A stretch of DNA of 64,000 nucleotides from the NCBI GenBank assembly GCA_964542475.1, contig CAZIUL010000007.1, forward strand, positions 34,067 to 98,066, written 5' to 3'. Below, in pieces: positions 1-64,000 of this stretch. Under the pieces are notes generated by a model that made no database searches, was not told the origin of the DNA, and saw only the letters and a list, made by a program, of their open reading frames with translations. The stretch comes from an uncultured Phycisphaerales bacterium (GTDB lineage: Bacteria > Planctomycetota > B15-G4 > CAYZWU01). The position numbers and the translations under genes were made by a program. How positions within the stretch are numbered: the first letter of the stretch is position 1; every line of letters starts with the position of its first letter.

Positions 1-440
1 TGCGTAATGTGGCCCATGAAGAGATCAACCAGAAGATCGGGGGCCAGCTTGAGCTCGCCCGGTCCTATGCCGGCGAGGTTGAGGATCGGCACCACGCCGC
101 CGACGACCATGGGAAACTGGATGAGCCCGTTGGCATCCAGCTCCTCCTTCTTCATGGGAGCGTCCGAGGCGCCGAAGTCCGTGGTTTTCGCCTTGATCTG
201 GGCGATTCCGCCGCCGGAGCCGATCGACTGGTAGTTGAGCTTTGTGCCGGTGAGACGCTGGTACTTGTAGGCCCACTGAGCGTAGACCGGATAGGGGAAT
301 GTGGCGCCCGCGCCGTTGATAGTAAGGGCCTTCTGATTGTCCTGATCGTTGTCCTCGGACGAGCAGGAAATGAGCAGGCAAACCAGCGCCGCAGTGACAA
401 CGGTTACGGTGAAACCTGAAGCAAATGATTTGAAATTCAT
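1..440 (-). CDS. pstS: Phosphate ABC transporter substrate-binding protein PstS (5' part, truncated by window edge)
   Basis: Absent from the ORF track; translated by hand from ATG at 440: MNFKSFASGFTVTVVTAALVCLLISCSSED...LTINGAGATFPYPVYAQWAYKY...LNYQSIGSGGGIAQIKAKTTDFGASDAPM. These are PstS motifs with a lipoprotein-type Cys; GGAGG RBS upstream. Confidence 0.95.
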   Translation of the reverse strand, partial: MNFKSFASGFTVTVVTAALVCLLISCSSEDNDQDNQKALTINGAGATFPYPVYAQWAYKYQRLTGTKLNYQSIGSGGGIAQIKAKTTDFGASDAPMKKEELDANGLIQFPMVVGGVVPILNLAGIGPGELKLAPDLLVDLFMGHIT

Positions 441-505
441 GGTTATCCTCCAGTCATATTTTTCAAAACGATCTTCAGAAAGATACAGGAGGTATAGCCG
501 TGAAT

Positions 506-533
506 TGTTAGGGATTAATGAGAATACGGTTAG
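506..533 (-). promoter_or_regulatory. Possible Pho-box-like 11-bp-spaced direct repeats upstream of pstS
   Basis: On the minus strand CTAACC / CTCATT / CTAACA recur at exact 11-nt spacing. The match to PhoB-type boxes is weak; the context (pstS) fits. Confidence 0.25.
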
Positions 534-703
534 TTTTTCCTCAACATCGGCCGGGCCAACAACGATATATTCCGGGAATTTGCTAAACGCAAAAGGATGC
601 TTTCCGAACAAACACGCGGACAGAGTCCCAAGAAGCGAATCGGGAGAACCGCCGCACCGTTGGAAAGACAAGCGCTTGTCAAGCAACAGGATCCGGGCGG
701 GGA

Positions 704-2707
704 TTATTGTCCATCCGTGTCCATCCGCGGTTCTTTTTCTTCCTCCCCCTTCGAAGAAACCCGCCCGTCGTCGTCCGGATCGGCGGTTCGCGTACGGAGC
801 GTCCTGAACATGTAGAGGATGTCCTTGAGCCCGCCGATCGTGAACCAGACCGTGACCGCGACGGATGCGGCGAACAGGAACCATGTGAACCAGTGCCAGA
901 TCCCGAGCCACGTCCCCACGGTGACCTCGTCCCCTGCATCCTCGCGCAGCAGGCACCAGCCCGTGCCCGCCAGGAAAAGCACTGTCCACAGGATGGGCCA
1001 GCCAACGGAGATGAGCGTGACCACCCTGTCCCAGCCGGTGAACTCGCGGTCCACGCCGAGCTTCTCGAGCCAGGTGCGCGCATCCTTGAACGATGTGTAG
1101 GACTCGCCCTTGACCGCGTGCTTTCCCCTGTGGAGCAGGCGGTCCATATCGTGTACCTTCCTCGGCCCGAGCAGGGAACACAGAACGTACATTCCTACCG
1201 ATGACACGATCGCGATGAACGCCCATTCCTGCCCGTTCGGATGCTCGATCTCCTTGAAGACCTGCTTGAACAAAACCCCTGCGAGAGACACAACCATACC
1301 CGTAATCATAGCGGCCCACGCGCCGCGCGTGGTGCCCCGCTTCCAGTAAAGCCCGCCGATGATCACGGAGCCCGCACCGCCCACAAAGATAGATGCGGTC
1401 ACAGCGCAGAACATGGTGATGAACTGGAGCTGCCTGAAGAGCAGGCTGAAGAAGAAAATGAAAACGGCAACACCAAAAATAGATGCGCGAAGGAGCCACA
1501 GATGCTGCTTCTGCGTGAACGGCTTTTTCCTGAACGGAAGTATGACATCCTGGATGAAGATGGAGCCCCACGAGTGGAGATAGGTGTCATGTGTGCTTAT
1601 GAACGCGGCAAGCATGGCAGCGCACATCAGCCCGAGGAGCCCGGCGGGAAGCATGACAGCCAGCGCGTACGGCGTGCGGAGCTGGTTCTGCAGCGTCTCC
1701 GCCTCCTCGGGGGAGGACGCCTGGATCGAGCCGAGCGACTCGTGCACAGCCGCGGCCTGCGCGCTGAAATCCGGATGCTGCAGAAAGGTCCTGACTGCGA
1801 GCGGTGTGACGAGCGCGATGAGCAAAAGAACGCGGAACCGCCACCCGTTCAGGATGCCCGCCATCTTTGCCTCGTGCGCGTCCTTGGCGCAGCAGTTGTA
1901 CCCCTGGGTTCCCTGCCACCCGAGAACTCCGTATACAGCAATAACAACGGAGATGAGGAAATACCAGATGTTGAAATGGTCCTGCTCTCCGATGTGAAAC
2001 GGGTGTACCAGGGACTTCTCCTCAGGCGCCTGCAGCAGCACCTCGGAGATCTGGCTCCAATCGAATGTGCAGAGCATGAACGCGACCAGCACCGCGAAAA
2101 CCAGGTTGGTGAAAACCCCTTGCAGAAAATCCGTGACCATCACCGCGATGTGTCCGCCCAAAAAGGTGAAAACAAGTGAGATGGACAGGAGCCCCAACAT
2201 CAGTGTCACGAAAGTGGAAAGCCCGACGCCCAAGACATGGTAGGTCTGGGGGAGCCCGCACAGCGCGATGAAAAACCGCGCACCCACAGCCGGGAAGATA
2301 CCGAAGTTGATGATCCCCGCAAGCCACGCGACAATCCCCGTGAACACGCGGAAGTCCCGCGAGTAGCGCATCTCGAAGAACTGGGCGAGGGTCAACGCCC
2401 TGGTCTGGCGGAAACGGTACACAACCCAGCCGGATAAAGCCATCACGATCATTGCGGGCTCGGTCATGGCCCCCCACCAGTAGGCTGTGTAGCCTGCCTC
2501 GTAGTACACCTCGAACCAGTACACGAGCGAGATCACGCCAAGGCCTGCCATGGCATTGGCCATGGAGATCAGGTACCGCCTCCCGCACCGGTTCGCGGCG
2601 AGAAAATCGCTCACGCTCCTGGTGTATTTTCTCGTGCGCAGGGCCGCGACGAAGAGCACGAAAACGAGCGCCGCTACAATCCCCCAGTCGAGAAGGTTCA
2701 TGTTCAT
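704..2707 (-). CDS. Sodium:solute symporter (SSS family)
   Basis: Many TM segments; N-terminal LDWGIV...DFLAANR, FFEMRYS and AMLAAFISTHDTYLHSWGS motifs typical of SSS. Start placed at MNMNLLDW. Confidence 0.9.
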   Translation of the reverse strand: MNMNLLDWGIVAALVFVLFVAALRTRKYTRSVSDFLAANRCGRRYLISMANAMAGLGVISLVYWFEVYYEAGYTAYWWGAMTEPAMIVMALSGWVVYRFRQTRALTLAQFFEMRYSRDFRVFTGIVAWLAGIINFGIFPAVGARFFIALCGLPQTYHVLGVGLSTFVTLMLGLLSISLVFTFLGGHIAVMVTDFLQGVFTNLVFAVLVAFMLCTFDWSQISEVLLQAPEEKSLVHPFHIGEQDHFNIWYFLISVVIAVYGVLGWQGTQGYNCCAKDAHEAKMAGILNGWRFRVLLLIALVTPLAVRTFLQHPDFSAQAAAVHESLGSIQASSPEEAETLQNQLRTPYALAVMLPAGLLGLMCAAMLAAFISTHDTYLHSWGSIFIQDVILPFRKKPFTQKQHLWLLRASIFGVAVFIFFFSLLFRQLQFITMFCAVTASIFVGGAGSVIIGGLYWKRGTTRGAWAAMITGMVVSLAGVLFKQVFKEIEHPNGQEWAFIAIVSSVGMYVLCSLLGPRKVHDMDRLLHRGKHAVKGESYTSFKDARTWLEKLGVDREFTGWDRVVTLISVGWPILWTVLFLAGTGWCLLREDAGDEVTVGTWLGIWHWFTWFLFAASVAVTVWFTIGGLKDILYMFRTLRTRTADPDDDGRVSSKGEEEKEPRMDTDGQ
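709..733 (-). repeat. AACCGCGGATGGACACGGATGGACA short repeat element
   Basis: Forms the last codons of the SSS gene (EPRMDTDGQ). A near copy, GAACCGCGGATGGGCACGG, lies at 24417-24435 on the + strand. Confidence 0.5.
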
Positions 2708-2882
2708 GAATTGACCCTGTTGTTCGCATGACCCATGGAAAAACCTCAATTAAGGATACTCCGGGCAATATTTCAAGAACTTTGGCTGCAGCCCGGTTTT
2801 TTGATTTAATGGCCGGATGATGAAACCGTGGCATGGACCACCGTTGATGCGGACCCGGTAAGCAATTCAAAGGACAGCACCG

Positions 2883-5447
2883 ATGACGAACAGCTCAACG
2901 CCCGGCAGTGAAAACAGCGGCTCTCCCCTCAACGTAACGCTCGTGGGACACTCGCACCTCGACGCGGTCTGGCTGTGGCCGTGGAACGCGACCTTGCACA
3001 AGGCTTTCCGCACATTCTCTAAAAACCTGAAACGACTCGATCGCTACCAAGGCATCACATTCGCCCAGAGCACCCCTCTTTTTTATGAATGGATGGAGAA
3101 GGAGTACCCGGATCTTTTCCGGGAGATTCAGAAGATGGTGAAAAAAGGCTGCTGGGAGATCGTGGGCGGCATGTGGGTCGAGTCGGACGGGTACATGCCG
3201 TGCGGAGAGGCGCAGATCAGGCAGCGCATGTACGGGCAGCGCTACTTTCTCGAAAAGTTCGGCAGAATCAGCGAGGTATCCTGGATTCCGGACACGTTCG
3301 GCATGCACTCAAACCACCCGCAGATCATCAGAAAGACCGGCGGAAAGTTTTTTTTTACAACCAAGCTCGCGTGGAACTACGAGAACGAGTTTCCGTACCA
3401 GCACTTCATCTGGGAGTCGCCCGACGGATCGAGAGTGCTTGCGCTCCAGAGCCCCGTGCAGTGCGCGGCACGCCCGGGCCCGCACGAAAGGCTCGAAGAG
3501 TCGGTAAAAAAACACAACGTGCTAGTGAAGGAGGGCGAAGAGGCTGTGGTGAACTACTCGTCCCCGTACGTGCCGGATGAAAAGCGGGGAAGCGGGTTCG
3601 TCACGGATGTGCTTTCCTTTTACGGCGAGGGGGACGGCGGCGAAGGCCCGAGCGACGGCATGTGCGAGGAGGCCCTTTCCCTGGGCAAGCTCCGGGGATA
3701 CGAAAACGGGAGCGTGCATGGGCACTTCGAAAGGGTGGAGAAAAAGTACGCGGACCGCCTTCCGGTCTGGAAGGACGAGCTGTATCTCGAAAACCACCGC
3801 GGCACGACCTCGTCGCAGGCAAGGATCAAGGAGCTCAACAGGAAGGGGGAAGAGAAGGTCATCACCGCTGAAAAATGGTCGAGCCTGACAAGCGCGATAG
3901 GCGGCTGCTCCGCTTCACCGGACGAGCTGGAAGGGGCGTGGAAAAAGCTGCTCTTCAACCAGTTCCACGACATTCTGCCGGGCACCTCGGTTGCCCAGGT
4001 ATACGTGGACGCGGAGCGCGATTTCGATGCCGTCTTTCGCGCGGCGGACATGACCAGGGACAGGGCGCTTGAAGAGATCGCGTCCCGGATCGATACGACG
4101 CTTCCCGATAAAAGGGAGCGGCGCAGGGTGAAGTTCTCCACGGGCACCGCGCTGATCCTTTTCAACCCGCTCATGTGGGACAGAAACGAGATCGTGGAGA
4201 TGCCGTGGGGCTACCCCGGGGTCAGGGTTTATGACACGGACAATGTCGAGATCCCGAGCCAGGTGATCTTCAGGGACGGGAAGAACCTGCTCCTTTTCAA
4301 GGCGCGCGTGCCCGCGTTCGGGTACACCCAGGTGAAGCTCGCGGCCGGGAAAAAACCATCCTCGACAGAAGGCATTAAGATCACCGGGTTGAGCGCCGAG
4401 ACCCGGTTCTACCGCCTGAAGCTGGATGCGAACGGCAACATGATCGAGCTGGACGATCTGGAGCTCAACAGGAGCCTGCTCTCCGGCCCTGCCAACCGCA
4501 TCCGGTTCTTCAAGAACTCGCCCAAGGAATGGAGCAACTGGAACATCGATCCGGAGTACGAAAAACACGAGCTCGATTCCCGGGATGATGCGGTGATCGA
4601 GAAGATCGACTCCGGGCCGGTCGCGGCGGCGTTTCGCATCACGAAACCGGCCCCTGAGAACGGGAAGGTCGTCCAGGAGATACGCCTTTACAAAGACCAC
4701 AAGCGCATCGACTTCATCAACGACATCGATGTAAAGTACACGGAATCCCTTGTGAAGGCGGAGTTCCCCTTTGATGTAGGCGCCGGGTTCGTGATGACCG
4801 AGACAGCCTGCGGAACGCACAAGCGGCCGGTTGATCCGAGGACCCCTTTCGAGAAAGCCATGTGGGAGGTGTGGACCCAGAAGTGGCTCGACCTTTCCGG
4901 CCCATCGTGCGGCGTCACCGTCCTGAACGCGGCAAAGTACGGATTCGACGCGAAAGGCGACCGGATCCGAATGACGCTCGTCAAGGGCGGGATCATGCCA
5001 TGCTCGCGTACGGATGTTTACACGCACCGCATCAGGTACGCGCTGACATCCCACAGCGGATCGTTTCAGGAAGCGCACGCCTGGAAAAAGGGGTACGAAT
5101 ACAACCACCCTATCGAAGCCAAGCTGGAAAAAAAACATGGCGGCGACCTGCCCCCTGAAAGATCGTTCGCCCGCCTCTCCGCAGATAATATCTGCTTCGA
5201 GGCGTTCAAGCGGGCGGAGGAGGGCGAGGGCTACGTTATCCGGCTGTTCGAGGCCGAAGGGATCAACACGGATGATGTGTTCCTGAGCCTGCCGTTCGAG
5301 ATCACAAAGGCCGAGGAGATCGATTTTCTGGAGCTCGAGGCGCTGCACGAGCTCAAGATCGATGAAAACGGAAAAAGGGTCCGGTTCTCCATGGGCCATA
5401 ACGAGATCAAAGCGATAAGAATCTTTCCGGAGGGGGCAAGCTCATGA
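2883..5447 (+). CDS. Alpha-mannosidase, glycoside hydrolase family 38
   Basis: GHSHLDAVWLW, WIPDTFG (nucleophile Asp) and LFNQFHDILPG motifs plus the C-terminal GH38 domains. Confidence 0.95.
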   Translation: MTNSSTPGSENSGSPLNVTLVGHSHLDAVWLWPWNATLHKAFRTFSKNLKRLDRYQGITFAQSTPLFYEWMEKEYPDLFREIQKMVKKGCWEIVGGMWVESDGYMPCGEAQIRQRMYGQRYFLEKFGRISEVSWIPDTFGMHSNHPQIIRKTGGKFFFTTKLAWNYENEFPYQHFIWESPDGSRVLALQSPVQCAARPGPHERLEESVKKHNVLVKEGEEAVVNYSSPYVPDEKRGSGFVTDVLSFYGEGDGGEGPSDGMCEEALSLGKLRGYENGSVHGHFERVEKKYADRLPVWKDELYLENHRGTTSSQARIKELNRKGEEKVITAEKWSSLTSAIGGCSASPDELEGAWKKLLFNQFHDILPGTSVAQVYVDAERDFDAVFRAADMTRDRALEEIASRIDTTLPDKRERRRVKFSTGTALILFNPLMWDRNEIVEMPWGYPGVRVYDTDNVEIPSQVIFRDGKNLLLFKARVPAFGYTQVKLAAGKKPSSTEGIKITGLSAETRFYRLKLDANGNMIELDDLELNRSLLSGPANRIRFFKNSPKEWSNWNIDPEYEKHELDSRDDAVIEKIDSGPVAAAFRITKPAPENGKVVQEIRLYKDHKRIDFINDIDVKYTESLVKAEFPFDVGAGFVMTETACGTHKRPVDPRTPFEKAMWEVWTQKWLDLSGPSCGVTVLNAAKYGFDAKGDRIRMTLVKGGIMPCSRTDVYTHRIRYALTSHSGSFQEAHAWKKGYEYNHPIEAKLEKKHGGDLPPERSFARLSADNICFEAFKRAEEGEGYVIRLFEAEGINTDDVFLSLPFEITKAEEIDFLELEALHELKIDENGKRVRFSMGHNEIKAIRIFPEGASS

Positions 5448-6406
5448 GGCGCTTCGAAAACAACCCCATCATCACCAGGCAGGACATCCCGAACATCCCG
5501 CCCGGCATAAACGACGTGTCTTCGGTTTTCAATCCGGGCGCGATAAAACACGAAGGCTCGACCGTTCTCATGCTCCGCGTCCAGAACCGCGCCAGGGAAA
5601 CTTTTTTTATCACGGCGAGAAGCACTGACGGAACGCGCTTTGAGGTGTCGAACGAACCGGTGCGCATGAGAGGCATCGAAAAGGTGAAGAGCAGAATCCA
5701 CCACTGCTACGATGCAAGGATCACGCGCATCGAGGGCGCATACCACATAATGTTCGCAATGGACATGGATAGCGAGTGCAGGCTGGGCCTGGCGCGTACC
5801 AGAGATTTTGAAACCTTCGATTTCCTGGGAATGGCATCGGATGACGACCAGCGGAACGGCGTTCTTTTCCCCGAGAAGATCGATGGAAAGTACCTTCGCC
5901 TGGACCGGCCGAACAGGGTAAGCCTGACAGACGGCCCCTCAACAGGGGACGCGATCTGCATCAGCGAATCGGATGATCTTCTGACCTGGGTACACAAGGG
6001 ACCGGTGATAAGCGGCAGGTACCACTACTGGGACGAGCTGATCGGCGCGGGCCCGCCCCCCATCAAGACAAGGGAGGGATGGCTCCAGATATATCACGGC
6101 ATAGCGACTCACCTGCAGAGCGCCCTCATCTACCAGGCAGGGGTCATGCTGCTCGATCTCGAAGACCCGTCGAAGGTTTCCGCCAGGGGAAAGTACAACA
6201 TCCTCGAACCGCGCGAGCTGTACGAGCTGACCGGCCAGGTTCCAAACGTGGTGTTTCCGAGCGGCGCTGTGGTTGACAAGGTCGATCAGGAGGGCTTTGC
6301 GGATGCAAGCGCAAAGTTGTTTCTGTACTACGGGGCCGCGGACACCTGCGTATGCCTGGCATTTTCCAGCATAAAAGAGCTCATCCGCGCGGCCCGGTCA
6401 GAATAG
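5444..6406 (+). CDS. GH130 glycoside phosphorylase/hydrolase (beta-mannoside phosphorylase-like)
   Basis: SVFNPGA, DARIT, RNGVLFPEKI, IGAGPPPIKT, VPNVVFP and YYGAADT motifs; ATGA overlap with the GH38 gene. Confidence 0.9.
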   Translation: MRRFENNPIITRQDIPNIPPGINDVSSVFNPGAIKHEGSTVLMLRVQNRARETFFITARSTDGTRFEVSNEPVRMRGIEKVKSRIHHCYDARITRIEGAYHIMFAMDMDSECRLGLARTRDFETFDFLGMASDDDQRNGVLFPEKIDGKYLRLDRPNRVSLTDGPSTGDAICISESDDLLTWVHKGPVISGRYHYWDELIGAGPPPIKTREGWLQIYHGIATHLQSALIYQAGVMLLDLEDPSKVSARGKYNILEPRELYELTGQVPNVVFPSGAVVDKVDQEGFADASAKLFLYYGAADTCVCLAFSSIKELIRAARSE

Positions 6407-6442
6407 GCGGATCGTTTTTTTTGATAACGGAGTAGAACCAAA

Positions 6443-7561
6443 ATGTACGCGCTAACAGCATTCCTCTTCTTCATCCAGCCGGCCTTTCCCGCACCGGTCG
6501 CGGACCATCATCTTCCGTTCTCCCCGAGGCAGTACATCTGCTGCAGAACGGAAATCCCCTTGAATATCGACGGCAGGCTCGACGAAAAAGCCTGGCGGAA
6601 AGCCGCATGGACAAGCGACTTCCTGGACATAGAGGGGCCGGATATGCCGGAACCGCGGTTCAGGACGCGCGCCAAGATGCTGTGGAACGACGAACACTTC
6701 TACTTCGCTGCCGAGCTCGAGGAGCCTCACGTTTGGGCAACGCTTAAAAAACGCGACTCCGTCATTTACCATGACAACGATTTCGAGATCTTCATCGACC
6801 CGGACGGGGATACTCACAACTACTACGAGCTCGAGATGAACGCGCTCAACACCGTGTGGGATCTCTTCCTGGACAAACCGTACCGCGACGGGTGCCACCC
6901 TCTTTTTTTCTGGGACATCCGCGGGTTGAAGACAGGTGTTTTCGTGGACGGGACACTCAACAATGCAACCGATATCGACCGGGGCTGGACCATCGAGGTT
7001 GCCATCCCCTGGGCGGTGCTCGCGGAATGCGCGCCCGGCAACAGAAAACCGCTGCCCGGGGAGCAGTGGCGGGTCAACTTCTCCCGCGTGGAGTGGCAGG
7101 TCGAAAAAGAAGACAGGAAGTACGTCAAGAAAATAAACCCCAAAACCGGCAAGCCGATACCTGAAAACAACTGGGTCTGGTCTCCCCAGGGTGAGATTGC
7201 CCTGCACATGCCCGAGCGCTGGGGCTTCGTGCAGTTCTCAGCAAAAGCGGCGGGTGCGGGCGATGACGGCACGGACGAGTTCGTGTTCAAACCCGAGGAG
7301 AAAGCCAAGTGGGCCCTTCGGCTCGTCTACTACGCACAGAAATCGTTTCTAGATAAACACGGCGAATACACTGACAGCATCTCAATGCTCGGTCTCGAAA
7401 ACCACAAGGTCCCCGGATACGTCTGGCCGCCCGTTATCCGCCACACATCAAGCCAGTTCGAGGCAAAACTGTCGAAAGAAACCGGAAACGAAATGTGGCG
7501 TATCACTCACAACGGTAGAGTATGGGGAGAAAAGCATAAGCCGTCTTCTACGGATCAGTAG
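6443..7561 (+). CDS. Carbohydrate-binding family 9-like protein
   Basis: IDGRLDE..W, NDFEIFIDPDGD, YYELEMNALNT.WDL, WRVNFSRVEW and NWVWSPQG motifs of the CBM9-like family. Confidence 0.85.
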   Translation: MYALTAFLFFIQPAFPAPVADHHLPFSPRQYICCRTEIPLNIDGRLDEKAWRKAAWTSDFLDIEGPDMPEPRFRTRAKMLWNDEHFYFAAELEEPHVWATLKKRDSVIYHDNDFEIFIDPDGDTHNYYELEMNALNTVWDLFLDKPYRDGCHPLFFWDIRGLKTGVFVDGTLNNATDIDRGWTIEVAIPWAVLAECAPGNRKPLPGEQWRVNFSRVEWQVEKEDRKYVKKINPKTGKPIPENNWVWSPQGEIALHMPERWGFVQFSAKAAGAGDDGTDEFVFKPEEKAKWALRLVYYAQKSFLDKHGEYTDSISMLGLENHKVPGYVWPPVIRHTSSQFEAKLSKETGNEMWRITHNGRVWGEKHKPSSTDQ

Positions 7562-8880
7562 CCCTCCGCGTACTGAAACATCGCCTCGATGATATCGAAG
7601 AAGTAGGACTCGCCGTTTGTGAGGACCACCAGGCCGATGTCGGTTTCCTCGTCGTACCACATCTCTGTTGTCGCGCCCTGATCTCCGCCTGCATGGCCCC
7701 AGAGAAGCCTTCCGTTCAGCGTCCAGGTGTGGAACGCCAGCCCCTGGACCGGGCTTATCTGCGGGTTCTGAACGGTTGTCATCAAGCAGGCCGTTTCTTT
7801 TTCCAGTATGCGGGCAAAACCCGGAGGCAAAACGGTTTGGCGCTTCCGGATTGCGGACGGGCCTGTCGGCGGGCCCTGGGGTGAAGGCCCGGCACCAGGG
7901 TTGCCTGCGCCGCTCGACGGAGAGAAAACATCTGGAGGCTTATCATCGAAGCGGTTCCGCCAGAAGGCCGAAAGAAATGTGATCAGCTGGGGAGAGCTGG
8001 TTCTTATCTGCCCATCAGGATAGTCGCTGAAACCGTAGTGGCCGATGTAGACATAATTGCCTCCCGACCAGTAATAGGGTATGGCGATGTGGCCTTTATT
8101 CAGGTTTGAAAGAAAATATGAGGTTTCGTTCATCACAAGAGGACCGAAAAGGTTCTGCTGGCAGTAATCCTCGAGGGGAGTGCCTGTGATGGCCTCCACC
8201 ATGTAGCCTGCAAGGGCAACACCGATGTTGCAGTAGGCATCCTTGGTGCCGGGAGCCCAGGTGTAGAAGTTTTTATTCGGGTTGTAGTATGCCCCGCCCG
8301 GGGTCAGGTAGTCCTCGAGATAAACACCCAACGGGATCGGGGAATCGCCCGGATAATAGGGCATTACAGACCAGTTGTCCTTGATGGACGAGGTGTGAGT
8401 GAGGAGCATTTGAAAAGTGATCTCCTCGCTCGGATGATTTGGATTGTATACCTGAAAAGGAAGGTAGTCGTTCACCGAATCGTGCAAATCGAACAGCCCC
8501 TGGTCATAGAGCTGCATCAGAGCCACGCCTGTAATGGTCTTGGATATGGAGCAGATTATGAACAGCGTGTCCTCCTCCACCAGCCTGTTCTTGTTGATGT
8601 TTGCATAGCCGAATGCGCCTTTCCAGATGATATTGTTTTTCCTGACTATTGCGGCGGACAGGCCGGGGATGTGTTTCTGTTTCATTATGGTTACGATGTA
8701 CCTGTCCAGTAGACTCGATCCGCTCTTTCCCCTCAGATCGAGCGAAGGAATGCGGACCTGCACTGCCGGTCTTGGCAGCTCTTGTCTCATGGAGGGACGG
8801 TCAGCCGGCTGAGACGTCCCATTCGCAAAAAAGCAGAATGTAATTACCGTGAATATCATGAGGAAGGCAGCGCGTTTCAT
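7555..8880 (-). CDS. Secreted serine hydrolase, beta-lactamase class C / PBP-like family
   Basis: Signal peptide; SxxK (SISK), YxN (YCN), LLTHTSSI and HAGG motifs; RBS AAGGAG before MKRAAFL. Confidence 0.9.
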   Translation of the reverse strand: MKRAAFLMIFTVITFCFFANGTSQPADRPSMRQELPRPAVQVRIPSLDLRGKSGSSLLDRYIVTIMKQKHIPGLSAAIVRKNNIIWKGAFGYANINKNRLVEEDTLFIICSISKTITGVALMQLYDQGLFDLHDSVNDYLPFQVYNPNHPSEEITFQMLLTHTSSIKDNWSVMPYYPGDSPIPLGVYLEDYLTPGGAYYNPNKNFYTWAPGTKDAYCNIGVALAGYMVEAITGTPLEDYCQQNLFGPLVMNETSYFLSNLNKGHIAIPYYWSGGNYVYIGHYGFSDYPDGQIRTSSPQLITFLSAFWRNRFDDKPPDVFSPSSGAGNPGAGPSPQGPPTGPSAIRKRQTVLPPGFARILEKETACLMTTVQNPQISPVQGLAFHTWTLNGRLLWGHAGGDQGATTEMWYDEETDIGLVVLTNGESYFFDIIEAMFQYAEGY

Positions 8881-9199
8881 AATTCGCTCCTTGAAATGTA
8901 ATCGCACAAAGCCCTGCGCGATTATATAAAAGGGCTCTCACATTCCTGAAAAGCAGGTTATTCGTTATTATATAAAAACAATTCGACTAATCAAATAAAT
9001 TATTAACGACATACGTCGATAACACGTTGACATTTGTCCCGGCACAGTCAATAGAAATGCTTCTTTCGCTTTCCATTGCCGAACCGGGAGCCCGCAGCCC
9101 TTCACATCCGGTACAAACTCGAAGCGAGTGTCGCTGTGCCTGCCCGCTAACAGCAGGGATAACGATGTGCACAGGTTCTTTGCCGCCAACTCTTGATAT

Positions 9200-9215
9200 T
9201 GGCACGGTTATAGCT
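9200..9215 (+). promoter_or_regulatory. Sigma-54 (-24/-12) promoter candidate
   Basis: TGGCACGGTTATAGCT matches TGGCACG-N4-TTGCW at all but one position; about 75 nt upstream of the HEAT-repeat gene. Confidence 0.55.
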
Positions 9216-9290
9216 AGAATGAACTTGGAAAATCGCACACCCTGCAAAAACAACAGGCCGTAACAAAGGGAATCTTATCGGGAGATCGAG

Positions 9291-11177
9291 ATGTGTGTTT
9301 TCAAAAAGCTCTTTTTGCTTGTTCTGTACATTCCCCTTCTGCCGCTTCCGTCAGCTACAGCTCAACCGATCACTATCAATGAACCCATTTTAATTGTTGT
9401 TGGAAACGTACCACCGCCGCCCAAGCAGCCGCAAAAGGCCAAATCACCGACGTCAAACGTACCGACCATCATTCCATACAACTCGCGGTTCGCAACGCAC
9501 AAAAGCGTTGCTCCCAACCTGTCAATACCCGGCATCACTCCCGGTGTGTTGCCAAACAATGGAAATACCGCTTCCGGTACAGCCGCGTCCGGTCCGAGGG
9601 GAGGCGCAGCCTTTTCCAGGCCGTCCTGGAACGCCCCTGCCCTGATGATGTTCTGGGAAGAATGGTGGCTTCGCAATCAGTTCCAGTATCTTGAACTCCC
9701 ATCCGAAAGCTCGGGTTTCTTTCTGGCAGGCACAGCTCCGGTGTTCACGAGAAGGAAACCTCCTCTGGACGCTGATAAGCTTCGATCCAGGAGCATCGAT
9801 GCATTCCAGCCGTTTCTCGAGGACAGGTCTGCAAGGCTCAGGGAGGCAGCCCTGCTGAGTCTTGGAGTTCTCAACGATGAAGGTTCGCTGCCGGATATCA
9901 TTGCAGCGCTCAACGACGAAAACCTTGCGGTCCGACTTTCAGCAGCAGTCGGACTCGGGCTCATTGAAAGCACGCAAGCGAAACACACGCTCCTGAACCT
10001 GATCAAAAACAATGACATTGGAGCCGGCTTGATGGAGAACAACGCAATGGCGGACAACATACGCTCCATCGCCGGGATCATGCTTGCCATGAGCAACCCG
10101 GACACGGCACGACCTGTTCTCTCTAAAAACGCGAACAACGCCTCTTTGTCGATTCAAAACCAGGCAATGGCTCTCCTTGGACTCGGAATGACCGGAAAAG
10201 AAAGCGTTCAACCGCTCGGGGAGATCAGCAGGGACAAAAAGCGCGAGTTCCCTCTCACCAGCACAACAATATGCTCGTTGGGTGTCACCTTCGAGCCGAG
10301 CGCGGTCCCATGGATCCTGGAAGCCTTGAACTCGAATTACGCGGCTGTCCAGCAATCTGCCGCCCTTGCCCTTGGAGGCTGTTCGCCAAAGGTGCACAAC
10401 GATTCCATCAATCACCTTTTTCACTGCTACAAAAACACCAGGGACCGGATGTTAAGAGGGTTTACCCTGGTTTCCATCGGCCGTATAGGGGGAGCTTCAG
10501 CCATGCAACGGCTGAAATCAGCGGCGATGAACGGTTCATCCCTGGAAATGCCCTGGGTCTGTCTCGGCATCGGCATCGCAACACGCGACAGCGGTTCTAG
10601 ATGGGCGGAGGAGTTTTTGTTATACGAACTCGAAAAAAACTCCAACCTCTCCATCAAGAAAGCTGCGGCTGTGGCGCTTGGGCTCTCGGGATGCCAGGGC
10701 GCCGAAGACGAGCTCATCCGCATGCTGAAGGAAGGAGACGATCCATACCTGCGCGGATACTGCGCGCTGGCTCTTGGAATGATCAAATCTCAGAAGGCTC
10801 TTCCGGTTCTGCGCGAACACCTTCTGAAGGAAAACACCCCGCAGATCAGCACTCAAGCGGCAGTTGCCCTCAGCCTGATGAACGACAAAACTTCCATACC
10901 AAAGCTCATAAAACTCTTTCTGACAACTAAAAACGAAACGACCAAGAGAATGACATCGATATGCCTTGTTTATCTTGGTGACTTGTACGTGGCAAACCAG
11001 CTTCTTGAGCATCTGGTCCAAAACGAAACAGACGAGATGACCTCCGCATACTGCATGGAGCTTATTTCGAAGGTGATCACGGGATACAAGGTCTCTCGCC
11101 TCAAGCGGATTGCCGCACAGTCGAACTATGCCTGCGAGTTCCCTCTCATGTGGTATCTTTTTGATTTCGATGTCTAG
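9291..11177 (+). CDS. HEAT-repeat protein with N-terminal signal and Pro-rich linker
   Basis: Repeated helical units (REAALLSLG, LSAAVGLG, SAALALG, AAAVALG, YCALALG, QAAVALS); hydrophobic N-terminus. Confidence 0.85.
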   Translation: MCVFKKLFLLVLYIPLLPLPSATAQPITINEPILIVVGNVPPPPKQPQKAKSPTSNVPTIIPYNSRFATHKSVAPNLSIPGITPGVLPNNGNTASGTAASGPRGGAAFSRPSWNAPALMMFWEEWWLRNQFQYLELPSESSGFFLAGTAPVFTRRKPPLDADKLRSRSIDAFQPFLEDRSARLREAALLSLGVLNDEGSLPDIIAALNDENLAVRLSAAVGLGLIESTQAKHTLLNLIKNNDIGAGLMENNAMADNIRSIAGIMLAMSNPDTARPVLSKNANNASLSIQNQAMALLGLGMTGKESVQPLGEISRDKKREFPLTSTTICSLGVTFEPSAVPWILEALNSNYAAVQQSAALALGGCSPKVHNDSINHLFHCYKNTRDRMLRGFTLVSIGRIGGASAMQRLKSAAMNGSSLEMPWVCLGIGIATRDSGSRWAEEFLLYELEKNSNLSIKKAAAVALGLSGCQGAEDELIRMLKEGDDPYLRGYCALALGMIKSQKALPVLREHLLKENTPQISTQAAVALSLMNDKTSIPKLIKLFLTTKNETTKRMTSICLVYLGDLYVANQLLEHLVQNETDEMTSAYCMELISKVITGYKVSRLKRIAAQSNYACEFPLMWYLFDFDV

Positions 11178-11250
11178 CCCGCATATTTCATCCTCTTCTG
11201 CTGCGGTGCCGTAACCTGTGCAGACCAGGCGCCCCAACGGGAAACTCACC

Positions 11251-11607
11251 ATGGAGATACCGGTCTTGTGGCTCCGATCGTTCTTGCTGACGATACTGCT
11301 GGAGCTGCCGGTGTTCGCCCTGATCACAAGAAAAGTCGTCCCCTTTCGAAAGTCGGCCGCAGCGGGCGCTGCCGGAACCTGCATCACTCATCCGTTGCTC
11401 TGGTTTGTCTGGCCGCTCGTTGTGTTCGACAACTACACGGTCTACCTGTTAACCGGCGAAGCGCTCGTTGTGGTCATAGAAAGCTTCACCTACCATGCTC
11501 TCGCACGCCCGGTGTCCCGGCGGAGGGCATTTTCAGCATCGCTCTGTGCAAACGCTCTCAGCGCCTCTTTGGGTCTGTGCGTGCTGTGGTTCGAAGGGCT
11601 GCTGTGA
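11251..11607 (+). CDS. Small integral membrane protein, function unknown
   Basis: About four hydrophobic segments (LLTILLELPV, ITHPLLW, LVVVIESF, NALSASLG). Start placed at MEIPVLW. Confidence 0.65.
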   Translation: MEIPVLWLRSFLLTILLELPVFALITRKVVPFRKSAAAGAAGTCITHPLLWFVWPLVVFDNYTVYLLTGEALVVVIESFTYHALARPVSRRRAFSASLCANALSASLGLCVLWFEGLL

Positions 11608-11643
11608 GCCGGTATCCGCTACAGCCAACACCCTCCACCGCCC

Positions 11644-12894
11644 TCACCTGTCAAAGCAGGGAACGTCCAGCTGCACGCCGCCTTTCATGGCTGACTGGTG
11701 TGCCACAATGCCTGGCGCTGTCATGGCAATGGACTCGTAGATGTCAACCGCCGGCTCGCGCATTTCAGCAACCGACTCGATGAACTCAGCCGCCAGAAAG
11801 GCGGCACTCCCGCCGTGGCCGCTCGGGTGCCGCATCGGCTTGGGAAGCCTGTCGGTCTTCCAGTACTCGGGTACCTCCCAGGCCGTGTAACCGCCTTCCA
11901 GCCTCATCATGCCCTGCGGCTGTCCCCCCGAACCCGCCATGTAGCACGACATCTTCTCGCCAAGCCACTGGCCGCGCTCGCCGTGTGCGGCCACCTGCCA
12001 GAACACGCTGAACCGGCAGATGTTCCCCTTGTTCGTGACGCCGATTGCCATCTCGTTGTCGAAGGGGTTCCCGTAAACGTTTTCCCCGGGTTCAGGAAAG
12101 CTGCGGCCCACCCTCTGTCCCGTGCAGGAAACCCTGACTATCCTCTCCCCGGTCACGCCGATCAGAAGCCCCAGCGAATGGGTGGGATATAGCATGGGCG
12201 GATACCCGAAGCGCCAGGATTTCTTCCCCTGCCACACGGACAGTGGATGCCCCTTTGCGCAGATACCAGGATGGTAGTATTCCACCTCTGAACAGCAGAG
12301 CCTTCCGAAATCGCCGGCCTCGTACAGTTCGCGCGCCGCCATGCAGGGCTGGCGGTAGTAGCTGGACTCGTGCATCATGTAGATGAGCCCGGTCCGCTCC
12401 ACAAGCCTCTTGAGCATGCCCAGGTCATCAAGGGTCAGCGCCGCGGGGCAGGCACAGGTCACGTGTTTACCCGCCTCCATGCATAGCGCAACGTGCCTGG
12501 CGTGACTCGGCGCGTCAGTGAACACGGCCACGGCATCAAAGGTGCCGTAGGCCTTCTCCAACATCTCTTCGAGGGACGAAAACACCGATTTGCATCCATA
12601 CCGATTCACGAGCGCCTGCCTGCGTTCCTTGACAAGATCGGTGACCGCTGTGACCTCACACATCGGGTGTTCGTGCCAGTGCTGCGCCGCTCCAAAGCCG
12701 CCGCCTACAACGGCAAGCCGCACCTTTTCGCTTCCATTTCCTGTGACGCGCGGGCAACCTTTCCCAGCGGGCTCTGCCCCGTCAGCGCCCTGCTTCGACA
12801 CCAATGCCGCGCCCGTGCCCAGCACAGCAGCCCCTGCCATGCCGAGAAACCTTCTCCGGGTCGGTGTATCCACGCTCTCGCCCTTGTTCTTCAT
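11644..12894 (-). CDS. Tat-exported Gfo/Idh/MocA family oxidoreductase
   Basis: TRRRFLG Tat motif; VRLAVVGGGFG Rossmann loop; YPPMLYPTHS. Confidence 0.9.
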   Translation of the reverse strand: MKNKGESVDTPTRRRFLGMAGAAVLGTGAALVSKQGADGAEPAGKGCPRVTGNGSEKVRLAVVGGGFGAAQHWHEHPMCEVTAVTDLVKERRQALVNRYGCKSVFSSLEEMLEKAYGTFDAVAVFTDAPSHARHVALCMEAGKHVTCACPAALTLDDLGMLKRLVERTGLIYMMHESSYYRQPCMAARELYEAGDFGRLCCSEVEYYHPGICAKGHPLSVWQGKKSWRFGYPPMLYPTHSLGLLIGVTGERIVRVSCTGQRVGRSFPEPGENVYGNPFDNEMAIGVTNKGNICRFSVFWQVAAHGERGQWLGEKMSCYMAGSGGQPQGMMRLEGGYTAWEVPEYWKTDRLPKPMRHPSGHGGSAAFLAAEFIESVAEMREPAVDIYESIAMTAPGIVAHQSAMKGGVQLDVPCFDR

Positions 12895-12930
12895 CGCAAC
12901 AAACTCCTTACATCCGGTTGATGGGAACAG

Positions 12931-14250
12931 TCAAAACGGATCATCCGGAAGGGTTACAACCGACTTTTCGCCCTGATCAAAGGCATCCAATTGAAGAAGC
13001 AGCATGCCTATACCGGCCACGCCCTGCATGTACCCGGTCTGGGCGACCAGGAAGCCGGGCCTTACCCTATGCTCGGCCTGAACCCACTTCAGTCCGTTGT
13101 CATCGCGCATACCGCGTGAAAGCATGTCCTCGGCCGCGCGCCTGGCGAACACAAGGTACTCCTTTGCACCGGTCACCTTGTGGAGGCTTAAAAAGAAGCC
13201 CGCCACACCTGCCGAACCGCAGCACACGCCGGCGTTGTTCCAGAAACCGGGCGGTCTTTTTTCAGGGACACCGCTTTGCATGACAGCCTCAGCCGCCCTG
13301 TGAAGCGCCTCGAGCCAGTGCTTGTCTCCCGTCACTTTCCACAGCATGTAATAAAGCCTGGCGGTTCCAGGCGGACCGTGGCACCAGCCAAGGTAGAAGA
13401 GATTCTCTCCGCCCGGCTCGTGGTGAAAGATCAGGCCGTTCCTGTTCGTGACTTTTTCGAGATACCTCGCACCGGCCAGCGCACCTTCCAAAAACGCATC
13501 TTCCCCGGTTTCTTTGTAAAGCGACACGAGAAAGAAGCAGACCCCGGCAGTGCCGTGTGAAAAGTTGGGCATGAAAAAAGCGCCGCCCCGCTCGATCGGC
13601 CACTTCATGCCTCCATTTTCCGGGATGCCGTCCTCGAGCAGCGAACGGCCGATGCGCGCGGCAGCAGAACCCGCTTCTTCGAGGTCCATGTTCCGGGCGG
13701 CATAGAGCATGAACAGGCCCGCACCAGCGCGGCCGCTGATGATGTCCGTCACCGGGCACCATCCCTTTTGTTCCGATGCATGTGAAATCAGTCGGACGCA
13801 TCTGAGAGCGCCTTCACGGTACCCGGGCCTGCCTGTCGCCTTGAAAACCTCCTCCAGAACGAAACCGATGCCGGCCACGCCGGTGTAAAGACCCGCGCCT
13901 TCAGGAGTGTCGATCGAGCCGGGAAGAGCATCCAGCAGGTAGTCAGCTCCTGCCATGGCCTCGTCCAGAGGGGAGGAGCAGCCGGTGGCCCTGTGAAGCT
14001 CAAGGAAGAAGAGGACAACTCCGGGCACGCCCTTGTACAGATCAATTGCCACGGAATCAGGCTCATCCGGATCAGCGGGCCAGGCTGTTCCACCGCCCGT
14101 CTCAATCGCGCTCGAACGGATCCAGCCGGCAGTCTCCACCGCGCCGGCAAGCCAGGGCCTGCTCTCGTCAACAGGTTCTCTTACACAAAGCGGCATGCAC
14201 GCGGAACATGCTGCCATTGCAACCAGCCACCATAGGGTCATCTCTTTCAT
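12931..14250 (-). CDS. Lanthionine synthetase C-like (LanC-like) protein with putative signal peptide
   Basis: LYKGVPG, LYTGVAG, FSHGTAG, WCHGPPG, VCCGSAG and GYMQGVAG repeats of the LanC barrel. The ORF-track N-extension overlaps the divergent gene, so the start is placed at MKEMTLWW. Confidence 0.85.
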   Translation of the reverse strand: MKEMTLWWLVAMAACSACMPLCVREPVDESRPWLAGAVETAGWIRSSAIETGGGTAWPADPDEPDSVAIDLYKGVPGVVLFFLELHRATGCSSPLDEAMAGADYLLDALPGSIDTPEGAGLYTGVAGIGFVLEEVFKATGRPGYREGALRCVRLISHASEQKGWCPVTDIISGRAGAGLFMLYAARNMDLEEAGSAAARIGRSLLEDGIPENGGMKWPIERGGAFFMPNFSHGTAGVCFFLVSLYKETGEDAFLEGALAGARYLEKVTNRNGLIFHHEPGGENLFYLGWCHGPPGTARLYYMLWKVTGDKHWLEALHRAAEAVMQSGVPEKRPPGFWNNAGVCCGSAGVAGFFLSLHKVTGAKEYLVFARRAAEDMLSRGMRDDNGLKWVQAEHRVRPGFLVAQTGYMQGVAGIGMLLLQLDAFDQGEKSVVTLPDDPF

Positions 14251-14398
14251 CCTGTCCGCTCTCCATGATCCGGGATCACCAAGCTCTCGGTTTCCCCTGC
14301 CTTGGATTATAACCCGAATTTTCTTGAGGCACCCCCAAAAGAAGGATACCTTTTCTGCATCAGTGGCTGCTTTTTTACCGGTGAAAACAGGATAGCGT

Positions 14399-15508
14399 AT
14401 GAAAACGAATGATCTGAAAACACCCGCTTTTGTGATCATACTCGAAAAACTAAAAAGCAACGCGGGCAGGATGATCAAGAGGGCGCAAGAGCGCGGAATA
14501 GGGCTCAGGCCGCATGTGAAAACCCACAAGACCGTTGAGATCGCGCGCATGCAGGTGGGCGACGGCCCTTCCATGATCACGGTCTCCACCCTTGCCGAGG
14601 CGCGGCATTTTGCCGAAGCAGGGTTCGAGGACATAACCTATGCCTTTCCCATCACTCCGAACAAGCTCGAAGAGGCCGCGGAGATCGCGGGCAAGCTCAA
14701 GAGCCTCAACCTCATCGTTGACCACTGGGCTCCCGCGTCAGAGCTCCTTTCCTTCGCCAGAACCCGCGGGATCCGCTTCCCGGTTTTCTTGAAGGTGGAC
14801 CCCGGGCTCAACAGGGCGGGGGTGGACCCGGAAAGCAAGGAAGGCCTGATGCTGGCCCAGCAGCTTCACACTGATGACTCGATCGATTTCAAGGGGATCC
14901 TGACCCACGCGGGGCAGGCTTACATGTGCAAAAACCGCGAAGAGATCGTGAACGCGGCTGAGCAGGAGCGCGAGGTCATGACCACGTTCGCGGACAAGCT
15001 GCAAAAAAACGGCGTGCCGTGCCCCGCCAGAAGCGTTGGCTCCACACCCACCGCGGTTCTTGGCGAGTCGTGGGAGGGCGTGACCGAGATCCGCCCGGGA
15101 AACTACGTCTTTTTCGACAGGCTCCAGGCGGATATCGGCACGTGCAGCCGGGACGAATGGGCAATGTTCGTGCTCGCAACGGTGTCGGGGCATTATCCCT
15201 CGCGAAACGCAATGCTGATCGATGCGGGCGCTCTTGCGCTATCCAAGGATCCGGGCGCTGTTCATGTGCGCAAAGAACCAACATTCGGAGAGGTCGCAGG
15301 GCATCCCCGTCTCGAAATCAAATCACTCTCGCAGGAACACGGCATCATCGAAAGTCGGGATCCGATAAAGTACAACGATTTCCCCATCGGCAGCGAAATC
15401 CGCATCATCCCAAACCACTCGTGCCTCGCAGCAGCGCTTTTTTCCAGGTACCACGTACTCGACGGCGACGAAGTGACAGGTGAGTGGGTTCCCGTGCGCG
15501 GATGGTAG
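14399..15508 (+). CDS. Fold-type III PLP enzyme (D-serine dehydratase / D-threonine aldolase-like, alanine racemase superfamily)
   Basis: LRPHVKTHK (PLP Lys), ILTHAGQAY, VGSTPT, EIRPGNYVFFD, SQEHG and IIPNHSC motifs. Confidence 0.9.
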   Translation: MKTNDLKTPAFVIILEKLKSNAGRMIKRAQERGIGLRPHVKTHKTVEIARMQVGDGPSMITVSTLAEARHFAEAGFEDITYAFPITPNKLEEAAEIAGKLKSLNLIVDHWAPASELLSFARTRGIRFPVFLKVDPGLNRAGVDPESKEGLMLAQQLHTDDSIDFKGILTHAGQAYMCKNREEIVNAAEQEREVMTTFADKLQKNGVPCPARSVGSTPTAVLGESWEGVTEIRPGNYVFFDRLQADIGTCSRDEWAMFVLATVSGHYPSRNAMLIDAGALALSKDPGAVHVRKEPTFGEVAGHPRLEIKSLSQEHGIIESRDPIKYNDFPIGSEIRIIPNHSCLAAALFSRYHVLDGDEVTGEWVPVRGW

Positions 15509-15528
15509 GAGAGGCCGGATCCCTCCTA
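15505..15528 (+). repeat. GTAG-footed imperfect palindrome (REP-like or terminator)
   Basis: GTAGGAGAGGCCGGATCCCTCCTA, overlapping the TAG stop of the upstream gene. Confidence 0.4.
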
Positions 15529-15596
15529 AATCATTAACAATTGACAATTAACAATTAGCAGGGTAAAAAAAAGCCGGGTTACATAAGGACAAGCAG

Positions 15597-16955
15597 GTGA
15601 AACAGCTCAAGATAGCAAGCTCCTCGGTTCGCGGCGTGACAGGCATCGGTTTGACGCCGGAGCTCGTTACGGACTTCGCGTGCGCCTTCGGAACTTGGGT
15701 GGAAGGATGCGATGTTGTGCTTGCAAGGGACACCAGGCGGTCGTCGCCAATGTTCGAGGCAGCCGCGCTTTCGGGACTGATCTCTACCGGATGCGATGTA
15801 AAGAACGCGGGCGTGTGCCCGACCCCGGTCGCGCAGCACCTGGTAAGGCGGTTCGAAACCGACGGCGCCATAGTGGTGACCGGCAGCCACAACAGCTCGG
15901 AGTGGAACGCGCTTAAATTCGTCAACAGAGACGGCGCGCTTCTGAACCGCATCCAGGGAGAGGAGGTTCTCGACCTGTATCACCTCGGCGAGTTCACCAA
16001 GGCTTCGTGGGATCGCCTCGGAAAAGAGATCCCGACCAGCGACTACGCGGCCCAATACTTCGATGAAACCGTGGACAAGGTGGACACTGCAGCAATCCGG
16101 GAAGCCGGCTTTCGCGTGGTGGTCGACCTTGCGAACGGCACAGCGGGCACGATCATCCATGACTTCCTGTCGCTTCTCGGGTGCAAGCCGGTCCTGATCA
16201 ACGAAGAGAGGGAAGGCAACTTCGCCCACTACCCTGGTCCGACAATAAGAAACATGGCGCAGCTCGCCTCCCTGCTGAAACACATAAAAGCGGATGTGGG
16301 GTTCGCGATCAACACCGACGCGGATGCGGTGGGCGTGGTCACGGAAAAAGGCGAGGCCCTGTCAGAGGAATGCACGTTCCCCTTGATTGCCGACCACCTC
16401 TTGACCAAAAAGAAGGCTTTGGTGGTCACCAACCTCTCGACCTCCATGATGATCGACAATATCGTTGAAAAACACGGCGGGAGCCTGATACGCACCAAGA
16501 TCGGCGAGGGCAACGTGATCTTCAGGGCCATCAACGAAAACGCGTACCTGGCGGGCGAGGGAAGCGGCGGTGTTGCATGCCTTCCCGTGGCATGCGCTTT
16601 CGACGCCTTCATGTCCATGGCGTTCATACTCGAGGCCATGGCAAAGCGCGGGAAGAAGCCTTCCGAGCTTCGCGCCGGGCTCCCTTCGTTCACCATGCTG
16701 AAAGGGGAAATAGCCGCATCCTCCAGCCGGGTCTACCACGCCCTGGAAGAGACACGCACGCTCTTTCGGAACGAGAACGTAGACCTCAAGGACGGGGTGC
16801 GAGTTCAATGGCCGAACCTGTGGCTCCACGTGAGGTCATCCAACACAGAACCTGTGCTGCGCGTGTTCGTGGAAGGAGAGGACGAGGACAAGGCGAAGCG
16901 CCTCTTTTACGACATGGTCCAGCGCTTGACCGTTGTTGTCGATGGAAAATCATGA
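15597..16955 (+). CDS. Alpha-D-phosphohexomutase paralog 1 (PMM/PGM/GlmM family), atypical metal loop
   Basis: SSVRG, RDTR, VTGSHN (phospho-Ser), GEGSGG and RSSNTEP motifs. The metal loop reads NTDADA instead of DxDxDR. Confidence 0.9.
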   Translation: MKQLKIASSSVRGVTGIGLTPELVTDFACAFGTWVEGCDVVLARDTRRSSPMFEAAALSGLISTGCDVKNAGVCPTPVAQHLVRRFETDGAIVVTGSHNSSEWNALKFVNRDGALLNRIQGEEVLDLYHLGEFTKASWDRLGKEIPTSDYAAQYFDETVDKVDTAAIREAGFRVVVDLANGTAGTIIHDFLSLLGCKPVLINEEREGNFAHYPGPTIRNMAQLASLLKHIKADVGFAINTDADAVGVVTEKGEALSEECTFPLIADHLLTKKKALVVTNLSTSMMIDNIVEKHGGSLIRTKIGEGNVIFRAINENAYLAGEGSGGVACLPVACAFDAFMSMAFILEAMAKRGKKPSELRAGLPSFTMLKGEIAASSSRVYHALEETRTLFRNENVDLKDGVRVQWPNLWLHVRSSNTEPVLRVFVEGEDEDKAKRLFYDMVQRLTVVVDGKS

Positions 16956-18316
16956 GCAAGCTTACTTCACTAAAGATCAGCATATCCGGCGTGCGCGGGA
17001 TCGTCGGGCTGTCGCTCACCCCCCAGCTAGTGGCCTCTTTTTCGGCGGCGTTCGGAAGCTACGCGGGGCGTGGTCCCATCCTTGTCGGGTCGGATACGCG
17101 ACCATCCAGGCACATGGTCACGCGCGCTGTTTTCGCGGGCCTTCTCGGAACGGGTGCCGAGGTCCATGACCTCGGGATCTGCCCGGTGCCGTCTGTTCAG
17201 ATGCACGTGAGGAAAACGGGTGCTTACGGCGGAATCGCGGTCACGGCGAGCCACAACCCCATCGAGTGGAATGCCATGAAGTTCGTCGGGTCGGAAGGGC
17301 TCTTCCTGAACCAGCACAGGGCGGAGGAACTCCTCGACATCTACCACCAGGGCGAGTTCCGCCGCGTTCCGGACCGGGAGATAAGGAGCGTGAAACAGGA
17401 TCCGGGCGCGTTCTCCACACACATGGCTGCTGTTCTCGATTTCGTGGACCGCGACAAGATCGCCTCCGGGAAGTTCCGGGTGGCTGTGGATTGCGTGAAC
17501 GGCGCTGCATCGGAAGCCACCCCGATACTTCTGGAGGAGCTCGGCTGCGAGGTTGTCGCGATCAACACAGCCACGGACAAACCGTTCCCCCACGCGCCAG
17601 AGCCCCTGGCGGAGAACCTGACAGAGCTTGTCTCCCTCGCGAAAGACGAAAAGGCGGACATAGCGTTCGCACAAGATGCAGATGCCGACCGCCTCGCCAT
17701 CGTTTGCCCGCAAAACGGTGCTATCGGTGAAGAGTACACGGTTGCCTTGGCCATGAAACAGGTGCTCAAAAGGCAAAAAGCGCCTGTTGTCGTAAACCTG
17801 TCCACTACCATGCTCGTAGAGGACCTCGCGTCCGAGCATGGGGTCGATGTGTTTCGCACAAAGGTCGGGGAAATCAATGTTGTGGAGGAGATGATAGCGA
17901 AAAACGGCGCCGTGGGAGGCGAAGGAAACGGTGGTGTCATCATCCCTGCGATCCACCCGTGCAGGGACAGCTTCGGCGGTATGGCGGTTATTCTGCAGCT
18001 CCTTGCGGAAGAAGAAAAGCCGCTGCACGAAATCGTCGGATCCATGCCCCGCTATTCCATAGTGAAGCAAAAGCTCGCCTGCCCGTCCGAATGCGTATTT
18101 GCCGTACTCAAACGGATCGAAAAAATGTTCGGCAAGGAAGCCGACATAGACCACAGCGACGGCATAAGACTCGCGTGGAAGGACAGGTGGGTCCAGGTCC
18201 GCGCATCCAACACCGAGCCGATCGTCCGCGTCATCACCGAGGCACGCGCGGAAAGCGAGGCGGAGGCTTTCGCCGACCGGGTCATGGCCGAGGTGAGGCG
18301 GGTGGTTGGGGAGTAG
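16952..18316 (+). CDS. Alpha-D-phosphohexomutase paralog 2 (PMM/PGM/GlmM family), canonical
   Basis: SGVRG, VTASHNP, DADADR, GEGNGG and RASNTEP motifs. True start ATG at 16952 overlaps the stop of paralog 1 (ATGA). Confidence 0.92.
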   Translation: MSKLTSLKISISGVRGIVGLSLTPQLVASFSAAFGSYAGRGPILVGSDTRPSRHMVTRAVFAGLLGTGAEVHDLGICPVPSVQMHVRKTGAYGGIAVTASHNPIEWNAMKFVGSEGLFLNQHRAEELLDIYHQGEFRRVPDREIRSVKQDPGAFSTHMAAVLDFVDRDKIASGKFRVAVDCVNGAASEATPILLEELGCEVVAINTATDKPFPHAPEPLAENLTELVSLAKDEKADIAFAQDADADRLAIVCPQNGAIGEEYTVALAMKQVLKRQKAPVVVNLSTTMLVEDLASEHGVDVFRTKVGEINVVEEMIAKNGAVGGEGNGGVIIPAIHPCRDSFGGMAVILQLLAEEEKPLHEIVGSMPRYSIVKQKLACPSECVFAVLKRIEKMFGKEADIDHSDGIRLAWKDRWVQVRASNTEPIVRVITEARAESEAEAFADRVMAEVRRVVGE

Positions 18317-18321
18317 TGTTC

Positions 18322-18350
18322 TGGAGGGCGGCAGTCTCTTGCCGCCTCTT
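18322..18350 (+). repeat. Single TGGAG-footed REP-like palindrome (type A)
   Basis: TGGAG-GGCGGCA-GTCTCT-TGCCGCC-TCTT, lying between convergent genes. Confidence 0.85.
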
Positions 18351-18382
18351 GATTGGGTTTTGGATGCGAGCCCGGTTTCGGA

Positions 18383-20893
18383 TCAGTTTGAGTTGAGCGA
18401 AACCTCGGGCTTGTCCTCCACAGACGTCTCGACGACTTTTGGCTCGAAAACGATCTTGTCGTTCTCTACCTTCACAACCACGTGGTTCTTGCCATCGAAC
18501 GCGTTTTTGAGAATCTGCTCGGAAAGAGGGTCTTCGATCAGGTTTTCGATTGCGCGCCTGAGCGGCCTTGCCCCGAACTCGAGGTTTGTTCCCTTTTCGA
18601 TGACAAGATCTCTCGCTTCCTGGCTGAGCTCGAAGCTGATTCCTTTCCCGTGGAGCCTTTCGATGATCCCCATGAGCTCGATGTCCAGGATCTCCTTCAT
18701 GTTTTCTTTGGTCAGCGCCTTGAAGATGATCACGTCATCAAGCCGGTTCAGGAACTCCGGCCGGAAAAATTTCTCCACCTCTCCCTGAAGCTGTTCCGTC
18801 ATCTTATCGTGATCGGCATCGGGGGAAGAGACCCGGAAGCCGAGGCTGCTCTTGTTCTTGATCACGTTCGCGCCGATGTTGGAAGTCATGATTATGACCA
18901 CGTTCCGGAAATCAATGTTGCGGCCGAAGGAATCGGTAAGACGTCCCTCTTCCATGATCTGAAGCAACATGTTGAAGATGTCGGAATGCGCCTTCTCCAC
19001 CTCGTCAAGCAGCACCACCGAATAGGGGCGTCTCCTCACCTTTTCCGTAAGCTGCCCGCCTTCCTCGTATCCCACGTATCCGGGAGGCGCACCCACAAGC
19101 CGCGAAGCGTTGAATTTTTCCATGTACTCCGACATGTCCATCTGGATCAGGGCGTCCTCGTTTCCGAACATGAACTTTGCCAGCTGCTTTGCCAGGTGGG
19201 TTTTTCCCACGCCGGTAGGCCCCAGGAAAAGGAAACAGCCCATCGGGCGTCGCGGGTTTTTCAGTCCGGACCGCGAGCGGCGCACAGACTTCGCGATGGC
19301 CACTATCGCGTCGTCCTGGCTGACCACGGTCCTGTGCATCTCTTCTTCCATCTTGAGCAACCGCTCGGCCTCGCCCTTTTCCAGGCGCGTGAGTGGAATC
19401 CCTGTGATGCTCGAAACCGTCTCGGCGATCACATCCTCGTCCACGATACCGTCGATCTCTTCGGATGAGTTCTTCCACTCGTCAACGGCTTCCTTGCACT
19501 TCTTGCGAAGTTTCTCGGCCTTGTCCCTGATATATGCGGCCTGCTCGAAGTCCTGCCCGGCAACAGCCTCTTCCTTCTCCTTGCTCAGCTTTGCGATCTC
19601 ATCCTCCATTTCCTTGAGATCGGGCGGGTGTGTCATTGTCTTCAGGCGCACCCGTGCACCTGCCTCGTCCACCACGTCGATTGCCTTGTCCGGCAGAAAA
19701 CGTGATGTGATGTACCTGTCGGAAAGCTCGACCGCCAGCCCGATGGCCTCGTCCGTGATCCGCACCTTGTGATGAGCTTCGTAGCGGTCCCTGAGCCCAA
19801 AGATGATGTCGATCGTCTCGCTCTTGGTCGGGGGCTCCACGAGGATGCTCTGGAACCGCCTTTCCAAAGCGCCGTCCTTCTCGATAAACTTTCTGTATTC
19901 GTCCATGGTGGTGGCGCCGATGCACTGCACCTCCCCGCGGGATAGCGACGGTTTCAGCACATTCGCTGCGTCGATCGCGCCTTCAGCCCCGCCTGCCCCA
20001 ACCAGGGTATGAAGCTCGTCAATGAACAGAATGATGTTTCCGGACCGCCGCACCTCAGCCATCACGGCCTTGATCCTTTCCTCGAACTGGCCCCTGTACT
20101 TCGTGCCGGCCACCATCATCGCCAGGTCGAGAACAACGATGCGCTTACGCCGTAGAAGCTCTGGAATATCGCCTTTAATGATGTTCTGCGCCAGCCCCTC
20201 GACGATTGCTGTCTTGCCAACGCCCGGCTCGCCCAGGAGCACGGGATTGTTCTTCGTGCGGCGTGAAAGAATCTGAATCACCCTCTGGATCTCTCGTATG
20301 CGGCCGATTACGGGATCTAGCTTTCCCTCGCCTGCGAGCGTGGTGAGGTCTCTGCCAAAGGCATTGAGGGCGGGTGTCTTGGATTTGGCGGCTTTCTTCT
20401 TCACACCGCCGACGCCGGCGGCACCGGGCTGCTCATCGCCCTCCTCCTGATCGATCTCCGCGCCCAAGAACTCGAGAACCTCCTCCTTCACCGATTCCAG
20501 CTTCACGTTCATCGCCGCAAGAACCCGCGCCGCAACACCCTCGCTCTCCCTGAGCAGGCCGAGAAGAATGTGTTCCGTGCCGATATAGTTGTGCCCGAGG
20601 TTGGCAGCCTCCTCTGTGGAAAGCTCCAGCACTCTCTTGGCTCTCGGGGTGAAGGGAAGCTGCCCCATGCTGACCAGCGTGGGAGAGCCCTTGACCATCT
20701 TTTCGATCTCGCTGCGGATCCGCTTCAGGTCCACTTCCATGTTCCTGAGAACATTGGCTGCCACACCGCTCCCCTCGTGGACCAATCCCAGCAGCAGGTG
20801 TTCGGTGCCGATATACTCGTGATTCAGTCTCGCTGCCTCGCTTTTGGCCAGGCTCATCACCTTGCGCGCACGATCGGTAAAGCGTTCAAACAT
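18383..20893 (-). CDS. clpC: ATP-dependent Clp protease ATP-binding subunit ClpC
   Basis: [11 protein letters not shown]-domain; two Walker A motifs ([16 protein letters not shown]); short UVR middle domain; GAPPGYVGY; GARPLRR. Confidence 0.97.
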
Positions 20894-21130
20894 CAAATCC
20901 TCCTGTTGTCAGCCTGCTTCCTGTTTCGGTTTATAGATCAGAACCAGGCATCCGCATCAATAGTATACCAATCAATGAGGTAGATTCTGCTGAAACGTTC
21001 TCAGTATAACTTTGACAGGTATCACTAATTGCTCGAACCTTGCGTCTGACAAGGTTTCCACTTAAAACGCGCCATCCAGTCCGTTTCTTTCAAGGCTCCA
21101 GAGTATCCTTAGCCATTGTCGTCAAAAAGC

Positions 21131-22177
21131 TCAGTTTTCCTGTAGCCGGCTTCTAATTAGATTAGCCCTGATGATGTCACGCTCTTTCTGGTCCAGCTCC
21201 CGCTTCTCACTCTTTTGTAGATGACCCGGTTGAATGTCAAGGAAAAGCTTGTTGACGGCCTCGATGGACAGCCCACTGAAGATGTTCGTGGCGACTCCCA
21301 GCCTCAAGGCTGAAAGATAAGTCATTGTCTCTTCAGAAGATATGCACCGCGCATAACGCAGCACACCCACGGCCCGCCAGATCTTATCCTCGAGTACTTT
21401 ACGTTCATCGGTGACCAGCGCTTTCCTGACCCCGCGCTCGTATTCGATTATTTTGGGGAGCACCCTTTCCATGGAGCTGATGATATCCTGAGGAGTGATT
21501 CCAAGGGTTATTTGGTTCGATATCTGGTAAAAATCGCCCACCGCAGGCGAACCTTCACCGAAAAAACCTCTCACCTCCAGGTTGACCTGTGAAACCGCGT
21601 TGAAGACCTTTTCGATGTTCTTGGACAGCACAAGCGCGGGAAGGTGTAACATCACCGATATCCTGAGACCTGTGCCTACGTTTGTGGGACAGGTGGTCAG
21701 AAAGCCCACCTTCTGATCGAAAGCATAGTTCAACTCGTTTTCCAGGATGGAATCGATCCCGTCTGTCTTCTTCCACGCGTCATGAAGGGCAAGGCCCGCT
21801 GTCAAAACCTGTATGCGCAGGTGGTCCTCCTCGTTCACCATGATGCTCAACGATCCGGTGTTATCGAAAGCCACACCACGGGAATTTTCAGCCTTGAGAT
21901 GTTCCAGGCTTATCAGGTGGTTCTCCAGGAGCAGCATCCGGTCCACTTCGTCTATGCAGTCCATCTTCACATACTGCATCCCCACGCCGATCTTCTCGGA
22001 TGTCACCTTGGGAGCAAGAAACAACTCGAGCTCTTCTTCGCTTTCCGCTGAAAGCTTCCCCTTGAAATTGAACTCCTCAATATTCCTGGCAAGGCGGAAC
22101 CTGGTGGAAAGAACTATTTCCGATTCAGCGCCCGTGCCTGAAAGCCAAACCCCGGCATTGCTCAGATCAAACCTCAT
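21131..22177 (-). CDS. mcsB: Protein arginine kinase McsB
   Basis: STRFRLARN, NEEDHLR and CPTNVGTGLR motifs; adjacent to mcsA and clpC. Confidence 0.95.
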   Translation of the reverse strand: MRFDLSNAGVWLSGTGAESEIVLSTRFRLARNIEEFNFKGKLSAESEEELELFLAPKVTSEKIGVGMQYVKMDCIDEVDRMLLLENHLISLEHLKAENSRGVAFDNTGSLSIMVNEEDHLRIQVLTAGLALHDAWKKTDGIDSILENELNYAFDQKVGFLTTCPTNVGTGLRISVMLHLPALVLSKNIEKVFNAVSQVNLEVRGFFGEGSPAVGDFYQISNQITLGITPQDIISSMERVLPKIIEYERGVRKALVTDERKVLEDKIWRAVGVLRYARCISSEETMTYLSALRLGVATNIFSGLSIEAVNKLFLDIQPGHLQKSEKRELDQKERDIIRANLIRSRLQEN

Positions 22178-22695
22178 TCCCGGCCTCCCCCTTCAACGCT
22201 CCCGGATATCAGGGATTCCAGCTCAAGAATCCTGTCGCGGAGCTTGGCTGCTTCCTCGTATTTTTCCGCCTTTATCGCGCGAGCGAGAAGCTCTTTCTGT
22301 TTAATCAGCTCGTTTCTGCGCACAGTCTTGGAGCTTTGGCCGTCAGGCACCTTCCCGATGTACCTTGCCGACCCATGAACCTTTTTCAGCAGCGGCTCAA
22401 GCTCCTCCTCAAAAACCCGGTAATCGCGGGCACAGCCGAGCCTGCCGCTCTTCTGGAAATCCGAATAGCTGATCCCGCATTCGGAACATCTTTTAGTTTC
22501 ATCGAAAGAACCCTTCTTCCCGCTCTTCTCTATCAGGTTCCCGATGAGCTCGGACAGGGAGATCGTCTGCTGATGCGGCAGGTTCATTTCCCTGGCGCAC
22601 TGCTCACAAAGATGCAGCTCGTTACGCTTCCCGCTCTTGATCTCCGTCAGGTGAACGGTTGCCGCTGCTTTTTTACATTTCTTGCATAACATCAT
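22174..22695 (-). CDS. mcsA: McsA, activator of protein arginine kinase (CXXC motifs + UVR domain)
   Basis: CKKC, CEQC, CSEC and GCARDY motifs; C-terminal AIKAEKYEEAAKLRDRI UVR motif. Confidence 0.93.
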   Translation of the reverse strand: MMLCKKCKKAAATVHLTEIKSGKRNELHLCEQCAREMNLPHQQTISLSELIGNLIEKSGKKGSFDETKRCSECGISYSDFQKSGRLGCARDYRVFEEELEPLLKKVHGSARYIGKVPDGQSSKTVRRNELIKQKELLARAIKAEKYEEAAKLRDRILELESLISGSVEGGGRE

Positions 22696-22718
22696 CGTTT
22701 CACATCACCGCTGAATTC

Positions 22719-22732
22719 GGGCTTCGAAGCCC
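22719..22732. promoter_or_regulatory. Perfect 14-bp palindrome upstream of mcsA
   Basis: GGGCTTCGAAGCCC, about 25 nt upstream of the mcsA start. Function unknown (operator or RNA hairpin). Confidence 0.3.
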
Positions 22733-22874
22733 CTGGATAACTTGTCGGCCACCCGCGCCCATACACCGGCCTCAGCCTTCTCGATCGGCTCCATAACATG
22801 CCTCTCGCGTATATGTATATTGTCGGCCCTGATACGCGGCAACAGGCCGAACTCTCCAATTTATTGTCATTAAA

Positions 22875-24275
22875 TCACAGATCGTCAACACAACTCTTGA
22901 AACACTCTCCACGCTCTTCGAAATTCAGGAACTGATCGTACGAGGCAAAAGCGGGAGAAAGAAGCACGAAAGAACCTGGCCGCGCGCATTGCGAAGCGTT
23001 TTTCACAGCTCCCATGAGATCTCCAGCCAAGGCGATGTGCGGCCCCTCAACACCCTGGCGGGAGCAAGCGTCGGATACGGCTTTTGCAAGGCTTAAACCG
23101 GTCTCTCCTATCAGATGAACGCTTTCAGCCCTTTTTATGATCCCTTCCGCCAGCTTGTCAAGGGGAAGTTTTTTGTCATACCCGCCGGCTATCAGGTGAA
23201 CGGCTCCGTCCATCACTTCCAGGGCGGCCAGGCAGGATACAGGTGTCGTTGCAATGGAATCGTTTATGTAGGTGATCCCGCTTTTTGAGGCAACCGTCTC
23301 CAGCCTGTGAGAAACCCCTTGAAACGCCGCGCCTGCCTCCACAACAGCCTTTGACACGGGACCCGAATCGAGAATCATGCGCACGCCTGCCAGCGCGGAC
23401 ATGATGTTCTCCAGGTTGAAAACACCCGGGAGTCTCACCTTTTCCGTATCGACAAGAACCCGCGAGCTGCCGCCTATGCGTTCGACGATGGATCCATCAC
23501 TCAGAAAGTAGCCCTCGGGCAGCTCGCCGCGGGACGAAAACCAGAGCGCAGGGAGATCGCTCCCCTTGAAGCGCTTCGCGCTGGCTTCGTCGCCTCCATT
23601 GAATACAGCGCCCCGGGCGCGCACCAGTATCCGGGATTTGGCTTCGATATACGACTCGAAATCACCATGCCGGTCCAGATGGTTAGGGGTCAGGTTCGTG
23701 ATGACGGCCACATCAGGACCAAGCCCGCATCGGCCCGTCATTTCGAGCTGGAACGAGGAAAGCTCCAGAACCACAACATCCCGCTCTTCGATCTTATCGA
23801 TGTCCGGAAGAAGCGAGCCCCCCATGTTGCCTCCGAGCCAGGCCCTTTCGCCTGCCGCACGGAGCATATTGAAAATCAGGTGCGATGTTGTTGTTTTCCC
23901 GTTCGATCCGGTCACGCCCAGCACCCTGCTGCTGCCGAGCAGCTTCAGCGTCAGGTTCATTTCGGATTCGATGGATACGTTGTTTTCCACGGCCGTTTTC
24001 AGATACGGCGAAGATGGCGGGACAGCCGGGTTGGCGACAACCATGTCAGTCTTTGCGAAATCCTCCTGCCGGTGCTCCTCCAGAACCAGGCGGACCGGCA
24101 GCCCCTCGATCAGTTCGAGCCCCTTCTTCAGCTCGGAGGCCGGCCTGAGATCGGTCACAGTGACCTTTGCCCCTTGCTCGACCAGAAAACGGACGACACC
24201 GGCCCCGCCGCCGAACAAACCGAGCCCCATCACCGTGACCTTCATATCTTTGAACGAGGATTCATGCTTTGACAT
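22875..24275 (-). CDS. murD: UDP-N-acetylmuramoyl-L-alanine--D-glutamate ligase
   Basis: VMGLGLFGGG, GVTGSNGKTTT, ELSSFQLE, NLTPNHLDRH, HRLE, NDSIAT, AGGYDK and LSPAFASYDQF motifs. Confidence 0.96.
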   Translation of the reverse strand: MSKHESSFKDMKVTVMGLGLFGGGAGVVRFLVEQGAKVTVTDLRPASELKKGLELIEGLPVRLVLEEHRQEDFAKTDMVVANPAVPPSSPYLKTAVENNVSIESEMNLTLKLLGSSRVLGVTGSNGKTTTSHLIFNMLRAAGERAWLGGNMGGSLLPDIDKIEERDVVVLELSSFQLEMTGRCGLGPDVAVITNLTPNHLDRHGDFESYIEAKSRILVRARGAVFNGGDEASAKRFKGSDLPALWFSSRGELPEGYFLSDGSIVERIGGSSRVLVDTEKVRLPGVFNLENIMSALAGVRMILDSGPVSKAVVEAGAAFQGVSHRLETVASKSGITYINDSIATTPVSCLAALEVMDGAVHLIAGGYDKKLPLDKLAEGIIKRAESVHLIGETGLSLAKAVSDACSRQGVEGPHIALAGDLMGAVKNASQCARPGSFVLLSPAFASYDQFLNFEERGECFKSCVDDL

Positions 24276-24461
24276 GTTGCGCTGCGCTGCCCGAACCGAA
24301 CGATGTTCCGTAAAAACCGAGCTTCTGAAAGGTTAACCTGTCACCTTACACTGCCGTGTTTGACTCTACAATCCCAAAGGTGTAAAAACAAACCAGCTGT
24401 TTCACTGGGGGTTGAGGAACCGCGGATGGGCACGGTCAAAAAACCTGAAAGGATCATTTTC

Positions 24462-24890
24462 ATGGTATACACATACGAGTATCAGCGGCCTGCAGTGACA
24501 GTGGACATGGTCGTCCTGGCTCCGGCGGGAGATGGACACGAGGTTCTTCTCATCAAGAGGGGCGACGACCCGTTCAAAGGACAATGGGCCCTGCCCGGAG
24601 GCTTCATGGAGATCGATGAGGAGCTCGAGGATGCCGCAGCCAGGGAGCTCGAAGAGGAGACCGGGCTTAAAGGGATCGCTCTCAAAGAAATCGGGGCTTT
24701 CGGAAAGGTGGGCCGTGATCCGCGCGGCCGCACCGTCAGCATCGTCTACATGGCCGTGCTGCCGTCCAGGTCCGATGCCAGGGCGGGTGACGACGCCGCG
24801 GAGGCGGCCTGGTTTCCGCTCCATGCCGCGCCTTCTCTCGCGTTCGACCACAACGACATCATCGCACGCGCACAAGATATGCTCGGATGA
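24462..24890 (+). CDS. NUDIX hydrolase (ADP-ribose pyrophosphatase / NrtR N-domain-like)
   Basis: RPAVTVD, WALPGGF...AAARELEEETG Nudix box, RDPRGR, AGDDA and LAFDH motifs; RBS GAAAGGA upstream. Confidence 0.92.
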   Translation: MVYTYEYQRPAVTVDMVVLAPAGDGHEVLLIKRGDDPFKGQWALPGGFMEIDEELEDAAARELEEETGLKGIALKEIGAFGKVGRDPRGRTVSIVYMAVLPSRSDARAGDDAAEAAWFPLHAAPSLAFDHNDIIARAQDMLG

Positions 24891-24923
24891 GATGCTCCCA
24901 TGACGCAGCCGGGCAGGTCAGCT

Positions 24924-27008
24924 TCACGGGGCCCGCTTGTTCAGCCAGGGCTTCAGCTTGTCCGCGAGTTCGGGTTCTATTTCTGCCCCGAAACGCATGG
25001 CAAGCGTCAGATGTCTCACGGCTTTTTCGGGCTGCTCAAGCATGACACAGGCCTTTGCCAGGTTGTGGTGAGCCTTGGCAAGACCCGGGTCTTTTTCGAG
25101 CGCTTTCTCGAACCATTCGACAGCGGCTTCGTAGTCGCCCCTGTTCGCATAGAGCGAACCCAGGTTGAACAGGGCAAGAACGTAGTTCGGCTGGATCGTT
25201 GCCGCGCGCATCCAGAGTTTCTCGGCCATGTCCTGTTCGCCGCGCCCGGCATAAATGACCGCAAGGTTGAAACAGGCATCAGCGTGCTCAGGATCCATCT
25301 CAAGCGTTTTCTCCAACCCCTCAAACGCATCCTCCGTCCTTCCCTGCCTGTCGTAGACCAGGGCCAGGTTGTGCATGGCAGTGGCCGAGTCCGGCCTAAT
25401 ATTGAGCAGCCGCTTGTAATACTGCTCCGCATCGTTCAGCCGCCCCAACCTCTCGCTTATCACTGCCAGCGCAGTGACGACATCCGGGTTTCCCGGCTCT
25501 TCCTCATAAAGCCTCTCCAGCGCCGGCATGGCCTCGTTGTACTTTTCGCCCTGGAACATTCTCGTGGCGCGATCCAGCTCCGCTTGGACCCAGATCCTCG
25601 ATTTGGGATCAGGCCCGCTGAATGGATCCCCCTCTATGCCGTTGTGCTCCGCGCCGGATGCGTACCCGAGCGCTGACAGCTTCTCCTGCACATCATCGTC
25701 CACCCCCATCCCCGCACCGCTGCCTTCCCTCCCGTTCCGTGACTCCAGGGCGCTGCCATGCAGCAGCTTCATGAGCACGGCATGGAGCTTGCCTCCCTCG
25801 GCCTTGCCTTCCTCGTAAAGGTTTTTCATCTCAACCGGGTCGTCCGCCGTGTTGAACAGCTCCGGTTCAGGCGAGGCGATGTACTTGAAACGTCCTGCAC
25901 GAACCCCTCTCAGCCCTGCCCATCCGAGATCGAAGTATGGAAGAAGCGTCTCAAAGTAAATATGATCGTGGACGCTCGCGGCTTCCCCGGTCACAAGAGG
26001 CACAAGACTGCGCCCTGCAAACCCGTGCACCATGCCTTCGGGCTCTATGTTGAGGATGTCCAGAACGGTGGGCATGATGTCGACCAGGGACACGGGAGTA
26101 TCGATGCTTTTCTGACGCGGAAAAAGCACCGGGTTCGACACGATCAGCGGCACGTGCAGTGTGGAGTCGTAAACAAAGATGCCGTGCGTTTCCTCGCCGT
26201 GTTCGTAAAGGCTTTCGCCGTGGTCGGATGTGACGACGACAAGGGTGTTCGGGGTGTGTCCCTTCATCTTCAGCACCTTCAAAAGAAGGCCGAGCTGCTC
26301 GTCCACGTAAGCGATCTCGCCGTCGTAGGGATTCTCGGCGTACCTGCCGGCAAACGGCTCCGGAGGCTGGTACAAGCTGTGGGGATCGAAGTAGTGAACC
26401 CACAAAAAAAACGGGGACTTTTCCTGCCTGCCCAGGAAGGCAATTGCTCGTTGGGTGACCTCATCGGCCTTGCGCTCGGGAATGGCAAGAGAGCCGCCCT
26501 TTCTTCCGTAGACAATCGCATCGTCGTACTCTTCGAACCCCTGGTCCAGGCCGAACATGGAGTCAAGCACGAACGCCCCTATCACCGCGCCTGTCCGGTA
26601 ACCGCGGCTTTCCAGCGCCTCGGCAAGCGTTGTGAGCTGTTTCCGTGCGCTGTAAACACCGTTGTTTCTGGCACCGTGCGCGAACGGGTATGCACCTGTC
26701 ATGATGGATATGTGCGATGGAAGCGTGAGCGGGCAGGGCGAGTACGCCTTCTCGAATAGTATCCCTTCCGAGGCGAGCCTGTCCATGTTGGGAGTTGCCG
26801 CCGCATCGCAGCCGTAGGCGCCCACGTGGTCGGCTCGCAAGGTGTCCACGGTGACGAGCAGCACGTTATACTGCTTGTTACCGCTGTTCTCGATGGGATC
26901 GCCGCACCCGGCAACACCGAAAAGAAACAGAAGCGCGGCCATGAAAGGGATGCGGATTCCGGATTGCCTGTGCACGGGATGCTTTCCAGTCACCGATTTC
27001 TCCAGCAA
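24924..27008 (-). CDS. Sulfatase-like hydrolase/transferase lipoprotein with C-terminal TPR repeats
   Basis: VTVDTLRADH, PLTLPSHISIMTG, DPH, SDHGE and HVPLI motifs, followed by LSALGY and TPRs; lipobox VAGC. Start uncertain (27008 TTG or 26942 ATG). Confidence 0.88.
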   Translation of the reverse strand: MLEKSVTGKHPVHRQSGIRIPFMAALLFLFGVAGCGDPIENSGNKQYNVLLVTVDTLRADHVGAYGCDAAATPNMDRLASEGILFEKAYSPCPLTLPSHISIMTGAYPFAHGARNNGVYSARKQLTTLAEALESRGYRTGAVIGAFVLDSMFGLDQGFEEYDDAIVYGRKGGSLAIPERKADEVTQRAIAFLGRQEKSPFFLWVHYFDPHSLYQPPEPFAGRYAENPYDGEIAYVDEQLGLLLKVLKMKGHTPNTLVVVTSDHGESLYEHGEETHGIFVYDSTLHVPLIVSNPVLFPRQKSIDTPVSLVDIMPTVLDILNIEPEGMVHGFAGRSLVPLVTGEAASVHDHIYFETLLPYFDLGWAGLRGVRAGRFKYIASPEPELFNTADDPVEMKNLYEEGKAEGGKLHAVLMKLLHGSALESRNGREGSGAGMGVDDDVQEKLSALGYASGAEHNGIEGDPFSGPDPKSRIWVQAELDRATRMFQGEKYNEAMPALERLYEEEPGNPDVVTALAVISERLGRLNDAEQYYKRLLNIRPDSATAMHNLALVYDRQGRTEDAFEGLEKTLEMDPEHADACFNLAVIYAGRGEQDMAEKLWMRAATIQPNYVLALFNLGSLYANRGDYEAAVEWFEKALEKDPGLAKAHHNLAKACVMLEQPEKAVRHLTLAMRFGAEIEPELADKLKPWLNKRAP

Positions 27009-27026
27009 AGGGTTCTATGTTCTGGG

Positions 27027-27108
27027 AAGAGGCGGCAACAGAGTGCCGCCCTCCAAAAGAGAAGGAATGCGCCGGTTGAACAATGGAGGGCGCCGCTCCG
27101 TCGGCGCC
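27027..27108 (+). repeat. Inverted REP-like doublet (type A reverse + 28-nt spacer + type B)
   Basis: AAGAGGCGGCAACAGAGTGCCGCCCTCCA-N28-TGGAGGGCGCCGCTCCGTCGGCGCC; near-identical to the copies at 32254 and 44588. Confidence 0.9.
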
Positions 27109-27149
27109 GAAAAACAACCCACACCGCATCAATCAACCCCCTCAGGAGT

Positions 27150-27181
27150 CGGCTGTCGGCTGCGGGCGAAGCCCGCCCTAT
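27150..27181. repeat. Palindrome GCGGGCGAAGCCCGC (terminator or REP-like)
   Basis: GC-rich stem with a short loop, just downstream of the M14 peptidase stop. Confidence 0.4.
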
Positions 27182-27208
27182 GTTATCGGCAGACTGACAT
27201 CAGCCACA

Positions 27209-29011
27209 TCATGAGTCAATCAAGATCTTCGCTGCCGCGGACGAGGCGGTGACAGCATAGTTGGACGGTTTCATGGTGAAGTAAGCCATGTAAATTAGAA
27301 GTCCCTGAACCACCGGATCGTTGGGTATTGCCAGAGAGGTGGACGCATGACCTGATCCGTCGAGTGTGCCGTTCCATCCGGGAAAAGCTCCCACGGTGAT
27401 CGAATAAAGGAAATCCCAGCCGATGGGAACATGCACTCCGTTTTTGAAGTTGAACCCTGTGTCCGTCAACGAAACACCGTTGTAGTAGATTTGTCCCGCG
27501 CCCGCAGCCCAGTCCAGATCGATATCGAGCAGACCGCCTTTAGCCGCATTGCCGTTAACTGTCAGCGCCGGGCCCTGGCCCAGGTTGACTTCCAGCAAGG
27601 TGGATCTTCCGCCTACTATATTAACGGTGAATGTCTCGGGATCGTACCCTGCAGCGGAAAAGGTGATGTCATAGGCGCCCTGGGGCAGGAAATACTGAAA
27701 ACTACCGAACCGCGGCTCGGTCTTCCGGATCTCGCCCTGTGTGTAATTGATCCCGGTTATCTCGATGTCGGCCACGATCGGTACGCCGGTGTCCGCTTCC
27801 ACGACATGCCCCCTCAGAGGGATCCGGCGGCCCAGAAAATGTTTGACCCCGGGCCAGATGTGGTCCGCGAACTCGGACTGGGCTGTCGAATGCGAGGGCT
27901 GAAAGGAGGTGCCGGTCTCCACAAGGAACGAAAAGGTCGAGGCGTTGCATAGCTCCCACTGGTACGCCTCGCCCTCTGCGGAAGCTTTACGGTGACTGCC
28001 TCCGTAGTTGAATGCAAAAGCGATCTCCTCCGCCTCGCTTTTCAAGTAGCTCTCGAGAGCTGATGGAAAAGAGGATGAAAGGTAGTATGTATAGACCAGC
28101 TCCTGGCCGTAGCTGTGAAAGTCCATGGTCTTGGCAAACCTTCGTTCCTGGGCGAGCGCGACTTCGGTCTTAGTCTCCTGCTCAGAGTTGGGATACGGGC
28201 CCTTGTAAATTATGCTGCTCGGATCGGTGCTGCCCGAATAAGGCCCGTACCAGTTGAAGTCGTAGTTCCGGTTGAGGTCCACGCCGAAGTTTCCGCCCGC
28301 TTGCGGGCTTCTGTTCTTGCGCCACCACTCGTCATAATCGAAACAGTACTGGAAACCGTCCGGATTCCAGCAGCTCGCTATGTAGATCTGGTAGTTATCC
28401 ACCCAGTTGGTAACGGCGGGGTCAGTGCCGTATAACGAGGTCAGGTTCTCTATGATCCAGAGCCCGTACTCGGCGGTTGTGACCTCGCGGGCGTGACGGT
28501 TCAAGGTCAAAAGTATGTTCGGCTCGTCTTCGTCGACATGCACGTTGTCCGAGATCTTCATCACAAGAAGCTGCCTGTCCTCGTGCGTTGTTCCCACACC
28601 GTATTCAATCCCCGCATCGCTCAACAGGGCGATTTCGGGGTGACCGGCCTGAAACCCGAGCAGCTCGGCCTTGTGCTCCAGCCAGTCCCTGTACCCGGCC
28701 GGAATACCCCGCGATCCTTTCCCGGATGAGCTTTCCACAACTCTGAACTTCATGCCGCTCGAACGTAAACTGCTGACCTGCTGGGGTGTGGCAATAACCT
28801 CCACGAACCCGCCGGGTCCGTTCCTGCCAAGGATGTCAAAGCCGGATCGCTCCAGATCGTAGAGCAGAGCAACCGTGTCATCTTGGTAAACTTCCAAGCG
28901 GAAAAACTCTCTGTTCTGTGCAACAAGTGATGTGGTCATGAAGGAAAAAAGAATGGAAACCGACAACGCGACAAAGATCAGGCGGTTAGCGCGGCAATGG
29001 AAGCCTTTCAT
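27209..29011 (-). CDS. Secreted M14 zinc carboxypeptidase (carboxypeptidase T-like) with regulatory-like domain and extra C-terminal domain
   Basis: Signal peptide; HARE (HxxE), WRKNR, GVDLNRN, DFHSYG and FLVETG motifs. Confidence 0.92.
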   Translation of the reverse strand: MKGFHCRANRLIFVALSVSILFSFMTTSLVAQNREFFRLEVYQDDTVALLYDLERSGFDILGRNGPGGFVEVIATPQQVSSLRSSGMKFRVVESSSGKGSRGIPAGYRDWLEHKAELLGFQAGHPEIALLSDAGIEYGVGTTHEDRQLLVMKISDNVHVDEDEPNILLTLNRHAREVTTAEYGLWIIENLTSLYGTDPAVTNWVDNYQIYIASCWNPDGFQYCFDYDEWWRKNRSPQAGGNFGVDLNRNYDFNWYGPYSGSTDPSSIIYKGPYPNSEQETKTEVALAQERRFAKTMDFHSYGQELVYTYYLSSSFPSALESYLKSEAEEIAFAFNYGGSHRKASAEGEAYQWELCNASTFSFLVETGTSFQPSHSTAQSEFADHIWPGVKHFLGRRIPLRGHVVEADTGVPIVADIEITGINYTQGEIRKTEPRFGSFQYFLPQGAYDITFSAAGYDPETFTVNIVGGRSTLLEVNLGQGPALTVNGNAAKGGLLDIDLDWAAGAGQIYYNGVSLTDTGFNFKNGVHVPIGWDFLYSITVGAFPGWNGTLDGSGHASTSLAIPNDPVVQGLLIYMAYFTMKPSNYAVTASSAAAKILIDS

Positions 29012-29177
29012 GTGGAGGCTCCTTTCTTGATGATCCGAACGAATGGAAACCGGCAATCATTGAAATAAAGACCTTATTCCTATACAGTTTACATGACTTT
29101 GCACTGTTTGGCAAGGTTTATATCCCGCAAGCGCACTCTGATGCGGTGGAAAAAACATCGGAAAAATAAGGAAAAAG

Positions 29178-29855
29178 ATGTCTCTCCCGCCTTTTGACAT
29201 GGAGGCTTTCACAAAGTCGCTTCGTTCGGCAGTGGAAGCGGCTTTCAGGCCGGTCAATCTTCCAGTCGACCGCGTGGAAAAGCTCGTACGGTTCGGGAGC
29301 ATGCTTGCGCAGAGATCGGGCGAAATCAACCTGACTCGGATTCTCGACCCGGAAGGGATGGCTGTCCGCCATTTCCTGGATTCATCCCATCTTCTGGCAG
29401 TGCTCAAAAAAACAACAGGCCCTGTGCTCGACATGGGGACCGGGGGCGGAGTTCCCGGAGTCCCGCTGGCCATACTCAGGAACGATCTGAAGGTGATCAT
29501 GATCGACGGCACTGACAAGAAGGTCCGCTTCGTGCGCGAAGTAATCGGGGAGCTCGGCCTTGATAACACAGAGGTTTTACACGCCAGGGCTGAGGAACAT
29601 CTGAAAGGCCATACATATCAAACTGCGATCACAAGGGCCGCCGTGAAGCCGCAAACAATGTTCGAGCTTCTGGAAACAACAGGCCCCGCGGTGAAGCGCA
29701 TTGTTTTCATGGAAGGAGCAAGGGGCAAGGAACACGCGCGCGATGTCATCAAGCCGGCCCGAAGCGCGGGCTACGAATTCGGCATGGCAATGCCCTACCG
29801 CCTCCCCGGCCTTGACAAGGAGCGTTACCTTCTGTGCTTCGATCGCACCGATTGA
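29178..29855 (+). CDS. rsmG: 16S rRNA (guanine-N7)-methyltransferase RsmG/GidB
   Basis: INLTRI, RHFLDS, LDMGTGGGVPG, KKVRF, RAEE and TRAAV motifs. Confidence 0.9.
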   Translation: MSLPPFDMEAFTKSLRSAVEAAFRPVNLPVDRVEKLVRFGSMLAQRSGEINLTRILDPEGMAVRHFLDSSHLLAVLKKTTGPVLDMGTGGGVPGVPLAILRNDLKVIMIDGTDKKVRFVREVIGELGLDNTEVLHARAEEHLKGHTYQTAITRAAVKPQTMFELLETTGPAVKRIVFMEGARGKEHARDVIKPARSAGYEFGMAMPYRLPGLDKERYLLCFDRTD

Positions 29856-29922
29856 TATGGCGAAGAAGCCGTTCCCAACAATCAACAACTGACAGTCTCA
29901 GCGGAACGAAAAGGACAACATA

Positions 29923-32199
29923 ATGACGCGTTCAAGATCGCCGTTTTTCATGCTCGCCTTTTTTGCGGTTTCCGCGCTCCTGTTTACAGGGCAGGCGCGG
30001 GCGCTGCCGCGCACTTCGTCACCTGACAGCTTCAAGAACGACGCGAAGAGTGCGACAGACAATGAAGAATGGCCGAAGCTCGAGGAGCTTTCCAGGGCGC
30101 GCATCAAAGAGGAGCCGGGAGACCACTCGGCAATCGCATACCTGTCCTTTGCCCTGGCCGGACAAAAGAAGTTCGACGAGGCCGTTGCAGCGCTGGCTGA
30201 TCTCGAAGAGGCGGGCTACTCTCCTACCCGAAACCTACGCGGTGTGGGCAACCCCCTGAGCAAGATCGTCAACATCATCTACATGACCTGCTGGGCAAAC
30301 TTCGACGCGGGCTACAATGTAAAGGCATGGTCCGCCCTGTTCAACCGCTTCGAGGAGCTGTCATCCATGTACACTGCGGCATCACGCCTTCTCATGGCTG
30401 CCTTGAAAACGGATGATAAAAAGGAAACCTCCCGCCTGGAAGCGTGGTTCGAAAAAATGCTGGAAAAGAACAAGAGCAATCCCGGGCTCACAGTCAGCTT
30501 GTACACCAACTTTGCGGAGGGGTACCTGAGAGCCGGCGTGGGAAAACCAAGGACGTTGGATCTGGCATCTATTAGCTACAACCTGGCCCGGGAGGATGTG
30601 GAGAAACAGTACGAAAACATTGAAGATCCGCTCGAGAGGCGCGAAAAGTGCGATGTGAACACGGATGACGAGTACCGGAACCTCGCCCTTGCCTGCAGCC
30701 TCTGCAACGTCTTCGACCCCCCTGAAAACCGCCTGGCGGAGCGCGAGCCCGAACCCGGTGCTGTTTTCGAGGACATCACGGCTGAGGCCGGCCTCGGCAG
30801 CATCCGCTCGGGAAGGGTGGCTGTGGCCGACTACAACAGCGACGGATACCCTGATCTTTGCTTTTCCGGCCGCCTCTTCATGAACGACAAGGGAAATCGG
30901 TTCGTCGAAAAGACGAAGGAAGCCGGTATCAGCAAAACCGGCGCGGGCGCCCTTTTCTTCGATTTCGACAACGACAAGGATCTGGATCTTCTGATCTCGA
31001 CACTCCCCCATCCCTACCTGTTTCGTAACGAGGGAAAAAAGGGAAAGTACACCTTCACCGAGGTCACCACCGAAGCCGGGCTGGAACAAATAACCATCGG
31101 CGCCACACCGGAAGGTGTTGCCGCCATGGACATTGACAACGACGGATGGCTCGATTTCTACATGGCCGCCTACGAAAATCCTTACCCCAAGGGGCACCCC
31201 GATGTGCTCGCGCTCAACAACGGCGACGGGACCTTTTCGGACGTGTCAAAGGACAGGGGCGTCCTGGAAGGCGATGTGCTCTGCGGCCGGGGAGTGACCT
31301 GCTCCGATTACGACCGCGACGGTGATGTGGACATCCATGTTTCGAACTACCGACTCCACAGAAACTTTCTCTGGCAGAACAACGGCAGCGGTTCCTTTGT
31401 TGACATCGGGGAAAAAACCGGGCTTATGGGCACGAAACAGGGCGGTGCTTACGGCCACACGATCGGGTCATGCTGGGGCGACATCGACAACGACGGGAAC
31501 ATGGATCTTTTCTGCGCCAACCTGGCCCATCCGCGGTTCATCAACCAGGGTTTCTCGAACCTTTCTATGCTTTACGTGAACCAGGGCAGAGACGAAAAGT
31601 TCGCCTTCACCGAGGAGCGCCGCGACAGGGGGATCCGTTTCCAGGAAACGCATTCCGATCCGGCCCTCATTGACTACGACAACGACGGCGATCTCGACCT
31701 TTACATCACAGCGATATACGAGGGCGCGCCTTCCTGTTTTTATCAGAACACGGGAGACGGTTTTTTCGAGCCGGTTACCTTCCGGTCAAGGTCAGTGGTC
31801 TTCAACGGCTGGGGCCAGGCATGGTTCGACATGGATGACGACGGCGATCTCGACCACTTGATCGGGTCCGGTTCAGGAGTGGTCCTGCACAGGAACAAGG
31901 GCAACAACAACAAGTGGATCAAGGTCGAGCTCGTGGGCAAGAACCGGAACTACTTCGGCGTGGGCGCAAGGGTACAGGTAACGACCCCGGAAGGCCTGAG
32001 CATGGTCCGCGAGGCGCGCATCGGCAGGGGAACCCAGAGCCAGGACGATCCAATACTCCATTTCGGGCTCGGGCCCAACGCATCGTCGGCCCGGATTGAG
32101 GTGACATGGACTACCGGACACACCAAGGCGATGAACAGCAAGGTCAACAAGACAGTGACCGTACGGCAGCGGAAGGATTATCCGAAAAGGAGGCAGTGA
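29923..32199 (+). CDS. Secreted CRTAC1-like protein: helical N-domain, FG-GAP/VCBS repeats, ASPIC/UnbV C-domain
   Basis: Signal peptide; repeated DxDNDGxLD motifs; C-terminal GVGARV...SQDDPILHFGLG...IEVTW. Confidence 0.9.
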   Translation: MTRSRSPFFMLAFFAVSALLFTGQARALPRTSSPDSFKNDAKSATDNEEWPKLEELSRARIKEEPGDHSAIAYLSFALAGQKKFDEAVAALADLEEAGYSPTRNLRGVGNPLSKIVNIIYMTCWANFDAGYNVKAWSALFNRFEELSSMYTAASRLLMAALKTDDKKETSRLEAWFEKMLEKNKSNPGLTVSLYTNFAEGYLRAGVGKPRTLDLASISYNLAREDVEKQYENIEDPLERREKCDVNTDDEYRNLALACSLCNVFDPPENRLAEREPEPGAVFEDITAEAGLGSIRSGRVAVADYNSDGYPDLCFSGRLFMNDKGNRFVEKTKEAGISKTGAGALFFDFDNDKDLDLLISTLPHPYLFRNEGKKGKYTFTEVTTEAGLEQITIGATPEGVAAMDIDNDGWLDFYMAAYENPYPKGHPDVLALNNGDGTFSDVSKDRGVLEGDVLCGRGVTCSDYDRDGDVDIHVSNYRLHRNFLWQNNGSGSFVDIGEKTGLMGTKQGGAYGHTIGSCWGDIDNDGNMDLFCANLAHPRFINQGFSNLSMLYVNQGRDEKFAFTEERRDRGIRFQETHSDPALIDYDNDGDLDLYITAIYEGAPSCFYQNTGDGFFEPVTFRSRSVVFNGWGQAWFDMDDDGDLDHLIGSGSGVVLHRNKGNNNKWIKVELVGKNRNYFGVGARVQVTTPEGLSMVREARIGRGTQSQDDPILHFGLGPNASSARIEVTWTTGHTKAMNSKVNKTVTVRQRKDYPKRRQ

Positions 32200-32253
32200 A
32201 CAGGGTACGAGCGGTTATCCCGCCCGGATGAGTGTTCATTGTTCAGGGAAGAT

Positions 32254-32335
32254 AAGAGGCGGCAACAGAGTGCCGCCCTCCAGTTGAAAGGACATGCGCC
32301 GGTTGAACAATGGAGGGCGCCGCTCCGTCGGCGCC
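32254..32335 (+). repeat. Inverted REP-like doublet (type A + type B)
   Basis: Same architecture and 28-nt spacer as 27027-27108; lies between convergent genes. Confidence 0.9.
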
Positions 32336-32367
32336 GCATACGCCTTTCTCGCACGCGTTCTCGATAT

Positions 32368-32406
32368 GTAGGGGCAACCCCCTGTGTGTGGTTGCCCTCC
32401 CCCTAC
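32368..32406. repeat. GTAG-footed REP-like palindrome
   Basis: GTAGGGGCAACCCCCTGTGTGTGGTTGCCCTCCCCCTAC: GTAGGGG/CCCCTAC termini with an inner GGGCAACC/GGTTGCCC stem; overlaps the asnB stop. Confidence 0.85.
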
Positions 32407-34331
32407 TTGCCCTTCGCCGTGATTGCCCTTCCATCGATGAACCGCTCGAACCAGAGCTCCAGCATCAGCAGCGCCCAGATCTGAAGGTGCAGGTTCTCGC
32501 GGCCGGATACGTGGCGGTCCAGGAGCCTGCGCACCTCTTCCGTGCAAAAGAGGCCGCGCGATGCAGCAGCCTTGCCTGTCAGCGTATCGTACGCCATCTC
32601 CTTGAGCTCGCCCCTGAGCCAGGCGTCGATTGGCACTCCGAAACCCATCTTGGGGCGGTCCAGGATCCCGCGGGGAAGAACGGATCGGAGCGCGTTTTTC
32701 AGGATATGCTTGCTTCTCATTCCCTTGAGCTTGAGCGTGGCCGGGATTCTCGCTGCGAACTCCATGAGTTCATGGTCGAGAAAGGGAGAGCGCCCCTCCA
32801 GCGAATGCGCCATGGTGGCGATGTCCACCTTGACGAGAAGGTCGTAGGGAAGGTAGGTCCTGATGTCCACATCCAGCGTTCTTCCCAAAAAATCCGGGGC
32901 ATCCGACTCACGGTACGCATCCCGCATAAGCCCCGCTTCGTCCAGCCCGCGCGTTTCAGCCCTGAAATCACCGGTGTAGAGCTTTTCTTTCAACCCCGGC
33001 CCGATGTAACAGAACCAGTTGAAGTTCCTCTGTTCCGGTGCAAGCGATGCCTGTCGCAAAAACCGTTTCATTCGCGAGAGCGTGCTCTTTCCGCTCCCTT
33101 CGGGCCCGGGAAGAAGCAGGCAGGCGCACCCGCACAACAGGCGGAGAAGCGGCGCCGGAACAAAACCCAGCTTGTCCGCTGCCGCGTGCGCGCGGTACCG
33201 GTCGTAACCCGCGAAGCTCTCGTCCCCGCCGTCGCCGTTCAGCACAACCTTCACCTCTCTTGCAGCCAGCTCAGAAAGGTAAAAAGTCGGAATGCCGGAC
33301 GAGTCGGCGAACGGCTCGTTGTAGTGCCACACGAGCTTGGGCAGGATCGCCGCTGCATCGGGCTTGACCGTCATCTCGACATGATCGGTCTCGAAAAGCG
33401 CCGCGACCTCCCTGGCATGCCTTGTCTCGTCGTACCGCTTCTCCTCGAACCCGATGGAGAAGGTCTTCACCGCCCCCCCCATGCGCTGCCTCATCATCGC
33501 TACAACCGCGCTCGAATCCACGCCCCCGCTGAGAAAGGCACCAATCGGCACATCGCTGACCAGCCTGATGCGAACCGCTTCCTCGAGCTTCTCCCGGAGC
33601 GCGCCCGCGATCTCCTCTTCGCCTTCATCTCCGCCTACCGGAAGCGGTTCCGCGAACGAAAGCTTCCAGTATCGCCGCACCTCAAGACGCCCCGATTCGA
33701 ACATGAGCCAGTGCCCCGCGGGCAGCTTCTTTATGCCCGCAAAAGCGGTCCAGGGAGCGGGCACATACTGGTAAGAAAGGTAGTGGTGTATCGCTTCAGG
33801 ATCAGGCTCGGGCTTTATTGAAGGATCCTTCAAAAGCGCCTTGATCTCCGATCCGAACAGAAGCTCCTTGCCGTCGAACGAGTAGACCAACGGTTTCTTG
33901 CCGATCCTGTCCCGGGCCGCGAAAAGCCTGTGTTTCGCTTCGTCGTACACAGCGAAAGCGAACATGCCCCTGAGACGATCCAGGCATCCGGGCCCGTGAT
34001 CCTCGAAAAGGTGCAGAACCACTTCCGCATCGGTCCGTGACCTGAACCGGTGTCCCTTCTCCTCCAGCTCGACGCGCAGCTCGAGAAAGTTGTAGATCTC
34101 CCCGTTGAAAACAAGGTGAACCGTTCCGTCCTCGCTGCTGAGCGGCTGGCGCGCCCTGTCGCTCAGGTCGATGATGGAAAGCCTGGAGTGGCCAAGCCCG
34201 AACCCCGGCCCTGTGAGCGTGCCCATGTCATCAGGACCGCGATGGTCCAGAGTCTCAGCCATGGACCGCACCAGGCGCTCTTCAACAGGCGCTTCCCTGT
34301 CATTTGTGATCTTACCGCAGATGCCGCACAT
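32403..34331 (-). CDS. asnB: Asparagine synthase (glutamine-hydrolysing) family amidotransferase
   Basis: True start MCGICG at 34331 (RBS AAGGAG); HRGPDD, RDRIGKKPL, FLSGGVDSS, GDGGDESFAGY, LLVKVD and PKMGF motifs. The ORF-track N-extension overlaps ileS and is spurious. Confidence 0.95.
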   Translation of the reverse strand: MCGICGKITNDREAPVEERLVRSMAETLDHRGPDDMGTLTGPGFGLGHSRLSIIDLSDRARQPLSSEDGTVHLVFNGEIYNFLELRVELEEKGHRFRSRTDAEVVLHLFEDHGPGCLDRLRGMFAFAVYDEAKHRLFAARDRIGKKPLVYSFDGKELLFGSEIKALLKDPSIKPEPDPEAIHHYLSYQYVPAPWTAFAGIKKLPAGHWLMFESGRLEVRRYWKLSFAEPLPVGGDEGEEEIAGALREKLEEAVRIRLVSDVPIGAFLSGGVDSSAVVAMMRQRMGGAVKTFSIGFEEKRYDETRHAREVAALFETDHVEMTVKPDAAAILPKLVWHYNEPFADSSGIPTFYLSELAAREVKVVLNGDGGDESFAGYDRYRAHAAADKLGFVPAPLLRLLCGCACLLLPGPEGSGKSTLSRMKRFLRQASLAPEQRNFNWFCYIGPGLKEKLYTGDFRAETRGLDEAGLMRDAYRESDAPDFLGRTLDVDIRTYLPYDLLVKVDIATMAHSLEGRSPFLDHELMEFAARIPATLKLKGMRSKHILKNALRSVLPRGILDRPKMGFGVPIDAWLRGELKEMAYDTLTGKAAASRGLFCTEEVRRLLDRHVSGRENLHLQIWALLMLELWFERFIDGRAITAKGK

Positions 34332-34568
34332 AACGCTCCTTATCGGCAAAATGCGGGCCCATCCCCGCGCCTTTGCGCTGAAAGACACAAAATACAGATG
34401 CCAGGCACTTGAAAAAAGCCTTGAAAGATATAAGTTAATCCCTTTTGGACCGTTTCGCAACAGATCAGGATCAGTAACAGGGAGATGTGCTTCCTGTTTC
34501 CGTTCCAAGGCGGGCGTACACAAGGACCGGAAGTCGATCCGGTCGAGCCCCTCCGGGAGTACAGCTTT

Positions 34569-37724
<3,156 letters not shown>

Positions 37725-37793
37725 CCATGCGCGGTATTCCACAGGATTTTTAAAGAGCACGAGAGACTTTTCAACAAGACAGGAGGGTAAAAA

Positions 37794-39506
37794 GTGGACA
37801 AGATCGTTGAATGCGTGCCCAACTTCAGCGAGGGCAACGACCAGAGCGTCATCGAAGCCATAGCGGAATCGGTAAGAAGCGTTGACGGGGTTCTTCTCCT
37901 GGACATGGACCCGGGCAAGGCCACGAACCGAACAGTGGTGACCTTTGTGGGCGGCCCGGAAGGCGTGGTGGAAGCTGCGTTCAGGGCGATCAAGACCGCC
38001 GGCGAGCTCATAGACATGAGCGTGCAACAGGGCGCGCATCCGCGCCAGGGAGCAACGGATGTCTGTCCCTTCTGCCCTGTCAAGGGGGTCACCATGAAGG
38101 AGTGCGTTGAGCTAAGCTGGAAGCTAGGCAAAAGGGTGGGCGAAGAGCTTGGCATCCCGGTCTATCTTTACGAGCACTCGGCCACGAAGCCCGAAAGAAA
38201 GCTGCTGCCTGACATCCGCGTTGGCGAGTACGAGGCCCTGTCGAACAAGCTGGGAAAAGCGGAATGGAAGCCAGACTGCGGGCCGAACGAGTTCAACGAC
38301 AAGGTAAAGCGAACCGGCGTCACGGTAATGGGAGCGCGTGAGTTCCTGATCGCGTACAACGTCAACCTGAACACCAGCGAAAAAAGGTACGCATCCGACC
38401 TTGCCCTAGAGATCCGCGAAACAGGCCGCATCAAGCGCAAGCCGGGGCCCACCCCGTTCTACCAGGACGGCGAGATTATTAAAAACGAGCACGGCAAGAA
38501 GGTCCGCAAAAACGGGATGTTCCAAAACGTCAAGGCGGTGGGCTGGTTCATCGACGAGTACGGCATCGCACAGGTCTCCATCAACCTGACAAACCTCGGC
38601 ATTACCCCGGTCCACAAGGTCTTCGATGCCTGCGTCGAGCTGGCAGCAGCGAGGGGCATGCGAGTCACCGGCTCCGAAATAGTCGGGCTCGTTCCCCTGG
38701 ATGCACTGCTTGAGGCAGGCAGGCATTACCTGACCAAGCAGCACAGGTCCACGGGCGTTCCCGAGGAGGACCTGATTCACACCGCTGTAAAGTCGATGGG
38801 TCTGGACGACCTCGCGCCGTTCGATCCGAGCAAGAAGATCATCGAGTACCAGTTCAAACGTGTAAACCCTCTCACCGCGCTGACCGCGGCCGGTTTCACC
38901 CACGAGGTCAGCCGCGACTCCATGGCGCCGGGCGGGGGTTCGGTTGCAGCGCTGTCAGGCGCGCTGGCAGCCGCACTGGCAGGCATGGTGGGCAACCTCA
39001 CGGCAGGCAAACGCGACATGATCGAGCAGTTCGACGTGATGTCGAAGCTCGCGCAGGGTGCCCAAGCTGTCAAGGACAAGCTCCTTGAGGCTGTTGACAG
39101 AGACACCGACGCCTTCAACGAGATCATCACGGCCATGCGCATGCCCAAGAAGAGCGCTGATGACAAGAAAGCCAGGGAACAGGCGATCGAGAAGGCCAAC
39201 CAGGGTGCAGCCCAGGTTCCGCTCGACACCGCGGCACTCTGCCTGGAAGCCTTGGAGCTCGCAAACACCGCTGCTTTGAAAGGTAACCCGGCATCCGTCA
39301 CCGACGCGGGCACTGCCGCACAGATGGCAAAAGCCGGGTTCGAAAGCGCTGTGTACAACGTGCGCATCAACCTGCACTCGGTGTCGGACGCCGTATTCGC
39401 GGAGAAGACCATGGACCGGGTCGCGACGCTCGCATCCGAGTTCGAGAAGCTAATGAAATCCACAGCAGGACGGGTCGAGGATCTCCTGGAAAACCCGGCC
39501 TCCTGA
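37794..39506 (+). CDS. ftcD: Bifunctional glutamate formimidoyltransferase / formimidoyltetrahydrofolate cyclodeaminase
   Basis: ECVPNFSEG, HPRQGATDVCPF and GAREFLIAYNVNL, then the cyclodeaminase half (APGGGSVAAL, NVRINL). Confidence 0.93.
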   Translation: MDKIVECVPNFSEGNDQSVIEAIAESVRSVDGVLLLDMDPGKATNRTVVTFVGGPEGVVEAAFRAIKTAGELIDMSVQQGAHPRQGATDVCPFCPVKGVTMKECVELSWKLGKRVGEELGIPVYLYEHSATKPERKLLPDIRVGEYEALSNKLGKAEWKPDCGPNEFNDKVKRTGVTVMGAREFLIAYNVNLNTSEKRYASDLALEIRETGRIKRKPGPTPFYQDGEIIKNEHGKKVRKNGMFQNVKAVGWFIDEYGIAQVSINLTNLGITPVHKVFDACVELAAARGMRVTGSEIVGLVPLDALLEAGRHYLTKQHRSTGVPEEDLIHTAVKSMGLDDLAPFDPSKKIIEYQFKRVNPLTALTAAGFTHEVSRDSMAPGGGSVAALSGALAAALAGMVGNLTAGKRDMIEQFDVMSKLAQGAQAVKDKLLEAVDRDTDAFNEIITAMRMPKKSADDKKAREQAIEKANQGAAQVPLDTAALCLEALELANTAALKGNPASVTDAGTAAQMAKAGFESAVYNVRINLHSVSDAVFAEKTMDRVATLASEFEKLMKSTAGRVEDLLENPAS

Positions 39507-39531
39507 AAAAACATTCGCAAGGCATGTTTCG

Positions 39532-41379
39532 ATGACCAAGCCCCAATCCATCTTCGAAATGATCGTGGACCTGATCGAAAAAGCCGTTCGCACCGAGTTC
39601 GATGCGGGCATCGAGGGCCCCATCCAGCTCGCCGCGCCTCCGGAGCAGGAGCTCGGTGACTTCGCGTTCGCCTGCTTCCCTCTTGCCAGGACACTCCGCA
39701 TGCCTCCGGCCGGCATCGCGTCCAGGCTCGCACCCGTGCTCAGCCGGGACGATCTTTTTGAAACAGTCCGGGCTGCCGGGCCGTACATCAACTTCGATGT
39801 GAAGAAAGGGCTGCTGGCAAGGATCACCCTGGAAAGCCTGCTGAATGATCCCGACAGGTTCATGCGAGTCGATACAGGGCAGGGAAAAACGGTCTTGATC
39901 GAGTACTCAGCACCCAACACGAACAAGCCGCAGCACCTCGGTCACGTGCGCAACAACGTGCTCGGGATCAGCATCGTGAACATCCTGGAGGCTGCCGGGT
40001 TCAAGGTATATCCGGTGAACCTTGTGAACGACCGCGGTGCCCACATCTGCAAGTCCATGCTCGCATACGAGATGTTCGGAAACGAAAAGACCCCGGAGGA
40101 CGCTAATGTCAAGGGTGACCATTTTGTGGGCGGGTTTTATGTGCGCTACGACCGGGAAGAAGAGGCTGAGCGGCAGGAATGGCTAAAGGCCCGGCCAACC
40201 GGGCAGGAGCAGCCTGACAGCCGTGACGTTGACATGGATGCCGCTTTTCTGGGCGAGTCGAAGCTCTACTCGCGGGTGCAGGAGATGCTCAAAAAGTGGG
40301 AGAACAAAGACGAGAAGGTGCGCGCGCTCTGGAAAAAGATGAACTCCTGGGTGCTCGACGGGTTCGACTCGACATACAAGCGCTTGGGCTGCCGTTTCGA
40401 AAAGGTCTACTTCGAAAGCGACACCTACACCATAGGAAAAGAACTGGTAAAAGAAGGGCTCGACAGGGGGATCTTCTTCAAAAAAGATGACGGCTCGGTC
40501 TGGGTGGACCTTGATGACCAAGGACTCGACAGCAAGCTGCTCCTTCGGAAAGACGGAACCTCGGTCTACATCACCCAGGATCTCGGCACCACGAAGCTGA
40601 AGTTCGACGACTACAACGCGGACCAGGCCCTGTGGGTCGTTGCGGACGAGCAGATATACCACTTCAAGATGCTGTTCGCCGTGCTGATGAAACTCGGATT
40701 TCAATGGGCGAGGCGCTGTCATCACCTGGCATACGGCATGGTGGATCTGCCCGAAGGCAAGATGAAATCCCGCAAGGGCACGGTTGTGGATGCCGACGAC
40801 CTCATGGACGAGCTTCTCGAAATGGAAAAGGAAGAGATCCGAAGCCGGGATCTTGGTCTCTCTGACTCCGAGCTTGAAAAAACCGCGGAGATTCTCGCCC
40901 AGGGTGCCCTGAAGTTCTTCATCCTGAAGTTCACTCCGAAAACACGAATGACCTTCAATCCCTCGGAATCGATTTCTCCGGAAGGGTTCACCGGACCGTA
41001 TGTGCAGTACGCTCACGTGCGGATAAGAAGCATTTTCAGGAAAGCGCGGAGGGATATGTACGCGTCCCATATCGGCCCCGATCAGCTTGGAGAAACCGTC
41101 GAAAAGCTGGTCCTCCCCGAGGAGGCAGCAGTGGTCCGCCGGCTGTGCGGATTCCCGGAAGAGGTGCAAACAGCCGCGCAAAACCACAACCCCTCAAGGC
41201 TTTGCACTTACCTTTTCGAGCTCTCAAGGGAGTACAACCGTTTTTACCACAACCTCCCCGTGCTCGGAGCCGCAGAAGAGCCGCTGAAGGACGCGAGGCT
41301 CGAGCTGTCAAGGGCCGTGGCCCTCGTGATCGAGCGAGGCCTTTCCCTGCTCGGCATTGCAGTGCCGGAGCGAATGTGA
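39532..41379 (+). CDS. argS: Arginine--tRNA ligase
   Basis: GDFA, AGPYINF, EYSAPNTNKPQHLGH, MKSRKG, GPYVQYAH and anticodon-domain FNRFY-like (YNRFY) motifs. Confidence 0.96.
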   Translation: MTKPQSIFEMIVDLIEKAVRTEFDAGIEGPIQLAAPPEQELGDFAFACFPLARTLRMPPAGIASRLAPVLSRDDLFETVRAAGPYINFDVKKGLLARITLESLLNDPDRFMRVDTGQGKTVLIEYSAPNTNKPQHLGHVRNNVLGISIVNILEAAGFKVYPVNLVNDRGAHICKSMLAYEMFGNEKTPEDANVKGDHFVGGFYVRYDREEEAERQEWLKARPTGQEQPDSRDVDMDAAFLGESKLYSRVQEMLKKWENKDEKVRALWKKMNSWVLDGFDSTYKRLGCRFEKVYFESDTYTIGKELVKEGLDRGIFFKKDDGSVWVDLDDQGLDSKLLLRKDGTSVYITQDLGTTKLKFDDYNADQALWVVADEQIYHFKMLFAVLMKLGFQWARRCHHLAYGMVDLPEGKMKSRKGTVVDADDLMDELLEMEKEEIRSRDLGLSDSELEKTAEILAQGALKFFILKFTPKTRMTFNPSESISPEGFTGPYVQYAHVRIRSIFRKARRDMYASHIGPDQLGETVEKLVLPEEAAVVRRLCGFPEEVQTAAQNHNPSRLCTYLFELSREYNRFYHNLPVLGAAEEPLKDARLELSRAVALVIERGLSLLGIAVPERM

Positions 41380-41425
41380 AGGGGAGGTAGCCCCCACGCG
41401 ATCAATGTAAACATTCCGTTACCAT

Positions 41426-41490
41426 GTAGAGGCGGTTCGCGAACCGCCCGCCCCGATTCCAAACCGTAGGGCAACCGCGGGGCATTGCCC
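41426..41490 (+). repeat. Two GTAG-footed REP-like palindromes
   Basis: GTAGAGGCGGTTCGCGAACCGCC (41426-41448) and GTAGGGCAACCGCGGGGCATTGCCC (41466-41490). Confidence 0.75.
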
Positions 41491-41628
41491 GCGCCTTCTT
41501 TATACTGGAACTTGACAAAAGACACTGATCTTTGGACAGTGATCCCATAGCAACAGCCTGCCGCACGAAAAAAGAGCCTCGGGCTGATTGCCAGGGCTGT
41601 TAAAAAGGACTTCTTAAGGAGAAAACCG

Positions 41629-42120
41629 ATGAAACCTCTGACGGTGACGGCAAAGGACATAATGAATCCTGAGGTGATTACCGTGAAGAAGGAGATGACC
41701 GTACACGAGCTTGCCTGTTTTTTTGCGGACAAGATGATTTCAGGCGCGCCTGTGGTGGACGGCTCAGGCAGGCTGATCGGCGTGGTTTCTGTCACAGACA
41801 TAGTAAGAAGCGACAGCAGGCGCGCCAGCATCGTAAAAAACAAGATTATGCCTGGTTTCTACCTTCGGGGCTGGGAAGACAAGCTGGACCAGGAGGAGAT
41901 AAAGAATTTCCATGTGGAGGTGGACGACGGGGTGAGCGTAGGCGATATCATGACACATACCATCTTTGAGGTCGACGAAGAGACGGTGATCAGCGAGATG
42001 GCGGATCTCATGATCGATAAACGCGTACACAGGCTGGTCGTTACACATGAGGGGAAGGTCAAAGGCATTGTCACGGCATTCGACATGCTGAAGACAATCC
42101 GAGAGTTCACGGGAAAGTAA
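41629..42120 (+). CDS. Tandem CBS domain protein
   Basis: AKDIMN...ISGAPVVD..GRLIGVVSVTD and VGDIMT...HRLVVT...GIVTAFD motifs. Confidence 0.93.
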   Translation: MKPLTVTAKDIMNPEVITVKKEMTVHELACFFADKMISGAPVVDGSGRLIGVVSVTDIVRSDSRRASIVKNKIMPGFYLRGWEDKLDQEEIKNFHVEVDDGVSVGDIMTHTIFEVDEETVISEMADLMIDKRVHRLVVTHEGKVKGIVTAFDMLKTIREFTGK

Positions 42121-42231
42121 GGGCAACCCCTCGTGGCTGCCCTCCGGTTCATGTGAAACGACAGTGTTCTGTGTTAAGGGAAGACAAGAGGGGGCATGGA
42201 GAGCGTCGCTTTGTCGGCGCCGCAACCGAAC
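42117..42231 (+). repeat. GTAA-footed REP-like palindrome plus degenerate type B palindrome
   Basis: GTAAGGGCAACCCCTCGTGGCTGCCC (overlapping the CBS stop) and TGGAGAGCGTCGCTTTGTCGGCGCCGCAACCGAAC. Confidence 0.7.
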
Positions 42232-42327
42232 ATCTGAAAAGACAGAGTTCAGGGTTCAGGGTAAGGACACAAGATCGCTTCGCAATCGAAAAAAGGTGAT
42301 GCAAAACTCAGGTATAGGGAAACTCTC

Positions 42328-44463
42328 ATGTCCAGAACCAAGTCGCACATCCACATCGTTTACGCTCTCTTTTGCCTGTTAGTCGCTGCAACCGGGCTTT
42401 TTGTCGGCTGTGCTCACACGCTCAGATATCCGGAAGCGCCCAGAGGAGACGTTACCGACTGTTATCACGGTACAGAGGTGCCGGACCCTTTTCGCTGGTT
42501 GGAGGATCCTGACTCGGCTGAAACCAGGGCGTGGATCGATGCGCAGGTCAAGCTCGCCTTTCCCTGGCTCCATGAGACGCCTGAGCGCGAAGGGATCAAA
42601 AAACGCCTCACCGAGCTCTGGAACTACGAAAAGTACGGGACACCGTTTGTGGAAGGCGGACGCTACTTCTTCTCGAAGAACGACGGGCTGCAGAACCACA
42701 GCGTGTATTACTGGACCGATTCGCTCGATGACGAGCCAAAGGTGCTCATCGACCCGAACAAGCTGTCCGAGGACGGTACAGTGTCCCTTGGGGGGGTTTC
42801 GATCAGCAGGGACGGAAAGTACCTGGCGTACGGCCTTTCTTCAGGCGGGTCCGACTGGCGCAAGTGGTACGTGCGCGAGATTGACACCGGACGCGATCTC
42901 GACGATTGTCTCGAATGGATCAAGTTCTCGGGCGCCTCGTGGAACGATAGCAGCAGCGGCTTCTACTACTCCAGGTACGAAGAGCCCGAGGAGGGTGAAA
43001 AGCATCAGCAGGCGAACTACAACCAGAAGGTGTACTTCCACAAAATCAACACGCCCCAGTCAGAGGACGTGCTCGTCTACGAGAGACCGGAACACAAGGA
43101 CCGGACCCTGCGCGCGAGAGTGACCGATGACGGCGAATACCTGATCATCTCAATCGGCAAGGGCACGGAGCGAAAGAACCTCATCTCCTACAAGAAGCTC
43201 GACACCCCTGAAAGCCCGGTCATAGAACTCATCGGCGAGTTCGAGGCATCGTTCGGGTTCGTGGATAACAACGGCCCTGTTTTCTGGTTCAAAACAGATC
43301 TCGACGCGCCGATGAGCCGTGTGATCGCCATCGACACAAGCCGCGAAAACGGAAAAAACCGGCGCACCGTGATCGCCGAACAGAAGGAAACGCTTCGCCG
43401 AGTGAACATCGTCAACAACACCTTCATCACTTCTTACCTGAAGGATGCGCATTCGCTCGTGAAGCTGTTCGACATCCACGGAAAGCTTATCGGGGAAATC
43501 GATCTGCCGGGTCTGGGCAGGGCTTCCGGATTCGGCGGAAAGAGGCTCGATAAGGAAACCTTCTACAGATTCTCCACCTTCGATGACCCGGGAACCATCT
43601 ATCGCCTGGACATGGAAACAGGAAAAAGATCGGTCTTCCGCAGGCCGAAGGTGGCCTTCGACCTTGACCGCATCGTCACAAAGCAGGTCTTCTACAAGAG
43701 CAAGGACGGTACCCGCGTCCCGATGTTCATTGTGCATTTGAAGGGGCTGGAGCTCAACAGCGAAAACCCAACGATCCTGTGCGGATACGGCGGATTCAAC
43801 ATCTCCCAGCTCCCCTCATTTTCCACGAACACGCTTGTCTGGATGGAGATGGGAGGCGTCCATGTCATGGCGAACATCCGGGGCGGCGGCGAATACGGCG
43901 AGAAGTGGCACCAGGCAGGCATGAAACTGAACAAGCAGAACTGCTTCGACGACTTCATCGCTGCTGCTGAATGGCTCATCGAGAAGGGATATACCAGCAC
44001 GGACAAGCTGGCCATCAAGGGCGGAAGCAACGGCGGCCTGCTGGTCGGCGCCTGCATGACCCAGCGGCCGGATCTTTTCGGCGCCTGCCTGCCATCCAGG
44101 GGTGTTCTCGACATGCTCAGGTTCAACAGGTTCACCATCGGGTGGGCCTGGGTTTCAGACTACGGTTCGCCGGAGGACCCCGAGGAGTTCGAGGCGCTTC
44201 ACGCCTACTCGCCCTATCACAACATCCACCCGGGAATCGTTTACCCGGCAACGCTTATCACCACGGCTGACCACGACGACCGTGTTGTGCCTGGACACAG
44301 CTTCAAGTTCACCGCGTGCTTGCAAGAGGCCCAGGCCGGTGACGCGCCCATCCTGATCCGCATCGAAACCAAGGCCGGCCACGGCGCCGGCACTCCAACG
44401 ACCAAGCGGATCGATGAAGCCGCGGATATCTTCGCCTTTCTTGTACGCGTTCTCGAAATGTAG
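42328..44463 (+). CDS. Prolyl oligopeptidase (S9A), probable lipoprotein
   Basis: VPDPFRWLED, GYGGFNI, NIRGGGEYG, GGSNGG (catalytic Ser), DHDDRV (Asp) and AGHGAG (His) motifs; FVGC lipobox-like. Confidence 0.96.
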   Translation: MSRTKSHIHIVYALFCLLVAATGLFVGCAHTLRYPEAPRGDVTDCYHGTEVPDPFRWLEDPDSAETRAWIDAQVKLAFPWLHETPEREGIKKRLTELWNYEKYGTPFVEGGRYFFSKNDGLQNHSVYYWTDSLDDEPKVLIDPNKLSEDGTVSLGGVSISRDGKYLAYGLSSGGSDWRKWYVREIDTGRDLDDCLEWIKFSGASWNDSSSGFYYSRYEEPEEGEKHQQANYNQKVYFHKINTPQSEDVLVYERPEHKDRTLRARVTDDGEYLIISIGKGTERKNLISYKKLDTPESPVIELIGEFEASFGFVDNNGPVFWFKTDLDAPMSRVIAIDTSRENGKNRRTVIAEQKETLRRVNIVNNTFITSYLKDAHSLVKLFDIHGKLIGEIDLPGLGRASGFGGKRLDKETFYRFSTFDDPGTIYRLDMETGKRSVFRRPKVAFDLDRIVTKQVFYKSKDGTRVPMFIVHLKGLELNSENPTILCGYGGFNISQLPSFSTNTLVWMEMGGVHVMANIRGGGEYGEKWHQAGMKLNKQNCFDDFIAAAEWLIEKGYTSTDKLAIKGGSNGGLLVGACMTQRPDLFGACLPSRGVLDMLRFNRFTIGWAWVSDYGSPEDPEEFEALHAYSPYHNIHPGIVYPATLITTADHDDRVVPGHSFKFTACLQEAQAGDAPILIRIETKAGHGAGTPTTKRIDEAADIFAFLVRVLEM

Positions 44464-44758
44464 GGGCAACCCCCTGTGTGGTTGACATCCGGTGCGGGAT
44501 GGAGGGCGTCGCTCCGTCGGTGCAGCAACCGAACCTACACCGAACGAAAACGGCCTGGAGGGTCGGGGTCCTTCCCGACCGGAAAAGAAGAGGCGGCAAC
44601 AGAGTGCCGCCCTCCAGATGAAACGGCACATACCGCATGAACAATGGAGGGCGCCGCTTTGTCGGCGCCGGAAAAGAAGAGGCGGCAACAGAGTGCCGCC
44701 CTCCAGATGAAACGGCACATACCGCATGAACAATGGAGGGCGCCGCTCCGTCGGCGCC
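44460..44758 (+). repeat. BIME-like cluster: GTAG palindrome, degenerate type B, type C, and two tandem 89-bp A+B units
   Basis: GTAGGGGCAACCCCCTGTGTGGTTG; type C TGGAG-GGTCGGG-GTCCTT-CCCGACC (44556-44580); direct repeats starting at 44579 and 44668. Confidence 0.9.
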
Positions 44759-44777
44759 GCCTCCCTCTGAAAAACGC

Positions 44778-46121
44778 CTACGGCAAGAACTCGATCTCGG
44801 CCGCGTTCGACACGTAGTCATAGGGCCCGTACAACAGGAAGGCAAAACGCATTGGAACACCGATCGCATTGGGGGACAGTGGTCCCAGCGTGTTGAACTG
44901 TGCTGTTGCCGACCCTTTCGAGTCAAGGGTTCCCTGGAAATCGATAAAGGCCGGTGTGTTTGCCATCCCAAAGATCAAGGTTGTGACAAAATCCCAGTTC
45001 AGAGGGAAAACCTTGCCGCTCGGAAGAGTAAAACCCGGATCGGTTCCGGTGACGTTTCCAAGAAGAAAGTAGTTCCTGTTCGGGTGGTCCCTGCCCAGAC
45101 CGAGAGAGAAATCTATTGTGCCGCCGGTGGAAACATGGATCCGGTTGTTTTCGAGAGAAAGCGGCCCCACCGCCTCGAAATAGCGCACATAGCCTTCCGG
45201 GCTGTTGTCGAAGTTCCGGTTGCCCACAAGCAGATCCTGCACACCGTCGTTGTTCCAGTCCGCTACATCCAGGCGCGCGTAGTAGACCACGTCGATTATG
45301 CTTCCTCCGGCCTTGAGCTTCATACTTCCGTTGAACAGCGGCGAGACATCAGTGCCTGTGTTTTCCCAGTAGTTCACATTCCCGTTGTAATCGCCGCACA
45401 GGAGGTCCCTCTTGCCGTCCCGGTTCCAGTCAACCATTACCGGGCTTGCTTCGTTCCCGGTGGTAAGAGTGGACACGCCATCCTGCAGCCAGACGGCTCT
45501 GTTGAACACCGGCGTGGAAGTCGGGCTCACGTTAATGAGCAGGTGCACCTTGCCGCCATCTTCTCCCACTAGCAGGTCGACCTTGCCGTCCTTGTTCCAA
45601 TCCACGAAAAAAATGTGGGAATTGAGCCCGCAGTCGTAGTTGACCGCTCCCAGCCTCAGGAAGGTGTATCCGTTGAACTGGGGATCGTCATCCGTGTTTG
45701 TGTTCAGGTAGATGCGAATGGTTCCGTTCCGTTCGCCCACGATAAGATCCTTCTTTCCGTCTCCGTTATAGTCCACGACACGTGGACAAGAACCGAAACA
45801 TCAGGAGTACGATGTGGTAATGGTAACTCCACCGGATTTAAGCTTGACTCCTGCCGGGAACTCTGGATTGAGATCCGTGCCGTTGTTCAGGAAAAGAGTG
45901 ATGTGACCATAACCGAAACACCCGACAAGCAGGTCTTTCGCCCCGTCATTGTTCCAGTCCACAACCTCCGGGGTCGCGTGCCTGTCCACCAGGTAGGGCG
46001 ATCCATTGGCTTCGATGATGACCGCGCTCTTCAGCTCAGGCATCGCTCCATGCGCCGGCCCGGCCATGAAAGCCGACACCAGGAGCACCAGGGGTAAAAC
46101 AAAAAACACCGCTTTTCTCAT
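44778..46121 (-). CDS. Secreted FG-GAP repeat protein with in-frame TGA (candidate Sec107) and C-terminal domain
   Basis: ORFs 45801..46157 and 44778..45776 share a frame and are separated only by TGA (45803-45801) plus 8 sense codons: TITTSYS-*-CFGSCPRVVDYNGDG. RBS GGAGG and signal peptide at 46121; VVDWNNDG-type repeats on both sides of the TGA. Confidence 0.8.
45760..45798 (-). promoter_or_regulatory. Candidate bacterial SECIS element
   Basis: After the UGA: perfect GUCCAC/GUGGAC stem with a GUGUC loop starting at +20; lower stem UUUC-G-GUU / AAC-G-GAGA. Confidence 0.65.
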
Positions 46122-46306
46122 GACAACCTCCAGGATCTCAATGTACTTTATACACACAACACGGGCTTGTTTATCGCCTCTCCAGTATCAGATCGGCAGA
46201 TGAGAAGGGTTGGTTTAGCTGATGATATTTTACACGATCCCATGAAAAACGGAACGTTGAAAACAACAAATATCTTGCATGGATGTCAGGAAGAAGTGTT
46301 CGGTGT

Positions 46307-48370
46307 TCAATCTTCACCCCTCCCCTCCCCCGCTATCCTCGATCCCTTCCGCCAAGGCCTGCGCTTTTTATACGACCCGATCCTCTCCCGTATTCCCTCC
46401 TCGAGCCCGGCAATACCTGACCGCGCCGCAAGATCCGCAGCCTTTTTTGCGGTCTCGACCGCCTCGTCAAACCTGCCGGCAGCCGCGTATGCGGCAGCCA
46501 GCGTGTCAAGGATGCGCGCATCCCCGTGCCCCGTCATCCGGCTGACAGCAAGCGCCAGCCTCACCGCCTCGTTCGCTTCCGCACGGTTCGTGCCTGGGCG
46601 CGTGGCAAGGGTCCAGGCCAGGTTGTCCATGGCTTGGAAAGAGCCCGCCGGGTCGAGCCGGATCGCTTCCCGGAAATGAAACACGGCTTCGTCGGTCCTG
46701 CCGGCGCCGGTCAGGGCGATCCCGAGGTTGTTGTGGGTGTTCGCGTGGTCCGGATCGATGTCGAGGGCTGCGCGGTAAGCCTTGACAGCGCCTCCTCGGT
46801 CCCCCTTTTTGAGCAACGTGTTGGCCAGGTTGTAAATCGCGCGTGCATCGCCTGGATCCAGCTCGACAGCCCTTTTCAAAAAGCTCTCCGCCTCGTCCAT
46901 CCTGCCCCTTGCCGACAGCGCCACACCCATGTTCACGTGTGCATCCTGGTACTCGGGAGCGATCCGGATCGCTTCCTCGAAATGGTAAAACGCCTCATCA
47001 TGCCTGCCGTCAGTCTCCAACGCGATTCCGAGGTTGTTGTGAGCTATGAAGTTTTCATTGGTGTTATCAAGGCAGTTCTCAAAAAGCACAGTGCTGTTCT
47101 TCCAGTACCCGACCTGTTTCCCGGCGCTGAATCCGAGCGCGCAAAGAGCTGTTGCGGCGAACACGACCAGCGGGATCCTGGCGCGCTTGAGGGCCGCTGC
47201 GAAGCTAGCAACGATCCAGGCAATTGCAACGAAAAGCCCGATCATGGGGACATAGGTGTACCTGTCAGCCATTGCCTGGCGCCCCACCTGAACGAGCCCG
47301 ATCACAGGCACGAGGGTACCGAGATACCATAACCAACCGGTCAGGATGTACGGCCTGCGCCTCCACATGAAAACAGCGCTCGCGGTCACGCATGCCAGCA
47401 ACACAGCCGAAACGATCCACTTCCACGCATCGATGGAAGCTCCCTGATGGGGATAGTACACGCAAAGCCGCCTCGGCAGAAACATGTCAACCGCGTACTG
47501 CGCATAGGAACAAAAAGCGTTTGTCAGGCGCTGAATAAACGGGAAGATTTCGGACGATTTCACTGCCCCGCCGCTTTTTTGAACAGTATAGGTAATCACG
47601 CATGAAACGGCCGAGAGCGCGAAAAACGGAACCTTCTCCAGCAACAGGTAAGGCAGCCTCGAAAACGAAAACTCCGCGTTGCGCACAGGCGGCGGCGAAC
47701 GGCTGCTTCTGTTTTTCGAAGTACGGCTGTCAGGCCGCGTCCTTCCGAGCGGCCAGAAATCCAGAAGAAGCAGCAGAAAAGGCAGGGTCACGAGCATCGG
47801 CTTGGCCATCAGGCCGAGCGCAAAGAACAGCAGGCAGAACAGGTGCCTTCCTATACCAGGGCGTTCGGTATAGCGCAGGTAAGCCTGCAGGGCCAGCAGC
47901 ATGAACAGCGTGCTCAGGAGGTCCTTGCGCTCAGCGACCCATGCCACGGATTCAACATGAAGCGGATGGATCGCAAACAGCGCGGCAACCAGGAAAGCCG
48001 GCCAGAACATCCCGGTCATCCCTTTGAGAACGAGAAGAAGCAGGAGCGCGTTTATGATGTGCAGCAGCAGCCCGGACAGATGATGTAAGCCCGCGTCCAG
48101 GCCGAAGAGCTCGCAGTCAGCCATGTGCGAAAGCCAGGTCAGAGGATGCCAGTTGGCCTCTTCCGTTGCGAAGAAAGCCCATGAGATGTTTTCAGGGCTG
48201 AGGCCTGTGCGCACGTGAATGTTCTTCGTCACGTAGCCGGGATCGTCGTAAAGAACAAAATCGTGACCGGACACCGGCCAATAAACCGCCACGGTCGCCG
48301 CAACCAGAAGAAAAACCGCTAGCATGCGAGCCGGGCTCAACAGAGCTCTGTTTTGAGAATGTGTATTCAT
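46307..48370 (-). CDS. Multi-TM GT-C-like protein with C-terminal TPRs (TMTC-like)
   Basis: FVLYDDPGYV, NWHPLTWLSH, HPLHVESVAWVAERKD, KPMLVTLP and ADRYTY motifs followed by TPRs. Confidence 0.85.
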   Translation of the reverse strand: MNTHSQNRALLSPARMLAVFLLVAATVAVYWPVSGHDFVLYDDPGYVTKNIHVRTGLSPENISWAFFATEEANWHPLTWLSHMADCELFGLDAGLHHLSGLLLHIINALLLLLVLKGMTGMFWPAFLVAALFAIHPLHVESVAWVAERKDLLSTLFMLLALQAYLRYTERPGIGRHLFCLLFFALGLMAKPMLVTLPFLLLLLDFWPLGRTRPDSRTSKNRSSRSPPPVRNAEFSFSRLPYLLLEKVPFFALSAVSCVITYTVQKSGGAVKSSEIFPFIQRLTNAFCSYAQYAVDMFLPRRLCVYYPHQGASIDAWKWIVSAVLLACVTASAVFMWRRRPYILTGWLWYLGTLVPVIGLVQVGRQAMADRYTYVPMIGLFVAIAWIVASFAAALKRARIPLVVFAATALCALGFSAGKQVGYWKNSTVLFENCLDNTNENFIAHNNLGIALETDGRHDEAFYHFEEAIRIAPEYQDAHVNMGVALSARGRMDEAESFLKRAVELDPGDARAIYNLANTLLKKGDRGGAVKAYRAALDIDPDHANTHNNLGIALTGAGRTDEAVFHFREAIRLDPAGSFQAMDNLAWTLATRPGTNRAEANEAVRLALAVSRMTGHGDARILDTLAAAYAAAGRFDEAVETAKKAADLAARSGIAGLEEGIRERIGSYKKRRPWRKGSRIAGEGRGED

Positions 48371-48438
48371 GCCATAATCGTATAGACCGGAACCCCGGCT
48401 ATCAAGATCCGGTTCTGAATCGTGAGAAGGATAGGTGC

Positions 48439-48462
48439 AAAATTTTACCCGGTGAAAATTTT
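48439..48462. promoter_or_regulatory. AT-rich imperfect inverted repeat between divergent genes
   Basis: AAAATTTTACCCGGTGAAAATTTT in the ~125-bp divergent intergenic region. Confidence 0.25.
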
Positions 48463-48495
48463 CTACGGGCTCGGTATATACGGTATACTTCCGTC

Positions 48496-50124
48496 ATGAA
48501 CGAACAGGTGATTTCCCGGGATTCCGGCAATGCTCAGGCACAAAACCGCCCCAACCGAGCGGCTCTCCTGGCGGCCATCCTTGCAGGGATAGCGGCTTTC
48601 GCGCTTCTTGCCTGGAAGTTCAACTGGATCTGCGACGACGCGTTCATCTCGTTCCGCTATGCCAAAAACCTGGCCAACGGGAACGGGCTCTGCTACAACC
48701 CCGGCTCCCACACGCCGGTAGAGGGGTATTCCAATCCGCTCTGGACACTGCTCATGGCCCTGTTCGAAGCGCTGCGCCTTGATGTCACCGTATGGTCTCG
48801 CATCATCTCGGTTCTTTGCGGCGGGGCGCTCATCGTTCATGTTACGCGCTATACACGGCGTGCTTTCAGCCTGGGATTCGGCCAAACGGCCGCAGCGTCC
48901 CTTTTTCTCGCAACGCTCCCAACTGTAGCGGTCTGGTCCACCAGCGGGCTCGAGTCGATGCCGGCCTGCCTCCTGATCTTCATGACGTACGAGCGCCTTC
49001 TCGGCAGCAGCACGAAGCCTCACGGTATCCATGCGGCACTCCTCGGAACGTGCCTGTGCCTGATCCGGGCCGACGGTCCCGGCTTTCTCGCCTTGATCCT
49101 CGCAGCAGCAGCCTTTACCTGGTTTTTCCGCGGCAAAAAAGGCGCGCTTCTCCGCGCAAGCCTGGTGGTTGCAGCGGCGGCAACAGCAGCCGTGGCTATC
49201 CATGTTGCCTGGCGGTACTCGTACTACAACGACTTTGTCCCGAACACCGCGCACGTAAAGGCCGGGCTCTCCATGATTCGCATCGAGCGCGGTGTCTACT
49301 ATGTCATGAGTCTTTTTCTCGCGGTTCCTTCGCTGGCGCTTGTGCTCATCTTCTCGCTGCTCCCGCGATCCAGCCCTTCGAGGCCGCCCGCAGCAGGCGC
49401 GTTATGGATGACCTTCGCAACAGCAGCCTACGCAATTTACGTGGGCGGCGACTTCATGACAATGGGCAGGTTCCTCCTGCCTGCAATGCCTTTCGCGGCG
49501 GTGCTGTTCGCAGGAATCCTGTGCGGGCCCCGTGTAAAACGCACAAGCTTCGTCGCGCTGTTCGCTTTCACGGTCCTGGCCCTCTCCATGCTTCCGTGCT
49601 TCGACTTAAACCCAATACCGCGCGCCGCGCGCGAAAAGTTCCATTTCCGCTGGGGCGACAGCGAGTACAGAACCGAACACGCTATCTGGGAGGCAATGAA
49701 ACGAAACACCGAGACATGGACCTTTCTCGGCAAAGAGCTGAAGCGCTTCACAAAACCCGGCGAATCAATCGTGCTCGGGCCGATCGGCGCTCAGGGGTAC
49801 TACTCCGACCTTTTCATCTACGACATCTACGGGCTCACCAACAGGGATGTCCTGAAAAGCAGCGGCCCGCCAAAGCGCAACAACCCCGGCCACGATTGCA
49901 GCGTTCCGATCACGCACTTTTTGAAGCACCAACCGACCTATCTCGCTGCGTATATCGTTGACTCGGGCAGCACAAAAAACTCATCGGAACTATGGAAGCA
50001 ATGGCAAGAGATCCCGATCAGCCGCAATATCAAGATAGAAACGAATGCGCTCGGCCCGGACTCCGGATTCGGTCCGGGCAAGGAGCTCCTTCTCCTGCGG
50101 TACTTACCGGCGCAGGGCAGGTAG
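48496..50124 (+). CDS. Multi-TM GT-C-type glycosyltransferase-like membrane protein
   Basis: CDDAFISFRYAKNL, VEGYSNPLW, SGLES, PNTAHVK, GGDFM..GRFLLP and DIYGLT motifs. Confidence 0.8.
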   Translation: MNEQVISRDSGNAQAQNRPNRAALLAAILAGIAAFALLAWKFNWICDDAFISFRYAKNLANGNGLCYNPGSHTPVEGYSNPLWTLLMALFEALRLDVTVWSRIISVLCGGALIVHVTRYTRRAFSLGFGQTAAASLFLATLPTVAVWSTSGLESMPACLLIFMTYERLLGSSTKPHGIHAALLGTCLCLIRADGPGFLALILAAAAFTWFFRGKKGALLRASLVVAAAATAAVAIHVAWRYSYYNDFVPNTAHVKAGLSMIRIERGVYYVMSLFLAVPSLALVLIFSLLPRSSPSRPPAAGALWMTFATAAYAIYVGGDFMTMGRFLLPAMPFAAVLFAGILCGPRVKRTSFVALFAFTVLALSMLPCFDLNPIPRAAREKFHFRWGDSEYRTEHAIWEAMKRNTETWTFLGKELKRFTKPGESIVLGPIGAQGYYSDLFIYDIYGLTNRDVLKSSGPPKRNNPGHDCSVPITHFLKHQPTYLAAYIVDSGSTKNSSELWKQWQEIPISRNIKIETNALGPDSGFGPGKELLLLRYLPAQGR

Positions 50125-50227
50125 CGTGCCGTCCGGAAAAACAGTACAATAGCCCCGGCCGCAGGGCCGTGGTTTTCAAAGGGTTCCCAGGCCTTTTTTT
50201 TAATGGTTTTTTCGCGGGGCGAGAACA

Positions 50228-51820
50228 ATGAAACGCAAAATGAACAGGAACAGCGGCATCTTAACCCTGTTTTTCATCTTCTGCTCCTGCGGCGCCTTCT
50301 CGTGCAAGGATTCGGCAAAAGTTCCCGGAGAGATGCGCGCTCACGAAAAAGCGATGGAAAAGTCGATCCCGGCAAAGAAGGTGAAAGAGATCGCAGAGGA
50401 AGATATCTTCACGGTTACCAGCGCGCCCAGGTGGTTCACGGATGACGCGCACTCGCTGAAACAGCAGGTGGACGGGTTTCTTGCAAAGGCCGAGAAAAAG
50501 GAGCTCCCGGGCCGTGTAAAAGCGTTGATATCGCCTCACGCCGGGTTCATGTGCTCCGGCCGGGTTGCCGCCTGGTCGTACTGCCAGGTGGCCGGGCATG
50601 AATATGACACGGTCATTGTGGTAGGGTTCAACCACAGGCCACGCGCCCAGGGCATCGCCGTGTACGCCAAGGGCGGGTTCCGCACACCTCTGGGGGTCAT
50701 CCCCATTGACACTGACACAGCGGATGAGCTGATCAGAAGCCACGAGCGGATTCAGCACAACCCCTCGGCGTTCGCGGGCGAACACTCGCTGGACAACCAG
50801 CTCCCGTTCCTTCAGCGCGCCCTGGGCTCGTTCTTCCTGGTCCCTGTTCTTCTGTGCAGCCAGGATGACCACAACATCGACGCGCTGGCGGAAGCGTTGA
50901 TCTCCGCCGCAAAAAACAAGCGTGCGCTCCTGGTGGCAAGCACCGATCTCAGCCACTTCTGGCCGCACGAACAGGCGGCAAAACTCGACCGCGAGGCGCT
51001 TGAAAAGGTGCTTGAACTCGATGCCGGCGGGCTTGCGGATCTTCTCGGAAACGACCCGACCGGCCGCAGGATGTGCGGAAGAGGCGCTGTCCAGGCGGTG
51101 ATACGCGCGGCAACCGGGCTTGGCGCCGACACGGCACACCTGTTGCAATACGCGGACAGCTTTGACACGACCGGGACATCGGAAGGCCGCGTTGTAGGGT
51201 ACTGCGCGGTTGCTCTCACAGGACCGGACAATGGAACGACATCCGGAAAGGGAGAGGAAATGAAAAAATTCGATAATGACAAGGAACTGGATTCCGGGGA
51301 TTGCAGGCGGCTTCTCGAGATAGCGAGGAAATCGCTCGACCTTTTTGTGCGGGAGGGCAAAAAGATCGATGTGCCTGACGATCGCCCGCGCCTGAACGCA
51401 AAGCGGGGCGTTTTCGTGACTCTCAACAAAAACGGGCGGCTTCGCGGATGCATGGGGCATTTCGAGGATGACACAAGGCTTTGCGAAATTGTTGCGCGCC
51501 AGGTGACTGTTTCAGCAGCACAAGACCCGCGCTTCAGGCCGGTTGAGGCGGATGAGCTCGATGACATCACCATCGAGATCTCGGTGCTCAGCGTTCCTGA
51601 AGAGACGGACTCGTTCGAGGAGATCGAGGTGGGGCTTCACGGGGTCATCCTCCGAAAAAAAGGCCGAGGAGCGACATTCCTGCCACAGGTCGCGCCTGAG
51701 CAGGGATGGGACCGGGACGAGATGCTCACGCATCTTTCCATGAAGGCAGGCCTCCCGGGAGACGCGTGGAAATCCGGAGCGACCTTCCTGCTCTACACCG
51801 CCCAGGTCTTCGGAGAATAA
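50228..51820 (+). CDS. AmmeMemoRadiSam protein B (MEMO) - protein A (AMMECR1) fusion with lipoprotein-like signal
   Basis: ISPHAG, GFNH, EHSLDNQLPFLQ, STDLSH and MCG (MEMO domain), then GVFVTL..GRLRGCMG, DPRF, ISVLS and ATFLPQV (AMMECR1 domain). Confidence 0.92.
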   Translation: MKRKMNRNSGILTLFFIFCSCGAFSCKDSAKVPGEMRAHEKAMEKSIPAKKVKEIAEEDIFTVTSAPRWFTDDAHSLKQQVDGFLAKAEKKELPGRVKALISPHAGFMCSGRVAAWSYCQVAGHEYDTVIVVGFNHRPRAQGIAVYAKGGFRTPLGVIPIDTDTADELIRSHERIQHNPSAFAGEHSLDNQLPFLQRALGSFFLVPVLLCSQDDHNIDALAEALISAAKNKRALLVASTDLSHFWPHEQAAKLDREALEKVLELDAGGLADLLGNDPTGRRMCGRGAVQAVIRAATGLGADTAHLLQYADSFDTTGTSEGRVVGYCAVALTGPDNGTTSGKGEEMKKFDNDKELDSGDCRRLLEIARKSLDLFVREGKKIDVPDDRPRLNAKRGVFVTLNKNGRLRGCMGHFEDDTRLCEIVARQVTVSAAQDPRFRPVEADELDDITIEISVLSVPEETDSFEEIEVGLHGVILRKKGRGATFLPQVAPEQGWDRDEMLTHLSMKAGLPGDAWKSGATFLLYTAQVFGE

Positions 51821-51854
51821 GCACTTCCGCGCACCGTTCAAGGAAACCGGCAAC

Positions 51855-52994
51855 ATGAAATACACAAACGCGCGCTTCGATCAGGAACGGCGCCGTTTTC
51901 CGATCACTGAAAGGTTTGCGTACCTGGATCATGCCTCGCGCGGGCCGCTCTCGCCGCCCGCAAGCGAGCTGATCGAAAAGATCACCCGGGACATGGCAAT
52001 GCTGCACCCGCATCAGCTACTCGAGATGAACCGGGAGTTCGAGGATGCGCGCCGGAACATTGCCACGCTCATAGGAGCACCCTCCGGTTCTATCGGGTTC
52101 ATACCAAACACATCGTCAGGCCTTGCCATGGCAGCCGGATCGCTTCCCATCACTAAAGGGCAAAACATCGTGTGCGCGCGCAACGAGTTCCCCGCCAACA
52201 TCTACCCGTGGCTGAACCAGCGCGAAAAAGGAGTGGAGGTCCGGTTCATCGACCCCTCCCCCTGCGGCGTCACGGCCGACGATGTCCGGGCCGCAATGGA
52301 CGGCAAAACGGGCATCGTGGCGCTTTCGTGGGTGGGGTTTTCGGACGGGGCGCGAATAGACACGCGGTCCATCGGAAGCCTCTGTTCGGAAAAGAAGGTT
52401 TTTTTCGTGGTGGATGCCATCCAGGGGACAGGCGCTTTGAAGGTCGATCTCGAAGACATCGACATCCTTGTCAACGGCACTGGAAAGTGGACGCTCGCGC
52501 CACAGGGAGGGGGGTTCGTCTATGTCCGCCCCGGCCTCATCGAAAGGCTGCATCCCGACCGCACGGGCTGGCTGTCCATGAATGCGTTCGCCGGGCTCGA
52601 AAACTTCGACAGGCTCACCGACTACAGGTTCGAGCTCGCTAAAGACGCGCGCAGGATCGAGACCGGCAGCAATTCGCCGCTGGTTCAGAGGGCGCTCGGC
52701 GCGAGCAGCCGCTACCTGCACGAGCTGGGCACCGCCGCCATCGAGGAGCGGATCATCGGGCTTTGCGACCGCCTGATCGAGGGCCTCCGCCAAAAGGACC
52801 TGGCAATCATGAATCCGCTCATCGAAGGCCAAAGGTCGGGGATCGTATGCTTCAGGCCTGCTGACGCGGCGAAAGCCGTTGAAAAACTGATTGCCCGGGA
52901 TGTGCTCGTATCCGCGCGCGAGGGAAACGTGCGCGTGGGGATTCATTTTTACAACAACGAGGAAGACATCGATAGGCTGTTGGATGGTGTGTAA
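51855..52994 (+). CDS. Class V PLP-dependent aminotransferase-fold enzyme
   Basis: YLDHAS, NEFPAN, VDAIQG, GTGKW (PLP Lys) and IHFYN motifs. No persulfide Cys loop seen. Confidence 0.88.
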   Translation: MKYTNARFDQERRRFPITERFAYLDHASRGPLSPPASELIEKITRDMAMLHPHQLLEMNREFEDARRNIATLIGAPSGSIGFIPNTSSGLAMAAGSLPITKGQNIVCARNEFPANIYPWLNQREKGVEVRFIDPSPCGVTADDVRAAMDGKTGIVALSWVGFSDGARIDTRSIGSLCSEKKVFFVVDAIQGTGALKVDLEDIDILVNGTGKWTLAPQGGGFVYVRPGLIERLHPDRTGWLSMNAFAGLENFDRLTDYRFELAKDARRIETGSNSPLVQRALGASSRYLHELGTAAIEERIIGLCDRLIEGLRQKDLAIMNPLIEGQRSGIVCFRPADAAKAVEKLIARDVLVSAREGNVRVGIHFYNNEEDIDRLLDGV

Positions 52995-53024
52995 AGCTCT
53001 GCGGGCGGATTCCGTGTTCCGTGT

Positions 53025-53798
53025 TCAAGAAGAGGGCGCATCGAAAAGAATGCTCGAACAGGTCAGGCCGGCTTCCGCCTTCATGAGCTCTGATATGTCC
53101 ACGATCCTTGTCTCAAATCCCCTGGCTTTCACCTTTTCGGCGGTCCCTGTAAACCCCGCGTGAAGGCAGATCACATCGTTGATACAAAGCGCGTTCGCTG
53201 CCGTGGGTTCTCCCTGCGCAACATTGACCACATCAAACCGCTCGAAAGGGCCAAGGTCGAGCCATTCCGGGTTCGCCAGCAAGGTGCCGTCATCCAGCGC
53301 AACGCAGGCGGATTTCAGGTGAAGGCATCCATGAAGAGCGACCGGAACGATCCTGTAACCCAAGGGTTCGAGTATCCTTTTCAGCGTGTCCGCGCCTTCG
53401 GCATTGGTCCGCCTGGACAGCCCAACGTAAAGGGTCGACCCGACCCGGAGCACATCGCCCCCTTCAAGCGTTGCGGGGGGCCTTATCCGTTCGATCTTGC
53501 GGTATGCTGACAGCGCCTCTTCCACAACAGCGGTCTCACCGTTTCGCGACTCAACCCCCATGTTCGCAATGACAGCCGCCTCATCCACCACAACCGCGGT
53601 GTCCTCGACAAAGGTGCAATCCGGAAAACGCTCGTTTCCATCGAGCTCGATCACCCGCGCACCACACTCTCGAAGCAGGCCGCAGTAGGCTTCGTGCTGC
53701 TCAACAGCGAGTGAGTAATCGATAGGAAGCCGGTCGTGATACGAAAGTTCGCACCTGTTCACATCCCGGGAAACGACATGAGTCAAAGCGGTCAGCAT
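53025..53798 (-). CDS. Dimethylarginine dimethylaminohydrolase family (amidinotransferase superfamily)
   Basis: QHEAY, PDCTFVEDTAV, EGGDVL, LHLKS and GLTCSS (catalytic Asp/His/Cys); GGAGG RBS before ATG 53798. Confidence 0.92.
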   Translation of the reverse strand: MLTALTHVVSRDVNRCELSYHDRLPIDYSLAVEQHEAYCGLLRECGARVIELDGNERFPDCTFVEDTAVVVDEAAVIANMGVESRNGETAVVEEALSAYRKIERIRPPATLEGGDVLRVGSTLYVGLSRRTNAEGADTLKRILEPLGYRIVPVALHGCLHLKSACVALDDGTLLANPEWLDLGPFERFDVVNVAQGEPTAANALCINDVICLHAGFTGTAEKVKARGFETRIVDISELMKAEAGLTCSSILFDAPSS

Positions 53799-53831
53799 AC
53801 GGCAGCCGGCCTCCATGCTTTGGATAGGCGC

Positions 53832-55169
53832 TCAAACCTTGGGCAGTTCCCAGGGTGCGCGGTAGTGGGCGCGCACCATCTCCTGCGCCTCGGCATCGCC
53901 CACGATCTCCTCCTTTTCATCGTCCCAATCCACTTTTCTGCCGGTCCTGAACGCGATGTTCGAGAGATGGCAGGCCTTCATGGACTGGTGAGCGATTTCC
54001 ACGTCGGACACCGGCTTTTCGCGGCTCTTGACGCAGTCGAGGAAGTTTTTGACATGAAGGAACTCGCAGCTGACCGAGCCCTTCTGACGTGGCACCGGCG
54101 TCATCTTGAACCTGCTTCCGCCCTCCGAAGGCTCGGTTTCGGCAGCGATCTCCCATCCCAGCCTGTCAACGACAAGCACTCCGTCGCTGCCTTGAAACGC
54201 AACACCATGCTCGCGCTGCCACGGTCCTATCCCGATGCCGATGGCGTGCTCCCAGATGACCGAAAAACCGTCGTACACCAAAACAGCCTGCTGGGTGTCC
54301 GGGGTTTGCCTTACATCGTCCGGAAAGCCGAACTTGCCCCCCACGGAGATCGCTGATTTCGGTGCCTGGACGTTCATCCCCAAGTTCGCGATATCCAGCA
54401 TGTGCGCGCCCCAGTCCGTCATCAGCCCGCCTGCGTAATCCCAGAACCATCGGAACGAAAAATGGAACCGGTTCCGGTTGAAAGGACGTTTAGGCGCCGG
54501 CCCAAGCCACATCTCATAGTCAACGTTGGCCGGCACCGGCTCGTCTTCCATCGCTTCGAAACGGTACACCCAGTTCAGGTAAGCCCAGCACCTTACCATC
54601 CTGACCTTGCCTATCCCTCCGGATTTCACGATGTCAACGCACTGCCTGTAGTGATCGGCGCTTCTCTGCTGCGTGCCCATCTGCACGACCCGGTTGTGTT
54701 TGCGCGCAGCATTCACCATCACCCGCCCCTCTTCGATGGTCAACGAAAGAGGTTTTTCCACGTACACATCCTTGCCTGCCTGGCAGGCCATGATCGTGGG
54801 CAGCGCGTGCCAATGGTCCGGGGTCGCGTTTATGACCACATCCACATCTTTTCTGTCGATGACTTCCCGAAAATCCTTGGTTACGTCGACAGACTTCTTC
54901 GCCCCCCTTATCTGCTCAACGAGTTCGATGGCCATTTTCAGTTTCCACGAATCCACATCACAGATCACCGCGGGCTCAACCTCACGAACCTTCAAAAAGT
55001 GGTTGAGAAGACTCGTTCCCATTGCACCGCAGCCTATCAATGCGACGCGGATCTTTTCGTTAGGAGAAACAGTTTCTGCTGATGCGCGCCCGGCAAGCAC
55101 CGCGGTTGAAGCGAGCCCCGCGCCTGCGGCCAACTTGGTAAATTCACGTCGCGTCACGCTCTTCCCCAT
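53832..55169 (-). CDS. Tat-exported Gfo/Idh/MocA family oxidoreductase
   Basis: TRREF Tat motif; ALIGCGAMG, ATPDHWH, YVEKPL, GTQQRS, WLGPAP and DWGAH motifs. Confidence 0.93.
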   Translation of the reverse strand: MGKSVTRREFTKLAAGAGLASTAVLAGRASAETVSPNEKIRVALIGCGAMGTSLLNHFLKVREVEPAVICDVDSWKLKMAIELVEQIRGAKKSVDVTKDFREVIDRKDVDVVINATPDHWHALPTIMACQAGKDVYVEKPLSLTIEEGRVMVNAARKHNRVVQMGTQQRSADHYRQCVDIVKSGGIGKVRMVRCWAYLNWVYRFEAMEDEPVPANVDYEMWLGPAPKRPFNRNRFHFSFRWFWDYAGGLMTDWGAHMLDIANLGMNVQAPKSAISVGGKFGFPDDVRQTPDTQQAVLVYDGFSVIWEHAIGIGIGPWQREHGVAFQGSDGVLVVDRLGWEIAAETEPSEGGSRFKMTPVPRQKGSVSCEFLHVKNFLDCVKSREKPVSDVEIAHQSMKACHLSNIAFRTGRKVDWDDEKEEIVGDAEAQEMVRAHYRAPWELPKV

Positions 55170-55185
55170 GGCTTTCTTCTCCTGA

Positions 55186-56322
55186 TCAGGTTGGTTTTTT
55201 CGCATCGACTATTACCCCTCCATCCGGTAAATCAGAGGGGTCGAATCCAAAATCGGTTAAAAAACGGTCCGTAACCTCTTTGTTTATGTCCCAGGAGCAC
55301 ACATCCCTGCGGAACCGGTTCGCCAGCAGATAATCCACGGCAGGCCCGAACGTTCCCATGAACAGCCTGTTCGGCTGGGCCGAGCTCAGGCCTAGAGGGC
55401 CCTGCTCGCTCGCCCACAACGCATCCACAATGCAGAGCTGCTGCCTTGGAAACGCGATCTTTTTTTTCTTCGAGTCCATCTCGCCCAGGATCAGGGGGGT
55501 TTTGTTGACACAGATCAGGTAGTCGGTCCTGCCCTTTCCGTGGGCCGGCTTTGGATCAAAGGTTCCAAAGTGGTTTTTCATGCACATGGTGAAGCCGCCG
55601 AACTCCGGCTGATGGCCCTTGCACACCGCCAGGTTCACAATGATATCCACCTCGCCTTTCACGAGATGACCCAGGCATCCGGTCCTGTTCTTCGCGTTGT
55701 GAACCGGATTGCCGTGCCAGGGTTCCGGCACCTCGGCCTCCGCGTCGAACCCCCCCCACTGGCCCGCGATGTCCACTCCCTCGGGCAGCCCCTTGAACGG
55801 CGTCTTCCTGAGCATGTCCTTCCCGTGGCTCGCGTCGTAGATATGCACATTGGCGGGCTTGACCTCCAGAACATCGGTCAGCACCCGGCAAATCTTCGCC
55901 ATGACAGCCCCGCGAGTGTGCTGCATGGCCAGGTTGTTGGTCTTGACGGCGACAGTGACATCGCTCCATGATTTCCCCGGGGGCTTTATCAGGATCGCCT
56001 TCCAGGCGTCCGCAACACGCTTCTCGCGTGCAAGGGAACAGGCCATGAGGTCGATGTTCTCACTCACCTTTTCACTGTCGGTCAGCTTGTCCTGAGCACG
56101 CCACGGGATGACCGGTTTCAGAATCGTGGTCATATCTGTGTCATGAACCCCAACGACACGCAAAGGATCAAGGTTGGGATGGTACCTGAAGCTTCCTTCG
56201 GATGGATCGCTGCAGAGCCTAGGGATGAAAAACAACGTGCCCGTGCCAAGAGCGGTCGCTCCAAGGGCCGCTCCCTTGATAAAGGATCTTCGGGAAAGGT
56301 CCGCCTCAGAGTTGCCGCTCAT
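55186..56322 (-). CDS. Tat-exported DUF362 domain protein
   Basis: SRRSFIK Tat motif; VAVKTN, VNLAVCKGH...FTMCMKNHFG and LCIVDAL motifs. Confidence 0.75.
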   Translation of the reverse strand: MSGNSEADLSRRSFIKGAALGATALGTGTLFFIPRLCSDPSEGSFRYHPNLDPLRVVGVHDTDMTTILKPVIPWRAQDKLTDSEKVSENIDLMACSLAREKRVADAWKAILIKPPGKSWSDVTVAVKTNNLAMQHTRGAVMAKICRVLTDVLEVKPANVHIYDASHGKDMLRKTPFKGLPEGVDIAGQWGGFDAEAEVPEPWHGNPVHNAKNRTGCLGHLVKGEVDIIVNLAVCKGHQPEFGGFTMCMKNHFGTFDPKPAHGKGRTDYLICVNKTPLILGEMDSKKKKIAFPRQQLCIVDALWASEQGPLGLSSAQPNRLFMGTFGPAVDYLLANRFRRDVCSWDINKEVTDRFLTDFGFDPSDLPDGGVIVDAKKPT

Positions 56323-56446
56323 CGGTTCGGCTCCGATAAAAACCGAGTCACACGGGATAAACAAAACCGGACTTCCGCCTGCCGCCTCCGCTGGGCAAGC
56401 TTCACAACTATGTTTCGAAAGGATCCCGGATATCCTTTAGATTCAC

Positions 56447-57598
56447 TCAGCCCTCATCGGACCCTTTGCTTTCCCCGGAATCCTCCTCGGGTTCGGGCGG
56501 CGCCGGCATGTCGACCTTCACCAGGTCCATGCGCTTTGGATCGTTCGTTCCAAGCCCCCTGGCCGCGGCAGTGGCGATGTGCTTGGCAGGCCTGCCTTTT
56601 TTACCGCCTTCGGCGCGATTTGGCGCCTCTTCGAGCGGCACAAATCCCATATCCTTTCGCGCTTTCACGATCCACTCGTGAACGATCATGTCAACGGCAA
56701 CCGGGTCAGCGGACAGGAGAATCTTCTCGTGTTCGAAAAGATGGTTCATGGACATGAGCTGAGGCCCGCCGTCAGCAACACCGAAAAGACCGTCCAGGAT
56801 GTGCAGCCTGAGCTTGTCGCGCACGCAGGCGATGTTGTTTATATCCGCGATGTGAGGATCGCAGCAGTTCGCGTGGCAGAGCCAGGGGATGTCCACCACC
56901 GCGTGCGAAATGTTCTTGAGCGCGCCGGTTACGCCTGAGCATGCATGGTCTTTCAGCACCGGGATGTTGATGATCGCTGTGAGCTCGTTCGCAACCAGCT
57001 CCGCTACCTTGACCTGGCCCCATGAAAACTTCTGCGGCTCTGTGTCGAAACCCGAAAGAGGCTTCCCGCCCATGTAGTTCTCCTCTCTCAGGGCCGGCGT
57101 GCACCCCTTGAAAACCACATCTTTCTCAGCCAGCTCACCCCTCATTTTCTTCACGTAGTACTTGTGCAGTGTCTCTTCCACCTGGTCCCACACGATGATG
57201 TTCTTCATGGGAACGCCGGCTGCCAGCACACCGTTGTAAACCGTCTCCAGTATGCTCTCCTTGCTGCTGATCAGGCGGCCGCCGCCGCTGTTCAGCTTGA
57301 TGCCGACCACATCATCCGGCTTCACGAAACAACGCCATGCCGACGCTGTATCTTTTTTCCCTGTAAGCGCCAGCATACCGCGCTCAACCATCTTTTTGAC
57401 GCGATCCTCATCCAGCCGCTTTCCGAGCGTCACCGCGCCCGGCGCTGACACCTCGATGACACGGCTTTTCTCCCCTCCGGAAGGACGAGGCTCCTCAGCG
57501 CCCCTGAGAAGCGCTTGCGGGCCGAGCGCCGCTGCAGCGCCGGCTGTTGCGGTTTTTTTGATGAACGATCGCCGATCCATACCTGTTGTCTTTTTCAT
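56447..57598 (-). CDS. Tat-exported DUF362 domain protein
   Basis: DRRSFIK Tat motif; VGIKLN, INIPVLKDH..SGVTGALKN, LHILDGL and DPVAVD motifs. Confidence 0.85.
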   Translation of the reverse strand: MKKTTGMDRRSFIKKTATAGAAAALGPQALLRGAEEPRPSGGEKSRVIEVSAPGAVTLGKRLDEDRVKKMVERGMLALTGKKDTASAWRCFVKPDDVVGIKLNSGGGRLISSKESILETVYNGVLAAGVPMKNIIVWDQVEETLHKYYVKKMRGELAEKDVVFKGCTPALREENYMGGKPLSGFDTEPQKFSWGQVKVAELVANELTAIINIPVLKDHACSGVTGALKNISHAVVDIPWLCHANCCDPHIADINNIACVRDKLRLHILDGLFGVADGGPQLMSMNHLFEHEKILLSADPVAVDMIVHEWIVKARKDMGFVPLEEAPNRAEGGKKGRPAKHIATAAARGLGTNDPKRMDLVKVDMPAPPEPEEDSGESKGSDEG

Positions 57599-57720
57599 GT
57601 TCAAGGTCCTTAATCAACAAAACGAGTATGGGTGCCGGTCAACAACCTACCATAATTCGGGGGAGCCTTACGCAATTAGGGCGTTGGAATCGACTCCATC
57701 AACAATCAAGTCCCCCGAGT

Positions 57721-59280
57721 TTACTCCACTTCGAAAGTACAGAGGTTGGTCAGTTTATAACCGATCATCGCCTGGAAGTAAACTGTGTAGGGGCCGGGAG
57801 GAGCAGGCGGCACCGTACCCGGGTGCACGAGCACACCGCAGGAAGGGATCGAAGGAAGAGGAGGCAAAACGGCAAAAGGGAAGCTGATGTACCAGTCGCC
57901 GTACGCGCTCGGCAGGGGAGGATCATAAACGCTGAACCCGGCCACCAACCCTACCTGAGCGGTCAGGGGATCGCCGACGAATTTAAGCTCCACGCACTGG
58001 CCGGGGGAGGGATCGCCGGTGAAATAAAGATGCCTGTGAAATTCATCCGCCCCGATATCCGGTCCGGCTCCGAATGTACGCTCATCGTACTCGAAGTCGG
58101 TTTCCGGAAGCCCGGGGGCCAGGCTGTCCCCGGCATCTCTCAAAGGCGAGTGATGGAAGATGTGGAAATCGTTGCCCTCCGCATCGACAAAACATGGGTC
58201 ATCATCGATGTTGCCCGTTCCGGGGCAGCCGCCCTCCACGTCGCAGAACGAAACCAGAGGTGTACTGTTCATTGCCAACAACTGCTTGGGAACGTTTCCA
58301 TAGACGATGCAGTTCGTGATGCTGGGCGAGCTGTTATAGCAAGCAATGCCGTACGCCGAGTTTCCAAAGATGGTGTTGTTCGTGATCCTCATCGCCGAGG
58401 ACGTGGACATACACTTGATGCCGCCGCTCTTGTTGCCGTAGATGATGTTGTTGACGAAATCACCTTCTCCCATGAAGCTCTGGATGCCAACGGAAGCGTT
58501 GTCGTGGATGACGTTGCCGCGAACAGATGAATTCCCGTTACAAAAATAGAAGGCGCCGTAAAAGCCTAAGTTGGCAATAACCAGGTTGTTCTCCACAACC
58601 GGAAAGGAGTCTAAACACTCTATAGCGCCGGAGTGCCATGCGCCGTTGTTCTCCACAAAAACGTTGTAGGTTATGACAGGCCATGAGTCGACGCAATGCA
58701 TACCGGCTCCGCCGCACTTGCAATAGTTTCCCGAGATAATGTTTCCCTGGACCAGGGGTGAGGAGTCGGAGGAGTAAACCCCGCCGCCCTCGGCGCTTCA
58801 GTCCCAGGGCGGGCCGTTCTCAACGATCAGGTTGTCCTTTATCGATGGCGAGGATCCGTCCTTGCAGCAGATCCCGCTCCCGCGCGGGGACATGTTCTGA
58901 GTGATCACGTTGTTCGTGATCAAGGGCGCTGAACCGCCGCAAAAAATCCCGCCGCCCAGAGGAGACTTCCCGTTGCAAATGGTGAAGCGCTCAAGAACCG
59001 ATCCTTCCCCCTCCCCGCTTTCAAACGTCACAACACTGCCCGCCTCCAGGCCGTCGATGATCGACAACTGTGGGCCGTCCTCGCTGGTAAGTGTAATGGC
59101 CTTACCATTGAAATCGATGTTTTCCGCGTACGTTCCGGCAGCGACAAGAACCACATCACCGTCCGATGCCGCGTCGATGGCCCCCTGTATCGTGGGATAA
59201 TCCAGGGGCACATGAACAGTGGCTGCAAACGCGGCAGCCGTATGATACAGAACGATGCCGATGATGATTGTCTTTCTCAT
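57721..59280 (-). CDS. Secreted right-handed parallel beta-helix protein with in-frame TGA (candidate Sec161) and C-terminal domain
   Basis: ORFs 58798..59310 and 57721..58701 share a frame and are separated only by TGA (58800-58798) plus 32 sense codons that continue the repeat: NGPPWD-*-SAEGGGVYSSDSSPLVQGNIISGN. VPLDYPTIQGAID N-cap; RBS GGAGG and signal peptide at 59280. Confidence 0.8.
58760..58791 (-). promoter_or_regulatory. Candidate bacterial SECIS element
   Basis: After the UGA, +7 to +38 folds as GAGGG/CUCCUC-side, CGG/CCG and GGGG/CUCC stems, with G-U at the apex (+19/+20). Confidence 0.5.
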
Positions 59281-59414
59281 GCGATCCTCCGCAAAACACG
59301 CCGAGAACAACTACCAACAGGCTATCTGTCTATCCATGAGGGTTATAATAACCGAATATGCTTGTTTGTCGAGGATTTTCGCGCATGGACGGCCTCCGGC
59401 CTCAAGCCCGCTTA

Positions 59415-60953
59415 TTACATATACCCCAGCTCCATGAGCTGTTCGATCTCCTCGGCTGAAGGCTCTCCCGCCTCTCCTTTTTTGTTCAGGTCGAGAGTCC
59501 GCCCGCGTAAAAAAGCATCAAGAGATTTCTTCAGGCCGAGAGCCGGACCGCCGGCCTTTTCCGGATCAAGAGGGTGCTTTTCCCCGGGATCTTTCAGCAG
59601 ATCAAAAAAGCTCCACACCACCCCGCTGTCCCGTGACTCGCTCCGAATCAGCTTGTTTGTTCCGGACATGACAGCCGCGTGGTCGCCGTTCTCCAGGACC
59701 GTCTCGGAAAAAACCGGCCCACCTGCCGGGAGTTCAGCTCCCCCGCTCTTCAAAACGGGCCATAGCGAAACCCCGTCCAGGCCATCCGGTACCTGTATCC
59801 CCACAAGATCCAGAACGGTCGGATAGAGATCCACGAGGCTTACATGCTCAGAGGTCTCGCCTGTAAACGCCCCCCCTTCTTGCCGGGGCACGTGAAAAAT
59901 GAGCGGCACGCCGGTTTCTTCCTCAAACACGGAATGGCCGTGACCCCATTCGTTGTGTTCAAGAAAGGCCTCGCCGTGATCTGATGTCACCACAACCACC
60001 GTTTCATCCAGCAGTCCCTCCTCCTCGAGCACCGACAAAAATATCTTGAACGCGTTGTCGGTGTATGCCACCTCGGCATCGTAAAGCGAGATCAGGTACC
60101 TGATGCGCTTCATCAGCTCGGGATCGTCCGGCCCCTCGAAGTCCAGCCCGCCCTCGGGAAGCTCTCCAACGGACAGCTTGGGCGCCTTCCTGGCTATCAT
60201 ATCCTTCATCCAATCCTGGTCGTAATCGAAACGGAACGGTTCCCGCCCTCCGCTCGACTGCCATTTCCGGTACTGCTCCAGCCATAGCAGGATCTCCATC
60301 GGCTCCCCCCTTCTCGTGAAAGGGGCTGTGGGCCCCGGGTCGCCCGCGGCATAGTTTCGCCTGAACGCCTGCGGCGGGAAATAAGGCGAATGAGGGTCTA
60401 CAACATGAAGGTACAGGAAAAAACCACAGTCCTTGCGGCGCTGCTTCACCCACTCGATTGCTCCGTTGAACAGCTTGCACGCGGGACCGGCCGGCCACAC
60501 GAACTCGTCGAACCCCTGGTCAAAGTTGTAGTTCGGGATTATGTGGGGGTTCGTGACAAAAGCCGCGGTCCTGTACCCTTCTCCCTTGAAAAGCTCTGCC
60601 AGTGTATCGAACTCCTTGTCGAGATGGGTCATGTTTTTCAAGAACATCAACGATCCCACAGCGCCGTGCCTGCCCGGGTACAGCCCTGTCATCAAGGAAG
60701 CAACCGATGGCTTTGTCCATGTCGACGGCGCATGAGCGCGGCGAAAACAGAACCCATCCCCGGCGAATGCGTCGAGGGTGCGGCTCAGGCGCTTCTTGGC
60801 CCCGTACGCGCTGAGGCGGTCGCTCCGAAGGGTGTCGATGACCACAAAAACCACGTTGGCGCCTTCAGGCCGCGCATCCGGCCCACAGGCGGGAAAAAGC
60901 AGCGCTGCCAGCGCAAGAACGGCTGAAACAATCCGTTTTTCGGGGGTGGCCAT
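59415..60953 (-). CDS. Sulfatase-like hydrolase/transferase lipoprotein
   Basis: IDTLRSDR, STWTKPSVASLMTG, DPH and SDHGEAF motifs; C-terminal IEQLMELGY; lipobox-like FPAC. Confidence 0.88.
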   Translation of the reverse strand: MATPEKRIVSAVLALAALLFPACGPDARPEGANVVFVVIDTLRSDRLSAYGAKKRLSRTLDAFAGDGFCFRRAHAPSTWTKPSVASLMTGLYPGRHGAVGSLMFLKNMTHLDKEFDTLAELFKGEGYRTAAFVTNPHIIPNYNFDQGFDEFVWPAGPACKLFNGAIEWVKQRRKDCGFFLYLHVVDPHSPYFPPQAFRRNYAAGDPGPTAPFTRRGEPMEILLWLEQYRKWQSSGGREPFRFDYDQDWMKDMIARKAPKLSVGELPEGGLDFEGPDDPELMKRIRYLISLYDAEVAYTDNAFKIFLSVLEEEGLLDETVVVVTSDHGEAFLEHNEWGHGHSVFEEETGVPLIFHVPRQEGGAFTGETSEHVSLVDLYPTVLDLVGIQVPDGLDGVSLWPVLKSGGAELPAGGPVFSETVLENGDHAAVMSGTNKLIRSESRDSGVVWSFFDLLKDPGEKHPLDPEKAGGPALGLKKSLDAFLRGRTLDLNKKGEAGEPSAEEIEQLMELGYM

Positions 60954-60954
60954 T

Positions 60955-62493
60955 TTACAGGTAACCAAGTTTTCTAAGCTGTTCGATCTCCTCAGCGGAA
61001 GGCATGCCCATCTCCCCCTCCTTGTTGAAATCCAGTCGCCGGCCCCGGAAAAACCTCTCCAGGCGCTTCTTGAGCGCTATTCCGTCTTGTCCGGCATCGG
61101 ATAGGCGCATGGGCTCCTGCTCCTCCGGGTCTCTCTCAAGGTCGTAATACATCCACTTCACTCCCCCGTCGTTTCGCACCCAGCGCATGAGCTTCCTTCT
61201 CCCAAGCACAACGCTCGCGTGGTCCCCTGTGTCGAGAAACGATTCGGTAAAAACCGGACGCGCCCTCAATGCGGCTGTGTCCGCGCCATTTATGGCGGGC
61301 CACAGCGACACGCCGTCAAGGCCCGGGGTCTCGGGCAGATCCAGCATCTCCATCAGGGTTGGAAAGATATCGATGAGGCTGACCTGCTCGCTGATCACGC
61401 CTTTGAACGGGTCGCCTTCCGGACCCGGCACCCTGAATATAAGGGGCACGTCGATCTCCTCCCTGTGAACGGTCAAGCGGTGTCCCCAGAAATCGTGCTC
61501 CATGAAGCATTCGCCGTGATCCGAGGTCACGACCAGAACGCTCTCATCCAGAACTCCTTCGTCGCGCAGGTTCTCCACGAAACCATCAAGCGCGGTGTCC
61601 GAAAAAGCCACCTCGCCGTCGTAAAGCGCTGTGAGGTGATCGATCCTTTTCAAAAGCCTCGGATCGTCACGCCCCTTGAAATCGAGGAAGATTCTCGATT
61701 TGATGTCGTCCAGCGCCTGTCCGGGCGCGATCTGCTCGAGCCACTTGTTGACCTGTTCGGGCTCGAAAACATATTCGAAACCGCTGCCGTCCTCCGCTCC
61801 CCGATCGATGTACTGGTCCAGCCACAGAGTTATCTCCTCGAAGCGGCCGAGCCGGGTGAAAGGCGCCTTTGGAAGAGGCTTGCCTGGCGCGAACCTTTTC
61901 CTGTACACGGGCGGCGGAAAGTAAGGCGCGTGCGGATCTATCAGGTGAAGATAAAGGAAAAACTTCCTGCCATCATCCTGCTGCTTCTTTACCCATTCCG
62001 CGGCGCGTCCGAGCAGCTCATCAGCGAGCCCGGCAGGCTGCGTGAACTCGTCGAACCCCTGGTCGAAATGGTAGAACGGGATGATGTTAGCGTTGGTCAC
62101 GAACGCGGCGGTCTTGTACCCGGCTGTTTTGAAGCGCTCGGCCATGGTTGTGAAACGTTCCTCCAGAAACGCGAGATTCTGGTGGATCGTAAGATCACCG
62201 ATGGCGCCGTGGCAGCCGGGATAAAGCCCTGTGAGGAGCGATGCTACAGACGGCTTGGTCCAGGATGATGGAGCCACCGCGCCCTTGAAAAGCACTCCCT
62301 CCCTTGCGAGGCGGTCCATGCACGGGGTTGACCCCGCCCCATGACCGTTTATGCCAAGCCGGTCGTTTCGAAGCGTGTCCACAAGCACGATGATCACGTT
62401 CGTGTCCGGGGGCAGGCTCTTCCTGCCGCACGCGAACAACGCGGCCAGAACAACCGGCAGCAGAACGCCATAAGAAATAAAATGCTTGGCCAT
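60955..62493 (-). CDS. Sulfatase-like hydrolase/transferase lipoprotein (paralog of the adjacent gene)
   Basis: VDTLRNDR, SSWTKPSVASLLTG, DPH and SDHGECF motifs; C-terminal IEQLRKLGY; lipobox-like LFAC. Confidence 0.88.
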   Translation of the reverse strand: MAKHFISYGVLLPVVLAALFACGRKSLPPDTNVIIVLVDTLRNDRLGINGHGAGSTPCMDRLAREGVLFKGAVAPSSWTKPSVASLLTGLYPGCHGAIGDLTIHQNLAFLEERFTTMAERFKTAGYKTAAFVTNANIIPFYHFDQGFDEFTQPAGLADELLGRAAEWVKKQQDDGRKFFLYLHLIDPHAPYFPPPVYRKRFAPGKPLPKAPFTRLGRFEEITLWLDQYIDRGAEDGSGFEYVFEPEQVNKWLEQIAPGQALDDIKSRIFLDFKGRDDPRLLKRIDHLTALYDGEVAFSDTALDGFVENLRDEGVLDESVLVVTSDHGECFMEHDFWGHRLTVHREEIDVPLIFRVPGPEGDPFKGVISEQVSLIDIFPTLMEMLDLPETPGLDGVSLWPAINGADTAALRARPVFTESFLDTGDHASVVLGRRKLMRWVRNDGGVKWMYYDLERDPEEQEPMRLSDAGQDGIALKKRLERFFRGRRLDFNKEGEMGMPSAEEIEQLRKLGYL

Positions 62494-62729
62494 TAACACA
62501 ACATCCCACGAACGATGAAACAACAGCACAATTTTAAGAAAAGATTCCGGAGAGGCCAGATATATATTCTTATCGTCAGTTCGGCTCCCCCCCCCTCCGC
62601 TTCATTGCCTACCCGGGCTCATCGAAAATTTATACGTGGCGTCCTTAGAATCAGGAGTTATCATCTTCACGAACACAAAAAAACGCGCGTCCTGACTCGG
62701 AACCACGAAAAATCCCAAGGGTTATCTGC

Positions 62730-63809
62730 ATGCGGAAGAACAAACCGGTAAGATCCAGAAAGAGACGGCTCATCCGGCTGGTGCTGGCACTTGTGTTTTC
62801 GATCGTGCTGGTCGCCGTGCTGCTCGAAGCGGGCATCCGCGTGTTCGATCCGCTCGGGACCAGCCATTTCAGCGACATGATCCGCTACAACACCGTGCTG
62901 TGTAACGCGGTGGGACCGCCGCGGATACTCGTGCAAAAGCCGGGGTTCACAATGAAGTTCCGGGGTTTTGAGATCAGCACGAACAGTCTCGGGTTGAGGG
63001 GGCCTGAGCTCGCTGTTCCCAAGCCCGAGAACGAGTACCGCCTGCTCTTTCTAGGAGATTCTGTTGTGCTCGGCTGGGGAACCGGATACGAGGACCTCTT
63101 CACGGCACTGGCGCAGCAGGAGCTGAACGAGTCGGCTGAGCACGGCACAGGCAACAGGTACAGGTGCGTCAACTCCGGACACAACCAGTACGACACGACG
63201 CAGGAAGCCGCTCTCCTGGAGGAGTTAGGGGATTTGATCGAGCCGGACGCGCTCATCCTCGTCTACGTGAACAACGACGTGAACCTCACGATCAAGATCT
63301 GGAATACGCTGGTGGAGGCTGGTGAAGAGATCGAAAGAAACCCTCCATCATCCGCGACCCTTGTCAAGCAGAAGATTTCAGGCTGGCTGCGGGGAGCTTT
63401 CATGGGCATAAACAACATGCAGACCCTGCTCCTGCAAGGCCGCGACCTGGCAACAAAAGAGGAGAAGATCAAGGAAAAGCAGTCCGCTGTTGATGCCGAG
63501 GGTTGGGAAGCCTCGCGCGCGGCCCTGCTGGATATCAAGAGGTGGTGCGAAGACCGGGACATACCGTTCGTGGTGCTCAACCACACGCGGCCGGCTTCAG
63601 AAGGTAAGCCCGCGGAAATTGCCCCGCTCGTTCCGTTCCTGAAAAGCGAAGAAATCCCCTGCTTCGCGTTCCATTTCACGCAAGAAGAGATGGAGCTCCC
63701 CATACGCAACTCTTTCTCCGACGCGCACGCAAACGCTCGCGGGCAAAAGCTGCTGCTCGAAAAGTTGAGGCCAGCGCTCCGCTGTCTCGGGTTGAAGACC
63801 GGGCAGTAG
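62730..63809 (+). CDS. Membrane-anchored SGNH/GDSL hydrolase family protein
   Basis: N-terminal TM segment; NSLGLRG, LGDSVVLG, NSGHNQY, VNND and DAH motifs. Confidence 0.88.
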   Translation: MRKNKPVRSRKRRLIRLVLALVFSIVLVAVLLEAGIRVFDPLGTSHFSDMIRYNTVLCNAVGPPRILVQKPGFTMKFRGFEISTNSLGLRGPELAVPKPENEYRLLFLGDSVVLGWGTGYEDLFTALAQQELNESAEHGTGNRYRCVNSGHNQYDTTQEAALLEELGDLIEPDALILVYVNNDVNLTIKIWNTLVEAGEEIERNPPSSATLVKQKISGWLRGAFMGINNMQTLLLQGRDLATKEEKIKEKQSAVDAEGWEASRAALLDIKRWCEDRDIPFVVLNHTRPASEGKPAEIAPLVPFLKSEEIPCFAFHFTQEEMELPIRNSFSDAHANARGQKLLLEKLRPALRCLGLKTGQ

Positions 63810-63843
63810 AGATGCCCGCCATCGCATTTGTTTTTCGGCTTCC

Positions 63844-64000
63844 TGGAGGGCGGCAGTCTCTTGCCGCCTCTTCTCCTCCGGCGCCGACAAAGCGGCGCCC
63901 TCCATCGTTCAACCGGCGCATGACCATCTCCTGGAGGGCGGCAGTCTCTTGCCGCCTCTTCTCCTCCGGCGCCGACAAAGCGGCGCCCTCCATCGTTCAA
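63844..64000 (-). repeat. Tandem 88-bp REP-like A+B array running off the window end
   Basis: Type A at 63844 and 63932, type B (reverse) at 63880 and 63968; same family as 44579-44758 in the opposite orientation. Confidence 0.9.

Follow-up and report, generated by a model that had tools for sequence, protein, structure and literature searches.

The window analyzed here, a stretch of 64,000 nucleotides from an uncultured Phycisphaerales bacterium, holds three genes whose predicted products each consist of a signal peptide, a passenger and a C-terminal tail domain (Table 1). The M14 carboxypeptidase is encoded by an open reading frame spanning 27209-29056 on the reverse strand. Its signal peptide, MKGFHCRANRLIFVALSVSILFSFMTTSLVAQ, whose Met is also the start of the 600-residue recorded gene product (P0253), is followed by matches to PF00246 (E 6e-49) and PF13620 (E 1.7e-5), and the terminal residues, about 120 in number, are without any Pfam match. 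In the FG-GAP/VCBS propeller protein the reading frame at 44778-45776 runs on in frame, past one TGA, into 45801-46157. This single in-frame TGA, at 45801-45803, breaks the passenger and the translation was read across it; Pfam leaves the last 130 or so residues of the protein unannotated. The passenger of the beta-helix protein contains one in-frame TGA as well, at 58798-58800.

Table 1. Tail domains and passengers in the window, with the evidence or position by which each was delimited.
Feature	Coordinates	Strand	Basis or position
CTD-A, assigned to a divergent 'M14-type' subfamily	27212..27565	-	last ~118 residues of M14 carboxypeptidase
M14 passenger: signal peptide, Peptidase_M14, CarboxypepD_reg	27566..29011	-	Pfam
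CTD-A, typical member	44781..45173	-	reaches last residue of FG-GAP/VCBS propeller protein
FG-GAP passenger: signal peptide, FG-GAP repeats	45174..46121	-	Pfam FG-GAP_3, FG-GAP
CTD-B	57724..58074	-	reaches last residue of beta-helix protein; jackhmmer envelope 242-358 of 358
Beta-helix passenger: signal peptide, right-handed beta-helix	58075..59280	-	Pfam Beta_helix, NosD

The tails of the M14 and FG-GAP proteins are homologous. BLASTP aligned them over 107 residues at 28% identity (E 1e-9), and jackhmmer gathered both into a single family, which we term CTD-A. A preliminary description of this DNA had aligned the two by eye, and that alignment is borne out, as are its tail coordinates, which err by no more than about 10 bases. 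In the FG-GAP protein the jackhmmer envelope covers residues 210-340 of 340 (i-E 5e-53) and supplies the first row of the family alignment; in the carboxypeptidase it covers residues 498-613 of 615, leaving two residues before the stop codon. When the profile of the M14-type subfamily was compared with that of the main CTD-A family, hhalign returned a probability of 99.9% (E 4e-34). By these comparisons the M14 tail is assigned to CTD-A as a divergent member.

The observation of a shared C-terminal domain is real, and it is far larger than the window alone could show. Searches with phmmer and jackhmmer from the FG-GAP tail, run to convergence on the six-frame open reading frames of the window's 4.87-Mb assembly, recovered 51 reading frames with one copy of CTD-A per protein. 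In 49 of them no more than five residues (0-5) separate the domain from the stop codon, and it is terminal in 96-97% of carriers. With in-frame TGA codons read through, a signal-peptide-like hydrophobic N-terminal segment begins all but three of the 51, these being a fragment at a contig edge, a short reading frame and a kinase. A stricter heuristic without TGA read-through, itself a crude test, scored 34 of 50 carriers against a background of 32% (p = 4e-7).

The N-terminal parts of the carriers fall into about 30 unrelated clusters. According to Pfam, Peptidase_C25 is found in 10 carriers, seven of which also contain Propeptide_C25, while FG-GAP is found in eight and M14, S8 and PAD_porph in three each. 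The remainder include M28, C1, beta-helix/Chlam_PMP, lectin-like, kelch, endonuclease I and metallophosphoesterase passengers as well as one protein kinase. Non-enzymes (FG-GAP propellers, beta-helices and kelch proteins) make up about half of the set. These passengers are diverse and of the kinds typical of surface or extracellular proteins. Counting carriers per genome had been proposed in the preliminary description, together with the expectation of a strictly C-terminal domain that accompanies N-terminal signal peptides on unrelated proteins. Signal peptides and unrelated passengers were indeed found, and the terminal position proved to be the rule without being strict.

CTD-A is unannotated in current domain libraries. 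Neither the tails in the window nor any of the 49 aligned members gave a relevant match to Pfam-A or NCBIfam 20.0 in hmmscan at E up to 1, and a search of PDB sequences with the CTD-A profile returned no match. The concern that the tail might prove to be a known Pfam domain with another function did not materialize, as no Pfam or NCBIfam model covers it. Precomputed Pfam lists for about 120 homologues name passenger domains only; the proteins, all of them from Planctomycetota MAGs, are called 'hypothetical', 'VCBS repeat-containing', 'agmatine deiminase family' and the like. A full-text search of the literature retrieved no description of such a domain.

The fold prediction suggested in the preliminary description yielded a confident beta-sandwich. 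Using the 49-row alignment, AlphaFold2 built about nine strands and one short helix (pLDDT 96.2, pTM 0.87), and from this model we are confident that the roughly 125 residues of CTD-A would form an Ig-like sandwich without a close solved relative. A Foldseek comparison with the PDB gave generic Ig-like matches only, the top-ranked query TM-scores being 0.47 or less. The nearest folds to this model and to that of CTD-B, the family of the beta-helix tail, were pilus chaperones, RbmA, the Nir2 C-terminal domain, macroglobulin and CARDB-type domains. The most conserved stretch of CTD-A, SGTxPGxPLPGGxxLPLNWD, is modeled as a long irregular loop and includes an invariant Trp-Asp, while the last strand, FVSNPVxIxIxP, closes the protein. 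Conservation is thus strongest in this loop and the terminal strand, not in the core strands alone, a pattern which fits recognition by a common partner.

The third tail of the window requires separate treatment. BLASTP detected no similarity between the beta-helix tail (57721-58140) and either the M14 or the FG-GAP tail, nor did the CTD-A profile recruit it from its own genome with jackhmmer. Taken as a jackhmmer seed, it founded a second family, CTD-B, with 27 reading frames in the genome, 25 of them with a terminal copy and none a CTD-A carrier. The AlphaFold2 model of CTD-B is a nine-strand sandwich (pLDDT about 93 over the domain) with generic Ig-like fold matches only. Profile-profile comparison of the two families gave a weak, colinear similarity (E 1.3e-3 over 98 columns), which strengthened when the M14-type subfamily was compared with CTD-B by hhalign after trimming of the flank (E 6.5e-5, probability 64%). 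The CTD-B profile also covers the M14 tail of the window almost end to end (E 8e-4 for a search of 51 sequences). It is probable but unproven, on these profile similarities, that CTD-A and CTD-B are remote homologues. The preliminary description had called the beta-helix tail similarly sized and more divergent, a fair account given this weak colinear similarity without a BLASTP match; membership of one family with the other two tails, however, is not shown.

The two families are tied together more strongly by their common passengers and their co-occurrence in genomes than by profile similarity. Homologous passengers in this genome carry either tail: beta-helix proteins bear CTD-A in 4 cases and CTD-B in 20, and PAD_porph proteins in 3 and 6 cases, respectively. 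Across 151 sampled genomes of the phylum, the 19 positive for CTD-B all lie within the 29 positive for CTD-A, and none of the 122 CTD-A-negative genomes contains CTD-B (Fisher 3e-17, kinship ignored).

Several copies depart from the C-terminal rule. Two of the 51 CTD-A copies are internal, each followed by a domain of about 180 residues that also exists as a free-standing reading frame, and the same architecture recurs in other genomes (P0245-P0249). Two of the 27 CTD-B copies are likewise internal, with an FGE-sulfatase domain after each. In addition, one degenerate CTD-A copy without the LPLNWD motif is found in a Ser/Thr kinase, at the end of its extracytoplasmic beta-helix part; the kinase has one transmembrane helix and is anchored in the inner membrane. 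Internal or cytoplasmic occurrence had been named beforehand as evidence against a sorting domain; the former was observed, while no cytoplasmic protein was found among the carriers of either family. CTD-A is evidently a stable fold that, without a free C-terminus, can still function or at the least persist. The internal and kinase-borne copies thus weaken a strict model of a C-terminal signal.

The distribution of CTD-A across genomes is all-or-none and marked by large expansions. In the same order, each of the 41 genomes sampled contains it, with copy numbers of 40-62 in the family to which the window belongs and of 2-28 in the order's other families. Presence in the 29 positive genomes of the phylum sample is consistent within families, and several genomes in that sample have at least 27 candidates each. 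The domain is carried by 1-2% of the proteome. A search of 1.84 billion representative proteins gave 8,212 matches at E up to 1e-3, of which 4,914 reached E up to 1e-10; at 50% identity, more than 8,000 protein clusters carry CTD-A. In the 150 best of these matches it lies within 6 residues of the protein end in 147 and is single-copy in all but one. CTD-A is a very large uncatalogued family, found at the end of about 50 signal-peptide proteins per genome in this uncultured planctomycete lineage.

Neither a Pro/Thr-rich or flexible linker nor a recognizable cleavage motif was found upstream of CTD-A. Just upstream, four carriers have a choice-of-anchor Q match (NF041518), and two gave weak matches to choice-of-anchor J (NF038128), all below the curated cut-offs; the J matches originate in a 'DNPNDDxVEAxLDDF' domain shared by many C25 and M14 carriers. 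In the window's CTD-B protein, too, a choice-of-anchor Q match, again below the curated cut-off, ends in 'GADEF' and is immediately followed by the tail. In NCBIfam, the name choice-of-anchor refers to domains after which the type of C-terminal sorting signal varies from one taxon to another. When the M14 passenger was used as the only query, CTD-A was found to terminate every one of its 25 closest orthologues (44-65% identity). Orthologues further removed, of similar length, instead carry FlgD_ig (in Eisenbacteria MAGs), PKD (in archaeal MAGs), a dockerin or nothing recognized. Such swapping of tails on one passenger supports the placement of CTD-A in an 'anchor slot'.

Comparison with known tails brings out both parallels and differences. 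The closest parallel is the type A C-terminal domain of the T9SS (Por_Secre_tail; TIGR04183/PF18962), likewise a folded, single-copy Ig-like sandwich that forms the very end of Sec-exported proteins and marks cargo numbering from tens to hundreds of proteins per genome. Like it, CTD-A terminates signal-peptide proteins whose passengers are unrelated to one another, and the cargo families overlap (C25 gingipain-like, PAD, M14, S8). The classical T9SS cargo of Porphyromonas comprises C25 gingipains, PPAD, the M14 carboxypeptidase CPG70 and S8 proteases; the resemblance is one of cargo type, not of tag. The T9SS domain shows no detectable sequence similarity to CTD-A, is shorter (~70-90 residues as opposed to about 125, with 9 strands and a helix), and CTD-A is sometimes internal. 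The FlgD Ig-like domain (PF13860), a tail in candidate phyla of the FCB group, occupies the same slot in orthologous M14 and CarboxypepD_reg carboxypeptidases, for example in Eisenbacteria MAGs, but it belongs to another family (no hmmscan match in CTD-A) and to other phyla.

Two further classes of tail are comparable in part. PEP-CTERM/exosortase and other short CTERM signals are likewise confined to particular lineages, tag the C-terminus of many unrelated exported proteins and frequently follow choice-of-anchor domains. However, a tag of this class is a short motif with a transmembrane helix and a basic tail, whereas CTD-A is a soluble folded domain without a hydrophobic helix. It shows no PEP motif, transmembrane helix or Arg/Lys-rich end, closing instead on its beta-strand. 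PPC, dockerin and PKD tails are small beta-rich modules at the C-terminus of secreted hydrolases, and the last two fill the same slot in the distant M14 orthologues. Unlike these, CTD-A is neither restricted to enzymes nor found in tandem, and no dockerin, PPC, PKD or CBM-type Pfam match was obtained within its 49 aligned tails at E up to 1. We know of no cohesin-like partner for CTD-A.

Identifying the machinery which might read such a tag is an obvious concern. SprA (TIGR04189) had no candidate in the genome, nor did any control genome match; PorV (NF033710) was also without a hit, the control being a weak match in B. thetaiotaomicron; and a whole-genome search for the T9SS type A C-terminal domain (TIGR04183) returned nothing, in this genome or in the control genomes. 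Because the control genomes hardly matched, the absence of a T9SS rests partly on its restriction, to our knowledge, to Bacteroidota and the FCB group. The C25 carriers were considered as PorU-like sortases and rejected: they score 50-70 bits against a PorU cut-off of 420, with the catalytic domain alone covered, as expected of generic C25 similarity, and no PorU orthologue was detected in the genome. As a co-distributed component, C25 peptidases fare no better, being present in 86 of the 151 phylum genomes and missing from three that are CTD-A-positive (G005, G010 and G013). An exosortase is an unlikely reader of a domain without a PEP or transmembrane motif; the genome has one exosortase gene, and a regex scan found about one PEP-CTERM-like reading frame, which is not a carrier.

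Gene neighborhoods were no more revealing. Around the 78 carrier genes of the genome only abundant paralogues recur, with no envelope machinery among them; they are sulfatases and pairs of ECF sigma factors with Ser/Thr-kinase-TPR proteins, the latter plausibly regulators. We also inspected loci in genomes with only 1-3 CTD-A genes, on the rationale that the last remaining cargo might adjoin its machinery, and found no common neighbor. A DUF1028-Ig-CTD-A protein encoded in three such low-copy genomes was rejected as a core component because its passenger has no homologue in the window's genome. The preliminary description had spoken of a lineage-specific C-terminal domain system and had suggested looking for a co-distributed outer-membrane or processing gene set. 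A lineage-restricted domain is what we observe; no such gene set emerged among T9SS parts, C25 peptidases, exosortase or gene neighborhoods, leaving the word 'system' unsupported so far.

Given the position, passengers, fold and distribution of the family, we lean towards the view that CTD-A is a localization tag, for sorting or anchoring, similar in function to the C-terminal domain of the T9SS but distinct from it. CTD-B, its distant relative, probably has the same role, and the exported proteins so tagged belong to a subset of Planctomycetota. Under such a scheme the N-terminal signal peptide would direct Sec transport across the inner membrane, after which the folded Ig-like sandwich at the extreme C-terminus would be recognized by a putative envelope component, via the Gly/Pro-rich loop and the last strand. 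That component may either move the protein across the outer membrane or hold it at the cell surface. We infer partner recognition, and any translocation, anchoring or cleavage of the carriers, from the features of the family listed above.

Other readings must be weighed against a localization tag. We think it fairly unlikely that CTD-A is a binding module without an export role, that is, a CBM- or adhesin-like Ig domain which tethers its carrier to a polymer, a particle, a prey surface or a glycan of the cell's own envelope. A generic Ig-like sandwich with low TM-scores could just as well be such a module, a ligand site could be built from the conserved loops and their invariant Trp-Asp, internal copies and a kinase-ectodomain copy exist, and PKD or dockerin domains fill the same slot in other lineages. 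Binding modules are, however, usually arranged in tandem, at either end and in varied positions, while CTD-A is single-copy and nearly always terminal. Moreover, its passengers range from enzymes acting on widely different substrates (peptidases, deiminases and a nuclease) to non-enzymes, making a shared substrate ligand unlikely; and if the ligand lay in the cell's own envelope, binding would be equivalent to anchoring and covered by our main explanation.

We consider it improbable that CTD-A is a C-terminal pro-domain or a folding or spacer domain, comparable to PPC, which would aid folding or latency before its removal and contain no address information. It is true that many carriers are peptidases with N-terminal propeptides of their own (C25, S8, M14, M28) and that CTD-A abuts its passenger without a linker. 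Yet a folding aid is hard to reconcile with the abundance of non-enzymes, with the interchangeable use of CTD-A or CTD-B by the same passenger families, with the lack of a PPC match in hmmscan of the tails, or with a genome-wide all-or-none distribution. Most improbable in our estimation is that a cryptic T9SS operates and that CTD-A is a highly diverged version of its C-terminal domain. Position, general fold class and cargo (C25, PAD, M14, S8) would all agree with it, but none of the 49 members matched TIGR04183, PF18962 or PF13860 at E up to 1, SprA and PorV were not found (with the weak positive controls noted), the PorU-model scores of the C25 carriers reflect the catalytic domain alone, and the T9SS is not known outside the phyla named above.

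Extending the localization-tag reading to both families, we raise as a tentative and rather doubtful possibility that CTD-A and CTD-B constitute a superfamily of cargo signals for a novel pathway of outer-membrane export or surface attachment in uncultured Planctomycetota, independent of the T9SS. Such a pathway would handle about 80 proteins in this organism, gingipain-like peptidases as well as secreted selenoproteins among them, and a larger set in some of its relatives.

Planctomycetota are major degraders of marine polymers and have an unusual envelope. CTD-A offers a direct handle for predicting the surface and secreted proteome of their uncultured members, and a model of the domain would improve annotation, since carriers are at present named after their passengers only or called hypothetical. 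The domain may also serve as bait for finding the machinery that reads it. Should this machinery turn out to be a novel route of secretion or attachment, the T9SS strategy, in which a folded C-terminal domain acts as an address, would have been invented a second time, independently.

In-frame stop codons recur in the genes of proteins bearing the C-terminal domains discussed here (carriers). A single in-frame TGA, lying inside the mature protein, splits 10 of the 51 carriers in this genome of CTD-A, a C-terminal domain of about 125 residues, and likewise splits the window's beta-helix carrier of the second tail family, CTD-B. Eight more TGA-split carrier genes lie elsewhere in the genome, beyond the two sites in the window. 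In most of the split CTD-A carriers a Cys adjoins the TGA or lies near it, and contexts with Cys comprise SYSUCFGSCP, TCGUCRGSSP, SYGUCIGSSP, TYCUGM, PLUCIEY, NCUDTT, and CSTUGS. Because the TGA is in frame within the mature protein and mostly close to Cys, the sequences suggest that these carriers are secreted selenoproteins.

Coordinates of carrier-associated and related features
Feature	Location	Strand	Remarks
In-frame TGA	window 45801-45803	minus	carrier gene
In-frame TGA	window 58798-58800	minus	beta-helix CTD-B carrier gene
Gene adjoining M14 peptidase carrier	window 24924-27008	minus	sulfatase with C-terminal TPR repeats, judged by eye
Three consecutive genes	window 53832-57604	minus	twin-arginine-like signals
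CTD-B plus FGE-sulfatase proteins	C65:18-2396; C4:133229-136615		outside window
Domain of ~180 residues (two CTD-A fusions, stand-alone ORF)	C36:3145-4938; C19:27681-29438; C29:36327-36920		outside window
Ser/Thr kinase	C26:37013-39616		one transmembrane helix; outside window
Sigma/kinase loci near carriers	C41:21567-25104; C52:3168-6926; C74:4141-7591; C26:39652-40284		outside window
Exosortase	C4:38573-39343		outside window
PEP-CTERM protein	C45:27079-27549

Both domains are also found ahead of further domains. In two proteins an internal CTD-B is followed by an FGE-sulfatase (SUMF1-like) domain, while in two others an unannotated domain of about 180 residues, of a type which also stands alone as a 198-residue ORF, follows CTD-A; five metagenome proteins (P0245-P0249) repeat the latter architecture. 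The putative sulfatase-TPR gene beside the M14 carrier belongs to a paralogue family with 22 members near carrier genes across the genome, and some of this family fall within the genome's largest cluster of C-terminal tails (50 ORFs).

With regard to known sorting systems, the assembly holds one exosortase gene (PF09721, E 1e-52) and only about one convincing PEP-CTERM protein. Twin-arginine-like N-terminal signals, as read from translations, begin three consecutive genes in the window: TRREFTKLAAGAGLAS, RRSFIKGAALGATALG, and RRSFIKKTATAGAAAALG.

Adjacent to carrier genes, an ECF sigma factor (PF07638) is repeatedly found paired with a Ser/Thr-kinase-TPR protein, with nine kinases and four sigma factors lying within 6 kb of carriers genome-wide. 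One Ser/Thr kinase has an extracytoplasmic part composed of a beta-helix, a GADEF motif resembling that of the choice-of-anchor Q domain, and a degenerate CTD-A, which looks like a cargo-type ectodomain taken over as a kinase sensor. The sigma factor and kinase pairs may regulate the cargo genes.

Follow-up and report, generated by a model that had tools for sequence, protein, structure and literature searches.

The window (the whole 64,000-nucleotide stretch of DNA that was analyzed) carries on its minus strand a single frame of 447 codons at 44778-46121, with an ATG start at 46121 and a TAG stop at 44780-44778 (Table 1). The sole internal stop of this frame is a TGA at codon 107 (U107; 45803-45801). 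Two ORFs reported by the gene caller share the frame: one of 118 aa with an upstream GTG start (45801-46157), and one of 332 aa (44778-45776) that starts at a GTG within the peptide VDYNGDG. A first-pass annotation had taken them for one frame split by a single TGA, and the reading of the frame bore this out.

Readthrough would give a product of 447 aa that begins with MRKAVFFVLPLVLLVSAFMAGPAHG, continues after the predicted cleavage site with AMPEL..., and passes the stop codon as TITTSYS-U-CFGSCPRVVDYNGDGKKD... The signal peptide, of the Sec/SPase I type, lacks a lipobox Cys; residues 1-19, in the same region, had a pLDDT below 50 in the AlphaFold2 (AF2) model. As first proposed, the signal peptide is confined to the part upstream of the TGA. 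This was seen in the sequence and also in the homologues, since an ATG (GTG in L019) and a hydrophobic N-terminus occurred about 100-125 codons 5' of the TGA in all 11 full-length homologues examined.

Table 1. Features of the locus, with positions in the window and the basis of each assignment
Feature	Position	Strand	Basis
Proposed FG-GAP selenoprotein CDS, UGA at codon 107 read as Sec	44778..46121	-	Single frame; homologue alignment spanning both sides of the TGA; dN/dS
Signal peptide, residues 1-25 (MRKAVFFVLPLVLLVSAFMAGPAHG)	46047..46121	-	Read from sequence; predicted cleavage after AHG (site inferred)
In-frame UGA, proposed Sec codon U107, followed by Cys108 (vicinal U-C)	45801..45803	-	Column conservation; Cys forms
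SECIS-like hairpin GUCCACG-UGU-CGUGGAC, also coding S/C-P-R-V-V-D	45771..45787	-	Folding and comparative tests
FG-GAP/VCBS beta-propeller, residues ~27-318	45168..46043	-	Pfam; invariant columns; AF2; fold and sequence matches
C-terminal domain, ~125 residues (320-447)	44781..45164	-	tblastn of P0001 against the genome; AF2
Terminator-like hairpin 3' of the TAG, within a repeated element (copy 2: 44591-44612)	44680..44701	-	Consensus match only

The propeller and the C-terminal domain

Two Pfam profiles, FG-GAP_3 (PF13517; 74.4 bits, cut-off 26.9) and FG-GAP (PF01839; 41.5 bits, cut-off 22.1), matched the protein well above their cut-offs, in agreement with its first description as an FG-GAP repeat protein. 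Five D-x-[ND]-x-D-G-x-x-D Ca2+-loop motifs are found at residues 55-63, 117-125, 174-182, 231-239, and 288-296. The AF2 model (pLDDT 92, pTM 0.87) predicted an FG-GAP propeller and a C-terminal domain. Fold and sequence matches of the propeller were integrin alpha, BBSome, CRTAC1, PVL lectin, and UmbA4; Foldseek gave a probability of 1.0 to the BBSome and integrin alpha propellers, with TM-scores of only ~0.35. The fold predicted by the model is like that of integrin alpha.

With the integrin alpha-type propellers (integrin alpha4, alphaIIb, CRTAC1, PVL lectin, BBSome), which gave the best fold and sequence matches, the protein shares the FG-GAP profiles and the D-x-N-x-D-G-x-x-D motif in each blade. 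It differs from them in its five Ca2+-loop repeats, where they have seven blades; the TM-scores were low, as given above. The known members include no selenoprotein, and none of them has U-C or C-C inserted in its blade 1-blade 2 loop.

In the protein studied here, the loop connecting blade 1 with blade 2 has a four-residue insertion, U-C-x-G. Within the propeller, the AF2 model has its lowest confidence at this loop (pLDDT 73). By analogy with integrin topology, the propeller may bind Ca2+ and the loop may lie on the upper, ligand-binding face near the central axis, a placement that was not measured on the model.

The C-terminal domain is predicted to be mostly beta (pLDDT >94). It has no Cys and no Pfam match, and tblastn of P0001 found it in about 40 other predicted proteins of the genome. 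A role in sorting or anchoring is no more than a guess.

Conservation of the in-frame TGA

The TGA is found at the identical column in four paralogues of this genome. In four sampled genomes of the same taxonomic family, 35 of the 35 matches spanning residue 107 had it. It was likewise present in about 50 of the 56 matches obtained when 251 genomes of the phylum were sampled evenly (42 of the 251 genomes, 37 genera). TGA-bearing family members were also present at no fewer than 18 metagenome loci, among the 80 listed for patterns that are generic FG-GAP motifs (alignment A1). The family occurs in 37 of 204 sampled genera of the phylum, as well as in Verrucomicrobiota and Kiritimatiellae MAGs, and three of the four sampled relatives have ~9 to 15 paralogues per genome.

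In total, 65 distinct sites with the motif G-U-C-x-G-x-x-P were collected. The residue after the TGA was Cys in 63 of them, leaving two members without the vicinal Cys, and the residue before it was Gly in 53. Around the site, only U107, C108, G110, and P113 are conserved. The UCxxxC motif put forward in the first-pass annotation did not stand as a conserved motif, because Cys112 is not conserved.

A minority of homologues have Cys at the Sec column: P0112 (SYS-C-NLGSSP), L277/L278 (G-C-LGAFP), and 12 proteins with IT-C-C-ISFCP, and these Cys forms are continuous proteins. Trp, Arg, or any other ordinary residue was not found at this column among the family members examined. Purifying selection was equal on the two halves, with dN/dS of 0.29 before the TGA and 0.32 after it. 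The comparison asked of the homologues at the outset, TGA or Cys at this column with conservation on both sides, favors selenocysteine.

These data bear on two other explanations. The in-frame stop is all that speaks for a pseudogene, or for a TGA that arose by an error of sequencing or assembly. Recurrence of this TGA in dozens of independent assemblies excludes an assembly error, and it recurs in paralogues too; together with the equal purifying selection on both sides of the codon, this effectively refutes the explanation.

The two ORFs might also be expressed separately, as a secreted single-blade peptide of ~80 residues and a cytoplasmic protein of 332 aa made from the internal GTG. Gene callers do report such a split for about 100 database homologues, all of which are called as fragments of ~330 aa beginning with VDWNNDGKKD. 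However, the downstream ORF begins partway through a Ca2+ loop and has no signal peptide, its putative start varies among homologues (V/M at VDW, or MGxxPR), and blade 1 is needed to complete the propeller in the AF2 model. The Cys forms, being continuous, and the codon-fixed position of the TGA in 65 genes also argue against it, and we regard separate expression as extremely unlikely.

A neighboring beta-helix gene of the window (57721-59280) offers an example of a TGA that is not conserved. Its TGA is nearly unique among ~150 listed homologue matches, of which three others had stops, and its paralogues lack Cys at that position. The idea of a lineage-level secreted selenoproteome that includes this gene is therefore unsupported by it.

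Sec machinery and the hairpin after the TGA

The search for Sec machinery, named in the first-pass annotation as a possible refutation, detected selA, selB, selC, and selD in the genome. The tRNA-Sec scored 77 bits and was called SeC/tca by ARAGORN, selA scored 519 bits, and two copies of selB were both above the cut-off. There are two copies of selD, one with a TGA of its own that is followed at +12 by a hairpin with a GU-containing loop. TGA terminates 1645 of the 3045 long ORFs, which makes it the commonest ordinary stop of the genome; a reassignment of TGA (code 4 or 25) was ruled out for this reason.

The hairpin at 45787-45771 has a 7-bp stem and starts 13 nt 3' of the UGA, so that its loop begins 20-21 nt past the codon. 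The stem-loop that the first-pass annotation had placed at about +20 is therefore present. When folded in isolation, the 71-nt region reached no more than a modest z of -2.3 (-23.5 kcal/mol). The significance of the hairpin derives from comparison with other genes and not from the single fold.

In the comparison, the core UCCAC/GUGGA stem was present in 43 of 43 aligned genes, three of them with one mismatched pair. Compensatory changes were A-U to G-C (three times) and G-C to A-U (five times), double changes affected three of the seven stem pairs, and the covariation score was matched by none of 500 shuffles. The RNAalifold covariation term was only -0.11. Classical covariation rests on few events because the hairpin is short, its stem is mostly invariant, and it overlaps a conserved peptide.

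Codon choice gave further evidence. The Pro codon inside the hairpin is CCA in 36 of 43 genes, versus 6 of 110 in the other blades. In the six genes with CCG, Val (GUG) is replaced by Ala (GCG) in three and a G-U pair is retained in the other three. The minimum free energy of the hairpin was -10.1 kcal/mol, versus -5.7 kcal/mol for the same motif in other blades (p = 2e-13). A stem of at least 5 bp was found at 64 of 65 sites, and the spacer was 12-14 nt at 49 of 65. With its position kept, compensatory changes, and constraint at synonymous sites, the proposal of a SECIS-like element was upheld. The bases that form the hairpin also spell the peptide P-[RQ]-x-V-D, so that base pairing in the RNA limits the protein sequence. 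This is a natural case of dual coding, in which the hairpin dictates the choice of codon and even of amino acid (CCA..GUG versus CCG..GCG).

An Rfam scan of the locus found no matching model. An extended lower stem (UGCAUCG with CGAUGGCA) appeared in single folds only and was not kept across the alignment, and it was rejected.

The arrangement resembles that of genes with a SECIS inside the ORF (E. coli fdhF; bacterial SECIS consensus, PMC13188914) in that a stem-loop whose apical loop contains G/U comes 12-14 nt after the UGA. Also alike are the presence of SelA, SelB, SelC, and SelD, the Cys at the Sec column in homologues, and the hairpin that doubles as coding sequence. It differs in its very short stem (5-7 bp with a loop of 3-5 nt), and no conserved bulged U was seen; on SelB binding there are no data. 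The Sec propeller is unrelated to FdhA or to any other listed selenoprotein family.

The UGA might instead be read through or recoded as a standard residue (Cys, Trp, Gly) without Sec, and the hairpin might merely stimulate readthrough. Post-stop hairpins do promote readthrough in some systems, and our evidence comes from sequence only. Nevertheless, the Sec machinery of the genome is complete, TGA is a normal stop in it, and the replacement of UGA by Cys in homologues is a hallmark of Sec sites. The geometry of the hairpin also fits the bacterial SECIS consensus and the selD of this same genome. We consider readthrough without Sec very unlikely.

From these comparisons, the reading of the gene-splitting TGA as a selenocysteine codon is strongly supported, and every computational refutation test that was run favored Sec. 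We hold it highly probable that 44778-46121 is one gene for an exported Sec propeller in which UGA107 is decoded via a SECIS element; the redox role is inferred, and there are no 75Se, MS, or expression data. Decoding would follow the standard bacterial route, as inferred from the comparative evidence. The hairpin would act as the SECIS element and recruit SelB with Sec-tRNA(Sec), so that the ribosome would insert Sec and not terminate. The predicted product would have a cleavable signal peptide, an FG-GAP/VCBS propeller with its Ca2+-loop motifs, and a C-terminal domain common to many secreted proteins of the genome.

Possible function and relation to known proteins

The first-pass annotation did not recognize the class among described selenoproteins, and this holds for the published catalogues searched. 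A 2026 catalogue of 119 selenoprotein families has no FG-GAP, VCBS, or propeller entry (PMC13188914, Table 1), and the family is not mentioned in deep-Sep or BSepDB. No NCBIfam model matched at its cut-off; the two sub-threshold matches were not to selenoprotein models. In the literature, selenocysteine and VCBS were not found together in any paper.

Most of the known selenoproteins of bacteria are redox enzymes of the cytoplasm, and many have the thioredoxin fold. An exported, integrin-like Sec propeller would add an unrelated fold and another cell compartment to the selenoproteins, and it provides a testable candidate redox centre outside the thioredoxin fold. As public annotation systematically halves the members of the family, the error would extend to thousands of database entries, and the selenoproteomes of these lineages would be underestimated.

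The vicinal Sec-Cys pair may serve as a redox-active selenenylsulfide/selenol centre that acts on an extracytoplasmic substrate, a function that is inferred and not shown. A pair of this kind occurs in the C-terminal Gly-Cys-Sec-Gly redox centre of thioredoxin reductase, a cytosolic flavoenzyme. Both proteins have a vicinal Cys/Sec pair flanked by Gly that could close an eight-membered selenenylsulfide ring in a flexible, exposed segment. The Sec propeller, however, has the two residues in the opposite order (G-U-C-x-G) and in an internal loop that would be extracytoplasmic, and there is no homology between the two proteins.

A link to redox chemistry comes from a sister subfamily. Its member L116 has a DsbD_N domain (34.5 bits) with the motif C-x4-C-M-P-P, and about 45 of 120 L116 homologues have PF11412 (DsbD_N), four of these also PF00578 (AhpC/TSA). 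That the propeller is fused there with DsbD_N and AhpC/TSA suggests redox chemistry of the thiol/selenol type, and a redox function of the Sec propeller is inferred only from these fusions in a different subfamily. In the relay of the DsbD N-terminal (alpha) domain (PF11412), the comparison is with a domain at the C-terminus of the sister proteins, where the Cys pair lies in C-x4-C-M-P-P; this suggests that the propeller dichalcogenide is a client of a DsbD-type protein. In contrast, the DsbD_N domain is absent from the protein of the window and from the whole genome, and the C-terminal domain found here has no Cys.

The Sec-Cys dyad could alternatively bind a soft metal or metalloid (Hg, Cu, Cd, As, selenium), with a propeller that sequesters or senses the ion; Sec insertion is accepted in this explanation. 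Adjacent Sec/Cys motifs such as CU and GxUC are mainly catalogued in metal-handling families: HgcA, MerB-like SaoL, MbdU, and CopZ-like proteins (PMC13188914). The Sec propeller has adjacent Sec and Cys in common with the CopZ-family 2Fe-2S proteins (GxUC, CU), HgcA, MerB-like SaoL, and MbdU, whereas their folds are unrelated, they are mostly cytoplasmic metal-handling proteins, and none of their NCBIfam models matches it. The alignment columns revealed no second conserved catalytic residue on the propeller, which together with the missing DsbD_N partner tells against the redox role and would suit metal binding. The sister-subfamily fusions point instead to thiol-disulfide exchange, and paralogues numbering up to a dozen per genome are unusual for a metal-binding protein. 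The neighbors of the four paralogues, judged by eye, were unrelated, with no conserved neighbor and no metal-resistance genes evident beside them. We regard metal binding as unlikely, though not negligible.

A more specific form of the redox reading takes the G-U-C-x-G loop for a new type of catalytic centre that lies outside the cytoplasm and does not use the thioredoxin fold, with a vicinal selenenylsulfide placed where a Ca2+-loaded FG-GAP propeller binds its ligand. A DsbD-type thiol relay would recharge this centre; in the fused marine forms the relay would act in cis, and in the present protein its partner would be an unidentified one. The expansion of the family to a dozen paralogues per genome in this Phycisphaerae-like lineage would then suggest Sec enzymes with different surface substrates. 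We put this forward only as a tentative possibility. If this catalytic-centre reading is true, the family would be among the main reasons for the retention of the Sec machinery in this Sec-using order; SelA was found in 39 of the 41 genomes of the order.

A conserved TGA in a secreted FG-GAP protein

The gene studied here had been read in the first-pass annotation as one frame broken by a single TGA with a hairpin downstream, which proved exact when the sequence was re-read. Its proposed identity as a selenoprotein is very likely correct and short only of experimental proof; it is backed by TGA/Cys conservation, a constrained hairpin, dN/dS ratios and the selenocysteine (Sec) machinery of the genome. 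The 447-aa readthrough product has a D-x-N-x-D-G-x-x-D loop in each of its five FG-GAP/VCBS repeats and matched Pfam FG-GAP_3 at 74 bits and FG-GAP at 41 bits, both over the cut-offs.

Coordinates of the features discussed (window positions, or contig positions in G000, the genome of the window)
Feature	Position	Strand	Remark
Selenoprotein-candidate frame	ATG 46121 to TAG 44780-44778	-	Single internal stop
In-frame TGA, codon 107	45803-45801	-	Sole internal stop of the frame
Signal peptide, predicted cleavage between MRKAVFFVLPLVLLVSAFMAGPAHG and A	N-terminus of the 447-aa product	-	Typical type
C-terminal domain, ~125 residues	44781-45164	-	Without Cys or Pfam match; ends ...EIxP
Hairpin GUCCACG-UGU-CGUGGAC	45787-45771	-	13 nt 3' of the UGA
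Hairpin copies of the ~90-nt repeat	44680-44701; 44591-44612		Between convergent prolyl oligopeptidase and selenoprotein genes
Beta-helix gene with in-frame TGA	57721-59280 (57721-59310 also given)	-	Second selenoprotein candidate of the first-pass annotation
selB-like genes	G000 C27:50140-52029; C3:140434-142353		Both hit the SECIS-binding C-terminal portion of the model

The decisive evidence for the selenoprotein reading is the conservation of the TGA. The best ~100 database homologues (45-61% identity), fragments named 'VCBS repeat-containing protein' in GenBank, are all about 325-340 aa long, cover only the C-terminal 74% and start at 'VDWNNDGKKD' or 'MGxxPRVVDW'; the cut made by gene callers falls at one common place in all of them. 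At the DNA level, three more paralogues in the window's genome (contigs C36, C77 and C80) have a TGA in the same column. Across this genome and four relatives sampled from its family, 35 matches spanned residue 107, all 35 with TGA; three of the four relatives have ~9 to 15 copies each, and the only stop-free matches covered other parts of the protein. The TGA was also present in 18 metagenome contigs and in MAGs labelled Verrucomicrobiota, Kiritimatiellae, Pirellulales, Phycisphaerae and Planctomycetaceae. When 251 genomes were sampled evenly across the phylum, the family was found in 42 genomes from 37 genera, and about 50 of the 56 matches had one TGA.

We gathered 65 distinct UGA sites, with Cys next in 63 and Gly before in 53 (motif G-U-C-x-G-[SAF]-x-P-[RQH]). 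All 11 full-length homologues examined had, ~100-125 codons 5' of the TGA, a start codon with a hydrophobic signal peptide. Cys occupied the Sec column in the database protein P0112 ('SYS-C-NLGSSP'), in two genomes of a single genus ('G-C-LGAFPR') and in 12 full-length sister-subfamily proteins ('IT-C-C-ISFCP', where the Sec form reads 'TT-U-C-ICFCP'); no examined family member had Trp, Arg or another ordinary residue there. Computational selenoprotein searches take such a Sec/Cys column as their standard criterion. The first-pass annotation had left its reading to be checked against homologues, which should keep TGA or Cys at this column, and against conservation on either side of it; both expectations were met.

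Selection was compared in 16 full-length members of the same family, with dS near saturation, so that the ratios are rough. From the end of the signal peptide to the TGA, a stretch of 80 codons, mean identity was 0.55 and median dN/dS 0.29; the corresponding values were 0.54 and 0.32 for the remaining propeller 3' of the TGA and 0.50 and 0.31 for the C-terminal domain. The dN/dS is equal on either side of the TGA, and both halves are coding.

The C-terminal domain is common to the C-termini of ~40 otherwise unrelated predicted proteins of the window's genome (contigs C1, C11, C13, C29, C41, C49, C57, C58, C66, C68, C80 and others), by eye including an S8-type peptidase and other FG-GAP proteins, and is a candidate sorting or anchoring domain. 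A tandem repeat element of ~90 nt, a GC-rich hairpin then a T-run, occupies 44500-44760; it is REP-like and may act as a terminator in both directions.

Constraint on the hairpin

A stem of at least 5 bp followed the UGA in 64 of the 65 sites, with a spacer of 12-14 nt in 49. The core UCCAC/GUGGA was kept in all 43 aligned sequences, three of them with a single mismatched pair. At pair 30-38, A-U was replaced by G-C on three occasions and by G-U on another three, and at the basal pair G-C gave way to A-U five times. In 500 shuffles neither the observed covariation score nor the double-change count was ever attained, and sliding the partners by 1-3 columns left pairing in 25-44% of cells, versus 86% unslid. 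This evidence is limited, as the stem is short and mostly invariant and RNAalifold gave little covariation energy. Rfam had no model matching the hairpin locus.

Because the stem also codes for S/C-P-R/Q-x-V-D, a motif present in the other FG-GAP repeats (other blades) too, equivalent 30-nt windows with this motif from the other blades of the same proteins served as control for the repeat that bears the hairpin (Sec blade). Mean fold energy was -10.1 kcal/mol in the Sec blade versus -5.7 in the other blades (p = 2e-13), and the Pro codon was CCA in 36/43 versus 6/110. Six genes have CCG: in three (L020, L110, L134) Ala GCG stands in place of the paired Val GUG, an amino-acid change driven by the RNA pairing, and in the other three (L019, L181, L185) the pair is retained as G-U.

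Selenocysteine machinery and a second candidate gene

The window's organism is able to make selenoproteins. Its assembly (4.87 Mb, 121 contigs, about 91% complete) encodes tRNA-Sec (77 bits; SeC, anticodon tca, in ARAGORN), selA (519 bits), two selB-like genes over the TIGR00475 cut-off, one of them in a selB-selD-selA cluster, and two copies of selD, so that the machinery for which the genome was to be checked is all there. One selD (L192, contig C10:67507-68433) has an in-frame TGA at the usual G-U-x-x-K site (GU-ASK motif) and, 12 nt past it, a hairpin with a GU-containing loop; it is itself a selenoprotein. The second has no in-frame stop and therefore presumably has Cys at this site. TGA ends 1645 of 3045 long ORFs; since it is the commonest, normal stop, the genetic code is not reassigned. 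Among sampled genomes of the order, 39 of 41 had selA.

The two SelB-like genes raise the question whether one serves the short FG-GAP hairpin. Each of the four sampled same-family genomes has two selA copies. The isoleucyl-tRNA synthetase of the window has about 70% identity to those of three MAGs labelled Phycisphaerales, so that, on this one marker, the organism probably belongs to class Phycisphaerae of the Planctomycetota.

The beta-helix gene, put forward earlier as a second selenoprotein, did not hold up. Its TGA is nearly alone among the ~150 homologue matches listed from 13 related genomes, in which 3 others carry stops, and in the closest paralogues among the matches listed the loop there is variable and without Cys. 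With the TGA unconserved and Cys absent from these paralogues, we dropped it as a conserved Sec site; its sequence suggests a pseudogene or an isolated event. This result argues against its place in a 'secreted selenoproteome' and indicates that the conservation test is capable of failing.

Novelty, fold and possible role

The first-pass annotation did not recognise this class among described selenoproteins, and our searches agree. A 2026 review covers 119 prokaryotic selenoprotein families, none of them an FG-GAP, VCBS or propeller protein (PMC13188914); deep-Sep and BSepDB make no mention of an FG-GAP/VCBS propeller selenoprotein family, and NCBIfam had no fitting model for the window's protein. 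In the literature searched, no paper had both 'selenocysteine' and 'VCBS', and co-mentions of 'FG-GAP' and 'selenoprotein' were unrelated. The recoding mechanism is the known one; new are the protein family, fold, compartment and copy number.

AlphaFold2, run on a 110-sequence alignment, gave a pLDDT of 92 and a pTM of 0.87. The signal peptide came out disordered, and within the propeller confidence was lowest in the Sec loop (block 101-110, pLDDT 73). The best fold matches were the BBSome and integrin-alpha propellers, PVL lectin and UmbA4, with low TM-scores of about 0.35 that would fit a smaller propeller of five repeats, although blades were not counted in the model. Sequence profiles matched integrin alpha4 and CRTAC1 best. 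The 'U-C-x-G' stretch is a four-residue insertion relative to the other blade junctions, 5 residues before the innermost strand of blade 2. In integrin-type propellers the corresponding loop lies on the upper, ligand-binding face, and we infer that Sec may do so here.

Outside the repeat motifs only U107 (the proposed Sec), C108 (the Cys that follows it), G110 and P113 are conserved, so the functional unit is the local Sec-Cys loop. Its role is open, with redox chemistry the best-supported guess: the dichalcogenide of the propeller would trade electrons with a thiol relay, as argued from fusions to DsbD_N and AhpC/TSA domains. The metagenome member L116 has a C-terminal DsbD_N (34.5 bits versus a cut-off of 25; motif C-x4-C-M-P-P), and PF11412 occurs in about 45 of its best 120 homologues, four of them also with the AhpC/TSA domain PF00578. 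DsbD_N was found neither in the window's protein nor in its genome, and the neighbours of the four paralogues there, compared by eye, are unrelated with none shared; the redox reading is therefore an extrapolation for this subfamily. A real alternative is that the Sec-Cys pair binds a metal or metalloid, since adjacent Sec/Cys motifs of catalogued families are mostly metal-handling (PMC13188914); the domain fusions are what favours redox chemistry, which we retain as the working guess.

The family varies in architecture. In a marine subfamily (L116:1597-3135; P0123-P0163) the FG-GAP propeller, with Sec or Cys-Cys, is fused to DsbD_N at the C-terminus and sometimes to AhpC/TSA as well; its database entries too are mostly truncated at the TGA, with about 427 aa and 83% coverage. 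The Sec propeller also occurs in an 858-aa form with a long C-terminal extension (L018:2977-5550, a Verrucomicrobiota MAG), in a 592-aa form with a CARDB domain (L182:772-2547) and in propeller-only forms of about 342 aa (contig C80 of the window's genome; L020-L025).

What the first reader, a model, noticed from the sequence alone, without database searches (positions are those of the whole stretch)
44778..59280. Possible system: a lineage-level secreted selenoproteome built on repeat scaffolds with terminal appended domains
Seen: two unrelated secreted repeat proteins 12 kb apart share one design: signal peptide, a single in-frame TGA (not TAA or TAG), a hairpin with apical G-U about 19-20 nt downstream, neighbouring Cys residues, and an appended C-terminal domain. 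TGA is also a normal terminator here (ileS, argS, ftcD, mcsB and others), so global codon reassignment is excluded. Inference: context-dependent recoding, most likely Sec, puts selenium into exported surface proteins. Annotation pipelines would split these genes, so the class would stay invisible. Two independent nonsense mutations with this shared geometry is the less parsimonious reading.
Basis: inference. Interest (0 to 1): 0.85.

Follow-up and report, generated by a model that had tools for sequence, protein, structure and literature searches.

The report
Exported selenoprotein families in a planctomycete
This marine planctomycete lineage reads the stop codon TGA as selenocysteine in dozens of secreted structural proteins that databases cut into two genes; one of the two genes flagged here is a solid case and the other may simply be a broken gene.

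Summary
Both genes exist as described. Each is a minus-strand ORF pair joined by one TGA, and each has a signal peptide.

- **FG-GAP gene (46121-44778, U107): almost certainly a selenoprotein.**
  - The TGA-Cys dipeptide recurs in 3 further paralogues in this genome, in about 34 genes of four sister genomes, and in Verrucomicrobiota, Kiritimatiellae, Pirellulales and Phycisphaerae.
  - Some relatives have Cys at that position.
  - A hairpin starting 13 nt after the UGA shows compensatory base changes.
  - The genome has tRNA-Sec, selA, selB and selD.
  - More than 100 database homologues are fragments that begin just after the TGA.
- **Beta-helix gene (59280-57721, codon 161): unresolved, about 40% Sec.**
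  - Its TGA is real; it is identical on all six contigs I compared, from six metagenome assemblies.
  - It is unique among about 45 paralogues and has no orthologue and no Cys counterpart.
  - Nonsense pseudogenes occur in this family.
  - A different beta-helix paralogue does carry a TGA that is conserved across genera.
- **Genome-wide:** 10 of 51 proteins that share a 121-aa C-terminal domain are split, always by TGA. Two further exported families carry a TGA in every full-length (family C) or most (family B) copies.
- **Machinery:** these families co-occur with duplicated selB and selA.

None of the four families (FG-GAP, beta-helix, B, C) appears in the 2026 catalogue of 119 selenoprotein families. 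The lineage-level reading holds, but this is not a locus-level system.

The parts
44778..46121 (-). FG-GAP/VCBS beta-propeller selenoprotein gene (447 aa, P0002). Layout: signal peptide, five DxNxDG repeats, C-terminal domain X.
   Evidence: Translation. Pfam PF13517 and PF01839. AlphaFold2 model with pLDDT 89; Foldseek finds integrin- and CRTAC1-type propellers.
45801..45803 (-). In-frame UGA = selenocysteine codon U107, in the motif SYS-U-CFGSCPRVVDYNGDG.
   Evidence: TGA sits at the same column in 3 own paralogues, in about 34 genes of sister genomes G001-G004 and G043, and in 7 genes of other PVC lineages. Cys stands there in L024, L026 and P0233.
45771..45787 (-). SECIS-like hairpin GUCCACG-UGU-CGUGGAC. 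The stem starts 13 nt after the UGA.
   Evidence: On 16 distinct sequences, 87.5% of cells are paired and 4 of 7 pairs change on both sides. 0 of 500 shuffles reach the observed value. The hairpin is absent in the Cys and Gly forms.
46047..46121 (-). Signal peptide of P0002 (residues 1-25, AHG/A).
   Evidence: Read directly from the sequence. The AlphaFold2 model shows a low-confidence N-terminal helix at residues 1-24.
44790..45149 (-). C-terminal domain X (about 121 aa), with no Pfam or NCBIfam match.
   Evidence: An HMM built from genome hits finds it at the extreme C-terminus of 51 ORFs of this genome. No family match.
57721..59280 (-). Right-handed beta-helix gene (519 aa if read through, P0001). 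It is one of about 45 paralogues in the genome and lies downstream of two sulfatase genes.
   Evidence: Translation. Pfam PF13229 and NosD. Paralogue census. Neighbouring genes.
58798..58800 (-). In-frame TGA at codon 161 (NGPPWD-TGA-SAEGGG), in the variable loop before the GGG of a coil. It is either Sec or a nonsense mutation; this is unresolved.
   Evidence: The whole gene, TGA included, is 100% identical on the six contigs compared, each from a different metagenome assembly (16 contigs carry the downstream product). No TGA or Cys at that column in paralogues or in 35 homologues.
58760..58791 (-). Imperfect GC-rich hairpin after the TGA, with loop UUUA at 58778-58775.
   Evidence: MFE fold. 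Its energy ranks 20th of 167 equivalent coil sites, so it is not diagnostic.
59224..59280 (-). Signal peptide of P0001 (residues 1-19, AFA/A).
   Evidence: Read directly from the sequence.
57724..58035 (-). C-terminal domain Y of the beta-helix family (about 104 aa), unrelated to domain X.
   Evidence: Conserved in paralogues and homologues. hhalign of X against Y gives probability 0.5%.

Best explanation
The window holds two unlinked genes for exported repeat proteins of a Phycisphaerae-type planctomycete.

**FG-GAP gene.** It belongs to a widespread exported beta-propeller selenoprotein family that I did not find in the catalogues checked.
- SelB with Sec-tRNA(Sec) recognises the hairpin that starts 13 nt after UGA-107 and inserts selenocysteine in the cytoplasm.
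- The signal peptide then exports the protein.
- Outside the cytoplasm a vicinal Sec-Cys pair sits in the loop just before the second Ca-type DxNxDG motif. It most likely forms a selenenylsulfide redox or metal-binding centre. This function is inferred, not shown.

**Lineage level.** The gene is one of at least 20 exported selenoprotein candidates in this genome, spread over several scaffolds. Many of them end in the same 121-aa C-terminal domain X, probably a sorting or anchoring domain. The scaffolds are:
- two FG-GAP types;
- a CBM-like family ('C');
- a beta-sandwich family with the motif YG-U-GGTC ('B');
- a beta-helix subfamily with a C-U pair;
- thioredoxin-like and deiodinase-like proteins.

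These families are expanded in this bacterial family. They co-occur with duplicated Sec machinery.

**Beta-helix gene in the window.** Its status is open. It is either a young Sec site (about 40%) or a recent nonsense pseudogene (about 55%).
For: **Sec machinery**
- tRNA-Sec scores 77 bits.
- selA, two selB and two selD are present; one selD itself contains a TGA.

**FG-GAP gene**
- TGA followed by Cys is conserved in four phylum- or class-level lineages, in 4 own paralogues and in 38 genes across G000-G004 and G043. No FG-GAP-region hit lacks it.
- Cys forms exist: Cys-Cys in L024 and L026, and S-C-N in P0233.
- The hairpin shows covariation.
- Of the 120 best database homologues, more than 100 are 320-340-aa fragments that begin just after the TGA.

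**Lineage level**
- Domain-X census: 34 ORFs intact with a signal peptide, 10 split, and all 10 splits are TGA.
- Stops aligned between paralogues: 24 TGA, 2 TAA, 0 TAG.
- TGA with a Cys within 4 residues: 20 sites, against 6 for TAA and TAG together.
- Family B: 17 of 21 hits carry TGA, and the hairpin has compensatory changes.
- Family C: all 28 full-length hits carry TGA.
- Beta-helix gene on contig C66: TGA is conserved in 4 orthologues from 3 sister genomes.
- selB is present in 2-3 copies in exactly the 8 of 41 genomes that carry family B.

**Not catalogued**
- None of the four families (FG-GAP, beta-helix, B, C) is in Table 1 of the 2026 review of 119 families.
- P0001 and P0002 match no dedicated NCBIfam model; families B and C were scanned against Pfam only.
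- The paper library holds no paper that links VCBS or FG-GAP repeats to bacterial selenoproteins.
Against: - No experimental evidence of selenium in any of these proteins.
- All the genomes are metagenome-assembled.
- selA is near-universal in this order (52 of 61 genomes), so co-occurrence with the machinery is a weak test.
- Non-Sec relatives of family B have Asp, not Cys, at the site.
- The role proposed for the Sec-Cys pair is inference only.
- For P0001:
  - there is no orthologue in 5.8 billion proteins;
  - there is no Cys at the site;
  - two TAA nonsense pseudogenes occur in the same family in sister genomes;
  - the hairpin is not distinctive.
Confidence: 0.82

Rival explanations
1. 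The beta-helix gene (59280-57721) is a recent nonsense pseudogene. A sense codon in a variable loop mutated to TGA in one of about 45 fast-evolving paralogues. The downstream hairpin is a by-product of the GGC/GGG Gly codons and TCC Ser codons.
For: - It is the only paralogue with a TGA at this site. Neither the roughly 25 own paralogues that align across the site nor 35 database homologues has Cys or TGA at that column.
- No orthologue above 50% identity exists anywhere.
- Real nonsense alleles occur in this family in sister genomes: Q to TAA in G002:C23, and a TAA in G004:C54. G002:C47 carries another singleton TGA.
- The hairpin energy ranks only 20th of 167 equivalent sites.
- A search with the N-terminal fragment found no conserved truncation point.
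Against: - The frame stays open and coding-like for 358 codons after the TGA.
- The TGA is fixed on every contig compared, from six assemblies.
- No TAA or TAG split occurs among the roughly 45 beta-helix or 51 domain-X genes of this genome.
- A beta-helix paralogue (C66) carries a genuine conserved Sec in the analogous pre-GGG loop.
- The hairpin geometry fits the bacterial SECIS range.
Confidence: 0.55
2. The beta-helix gene is a young, lineage-specific selenoprotein. Sec161 lies in the turn before GGG and stacks near the C-K-C loop of the next coil.
For: - The stop is TGA, not TAA or TAG.
- The hairpin's apical loop lies about 19 nt after the UGA.
- The genome makes many exported selenoproteins, including a beta-helix subfamily with Sec in the same kind of loop.
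- The gene is intact on both sides of the TGA and is fixed in the population.
Against: The same points listed as evidence for the pseudogene reading. In addition, there is no adjacent Cys, unlike most of the new families here.
Confidence: 0.4
3. The TGAs are true stops. Each pair is two genes (a small secreted protein plus a cytoplasmic repeat protein), or the UGA is read by a mechanism other than Sec, such as near-cognate read-through or a Trp/Cys suppressor.
For: TGA is the main terminator in this genome. No experimental data exist.
Against: - The split is always TGA, never TAA or TAG.
- The downstream parts lack a signal peptide, and often lack a start codon. The upstream part would be a fragment of about one propeller blade.
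- Cys-containing relatives are continuous proteins.
- A covarying hairpin lies at SECIS distance.
- The only tRNA with a UCA anticodon is tRNA-Sec.
Confidence: 0.03

Closest known systems
SelB/SECIS-dependent UGA recoding in bacteria (E. coli fdhF paradigm; consensus bSECIS model)
   Same: An in-frame UGA is followed within the coding region by a hairpin whose apical loop lies about 20 nt downstream. tRNA-Sec, selA, selB and selD are present.
   Different: The upper stem is short (5-7 bp with a 3-5 nt loop). Recognition by SelB is untested. The genome has 2 SelB paralogues and its sister genomes have 2-3.
Catalogued selenoproteins with a vicinal Cys/Sec dipeptide: MerB-like SaoL and HgcA (CU), CopZ-like 2Fe-2S proteins (GxUC, CU), KCU-star (PMC13188914, Table 1)
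   Same: Sec stands directly next to Cys: U-C in both FG-GAP types, and C-U in the beta-helix gene on C66 and the gene on C15.
   Different: The folds are unrelated (beta-propeller, beta-helix). The proteins here are exported, occur as expanded paralogue families, and have no recognisable enzyme or metallochaperone domain.
Known exported or periplasmic bacterial selenoproteins: thiol:disulfide interchange and DsbA/DsbG-like proteins, SaoB/SaoX binding proteins, FCYXU-type TonB receptor, ExtKL cytochrome (PMC13188914)
   Same: Sec is inserted in the cytoplasm and the protein is then exported through a signal peptide. This genome also has such thioredoxin-like and deiodinase-like exported candidates.
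   Different: The new families are repeat or binding scaffolds (FG-GAP, beta-helix, CBM-like, Ig-like). They carry a lineage-specific C-terminal domain and are present in tens of copies per genome.
Selenoprotein-rich bacteria, for example the Olavius algarvensis delta-1 symbiont (63 genes) and the Desulfobacterota (PMC1976440, PMC13326102)
   Same: A large selenoproteome in an anaerobic marine bacterium.
   Different: The phylum here is Planctomycetota, which is not mentioned in the main texts of those catalogues. The expansion is mainly in exported proteins without a thioredoxin fold.

Membership tests
Bacterial selenoprotein gene (P0002, FG-GAP) | In-frame UGA conserved at the same codon in orthologues and paralogues | tested here: met
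   38 genes in G000-G004 and G043, and 7 in other PVC lineages. All are TGA.
Bacterial selenoprotein gene (P0002, FG-GAP) | Homologues with Cys at the Sec position | tested here: met
   L024 and L026 have Cys-Cys. P0233 has S-C-N.
Bacterial selenoprotein gene (P0002, FG-GAP) | SECIS hairpin downstream of the UGA, supported by covariation | tested here: met
   87.5% of cells paired, 4 of 7 pairs with changes on both sides, and 0 of 500 shuffles reach the observed value.
Bacterial selenoprotein gene (P0002, FG-GAP) | Sec machinery in the same genome | tested here: met
   tRNA-Sec, selA, two selB and two selD.
Bacterial selenoprotein gene (P0002, FG-GAP) | Selenium shown in the protein (75Se labelling or mass spectrometry) | not testable with these tools
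   No experimental data.
Bacterial selenoprotein gene (P0001, beta-helix) | UGA conserved in orthologues or paralogues | tested here: not met
   No orthologue exists. None of about 45 paralogues or 35 homologues has TGA at that column.
Bacterial selenoprotein gene (P0001, beta-helix) | Cys-containing homologues at the site | tested here: not met
   The column lies in a variable, gap-rich loop with no Cys.
Bacterial selenoprotein gene (P0001, beta-helix) | SECIS hairpin | tested here: inconclusive
   A hairpin is present at the right distance. Its energy ranks only 20th of 167 equivalent sites, and no related sequences exist for a covariation test.
Any of the 119 catalogued prokaryotic selenoprotein families (PMC13188914, Table 1) | Domain or motif listed in the catalogue | tested here: not met
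   The table has no FG-GAP/VCBS, beta-helix or CBM entry. P0001 and P0002 match no NCBIfam selenoprotein model.
FG-GAP/VCBS repeat beta-propeller (PF13517, PF01839) | Profile match above the curated cut-off, and a propeller fold | tested here: met
   PF13517 scores 74 bits against a cut-off of 26.9. The model has pLDDT 89, and Foldseek finds integrin- and CRTAC1-type propellers.
Right-handed parallel beta-helix (PF13229) | Profile match above the curated cut-off | tested here: met
   PF13229 scores 81.7 bits against a cut-off of 25.9.

The most novel reading that the evidence does not exclude
The expanded exported selenoproteome is served by a second, dedicated selenium module.

- **The module.** It is an operon on contig C3: selA, then selD fused to an AhpD/CMD domain, then selB, then a 760-aa Fe-S/FlpD-like electron-transfer protein, then an exported beta-sandwich selenoprotein (family B).
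- **Its distribution.** Genomes with two or more selB copies (2-3) are exactly the genomes that carry the new exported families.
- **The proposal.**
  - One SelB paralogue would be specialised for the short SECIS class of the exported proteins.
  - The Sec-Cys pairs on propellers, beta-helices and CBM-like domains would form a new kind of selenium centre outside the cytoplasm. It could act in redox chemistry or capture metals or selenium, on binding scaffolds rather than enzymes.
Probability: 0.25. Interest if true: 0.85.

Novelty: new variant of a known kind. Interest (0 to 1): 0.66.

Why it matters
- **Where selenoproteins are found.** They are usually described as a small set of mostly cytoplasmic or thioredoxin-fold redox enzymes. 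Here a planctomycete family places Sec, often next to Cys, in tens of exported structural or binding proteins per genome.
- **Effect on annotation.** Gene callers cut these proteins in two. The family appears in public databases as hundreds of 'VCBS repeat' fragments, and bacterial selenium use is under-counted.
- **New questions.** The link to duplicated SelB and SelA gives a testable route to ask how Sec insertion is scaled up, and whether SelB paralogues read different SECIS classes.
- **A caution.** The unresolved beta-helix gene shows that a TGA plus a hairpin in a Sec-using genome is not sufficient evidence of Sec on its own.

Tried and rejected
- **Allele search for P0001 in metagenome contigs.** I ran two degenerate patterns around the codon.
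- **Search with the 160-aa N-terminal fragment of P0001.** It returned only assorted short or low-quality fragments. There was no conserved truncation point.
- **Hairpin energy as a discriminator.** I rejected it. The validated C66 Sec site ranks 92nd of 167 and P0001 ranks 20th.
- **First genome-wide scan on coding potential alone.** It showed no TGA excess (18 TGA, 16 TAA, 11 TAG), because adjacent same-frame genes dominate. The signal appeared only after conditioning on a nearby Cys, on paralogue alignment, or on domain X plus a signal peptide.
- **Homology between the two C-terminal domains.** Rejected: hhalign probability 0.5%.
- **Global codon reassignment.** Rejected: 53% of long ORFs end in TGA.
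- **Assembly error for P0001.** Rejected: the gene is identical on the six contigs compared, each from a different assembly.
- **Distances in the structure model.** They could not be measured, because model coordinates are not exposed. I therefore did not run the second structure job.
Full report
**1. Observation**

On the minus strand, ORFs 45801..46157 and 44778..45776 are in one frame and are separated by a single TGA at 45803-45801. ORFs 58798..59310 and 57721..58701 are likewise one frame, separated by a TGA at 58800-58798. Read through, they give two proteins.
- P0002 has 447 aa and U107. It carries FG-GAP/VCBS repeats (PF13517, 74 bits).
- P0001 has 519 aa and codon 161. It is a right-handed beta-helix (PF13229, 82 bits).

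Both begin with a classical signal peptide. TGA is also the commonest true terminator in the genome, with 1255 TGA, 578 TAG and 550 TAA among ORFs of at least 350 codons. Codon reassignment is therefore excluded.

The genes between the two are unrelated: a TPR protein, Memo/AMMECR1, an aminotransferase, a DDAH-like protein, a GFO/IDH/MocA oxidoreductase and two DUF362 genes. P0001 follows two sulfatase genes. There is no locus-level system.

**2. Organism and machinery**

The window is C7:34067-98066 of a 4.87-Mb, 121-contig metagenome-assembled genome. Its IleS is closest, at 69-71% identity, to 'Phycisphaerales' MAGs, so the organism belongs to the Planctomycetota.

The genome has the following Sec machinery:
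- tRNA-Sec (77 bits);
- selA;
- two selB;
- two selD, one of which has its own in-frame TGA.

No other tRNA has a UCA anticodon.

**3. The FG-GAP gene is a genuine selenoprotein**

- *Conservation of the TGA.*
  - tblastn against related loci shows TGA at the same column, followed by Cys, in Verrucomicrobiota (L014), Pirellulales (L016), Phycisphaerae (L017, L021) and Planctomycetaceae (L018, L020). In Kiritimatiellae (L015) the TGA is followed by Gly, after a Cys-Gly pair.
  - Bacteroidales relatives have Cys-Cys, and others have Gly-Cys.
  - In the window's own genome, three further paralogues (on C77, C36 and C80) have the same TGA-Cys.
  - Across 60 relatives, every hit that covers the FG-GAP region carries exactly one TGA. 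That is 38 genes in G000-G004 and G043, and none without it.
- *The hairpin.*
  - GUCCACG-UGU-CGUGGAC starts 13 nt after the UGA.
  - It keeps pairing through compensatory changes: GUCCGCG/CGCGGAC, AUCCAC/GUGGAU and GUCCAU/AUGGAC.
  - On 16 distinct sequences, 87.5% of cells are paired and 4 of 7 pairs change on both sides. 0 of 500 shuffles reach the observed value, and versions with the 3' partner slid by 1-3 columns pair at no more than 47%.
- *Database state.*
  - Of the 120 best of 1374 homologues in a 5.8-billion-protein collection, more than 100 are 320-340-aa fragments that start just after the TGA ('MDWNNDGKKD...').
  - They are labelled VCBS/FG-GAP repeat protein or hypothetical protein.
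  - A rare full-length relative (P0233) has Cys at the site.
- *Structure.* The AlphaFold2 model is confident (pLDDT 89) and matches integrin- and CRTAC1-type propellers.

**4. The beta-helix gene is unresolved**

- P0001 is one of about 45 paralogues per genome in this bacterial family.
- Its TGA lies in the variable loop before a GGG turn. Neither the roughly 25 own paralogues that align across the site nor any of 35 database homologues has TGA or Cys at that column.
- No orthologue above 50% identity exists in relatives or in the protein collection.
- The TGA is not an assembly error. The same 160-aa plus 326-aa split is called at every place shown for the 16 contigs that carry the downstream product. 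The six contigs I compared, from six different assemblies, are 100% identical across the gene, so they give no information on selection.
- Genuine nonsense alleles occur in this family in sister genomes: Q to TAA in G002:C23, a TAA in G004:C54, and another singleton TGA in G002:C47.
- The hairpin after the TGA has suitable geometry, but its energy ranks only 20th of 167 equivalent coil sites. The validated C66 Sec site ranks 92nd, so energy does not discriminate.
- In favour of Sec:
  - another paralogue (G000:C66:2624-4114) has TGA in the analogous pre-GGG loop (STSC-U-GIPHGGG);
  - that TGA is conserved, with its hairpin, in four orthologues from three sister genomes;
  - no TAA or TAG split occurs among the beta-helix or domain-X genes of this genome.
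- I put Sec at about 0.4 and pseudogene at about 0.55.

**5.

- *(a) First scan.* A scan on coding potential alone gave no TGA excess (18 TGA, 16 TAA, 11 TAG). Adjacent same-frame genes dominate that set.
- *(b) Nearby Cys.* With relaxed thresholds, a Cys within 4 residues of the stop occurs at 20 TGA sites, against 4 TAA and 2 TAG.
- *(c) Domain X.*
  - The C-terminal 121 aa of P0002 form a domain found at the extreme C-terminus of 51 ORFs.
  - 34 of these are intact and have their own signal peptide.
  - 10 lack one and are preceded in frame by an ORF that has one. All 10 junctions are TGA.
- *(d) Stops aligned between paralogues.* 24 TGA sites in 8 families, 2 TAA sites and 0 TAG sites.
- *Candidate families.*
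  - FG-GAP type 1 (4 genes).
  - FG-GAP type 2, with the motif PL-U-CIEYGGDINGDG (2 genes).
  - Family B, with the motif YG-U-GGTC and an MG2-like beta-sandwich (4-5 genes).
  - Family C, CBM-like with domain X (3 genes).
  - The C66 beta-helix gene.
  - Genes on C15 (YC-U-G) and C11 (ST-U-SSC).
  - Four exported thioredoxin-, AhpC- or deiodinase-like proteins.
  - Cytoplasmic HdrA (2 genes) and SelD.
- *Conservation in relatives.*
  - Family B keeps its TGA in 17 of 21 hits, with a covarying hairpin. Its non-Sec paralogues have Asp at the site.
  - Family C has TGA in all 28 full-length hits in G000-G004.

**6. Machinery correlation**

- selA is present in 52 of 61 relatives, so simple co-occurrence is a weak test.
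- selB copy number is more informative. There are 2-3 copies in G000-G004, G009, G027 and G036, and at most 1 in the other 33 genomes. These 8 genomes are exactly the ones with family B hits. They represent only about 3 independent clades.
- In G000, one machinery set forms an operon on C3: selA, selD fused to a CMD/AhpD domain, selB, a 760-aa 2Fe-2S/4Fe-4S/FlpD protein, the family B selenoprotein, and a TetR regulator.
- The other selB lies next to an rpoD-type sigma-70 gene, with no other sel gene found on that contig.

**7. Comparison with what is known**

- The recoding mechanism is the ordinary bacterial SelB/SECIS one.
- The 2026 catalogue of 119 prokaryotic selenoprotein families has no FG-GAP/VCBS, beta-helix or CBM entry.
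- NCBIfam has no dedicated model for P0001 or P0002.
- The main texts of deep-Sep and BSepDB do not mention these families.
- The paper library holds no paper that links VCBS or FG-GAP repeats to bacterial selenoproteins.
- Earlier notes of this scan had independently reported uncatalogued FG-GAP, beta-helix and sel-operon beta-sandwich selenoprotein families in other genomes. My evidence agrees with them but was obtained separately.
- New here:
  - several such families, two of them sharing one C-terminal domain, occur together in one lineage;
  - they co-occur with duplicated SelB and SelA.

**8. Verdict**

- The FG-GAP gene is a real selenoprotein (above 0.9).
- The beta-helix gene is undecided.
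- The lineage-level exported selenoproteome is well supported.
- The idea of one 'design' or one locus-level system is not supported.
- The function of the Sec-Cys pair and of domain X remains inferred.

Noticed in passing
G000:C3:136100-145600 (L236 5100-14600), outside the window: A second sel operon on the minus strand. Gene order: selA, selD fused to a CMD/AhpD domain (540 aa), selB, a 760-aa 2Fe-2S/4Fe-4S/FlpD-like protein, an exported YG-U-EFSC beta-sandwich selenoprotein, and a TetR regulator. The other selB (C27:50140) lies next to an rpoD-type sigma-70 gene, with no other sel gene on that contig.
   Followed up: partly
Relatives G000-G004, G009, G027, G036: selB is present in 2-3 copies in exactly the 8 of 41 related genomes that carry family B selenoprotein genes. 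All other genomes have at most one copy. The sister genomes also have a second, N-terminally shorter selA-like gene.
   Followed up: partly
G000:C7:104324-105688 (about 6 kb beyond the window's end): A family B exported selenoprotein gene (454 aa, U410, motif FEYG-U-GGTCRYSWRV). It has a conserved hairpin, and orthologues at 55-57% identity in G002, G003, G004 and G036 all carry TGA.
   Followed up: yes
G000:C66:2624-4114: A beta-helix paralogue with a conserved Cys-Sec pair (STSC-U-GIPHGGGVRC) in the first coil. TGA and the hairpin are kept in 4 orthologues from G002, G003 and G004.
   Followed up: yes
G000:C83:~5700-7500 (TGA at 6303, minus strand): An exported iodothyronine-deiodinase-like domain (PF00837, motif SSYT-U-PPF) fused to a multihaem c-type cytochrome region with several CxxCH motifs.
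   Followed up: no
G000: C13:67273, C35:13365, C68:6126, C92:495, C9:56892: Five copies of a conserved stretch '...LQVEDRLLA-TGA-..AAT.QFTVPQQKRMK'. The TGA is aligned in all five and the flanks look coding. This could be a repeated element or the conserved end of a gene; I did not examine it.
   Followed up: no
window 44790-45149 and 50 other ORFs of G000: A C-terminal domain of about 121 aa (consensus ...GTxPGxxLPGGxxLPLNWDxF...FxGTLDxxGxAxAxF...FAYxL..P.DxxSNPVEIEI.P). It always ends 3-5 residues before the stop codon and has no Pfam or NCBIfam match. It is probably a lineage-specific sorting or anchoring domain.
   Followed up: partly
G000, whole genome, and G001-G004: A very large expansion of secreted right-handed beta-helix proteins with a common N-terminal cap and a common C-terminal domain. 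There are about 45 paralogues per genome, and they often lie near sulfatase genes.
   Followed up: partly
G000:C83:3284 and C30:40851: Two further singleton in-frame TGAs in secreted proteins (CLLCEYG-U-SEPVEWK in a beta-helix-containing protein, and EAEYG-U-SGTCDVP in a HEAT-repeat fusion). Their conservation was not checked.
   Followed up: no
G002:C47:~44800-46170: A beta-helix paralogue in a sister genome with a singleton TGA in the N-terminal cap (PGTYNE-TGA-NVNFQGKAI) and no adjacent Cys. Like P0001, it could be a pseudogene or a Sec site.
   Followed up: no

Follow-up and report, generated by a model that had tools for sequence, protein, structure and literature searches.

Bacterial selenoprotein genes of the Escherichia coli fdhF type, which are decoded through SelB and a SECIS element, carry an in-frame UGA followed immediately by a hairpin within the coding region, whose apical loop lies about 20–26 nt away with a G-U at the loop. 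Genomes with selenoproteins of the SelB/SECIS kind encode tRNA-Sec, SelA, SelB and SelD. To our knowledge, nearly all bacterial selenoproteins described so far are oxidoreductases that have homologs with Cys, and the methods used to search for them require such homologs.

Here we describe a beta-helix gene with an in-frame TGA, located in a window of 64,000 nucleotides (the whole stretch of DNA that was analyzed) from an uncultured Phycisphaerales bacterium. Like the fdhF-type genes, it combines an in-frame UGA with an immediate candidate hairpin in the coding region, an apical loop at a similar distance and a G-U step at the loop, the G of which is paired in the minimum-energy fold, and its genome encodes all four of the components listed above. 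Unlike SelB/SECIS genes, it has neither a homolog column with Cys or selenocysteine nor a redox motif beside the UGA codon, and its hairpin is irregular and stands as a candidate. The product would also differ from the fdhF type in being a repeat protein secreted through the Sec pathway rather than a cytoplasmic or cofactor-bearing oxidoreductase. While the SelB/SECIS mechanism is known, the beta-helix and FG-GAP scaffolds and the extracellular setting are new: full-text literature searches returned no paper that connects selenocysteine to proteins of the parallel beta-helix or FG-GAP kind, and NCBIfam holds no selenoprotein model for this gene or for the two related groups of proteins described below (CU beta-helix and FG-GAP-like).

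A beta-helix gene with an in-frame TGA

On the minus strand, a joined frame of 519 codons runs from an ATG at 59280 to a TAA at 57723–57721 (read-through coding sequence, 57721–59280), with a single break, the TGA of codon 161 at 58800–58798. The ORFs at 59310–58798 and 58701–57721 share this frame and are separated by the TGA and 32 sense codons (58702–58797, minus strand), which lead up to the ATG of the 326-aa ORF as called and along which the coil repeat carries on (...LIVENGPPWD-U-SAEGGGVYSSDSSPLVQGNIISGNYCKCGG..., the segment after U161 beginning SAEGGGVYSS). Translation bears out an earlier note on this DNA in placing the two ORFs in one frame and in reading the 32 intervening codons as further repeat; the note had also proposed a 519-aa product with selenocysteine at position 161. 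In all assemblies, public annotation instead gives a 160/170-aa ORF and a 326-aa ORF, the latter beginning 32 codons past the TGA. A putative signal peptide, MRKTIIIGIVLYHTAAAFAA (59221–59280, minus strand), was recognized by eye in the translation, with likely cleavage between AFA and the A that follows; its residues 2–17 form an N-terminal helix in the AlphaFold2 model, and the same N-terminus occurs in homologs.

Six metagenome contigs (shown of 16 on record, from different JGI and ENA samples) had the same sequence throughout 1750 nt that span the TGA (100% identity). Because these six independent assemblies agree, the TGA is, as far as assemblies can tell, not a sequencing or assembly error, a possibility that the earlier note had wanted checked. 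Neither the beta-helix gene nor its neighbors differed among contigs, indicating a clonal population. The 358 codons 3′ of the TGA are open, with no second lesion, and retain all 33 family-invariant residues of a 15-sequence alignment; given a clonal population and no ortholog, the intactness of this 3′ half is weakly informative. Flanked in the window by 56447–57604 and 59415–60968 (minus strand), the gene lies between sulfatase genes (one occupying 59415–60968, with another located still further upstream in the contigs) and a pair of DUF362 genes, after which comes a GFO/IDH/MocA oxidoreductase, in an order that is identical in all metagenome contigs. This neighborhood may be polysaccharide-utilization-like.

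The read-through protein matched the Pfam families Beta_helix (PF13229; E = 5.6e-23, 81.7 bits against a cut-off of 25.9) and NosD (PF05048; E = 8.9e-13, 48.6 bits against a cut-off of 23.6), and AlphaFold2 modeled it (pLDDT 95.6, pTM 0.91) as a long, three-sided beta-helix of repeating three-strand coils that continue unbroken across the TGA. Named homologs are annotated as 'right-handed parallel beta-helix repeat-containing protein [Planctomycetota bacterium]'. In Foldseek searches with the read-through model, beta-helix structures came out on top, including pectate lyase Pel9A, PL6 alginate lyases and tailspikes, with a likeness that is generic (TM 0.26–0.46 and 11–15% identity overall; TM 0.37–0.46 for PL6/PL9). 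Unlike our candidate, PL6/PL9 lyases and phage tailspikes are devoid of selenocysteine. Profiles above cut-off, the modeled fold and the top structure matches all place the gene among right-handed parallel beta-helix repeat proteins, and its product is predicted to be a secreted protein of this fold with a C-terminal beta-sandwich-like domain.

According to the secondary structure of the model, U161 lies in loop 154–167, and C187 and C189 (C187-K188-C189, codons at 58714–58722, minus strand) lie in loop 184–193, two loops that are predicted to be the same turn of successive coils. The model thereby agrees with the earlier claim that the UGA falls in the loop of one coil and CKC in the matching loop of the next. 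The TGA-bearing turn, found in the third coil, is enlarged to 9 residues compared with the usual 4–5, and the equivalent turn of the next coil reads N-Y-C-K-C-G-G. Turns with at least two Cys are rare in these proteins, accounting for 5 of 976 turns in homologs (0.5%) and for none of the 101 in the genome's own paralogs.

Homologs align unbroken across the TGA, leaving a single in-frame UGA within a homology-supported frame. No ortholog above 50% identity was found anywhere that we searched, the nearest relatives being a paralog on contig C67 of the same genome (G000) at 50% and metagenome proteins at 45% or less. None of the homologs or of the genome's paralogs has a TGA at this column, and an order-wide search revealed no further TGA-bearing relatives of the gene. 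Among 119 homologs, 9 had a Cys in the TGA-equivalent loop, matching the 7.9% background for such loops in general, and one paralog only (on contig C66) aligns a Cys to the TGA column, in a loop whose alignment is ambiguous. The search for TGA or Cys at this column, proposed in the earlier note, thus went against it: with Cys at background, the site is unsupported by the classical criterion of Sec/Cys pairs. Two other candidates were set aside, as P0011, the highest-identity partial match, proved to be a shorter intact paralog rather than a TGA-split ortholog, and an apparent in-frame stop from tblastn (C18) was that gene's natural TAG end.

Overall, the gene has more than 20 beta-helix paralogs in its genome (28 in the estimate of nonsense rates). 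In a related genome, one beta-helix paralog (L030:1501–3042, corresponding to G004 C54:1527–3068) contains an in-frame TAA (GGGIVCRY-stop-SSPII) and is otherwise intact; it has either become a nonsense pseudogene recently or been misassembled. The base rate derived from this TAA is approximately 1 nonsense per 130 family genes, which, combined with a mutation model, translates into about 0.3 nonsense events of the TGA type for every ~130 genes of the family and about 0.06 among the 28 paralogs of the genome.

Selenocysteine machinery and other in-frame TGAs

The genome encodes a tRNA-Sec (anticodon tca, 77 bits), SelA (439 bits), two SelB genes (G000 C27:51898–52029 and C3:140419–140544) and two SelD genes (C10:67507–68433 and C3:142991–143914), one of which has a TGA of its own at the classical selenocysteine site AG-U-ASK. 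A lack of selenocysteine machinery, an objection foreseen in the earlier note, is thus not the case here. On contig C3, one SelB, SelA and one SelD lie together, and the duplicated SelB occurs alongside many unusual secreted selenocysteine genes. TGA also serves more often than the other stops as an ordinary terminator, closing 55% of long ORFs (genome GC, 55.5%), and we rejected an alternative genetic code (table 4 or 25) on this evidence.

We scanned the genome for stops flanked on either side by 40 or more open codons, searched the resulting 81-aa peptides with BLAST against all ORFs of the genome, and kept cases in which a paralog alignment spanned the stop and the frame was the best coding one both before and after it. 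Before the coding-frame filter, the scans were dominated by wrong-frame and adjacent-gene artifacts. In the true coding frame, paralog-supported in-frame stops comprised 9 TGA, 0 TAA and 0 TAG (13, 0 and 1 at looser cut-offs), compared to a codon-usage prediction that only 21–25% of nonsense mutations yield TGA. This excess indicates that in-frame TGAs in this genome, as a class, are recoding sites. The supported genes include those for two HdrA-like, four FG-GAP-like, two unknown and two beta-helix proteins, the last two being the gene described above and the one on C66.

The two HdrA-like FAD/FeS proteins (G000 C51:17511, plus strand; C106:2377, minus strand) have their TGA at DC(S/P)I-U-IL.PK, the known C-x-x-U site, and provided positive controls. 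In-frame TGAs are also present in two genes with no Pfam match: C16:12526 (minus strand; FKFG-U-GGTC), which has a paralog with Cys, and C15:71991 (plus strand; GTYC-U-GMTD), which encodes a signal-peptide protein. Each is followed by a downstream hairpin, and both products are candidates for further selenoproteins. Separately, a short segment is repeated at dozens of loci in G000 (for example, C30:8380–8739, C54:11669–11956, C38:7981–8250 and C2:150941–151258), with 70–95% identity in translated comparisons in a non-coding frame, and is either an element present in many copies or the conserved end of a gene.

The beta-helix gene on C66 (C66:2624–4111, or L040:1501–2988; TGA at C66:3008) reads ILNGSTSTSC-U-GIPHGGGVRC and defines what we call the CU beta-helix subfamily. 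Orthologs L041, L042, L043 and L047, from genomes G002, G003 and G004 and two further genera, share 47–57% identity. The TGA occupies the same column in 5 of 5 orthologs, spanning four genomes and three genera, and each has exactly one, whereas ~78 other paralog matches have none. Cys always precedes the TGA within the motif (S/D)C-U-G-x3-GGGVRC, and another Cys is conserved in the next coil's turn; in some homologs, such as P0034 (QYCCGGG), the first turn carries Cys-Cys. The Gly-Gly-Gly-Val-Arg-Cys codons form a conserved hairpin, GGCGGCG-GAGUA-CGCUGCC, whose loop spans nt 23–27 counted from the U of the UGA. This is a well-supported, seemingly uncatalogued selenoprotein subfamily on a beta-helix scaffold, predicted to be secreted.

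A third group is represented within the window itself by an FG-GAP-like secreted protein (44778–46121, minus strand; TGA at 45803–45801) with a G-U-C site and TGA-containing paralogs at G000 C36:30994, C77:12006 and C80:9887. These genes have the conserved hairpin (G)UCCACG-(A/U)GU-CGUGGA(C), with its loop at nt 24–26, and all 32 of 32 relatives, from five genomes of the bacterial family, contain exactly one TGA. Among the three secreted cases, the beta-helix singleton is the weakest and the CU beta-helix subfamily is the strongest new item.

The singleton belongs to the same superfamily as the CU genes and resembles the CU subfamily in its overall architecture (signal peptide, beta-helix and C-terminal domain), in the Cys on the next coil's turn, in the position of its TGA within an xNG-loop-GGGVxx turn, 4–5 codons before the GGG, and in the Gly codons that make up the 5′ arm of its hairpin. 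Its identity to the CU genes is ~35%. Their TGA is next to a Cys and belongs to the first coil, whereas that of the singleton is in the third coil and has no Cys beside it, and the singleton has no ortholog. It falls outside the subfamily, as its own first-coil turn, NGKSPLGGGIFC, has no TGA and its hairpin did not match the model of the CU hairpin. The earlier idea of a selenocysteine in a beta-helix loop near Cys has found an independent, conserved precedent in the CU subfamily of the same bacterial family, but not a TGA/Cys column for the gene on which it was founded.

A candidate SECIS downstream of the UGA

The candidate bacterial SECIS is a stem-loop of −15.0 kcal/mol at 58760–58791 (minus strand), corresponding to nt 10–41 from the U of the UGA. 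It contains 12 pairs and an apical UUUA loop, U23–A26 (nt 23–26), closed by the pair G22–C27; its 5′ arm consists of the Gly codons GGC GGC GGG and its 3′ arm of Tyr-Ser-Ser-Asp-Ser codons. The stem, with four pairs at the top, one mismatch and two bulges, is irregular, and the G of the G-U is paired in the minimum-energy fold. A hairpin with a G-U after the UGA had been noticed before, and it exists, with the bases then numbered +19/+20 corresponding to G22/U23.

Compared with dinucleotide shuffles of a 69-nt window, the candidate was not unusual (z = −0.57), a null that is uninformative in a GC-rich repeat and that we replaced with synonymous-codon shuffles and paralog positions. By these measures, the hairpin was stabler than 96.6% of recodings (p = 0.034), 98.7% of all codon positions in 18 paralogs (p = 0.013) and 95.7% of positions in the same register before the GGG motif (p = 0.043), and it ranked 17 of 506 within its own gene. 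The candidate is thus moderately unusual, in the top 1.3–5% of controls, and the genome's well-supported SECIS controls score no better in the same nulls. Its loop at nt 23–26 falls within the range of 20–34 seen for confident SECIS elements of the genome (SelD, 20–24; FG-GAP, 24–26; CU beta-helix, 23–27; C16, 24–28; HdrA, 31–34). Because some hairpin occupies this place in 21% of the corresponding GGG registers of paralogs, the candidate's evidential weight is only ~3- to 6-fold.

Rfam SECIS families gave no match to the gene at gathering thresholds or at E ≤ 10, and a covariance model built from the CU-subfamily hairpin gave no match at 58760–58800. Among local folds of the gene, the stablest is a competing hairpin at 58780–58818 (minus strand; −20.7 kcal/mol), in which CCCGCCC (codons 156–158) pairs with GGGCGG (codons 164–166) and the UGA lies in the loop. 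In the absence of a ribosome, this fold competes with the candidate SECIS; a ribosome positioned on the UGA would have melted it.

Selenocysteine and its rivals

We propose that SelB and tRNA-Sec of the organism would decode the UGA of codon 161 as selenocysteine, aided by the hairpin of Gly-Gly-Gly-Val-Tyr-Ser-Ser codons just downstream, which SelB presumably accepts. The product would be a single 519-aa secreted beta-helix protein, with U161 in an enlarged turn ahead of the GGG strand and beside the rare Cys-x-Cys turn of the following coil. With U161 presumably in contact with C187/C189, the three chalcogens (Se, S and S) would form a surface site for redox chemistry or soft-metal binding, a putative function suggested only by the composition of the site and by comparison with selenoproteins that have CU or UxxU sites.

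Selenocysteine is favored by the identity of the stop as TGA in a genome that recodes TGA as a class, by a hairpin whose loop at nt 23–26 lies in the SECIS range, by the rare CKC loop (0.5%) on the next coil, and by an intact 3′ part with a confident, continuous AlphaFold model. In addition, the U...CxC arrangement of the gene mirrors the conserved CU...C of the CU subfamily. The proposal is weakened by the missing ortholog, which leaves TGA conservation without support; moreover, every well-supported case in the genome has its selenocysteine in a CU, UC or CxxU motif, and U161 does not. Background-level Cys in the loop, the irregular stem with its paired G, the stronger competing fold and the lack of a match to Rfam families or to the CU-hairpin covariance model also count against it.

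The most serious rival, which we consider less likely, sees in the gene a young nonsense pseudogene: one recent point mutation (to TGA from TGG, TGC, GGA or CGA, for example) would have been fixed in the clonal population, leaving a 160-aa fragment or nothing useful, and the hairpin and CKC would be coincidental. Consistent with this explanation, neither a TGA nor a Cys column is conserved for the gene, which is a singleton, its loss would be tolerable given more than 20 redundant paralogs, and a relative's otherwise intact paralog with an in-frame TAA indicates that nonsense mutations occur in the family. However, ~78% of nonsense mutations are expected to be TAG or TAA while the stop here is TGA, and nearly all other supported in-frame TGAs in the genome are conserved selenocysteine sites, with TAA and TAG ones essentially absent. 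A chance hairpin would agree with the ~21% of paralog GGG registers that have one at the same place and with the negative CU-hairpin covariance model, but less well with a rank in the top 1.3–5% of nulls. A random mutation would have a ~4% chance of landing in the turn adjoining the gene's single rare CxC loop (~20 codons). The downstream sequence carries no second lesion in 358 codons, although an intact 3′ half says little in a clonal population. A random TGA nonsense mutation would need three coincidences, namely proximity to CxC (~4%), a top-5% hairpin at the right distance and a stop that is TGA. A newly evolved selenocysteine site has a low prior, yet it explains all three, and we put the probability that codon 161 is read as selenocysteine at roughly 0.6. 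This decoding is probable, not provable.

The remaining readings are improbable even when taken together. In one, the UGA is a true and useful stop that yields a short secreted 160-aa product, or is read through by a near-cognate tRNA (Trp/Cys), so that a little full-length protein is made. UGA is the leakiest stop codon, and gene callers give the 160-aa and 326-aa ORFs in all assemblies; however, the 160-aa piece would end in the middle of a continuous modeled beta-helix, the 326-aa ORF has no signal peptide and begins inside a coil, and no family member has such a split architecture. For read-through by other tRNAs, the selenocysteine machinery offers a simpler route, and we give this pair of explanations little credence. 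A sequencing or assembly error, or an alternative code in which TGA is Trp or Gly, has the bare in-frame TGA alone in its favor and can be dismissed in light of six identical independent contigs and of TGA ending 55% of long ORFs.

If codon 161 does specify selenocysteine, its likely origin is a Cys codon in the loop that changed to TGA in a selenocysteine-proficient cell, where the GGG...SS codon motif would have supplied a ready-made hairpin at the turn, as found in 21% of paralog registers. More tentatively, U161, as a recently evolved selenocysteine, may form an extracellular Se/S/S redox or soft-metal site with C187/C189. This uncultured family of marine planctomycetes would then have three or more kinds of selenoprotein among its secreted repeat proteins, this one alongside the FG-GAP-like U-C and CU beta-helix proteins. 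As part of the same tentative reading, GGG...SS repeats may act as proto-SECIS elements that let selenocysteine arise repeatedly upstream of them.

If true, selenocysteine would occur in a surface turn of a secreted beta-helix that has no Cys form, where it is invisible to homolog-based methods, and would have been recruited to extracellular structural or adhesin-like scaffolds. The proto-SECIS idea, in which repeat codon motifs pre-form a hairpin, would provide a testable route to new selenocysteine sites. Apart from the singleton, conserved UGA codons occur in this bacterial family both in the CU beta-helix subfamily and in the FG-GAP-like proteins, a large family, and public annotation splits all such TGA genes into two 'hypothetical' ORFs.
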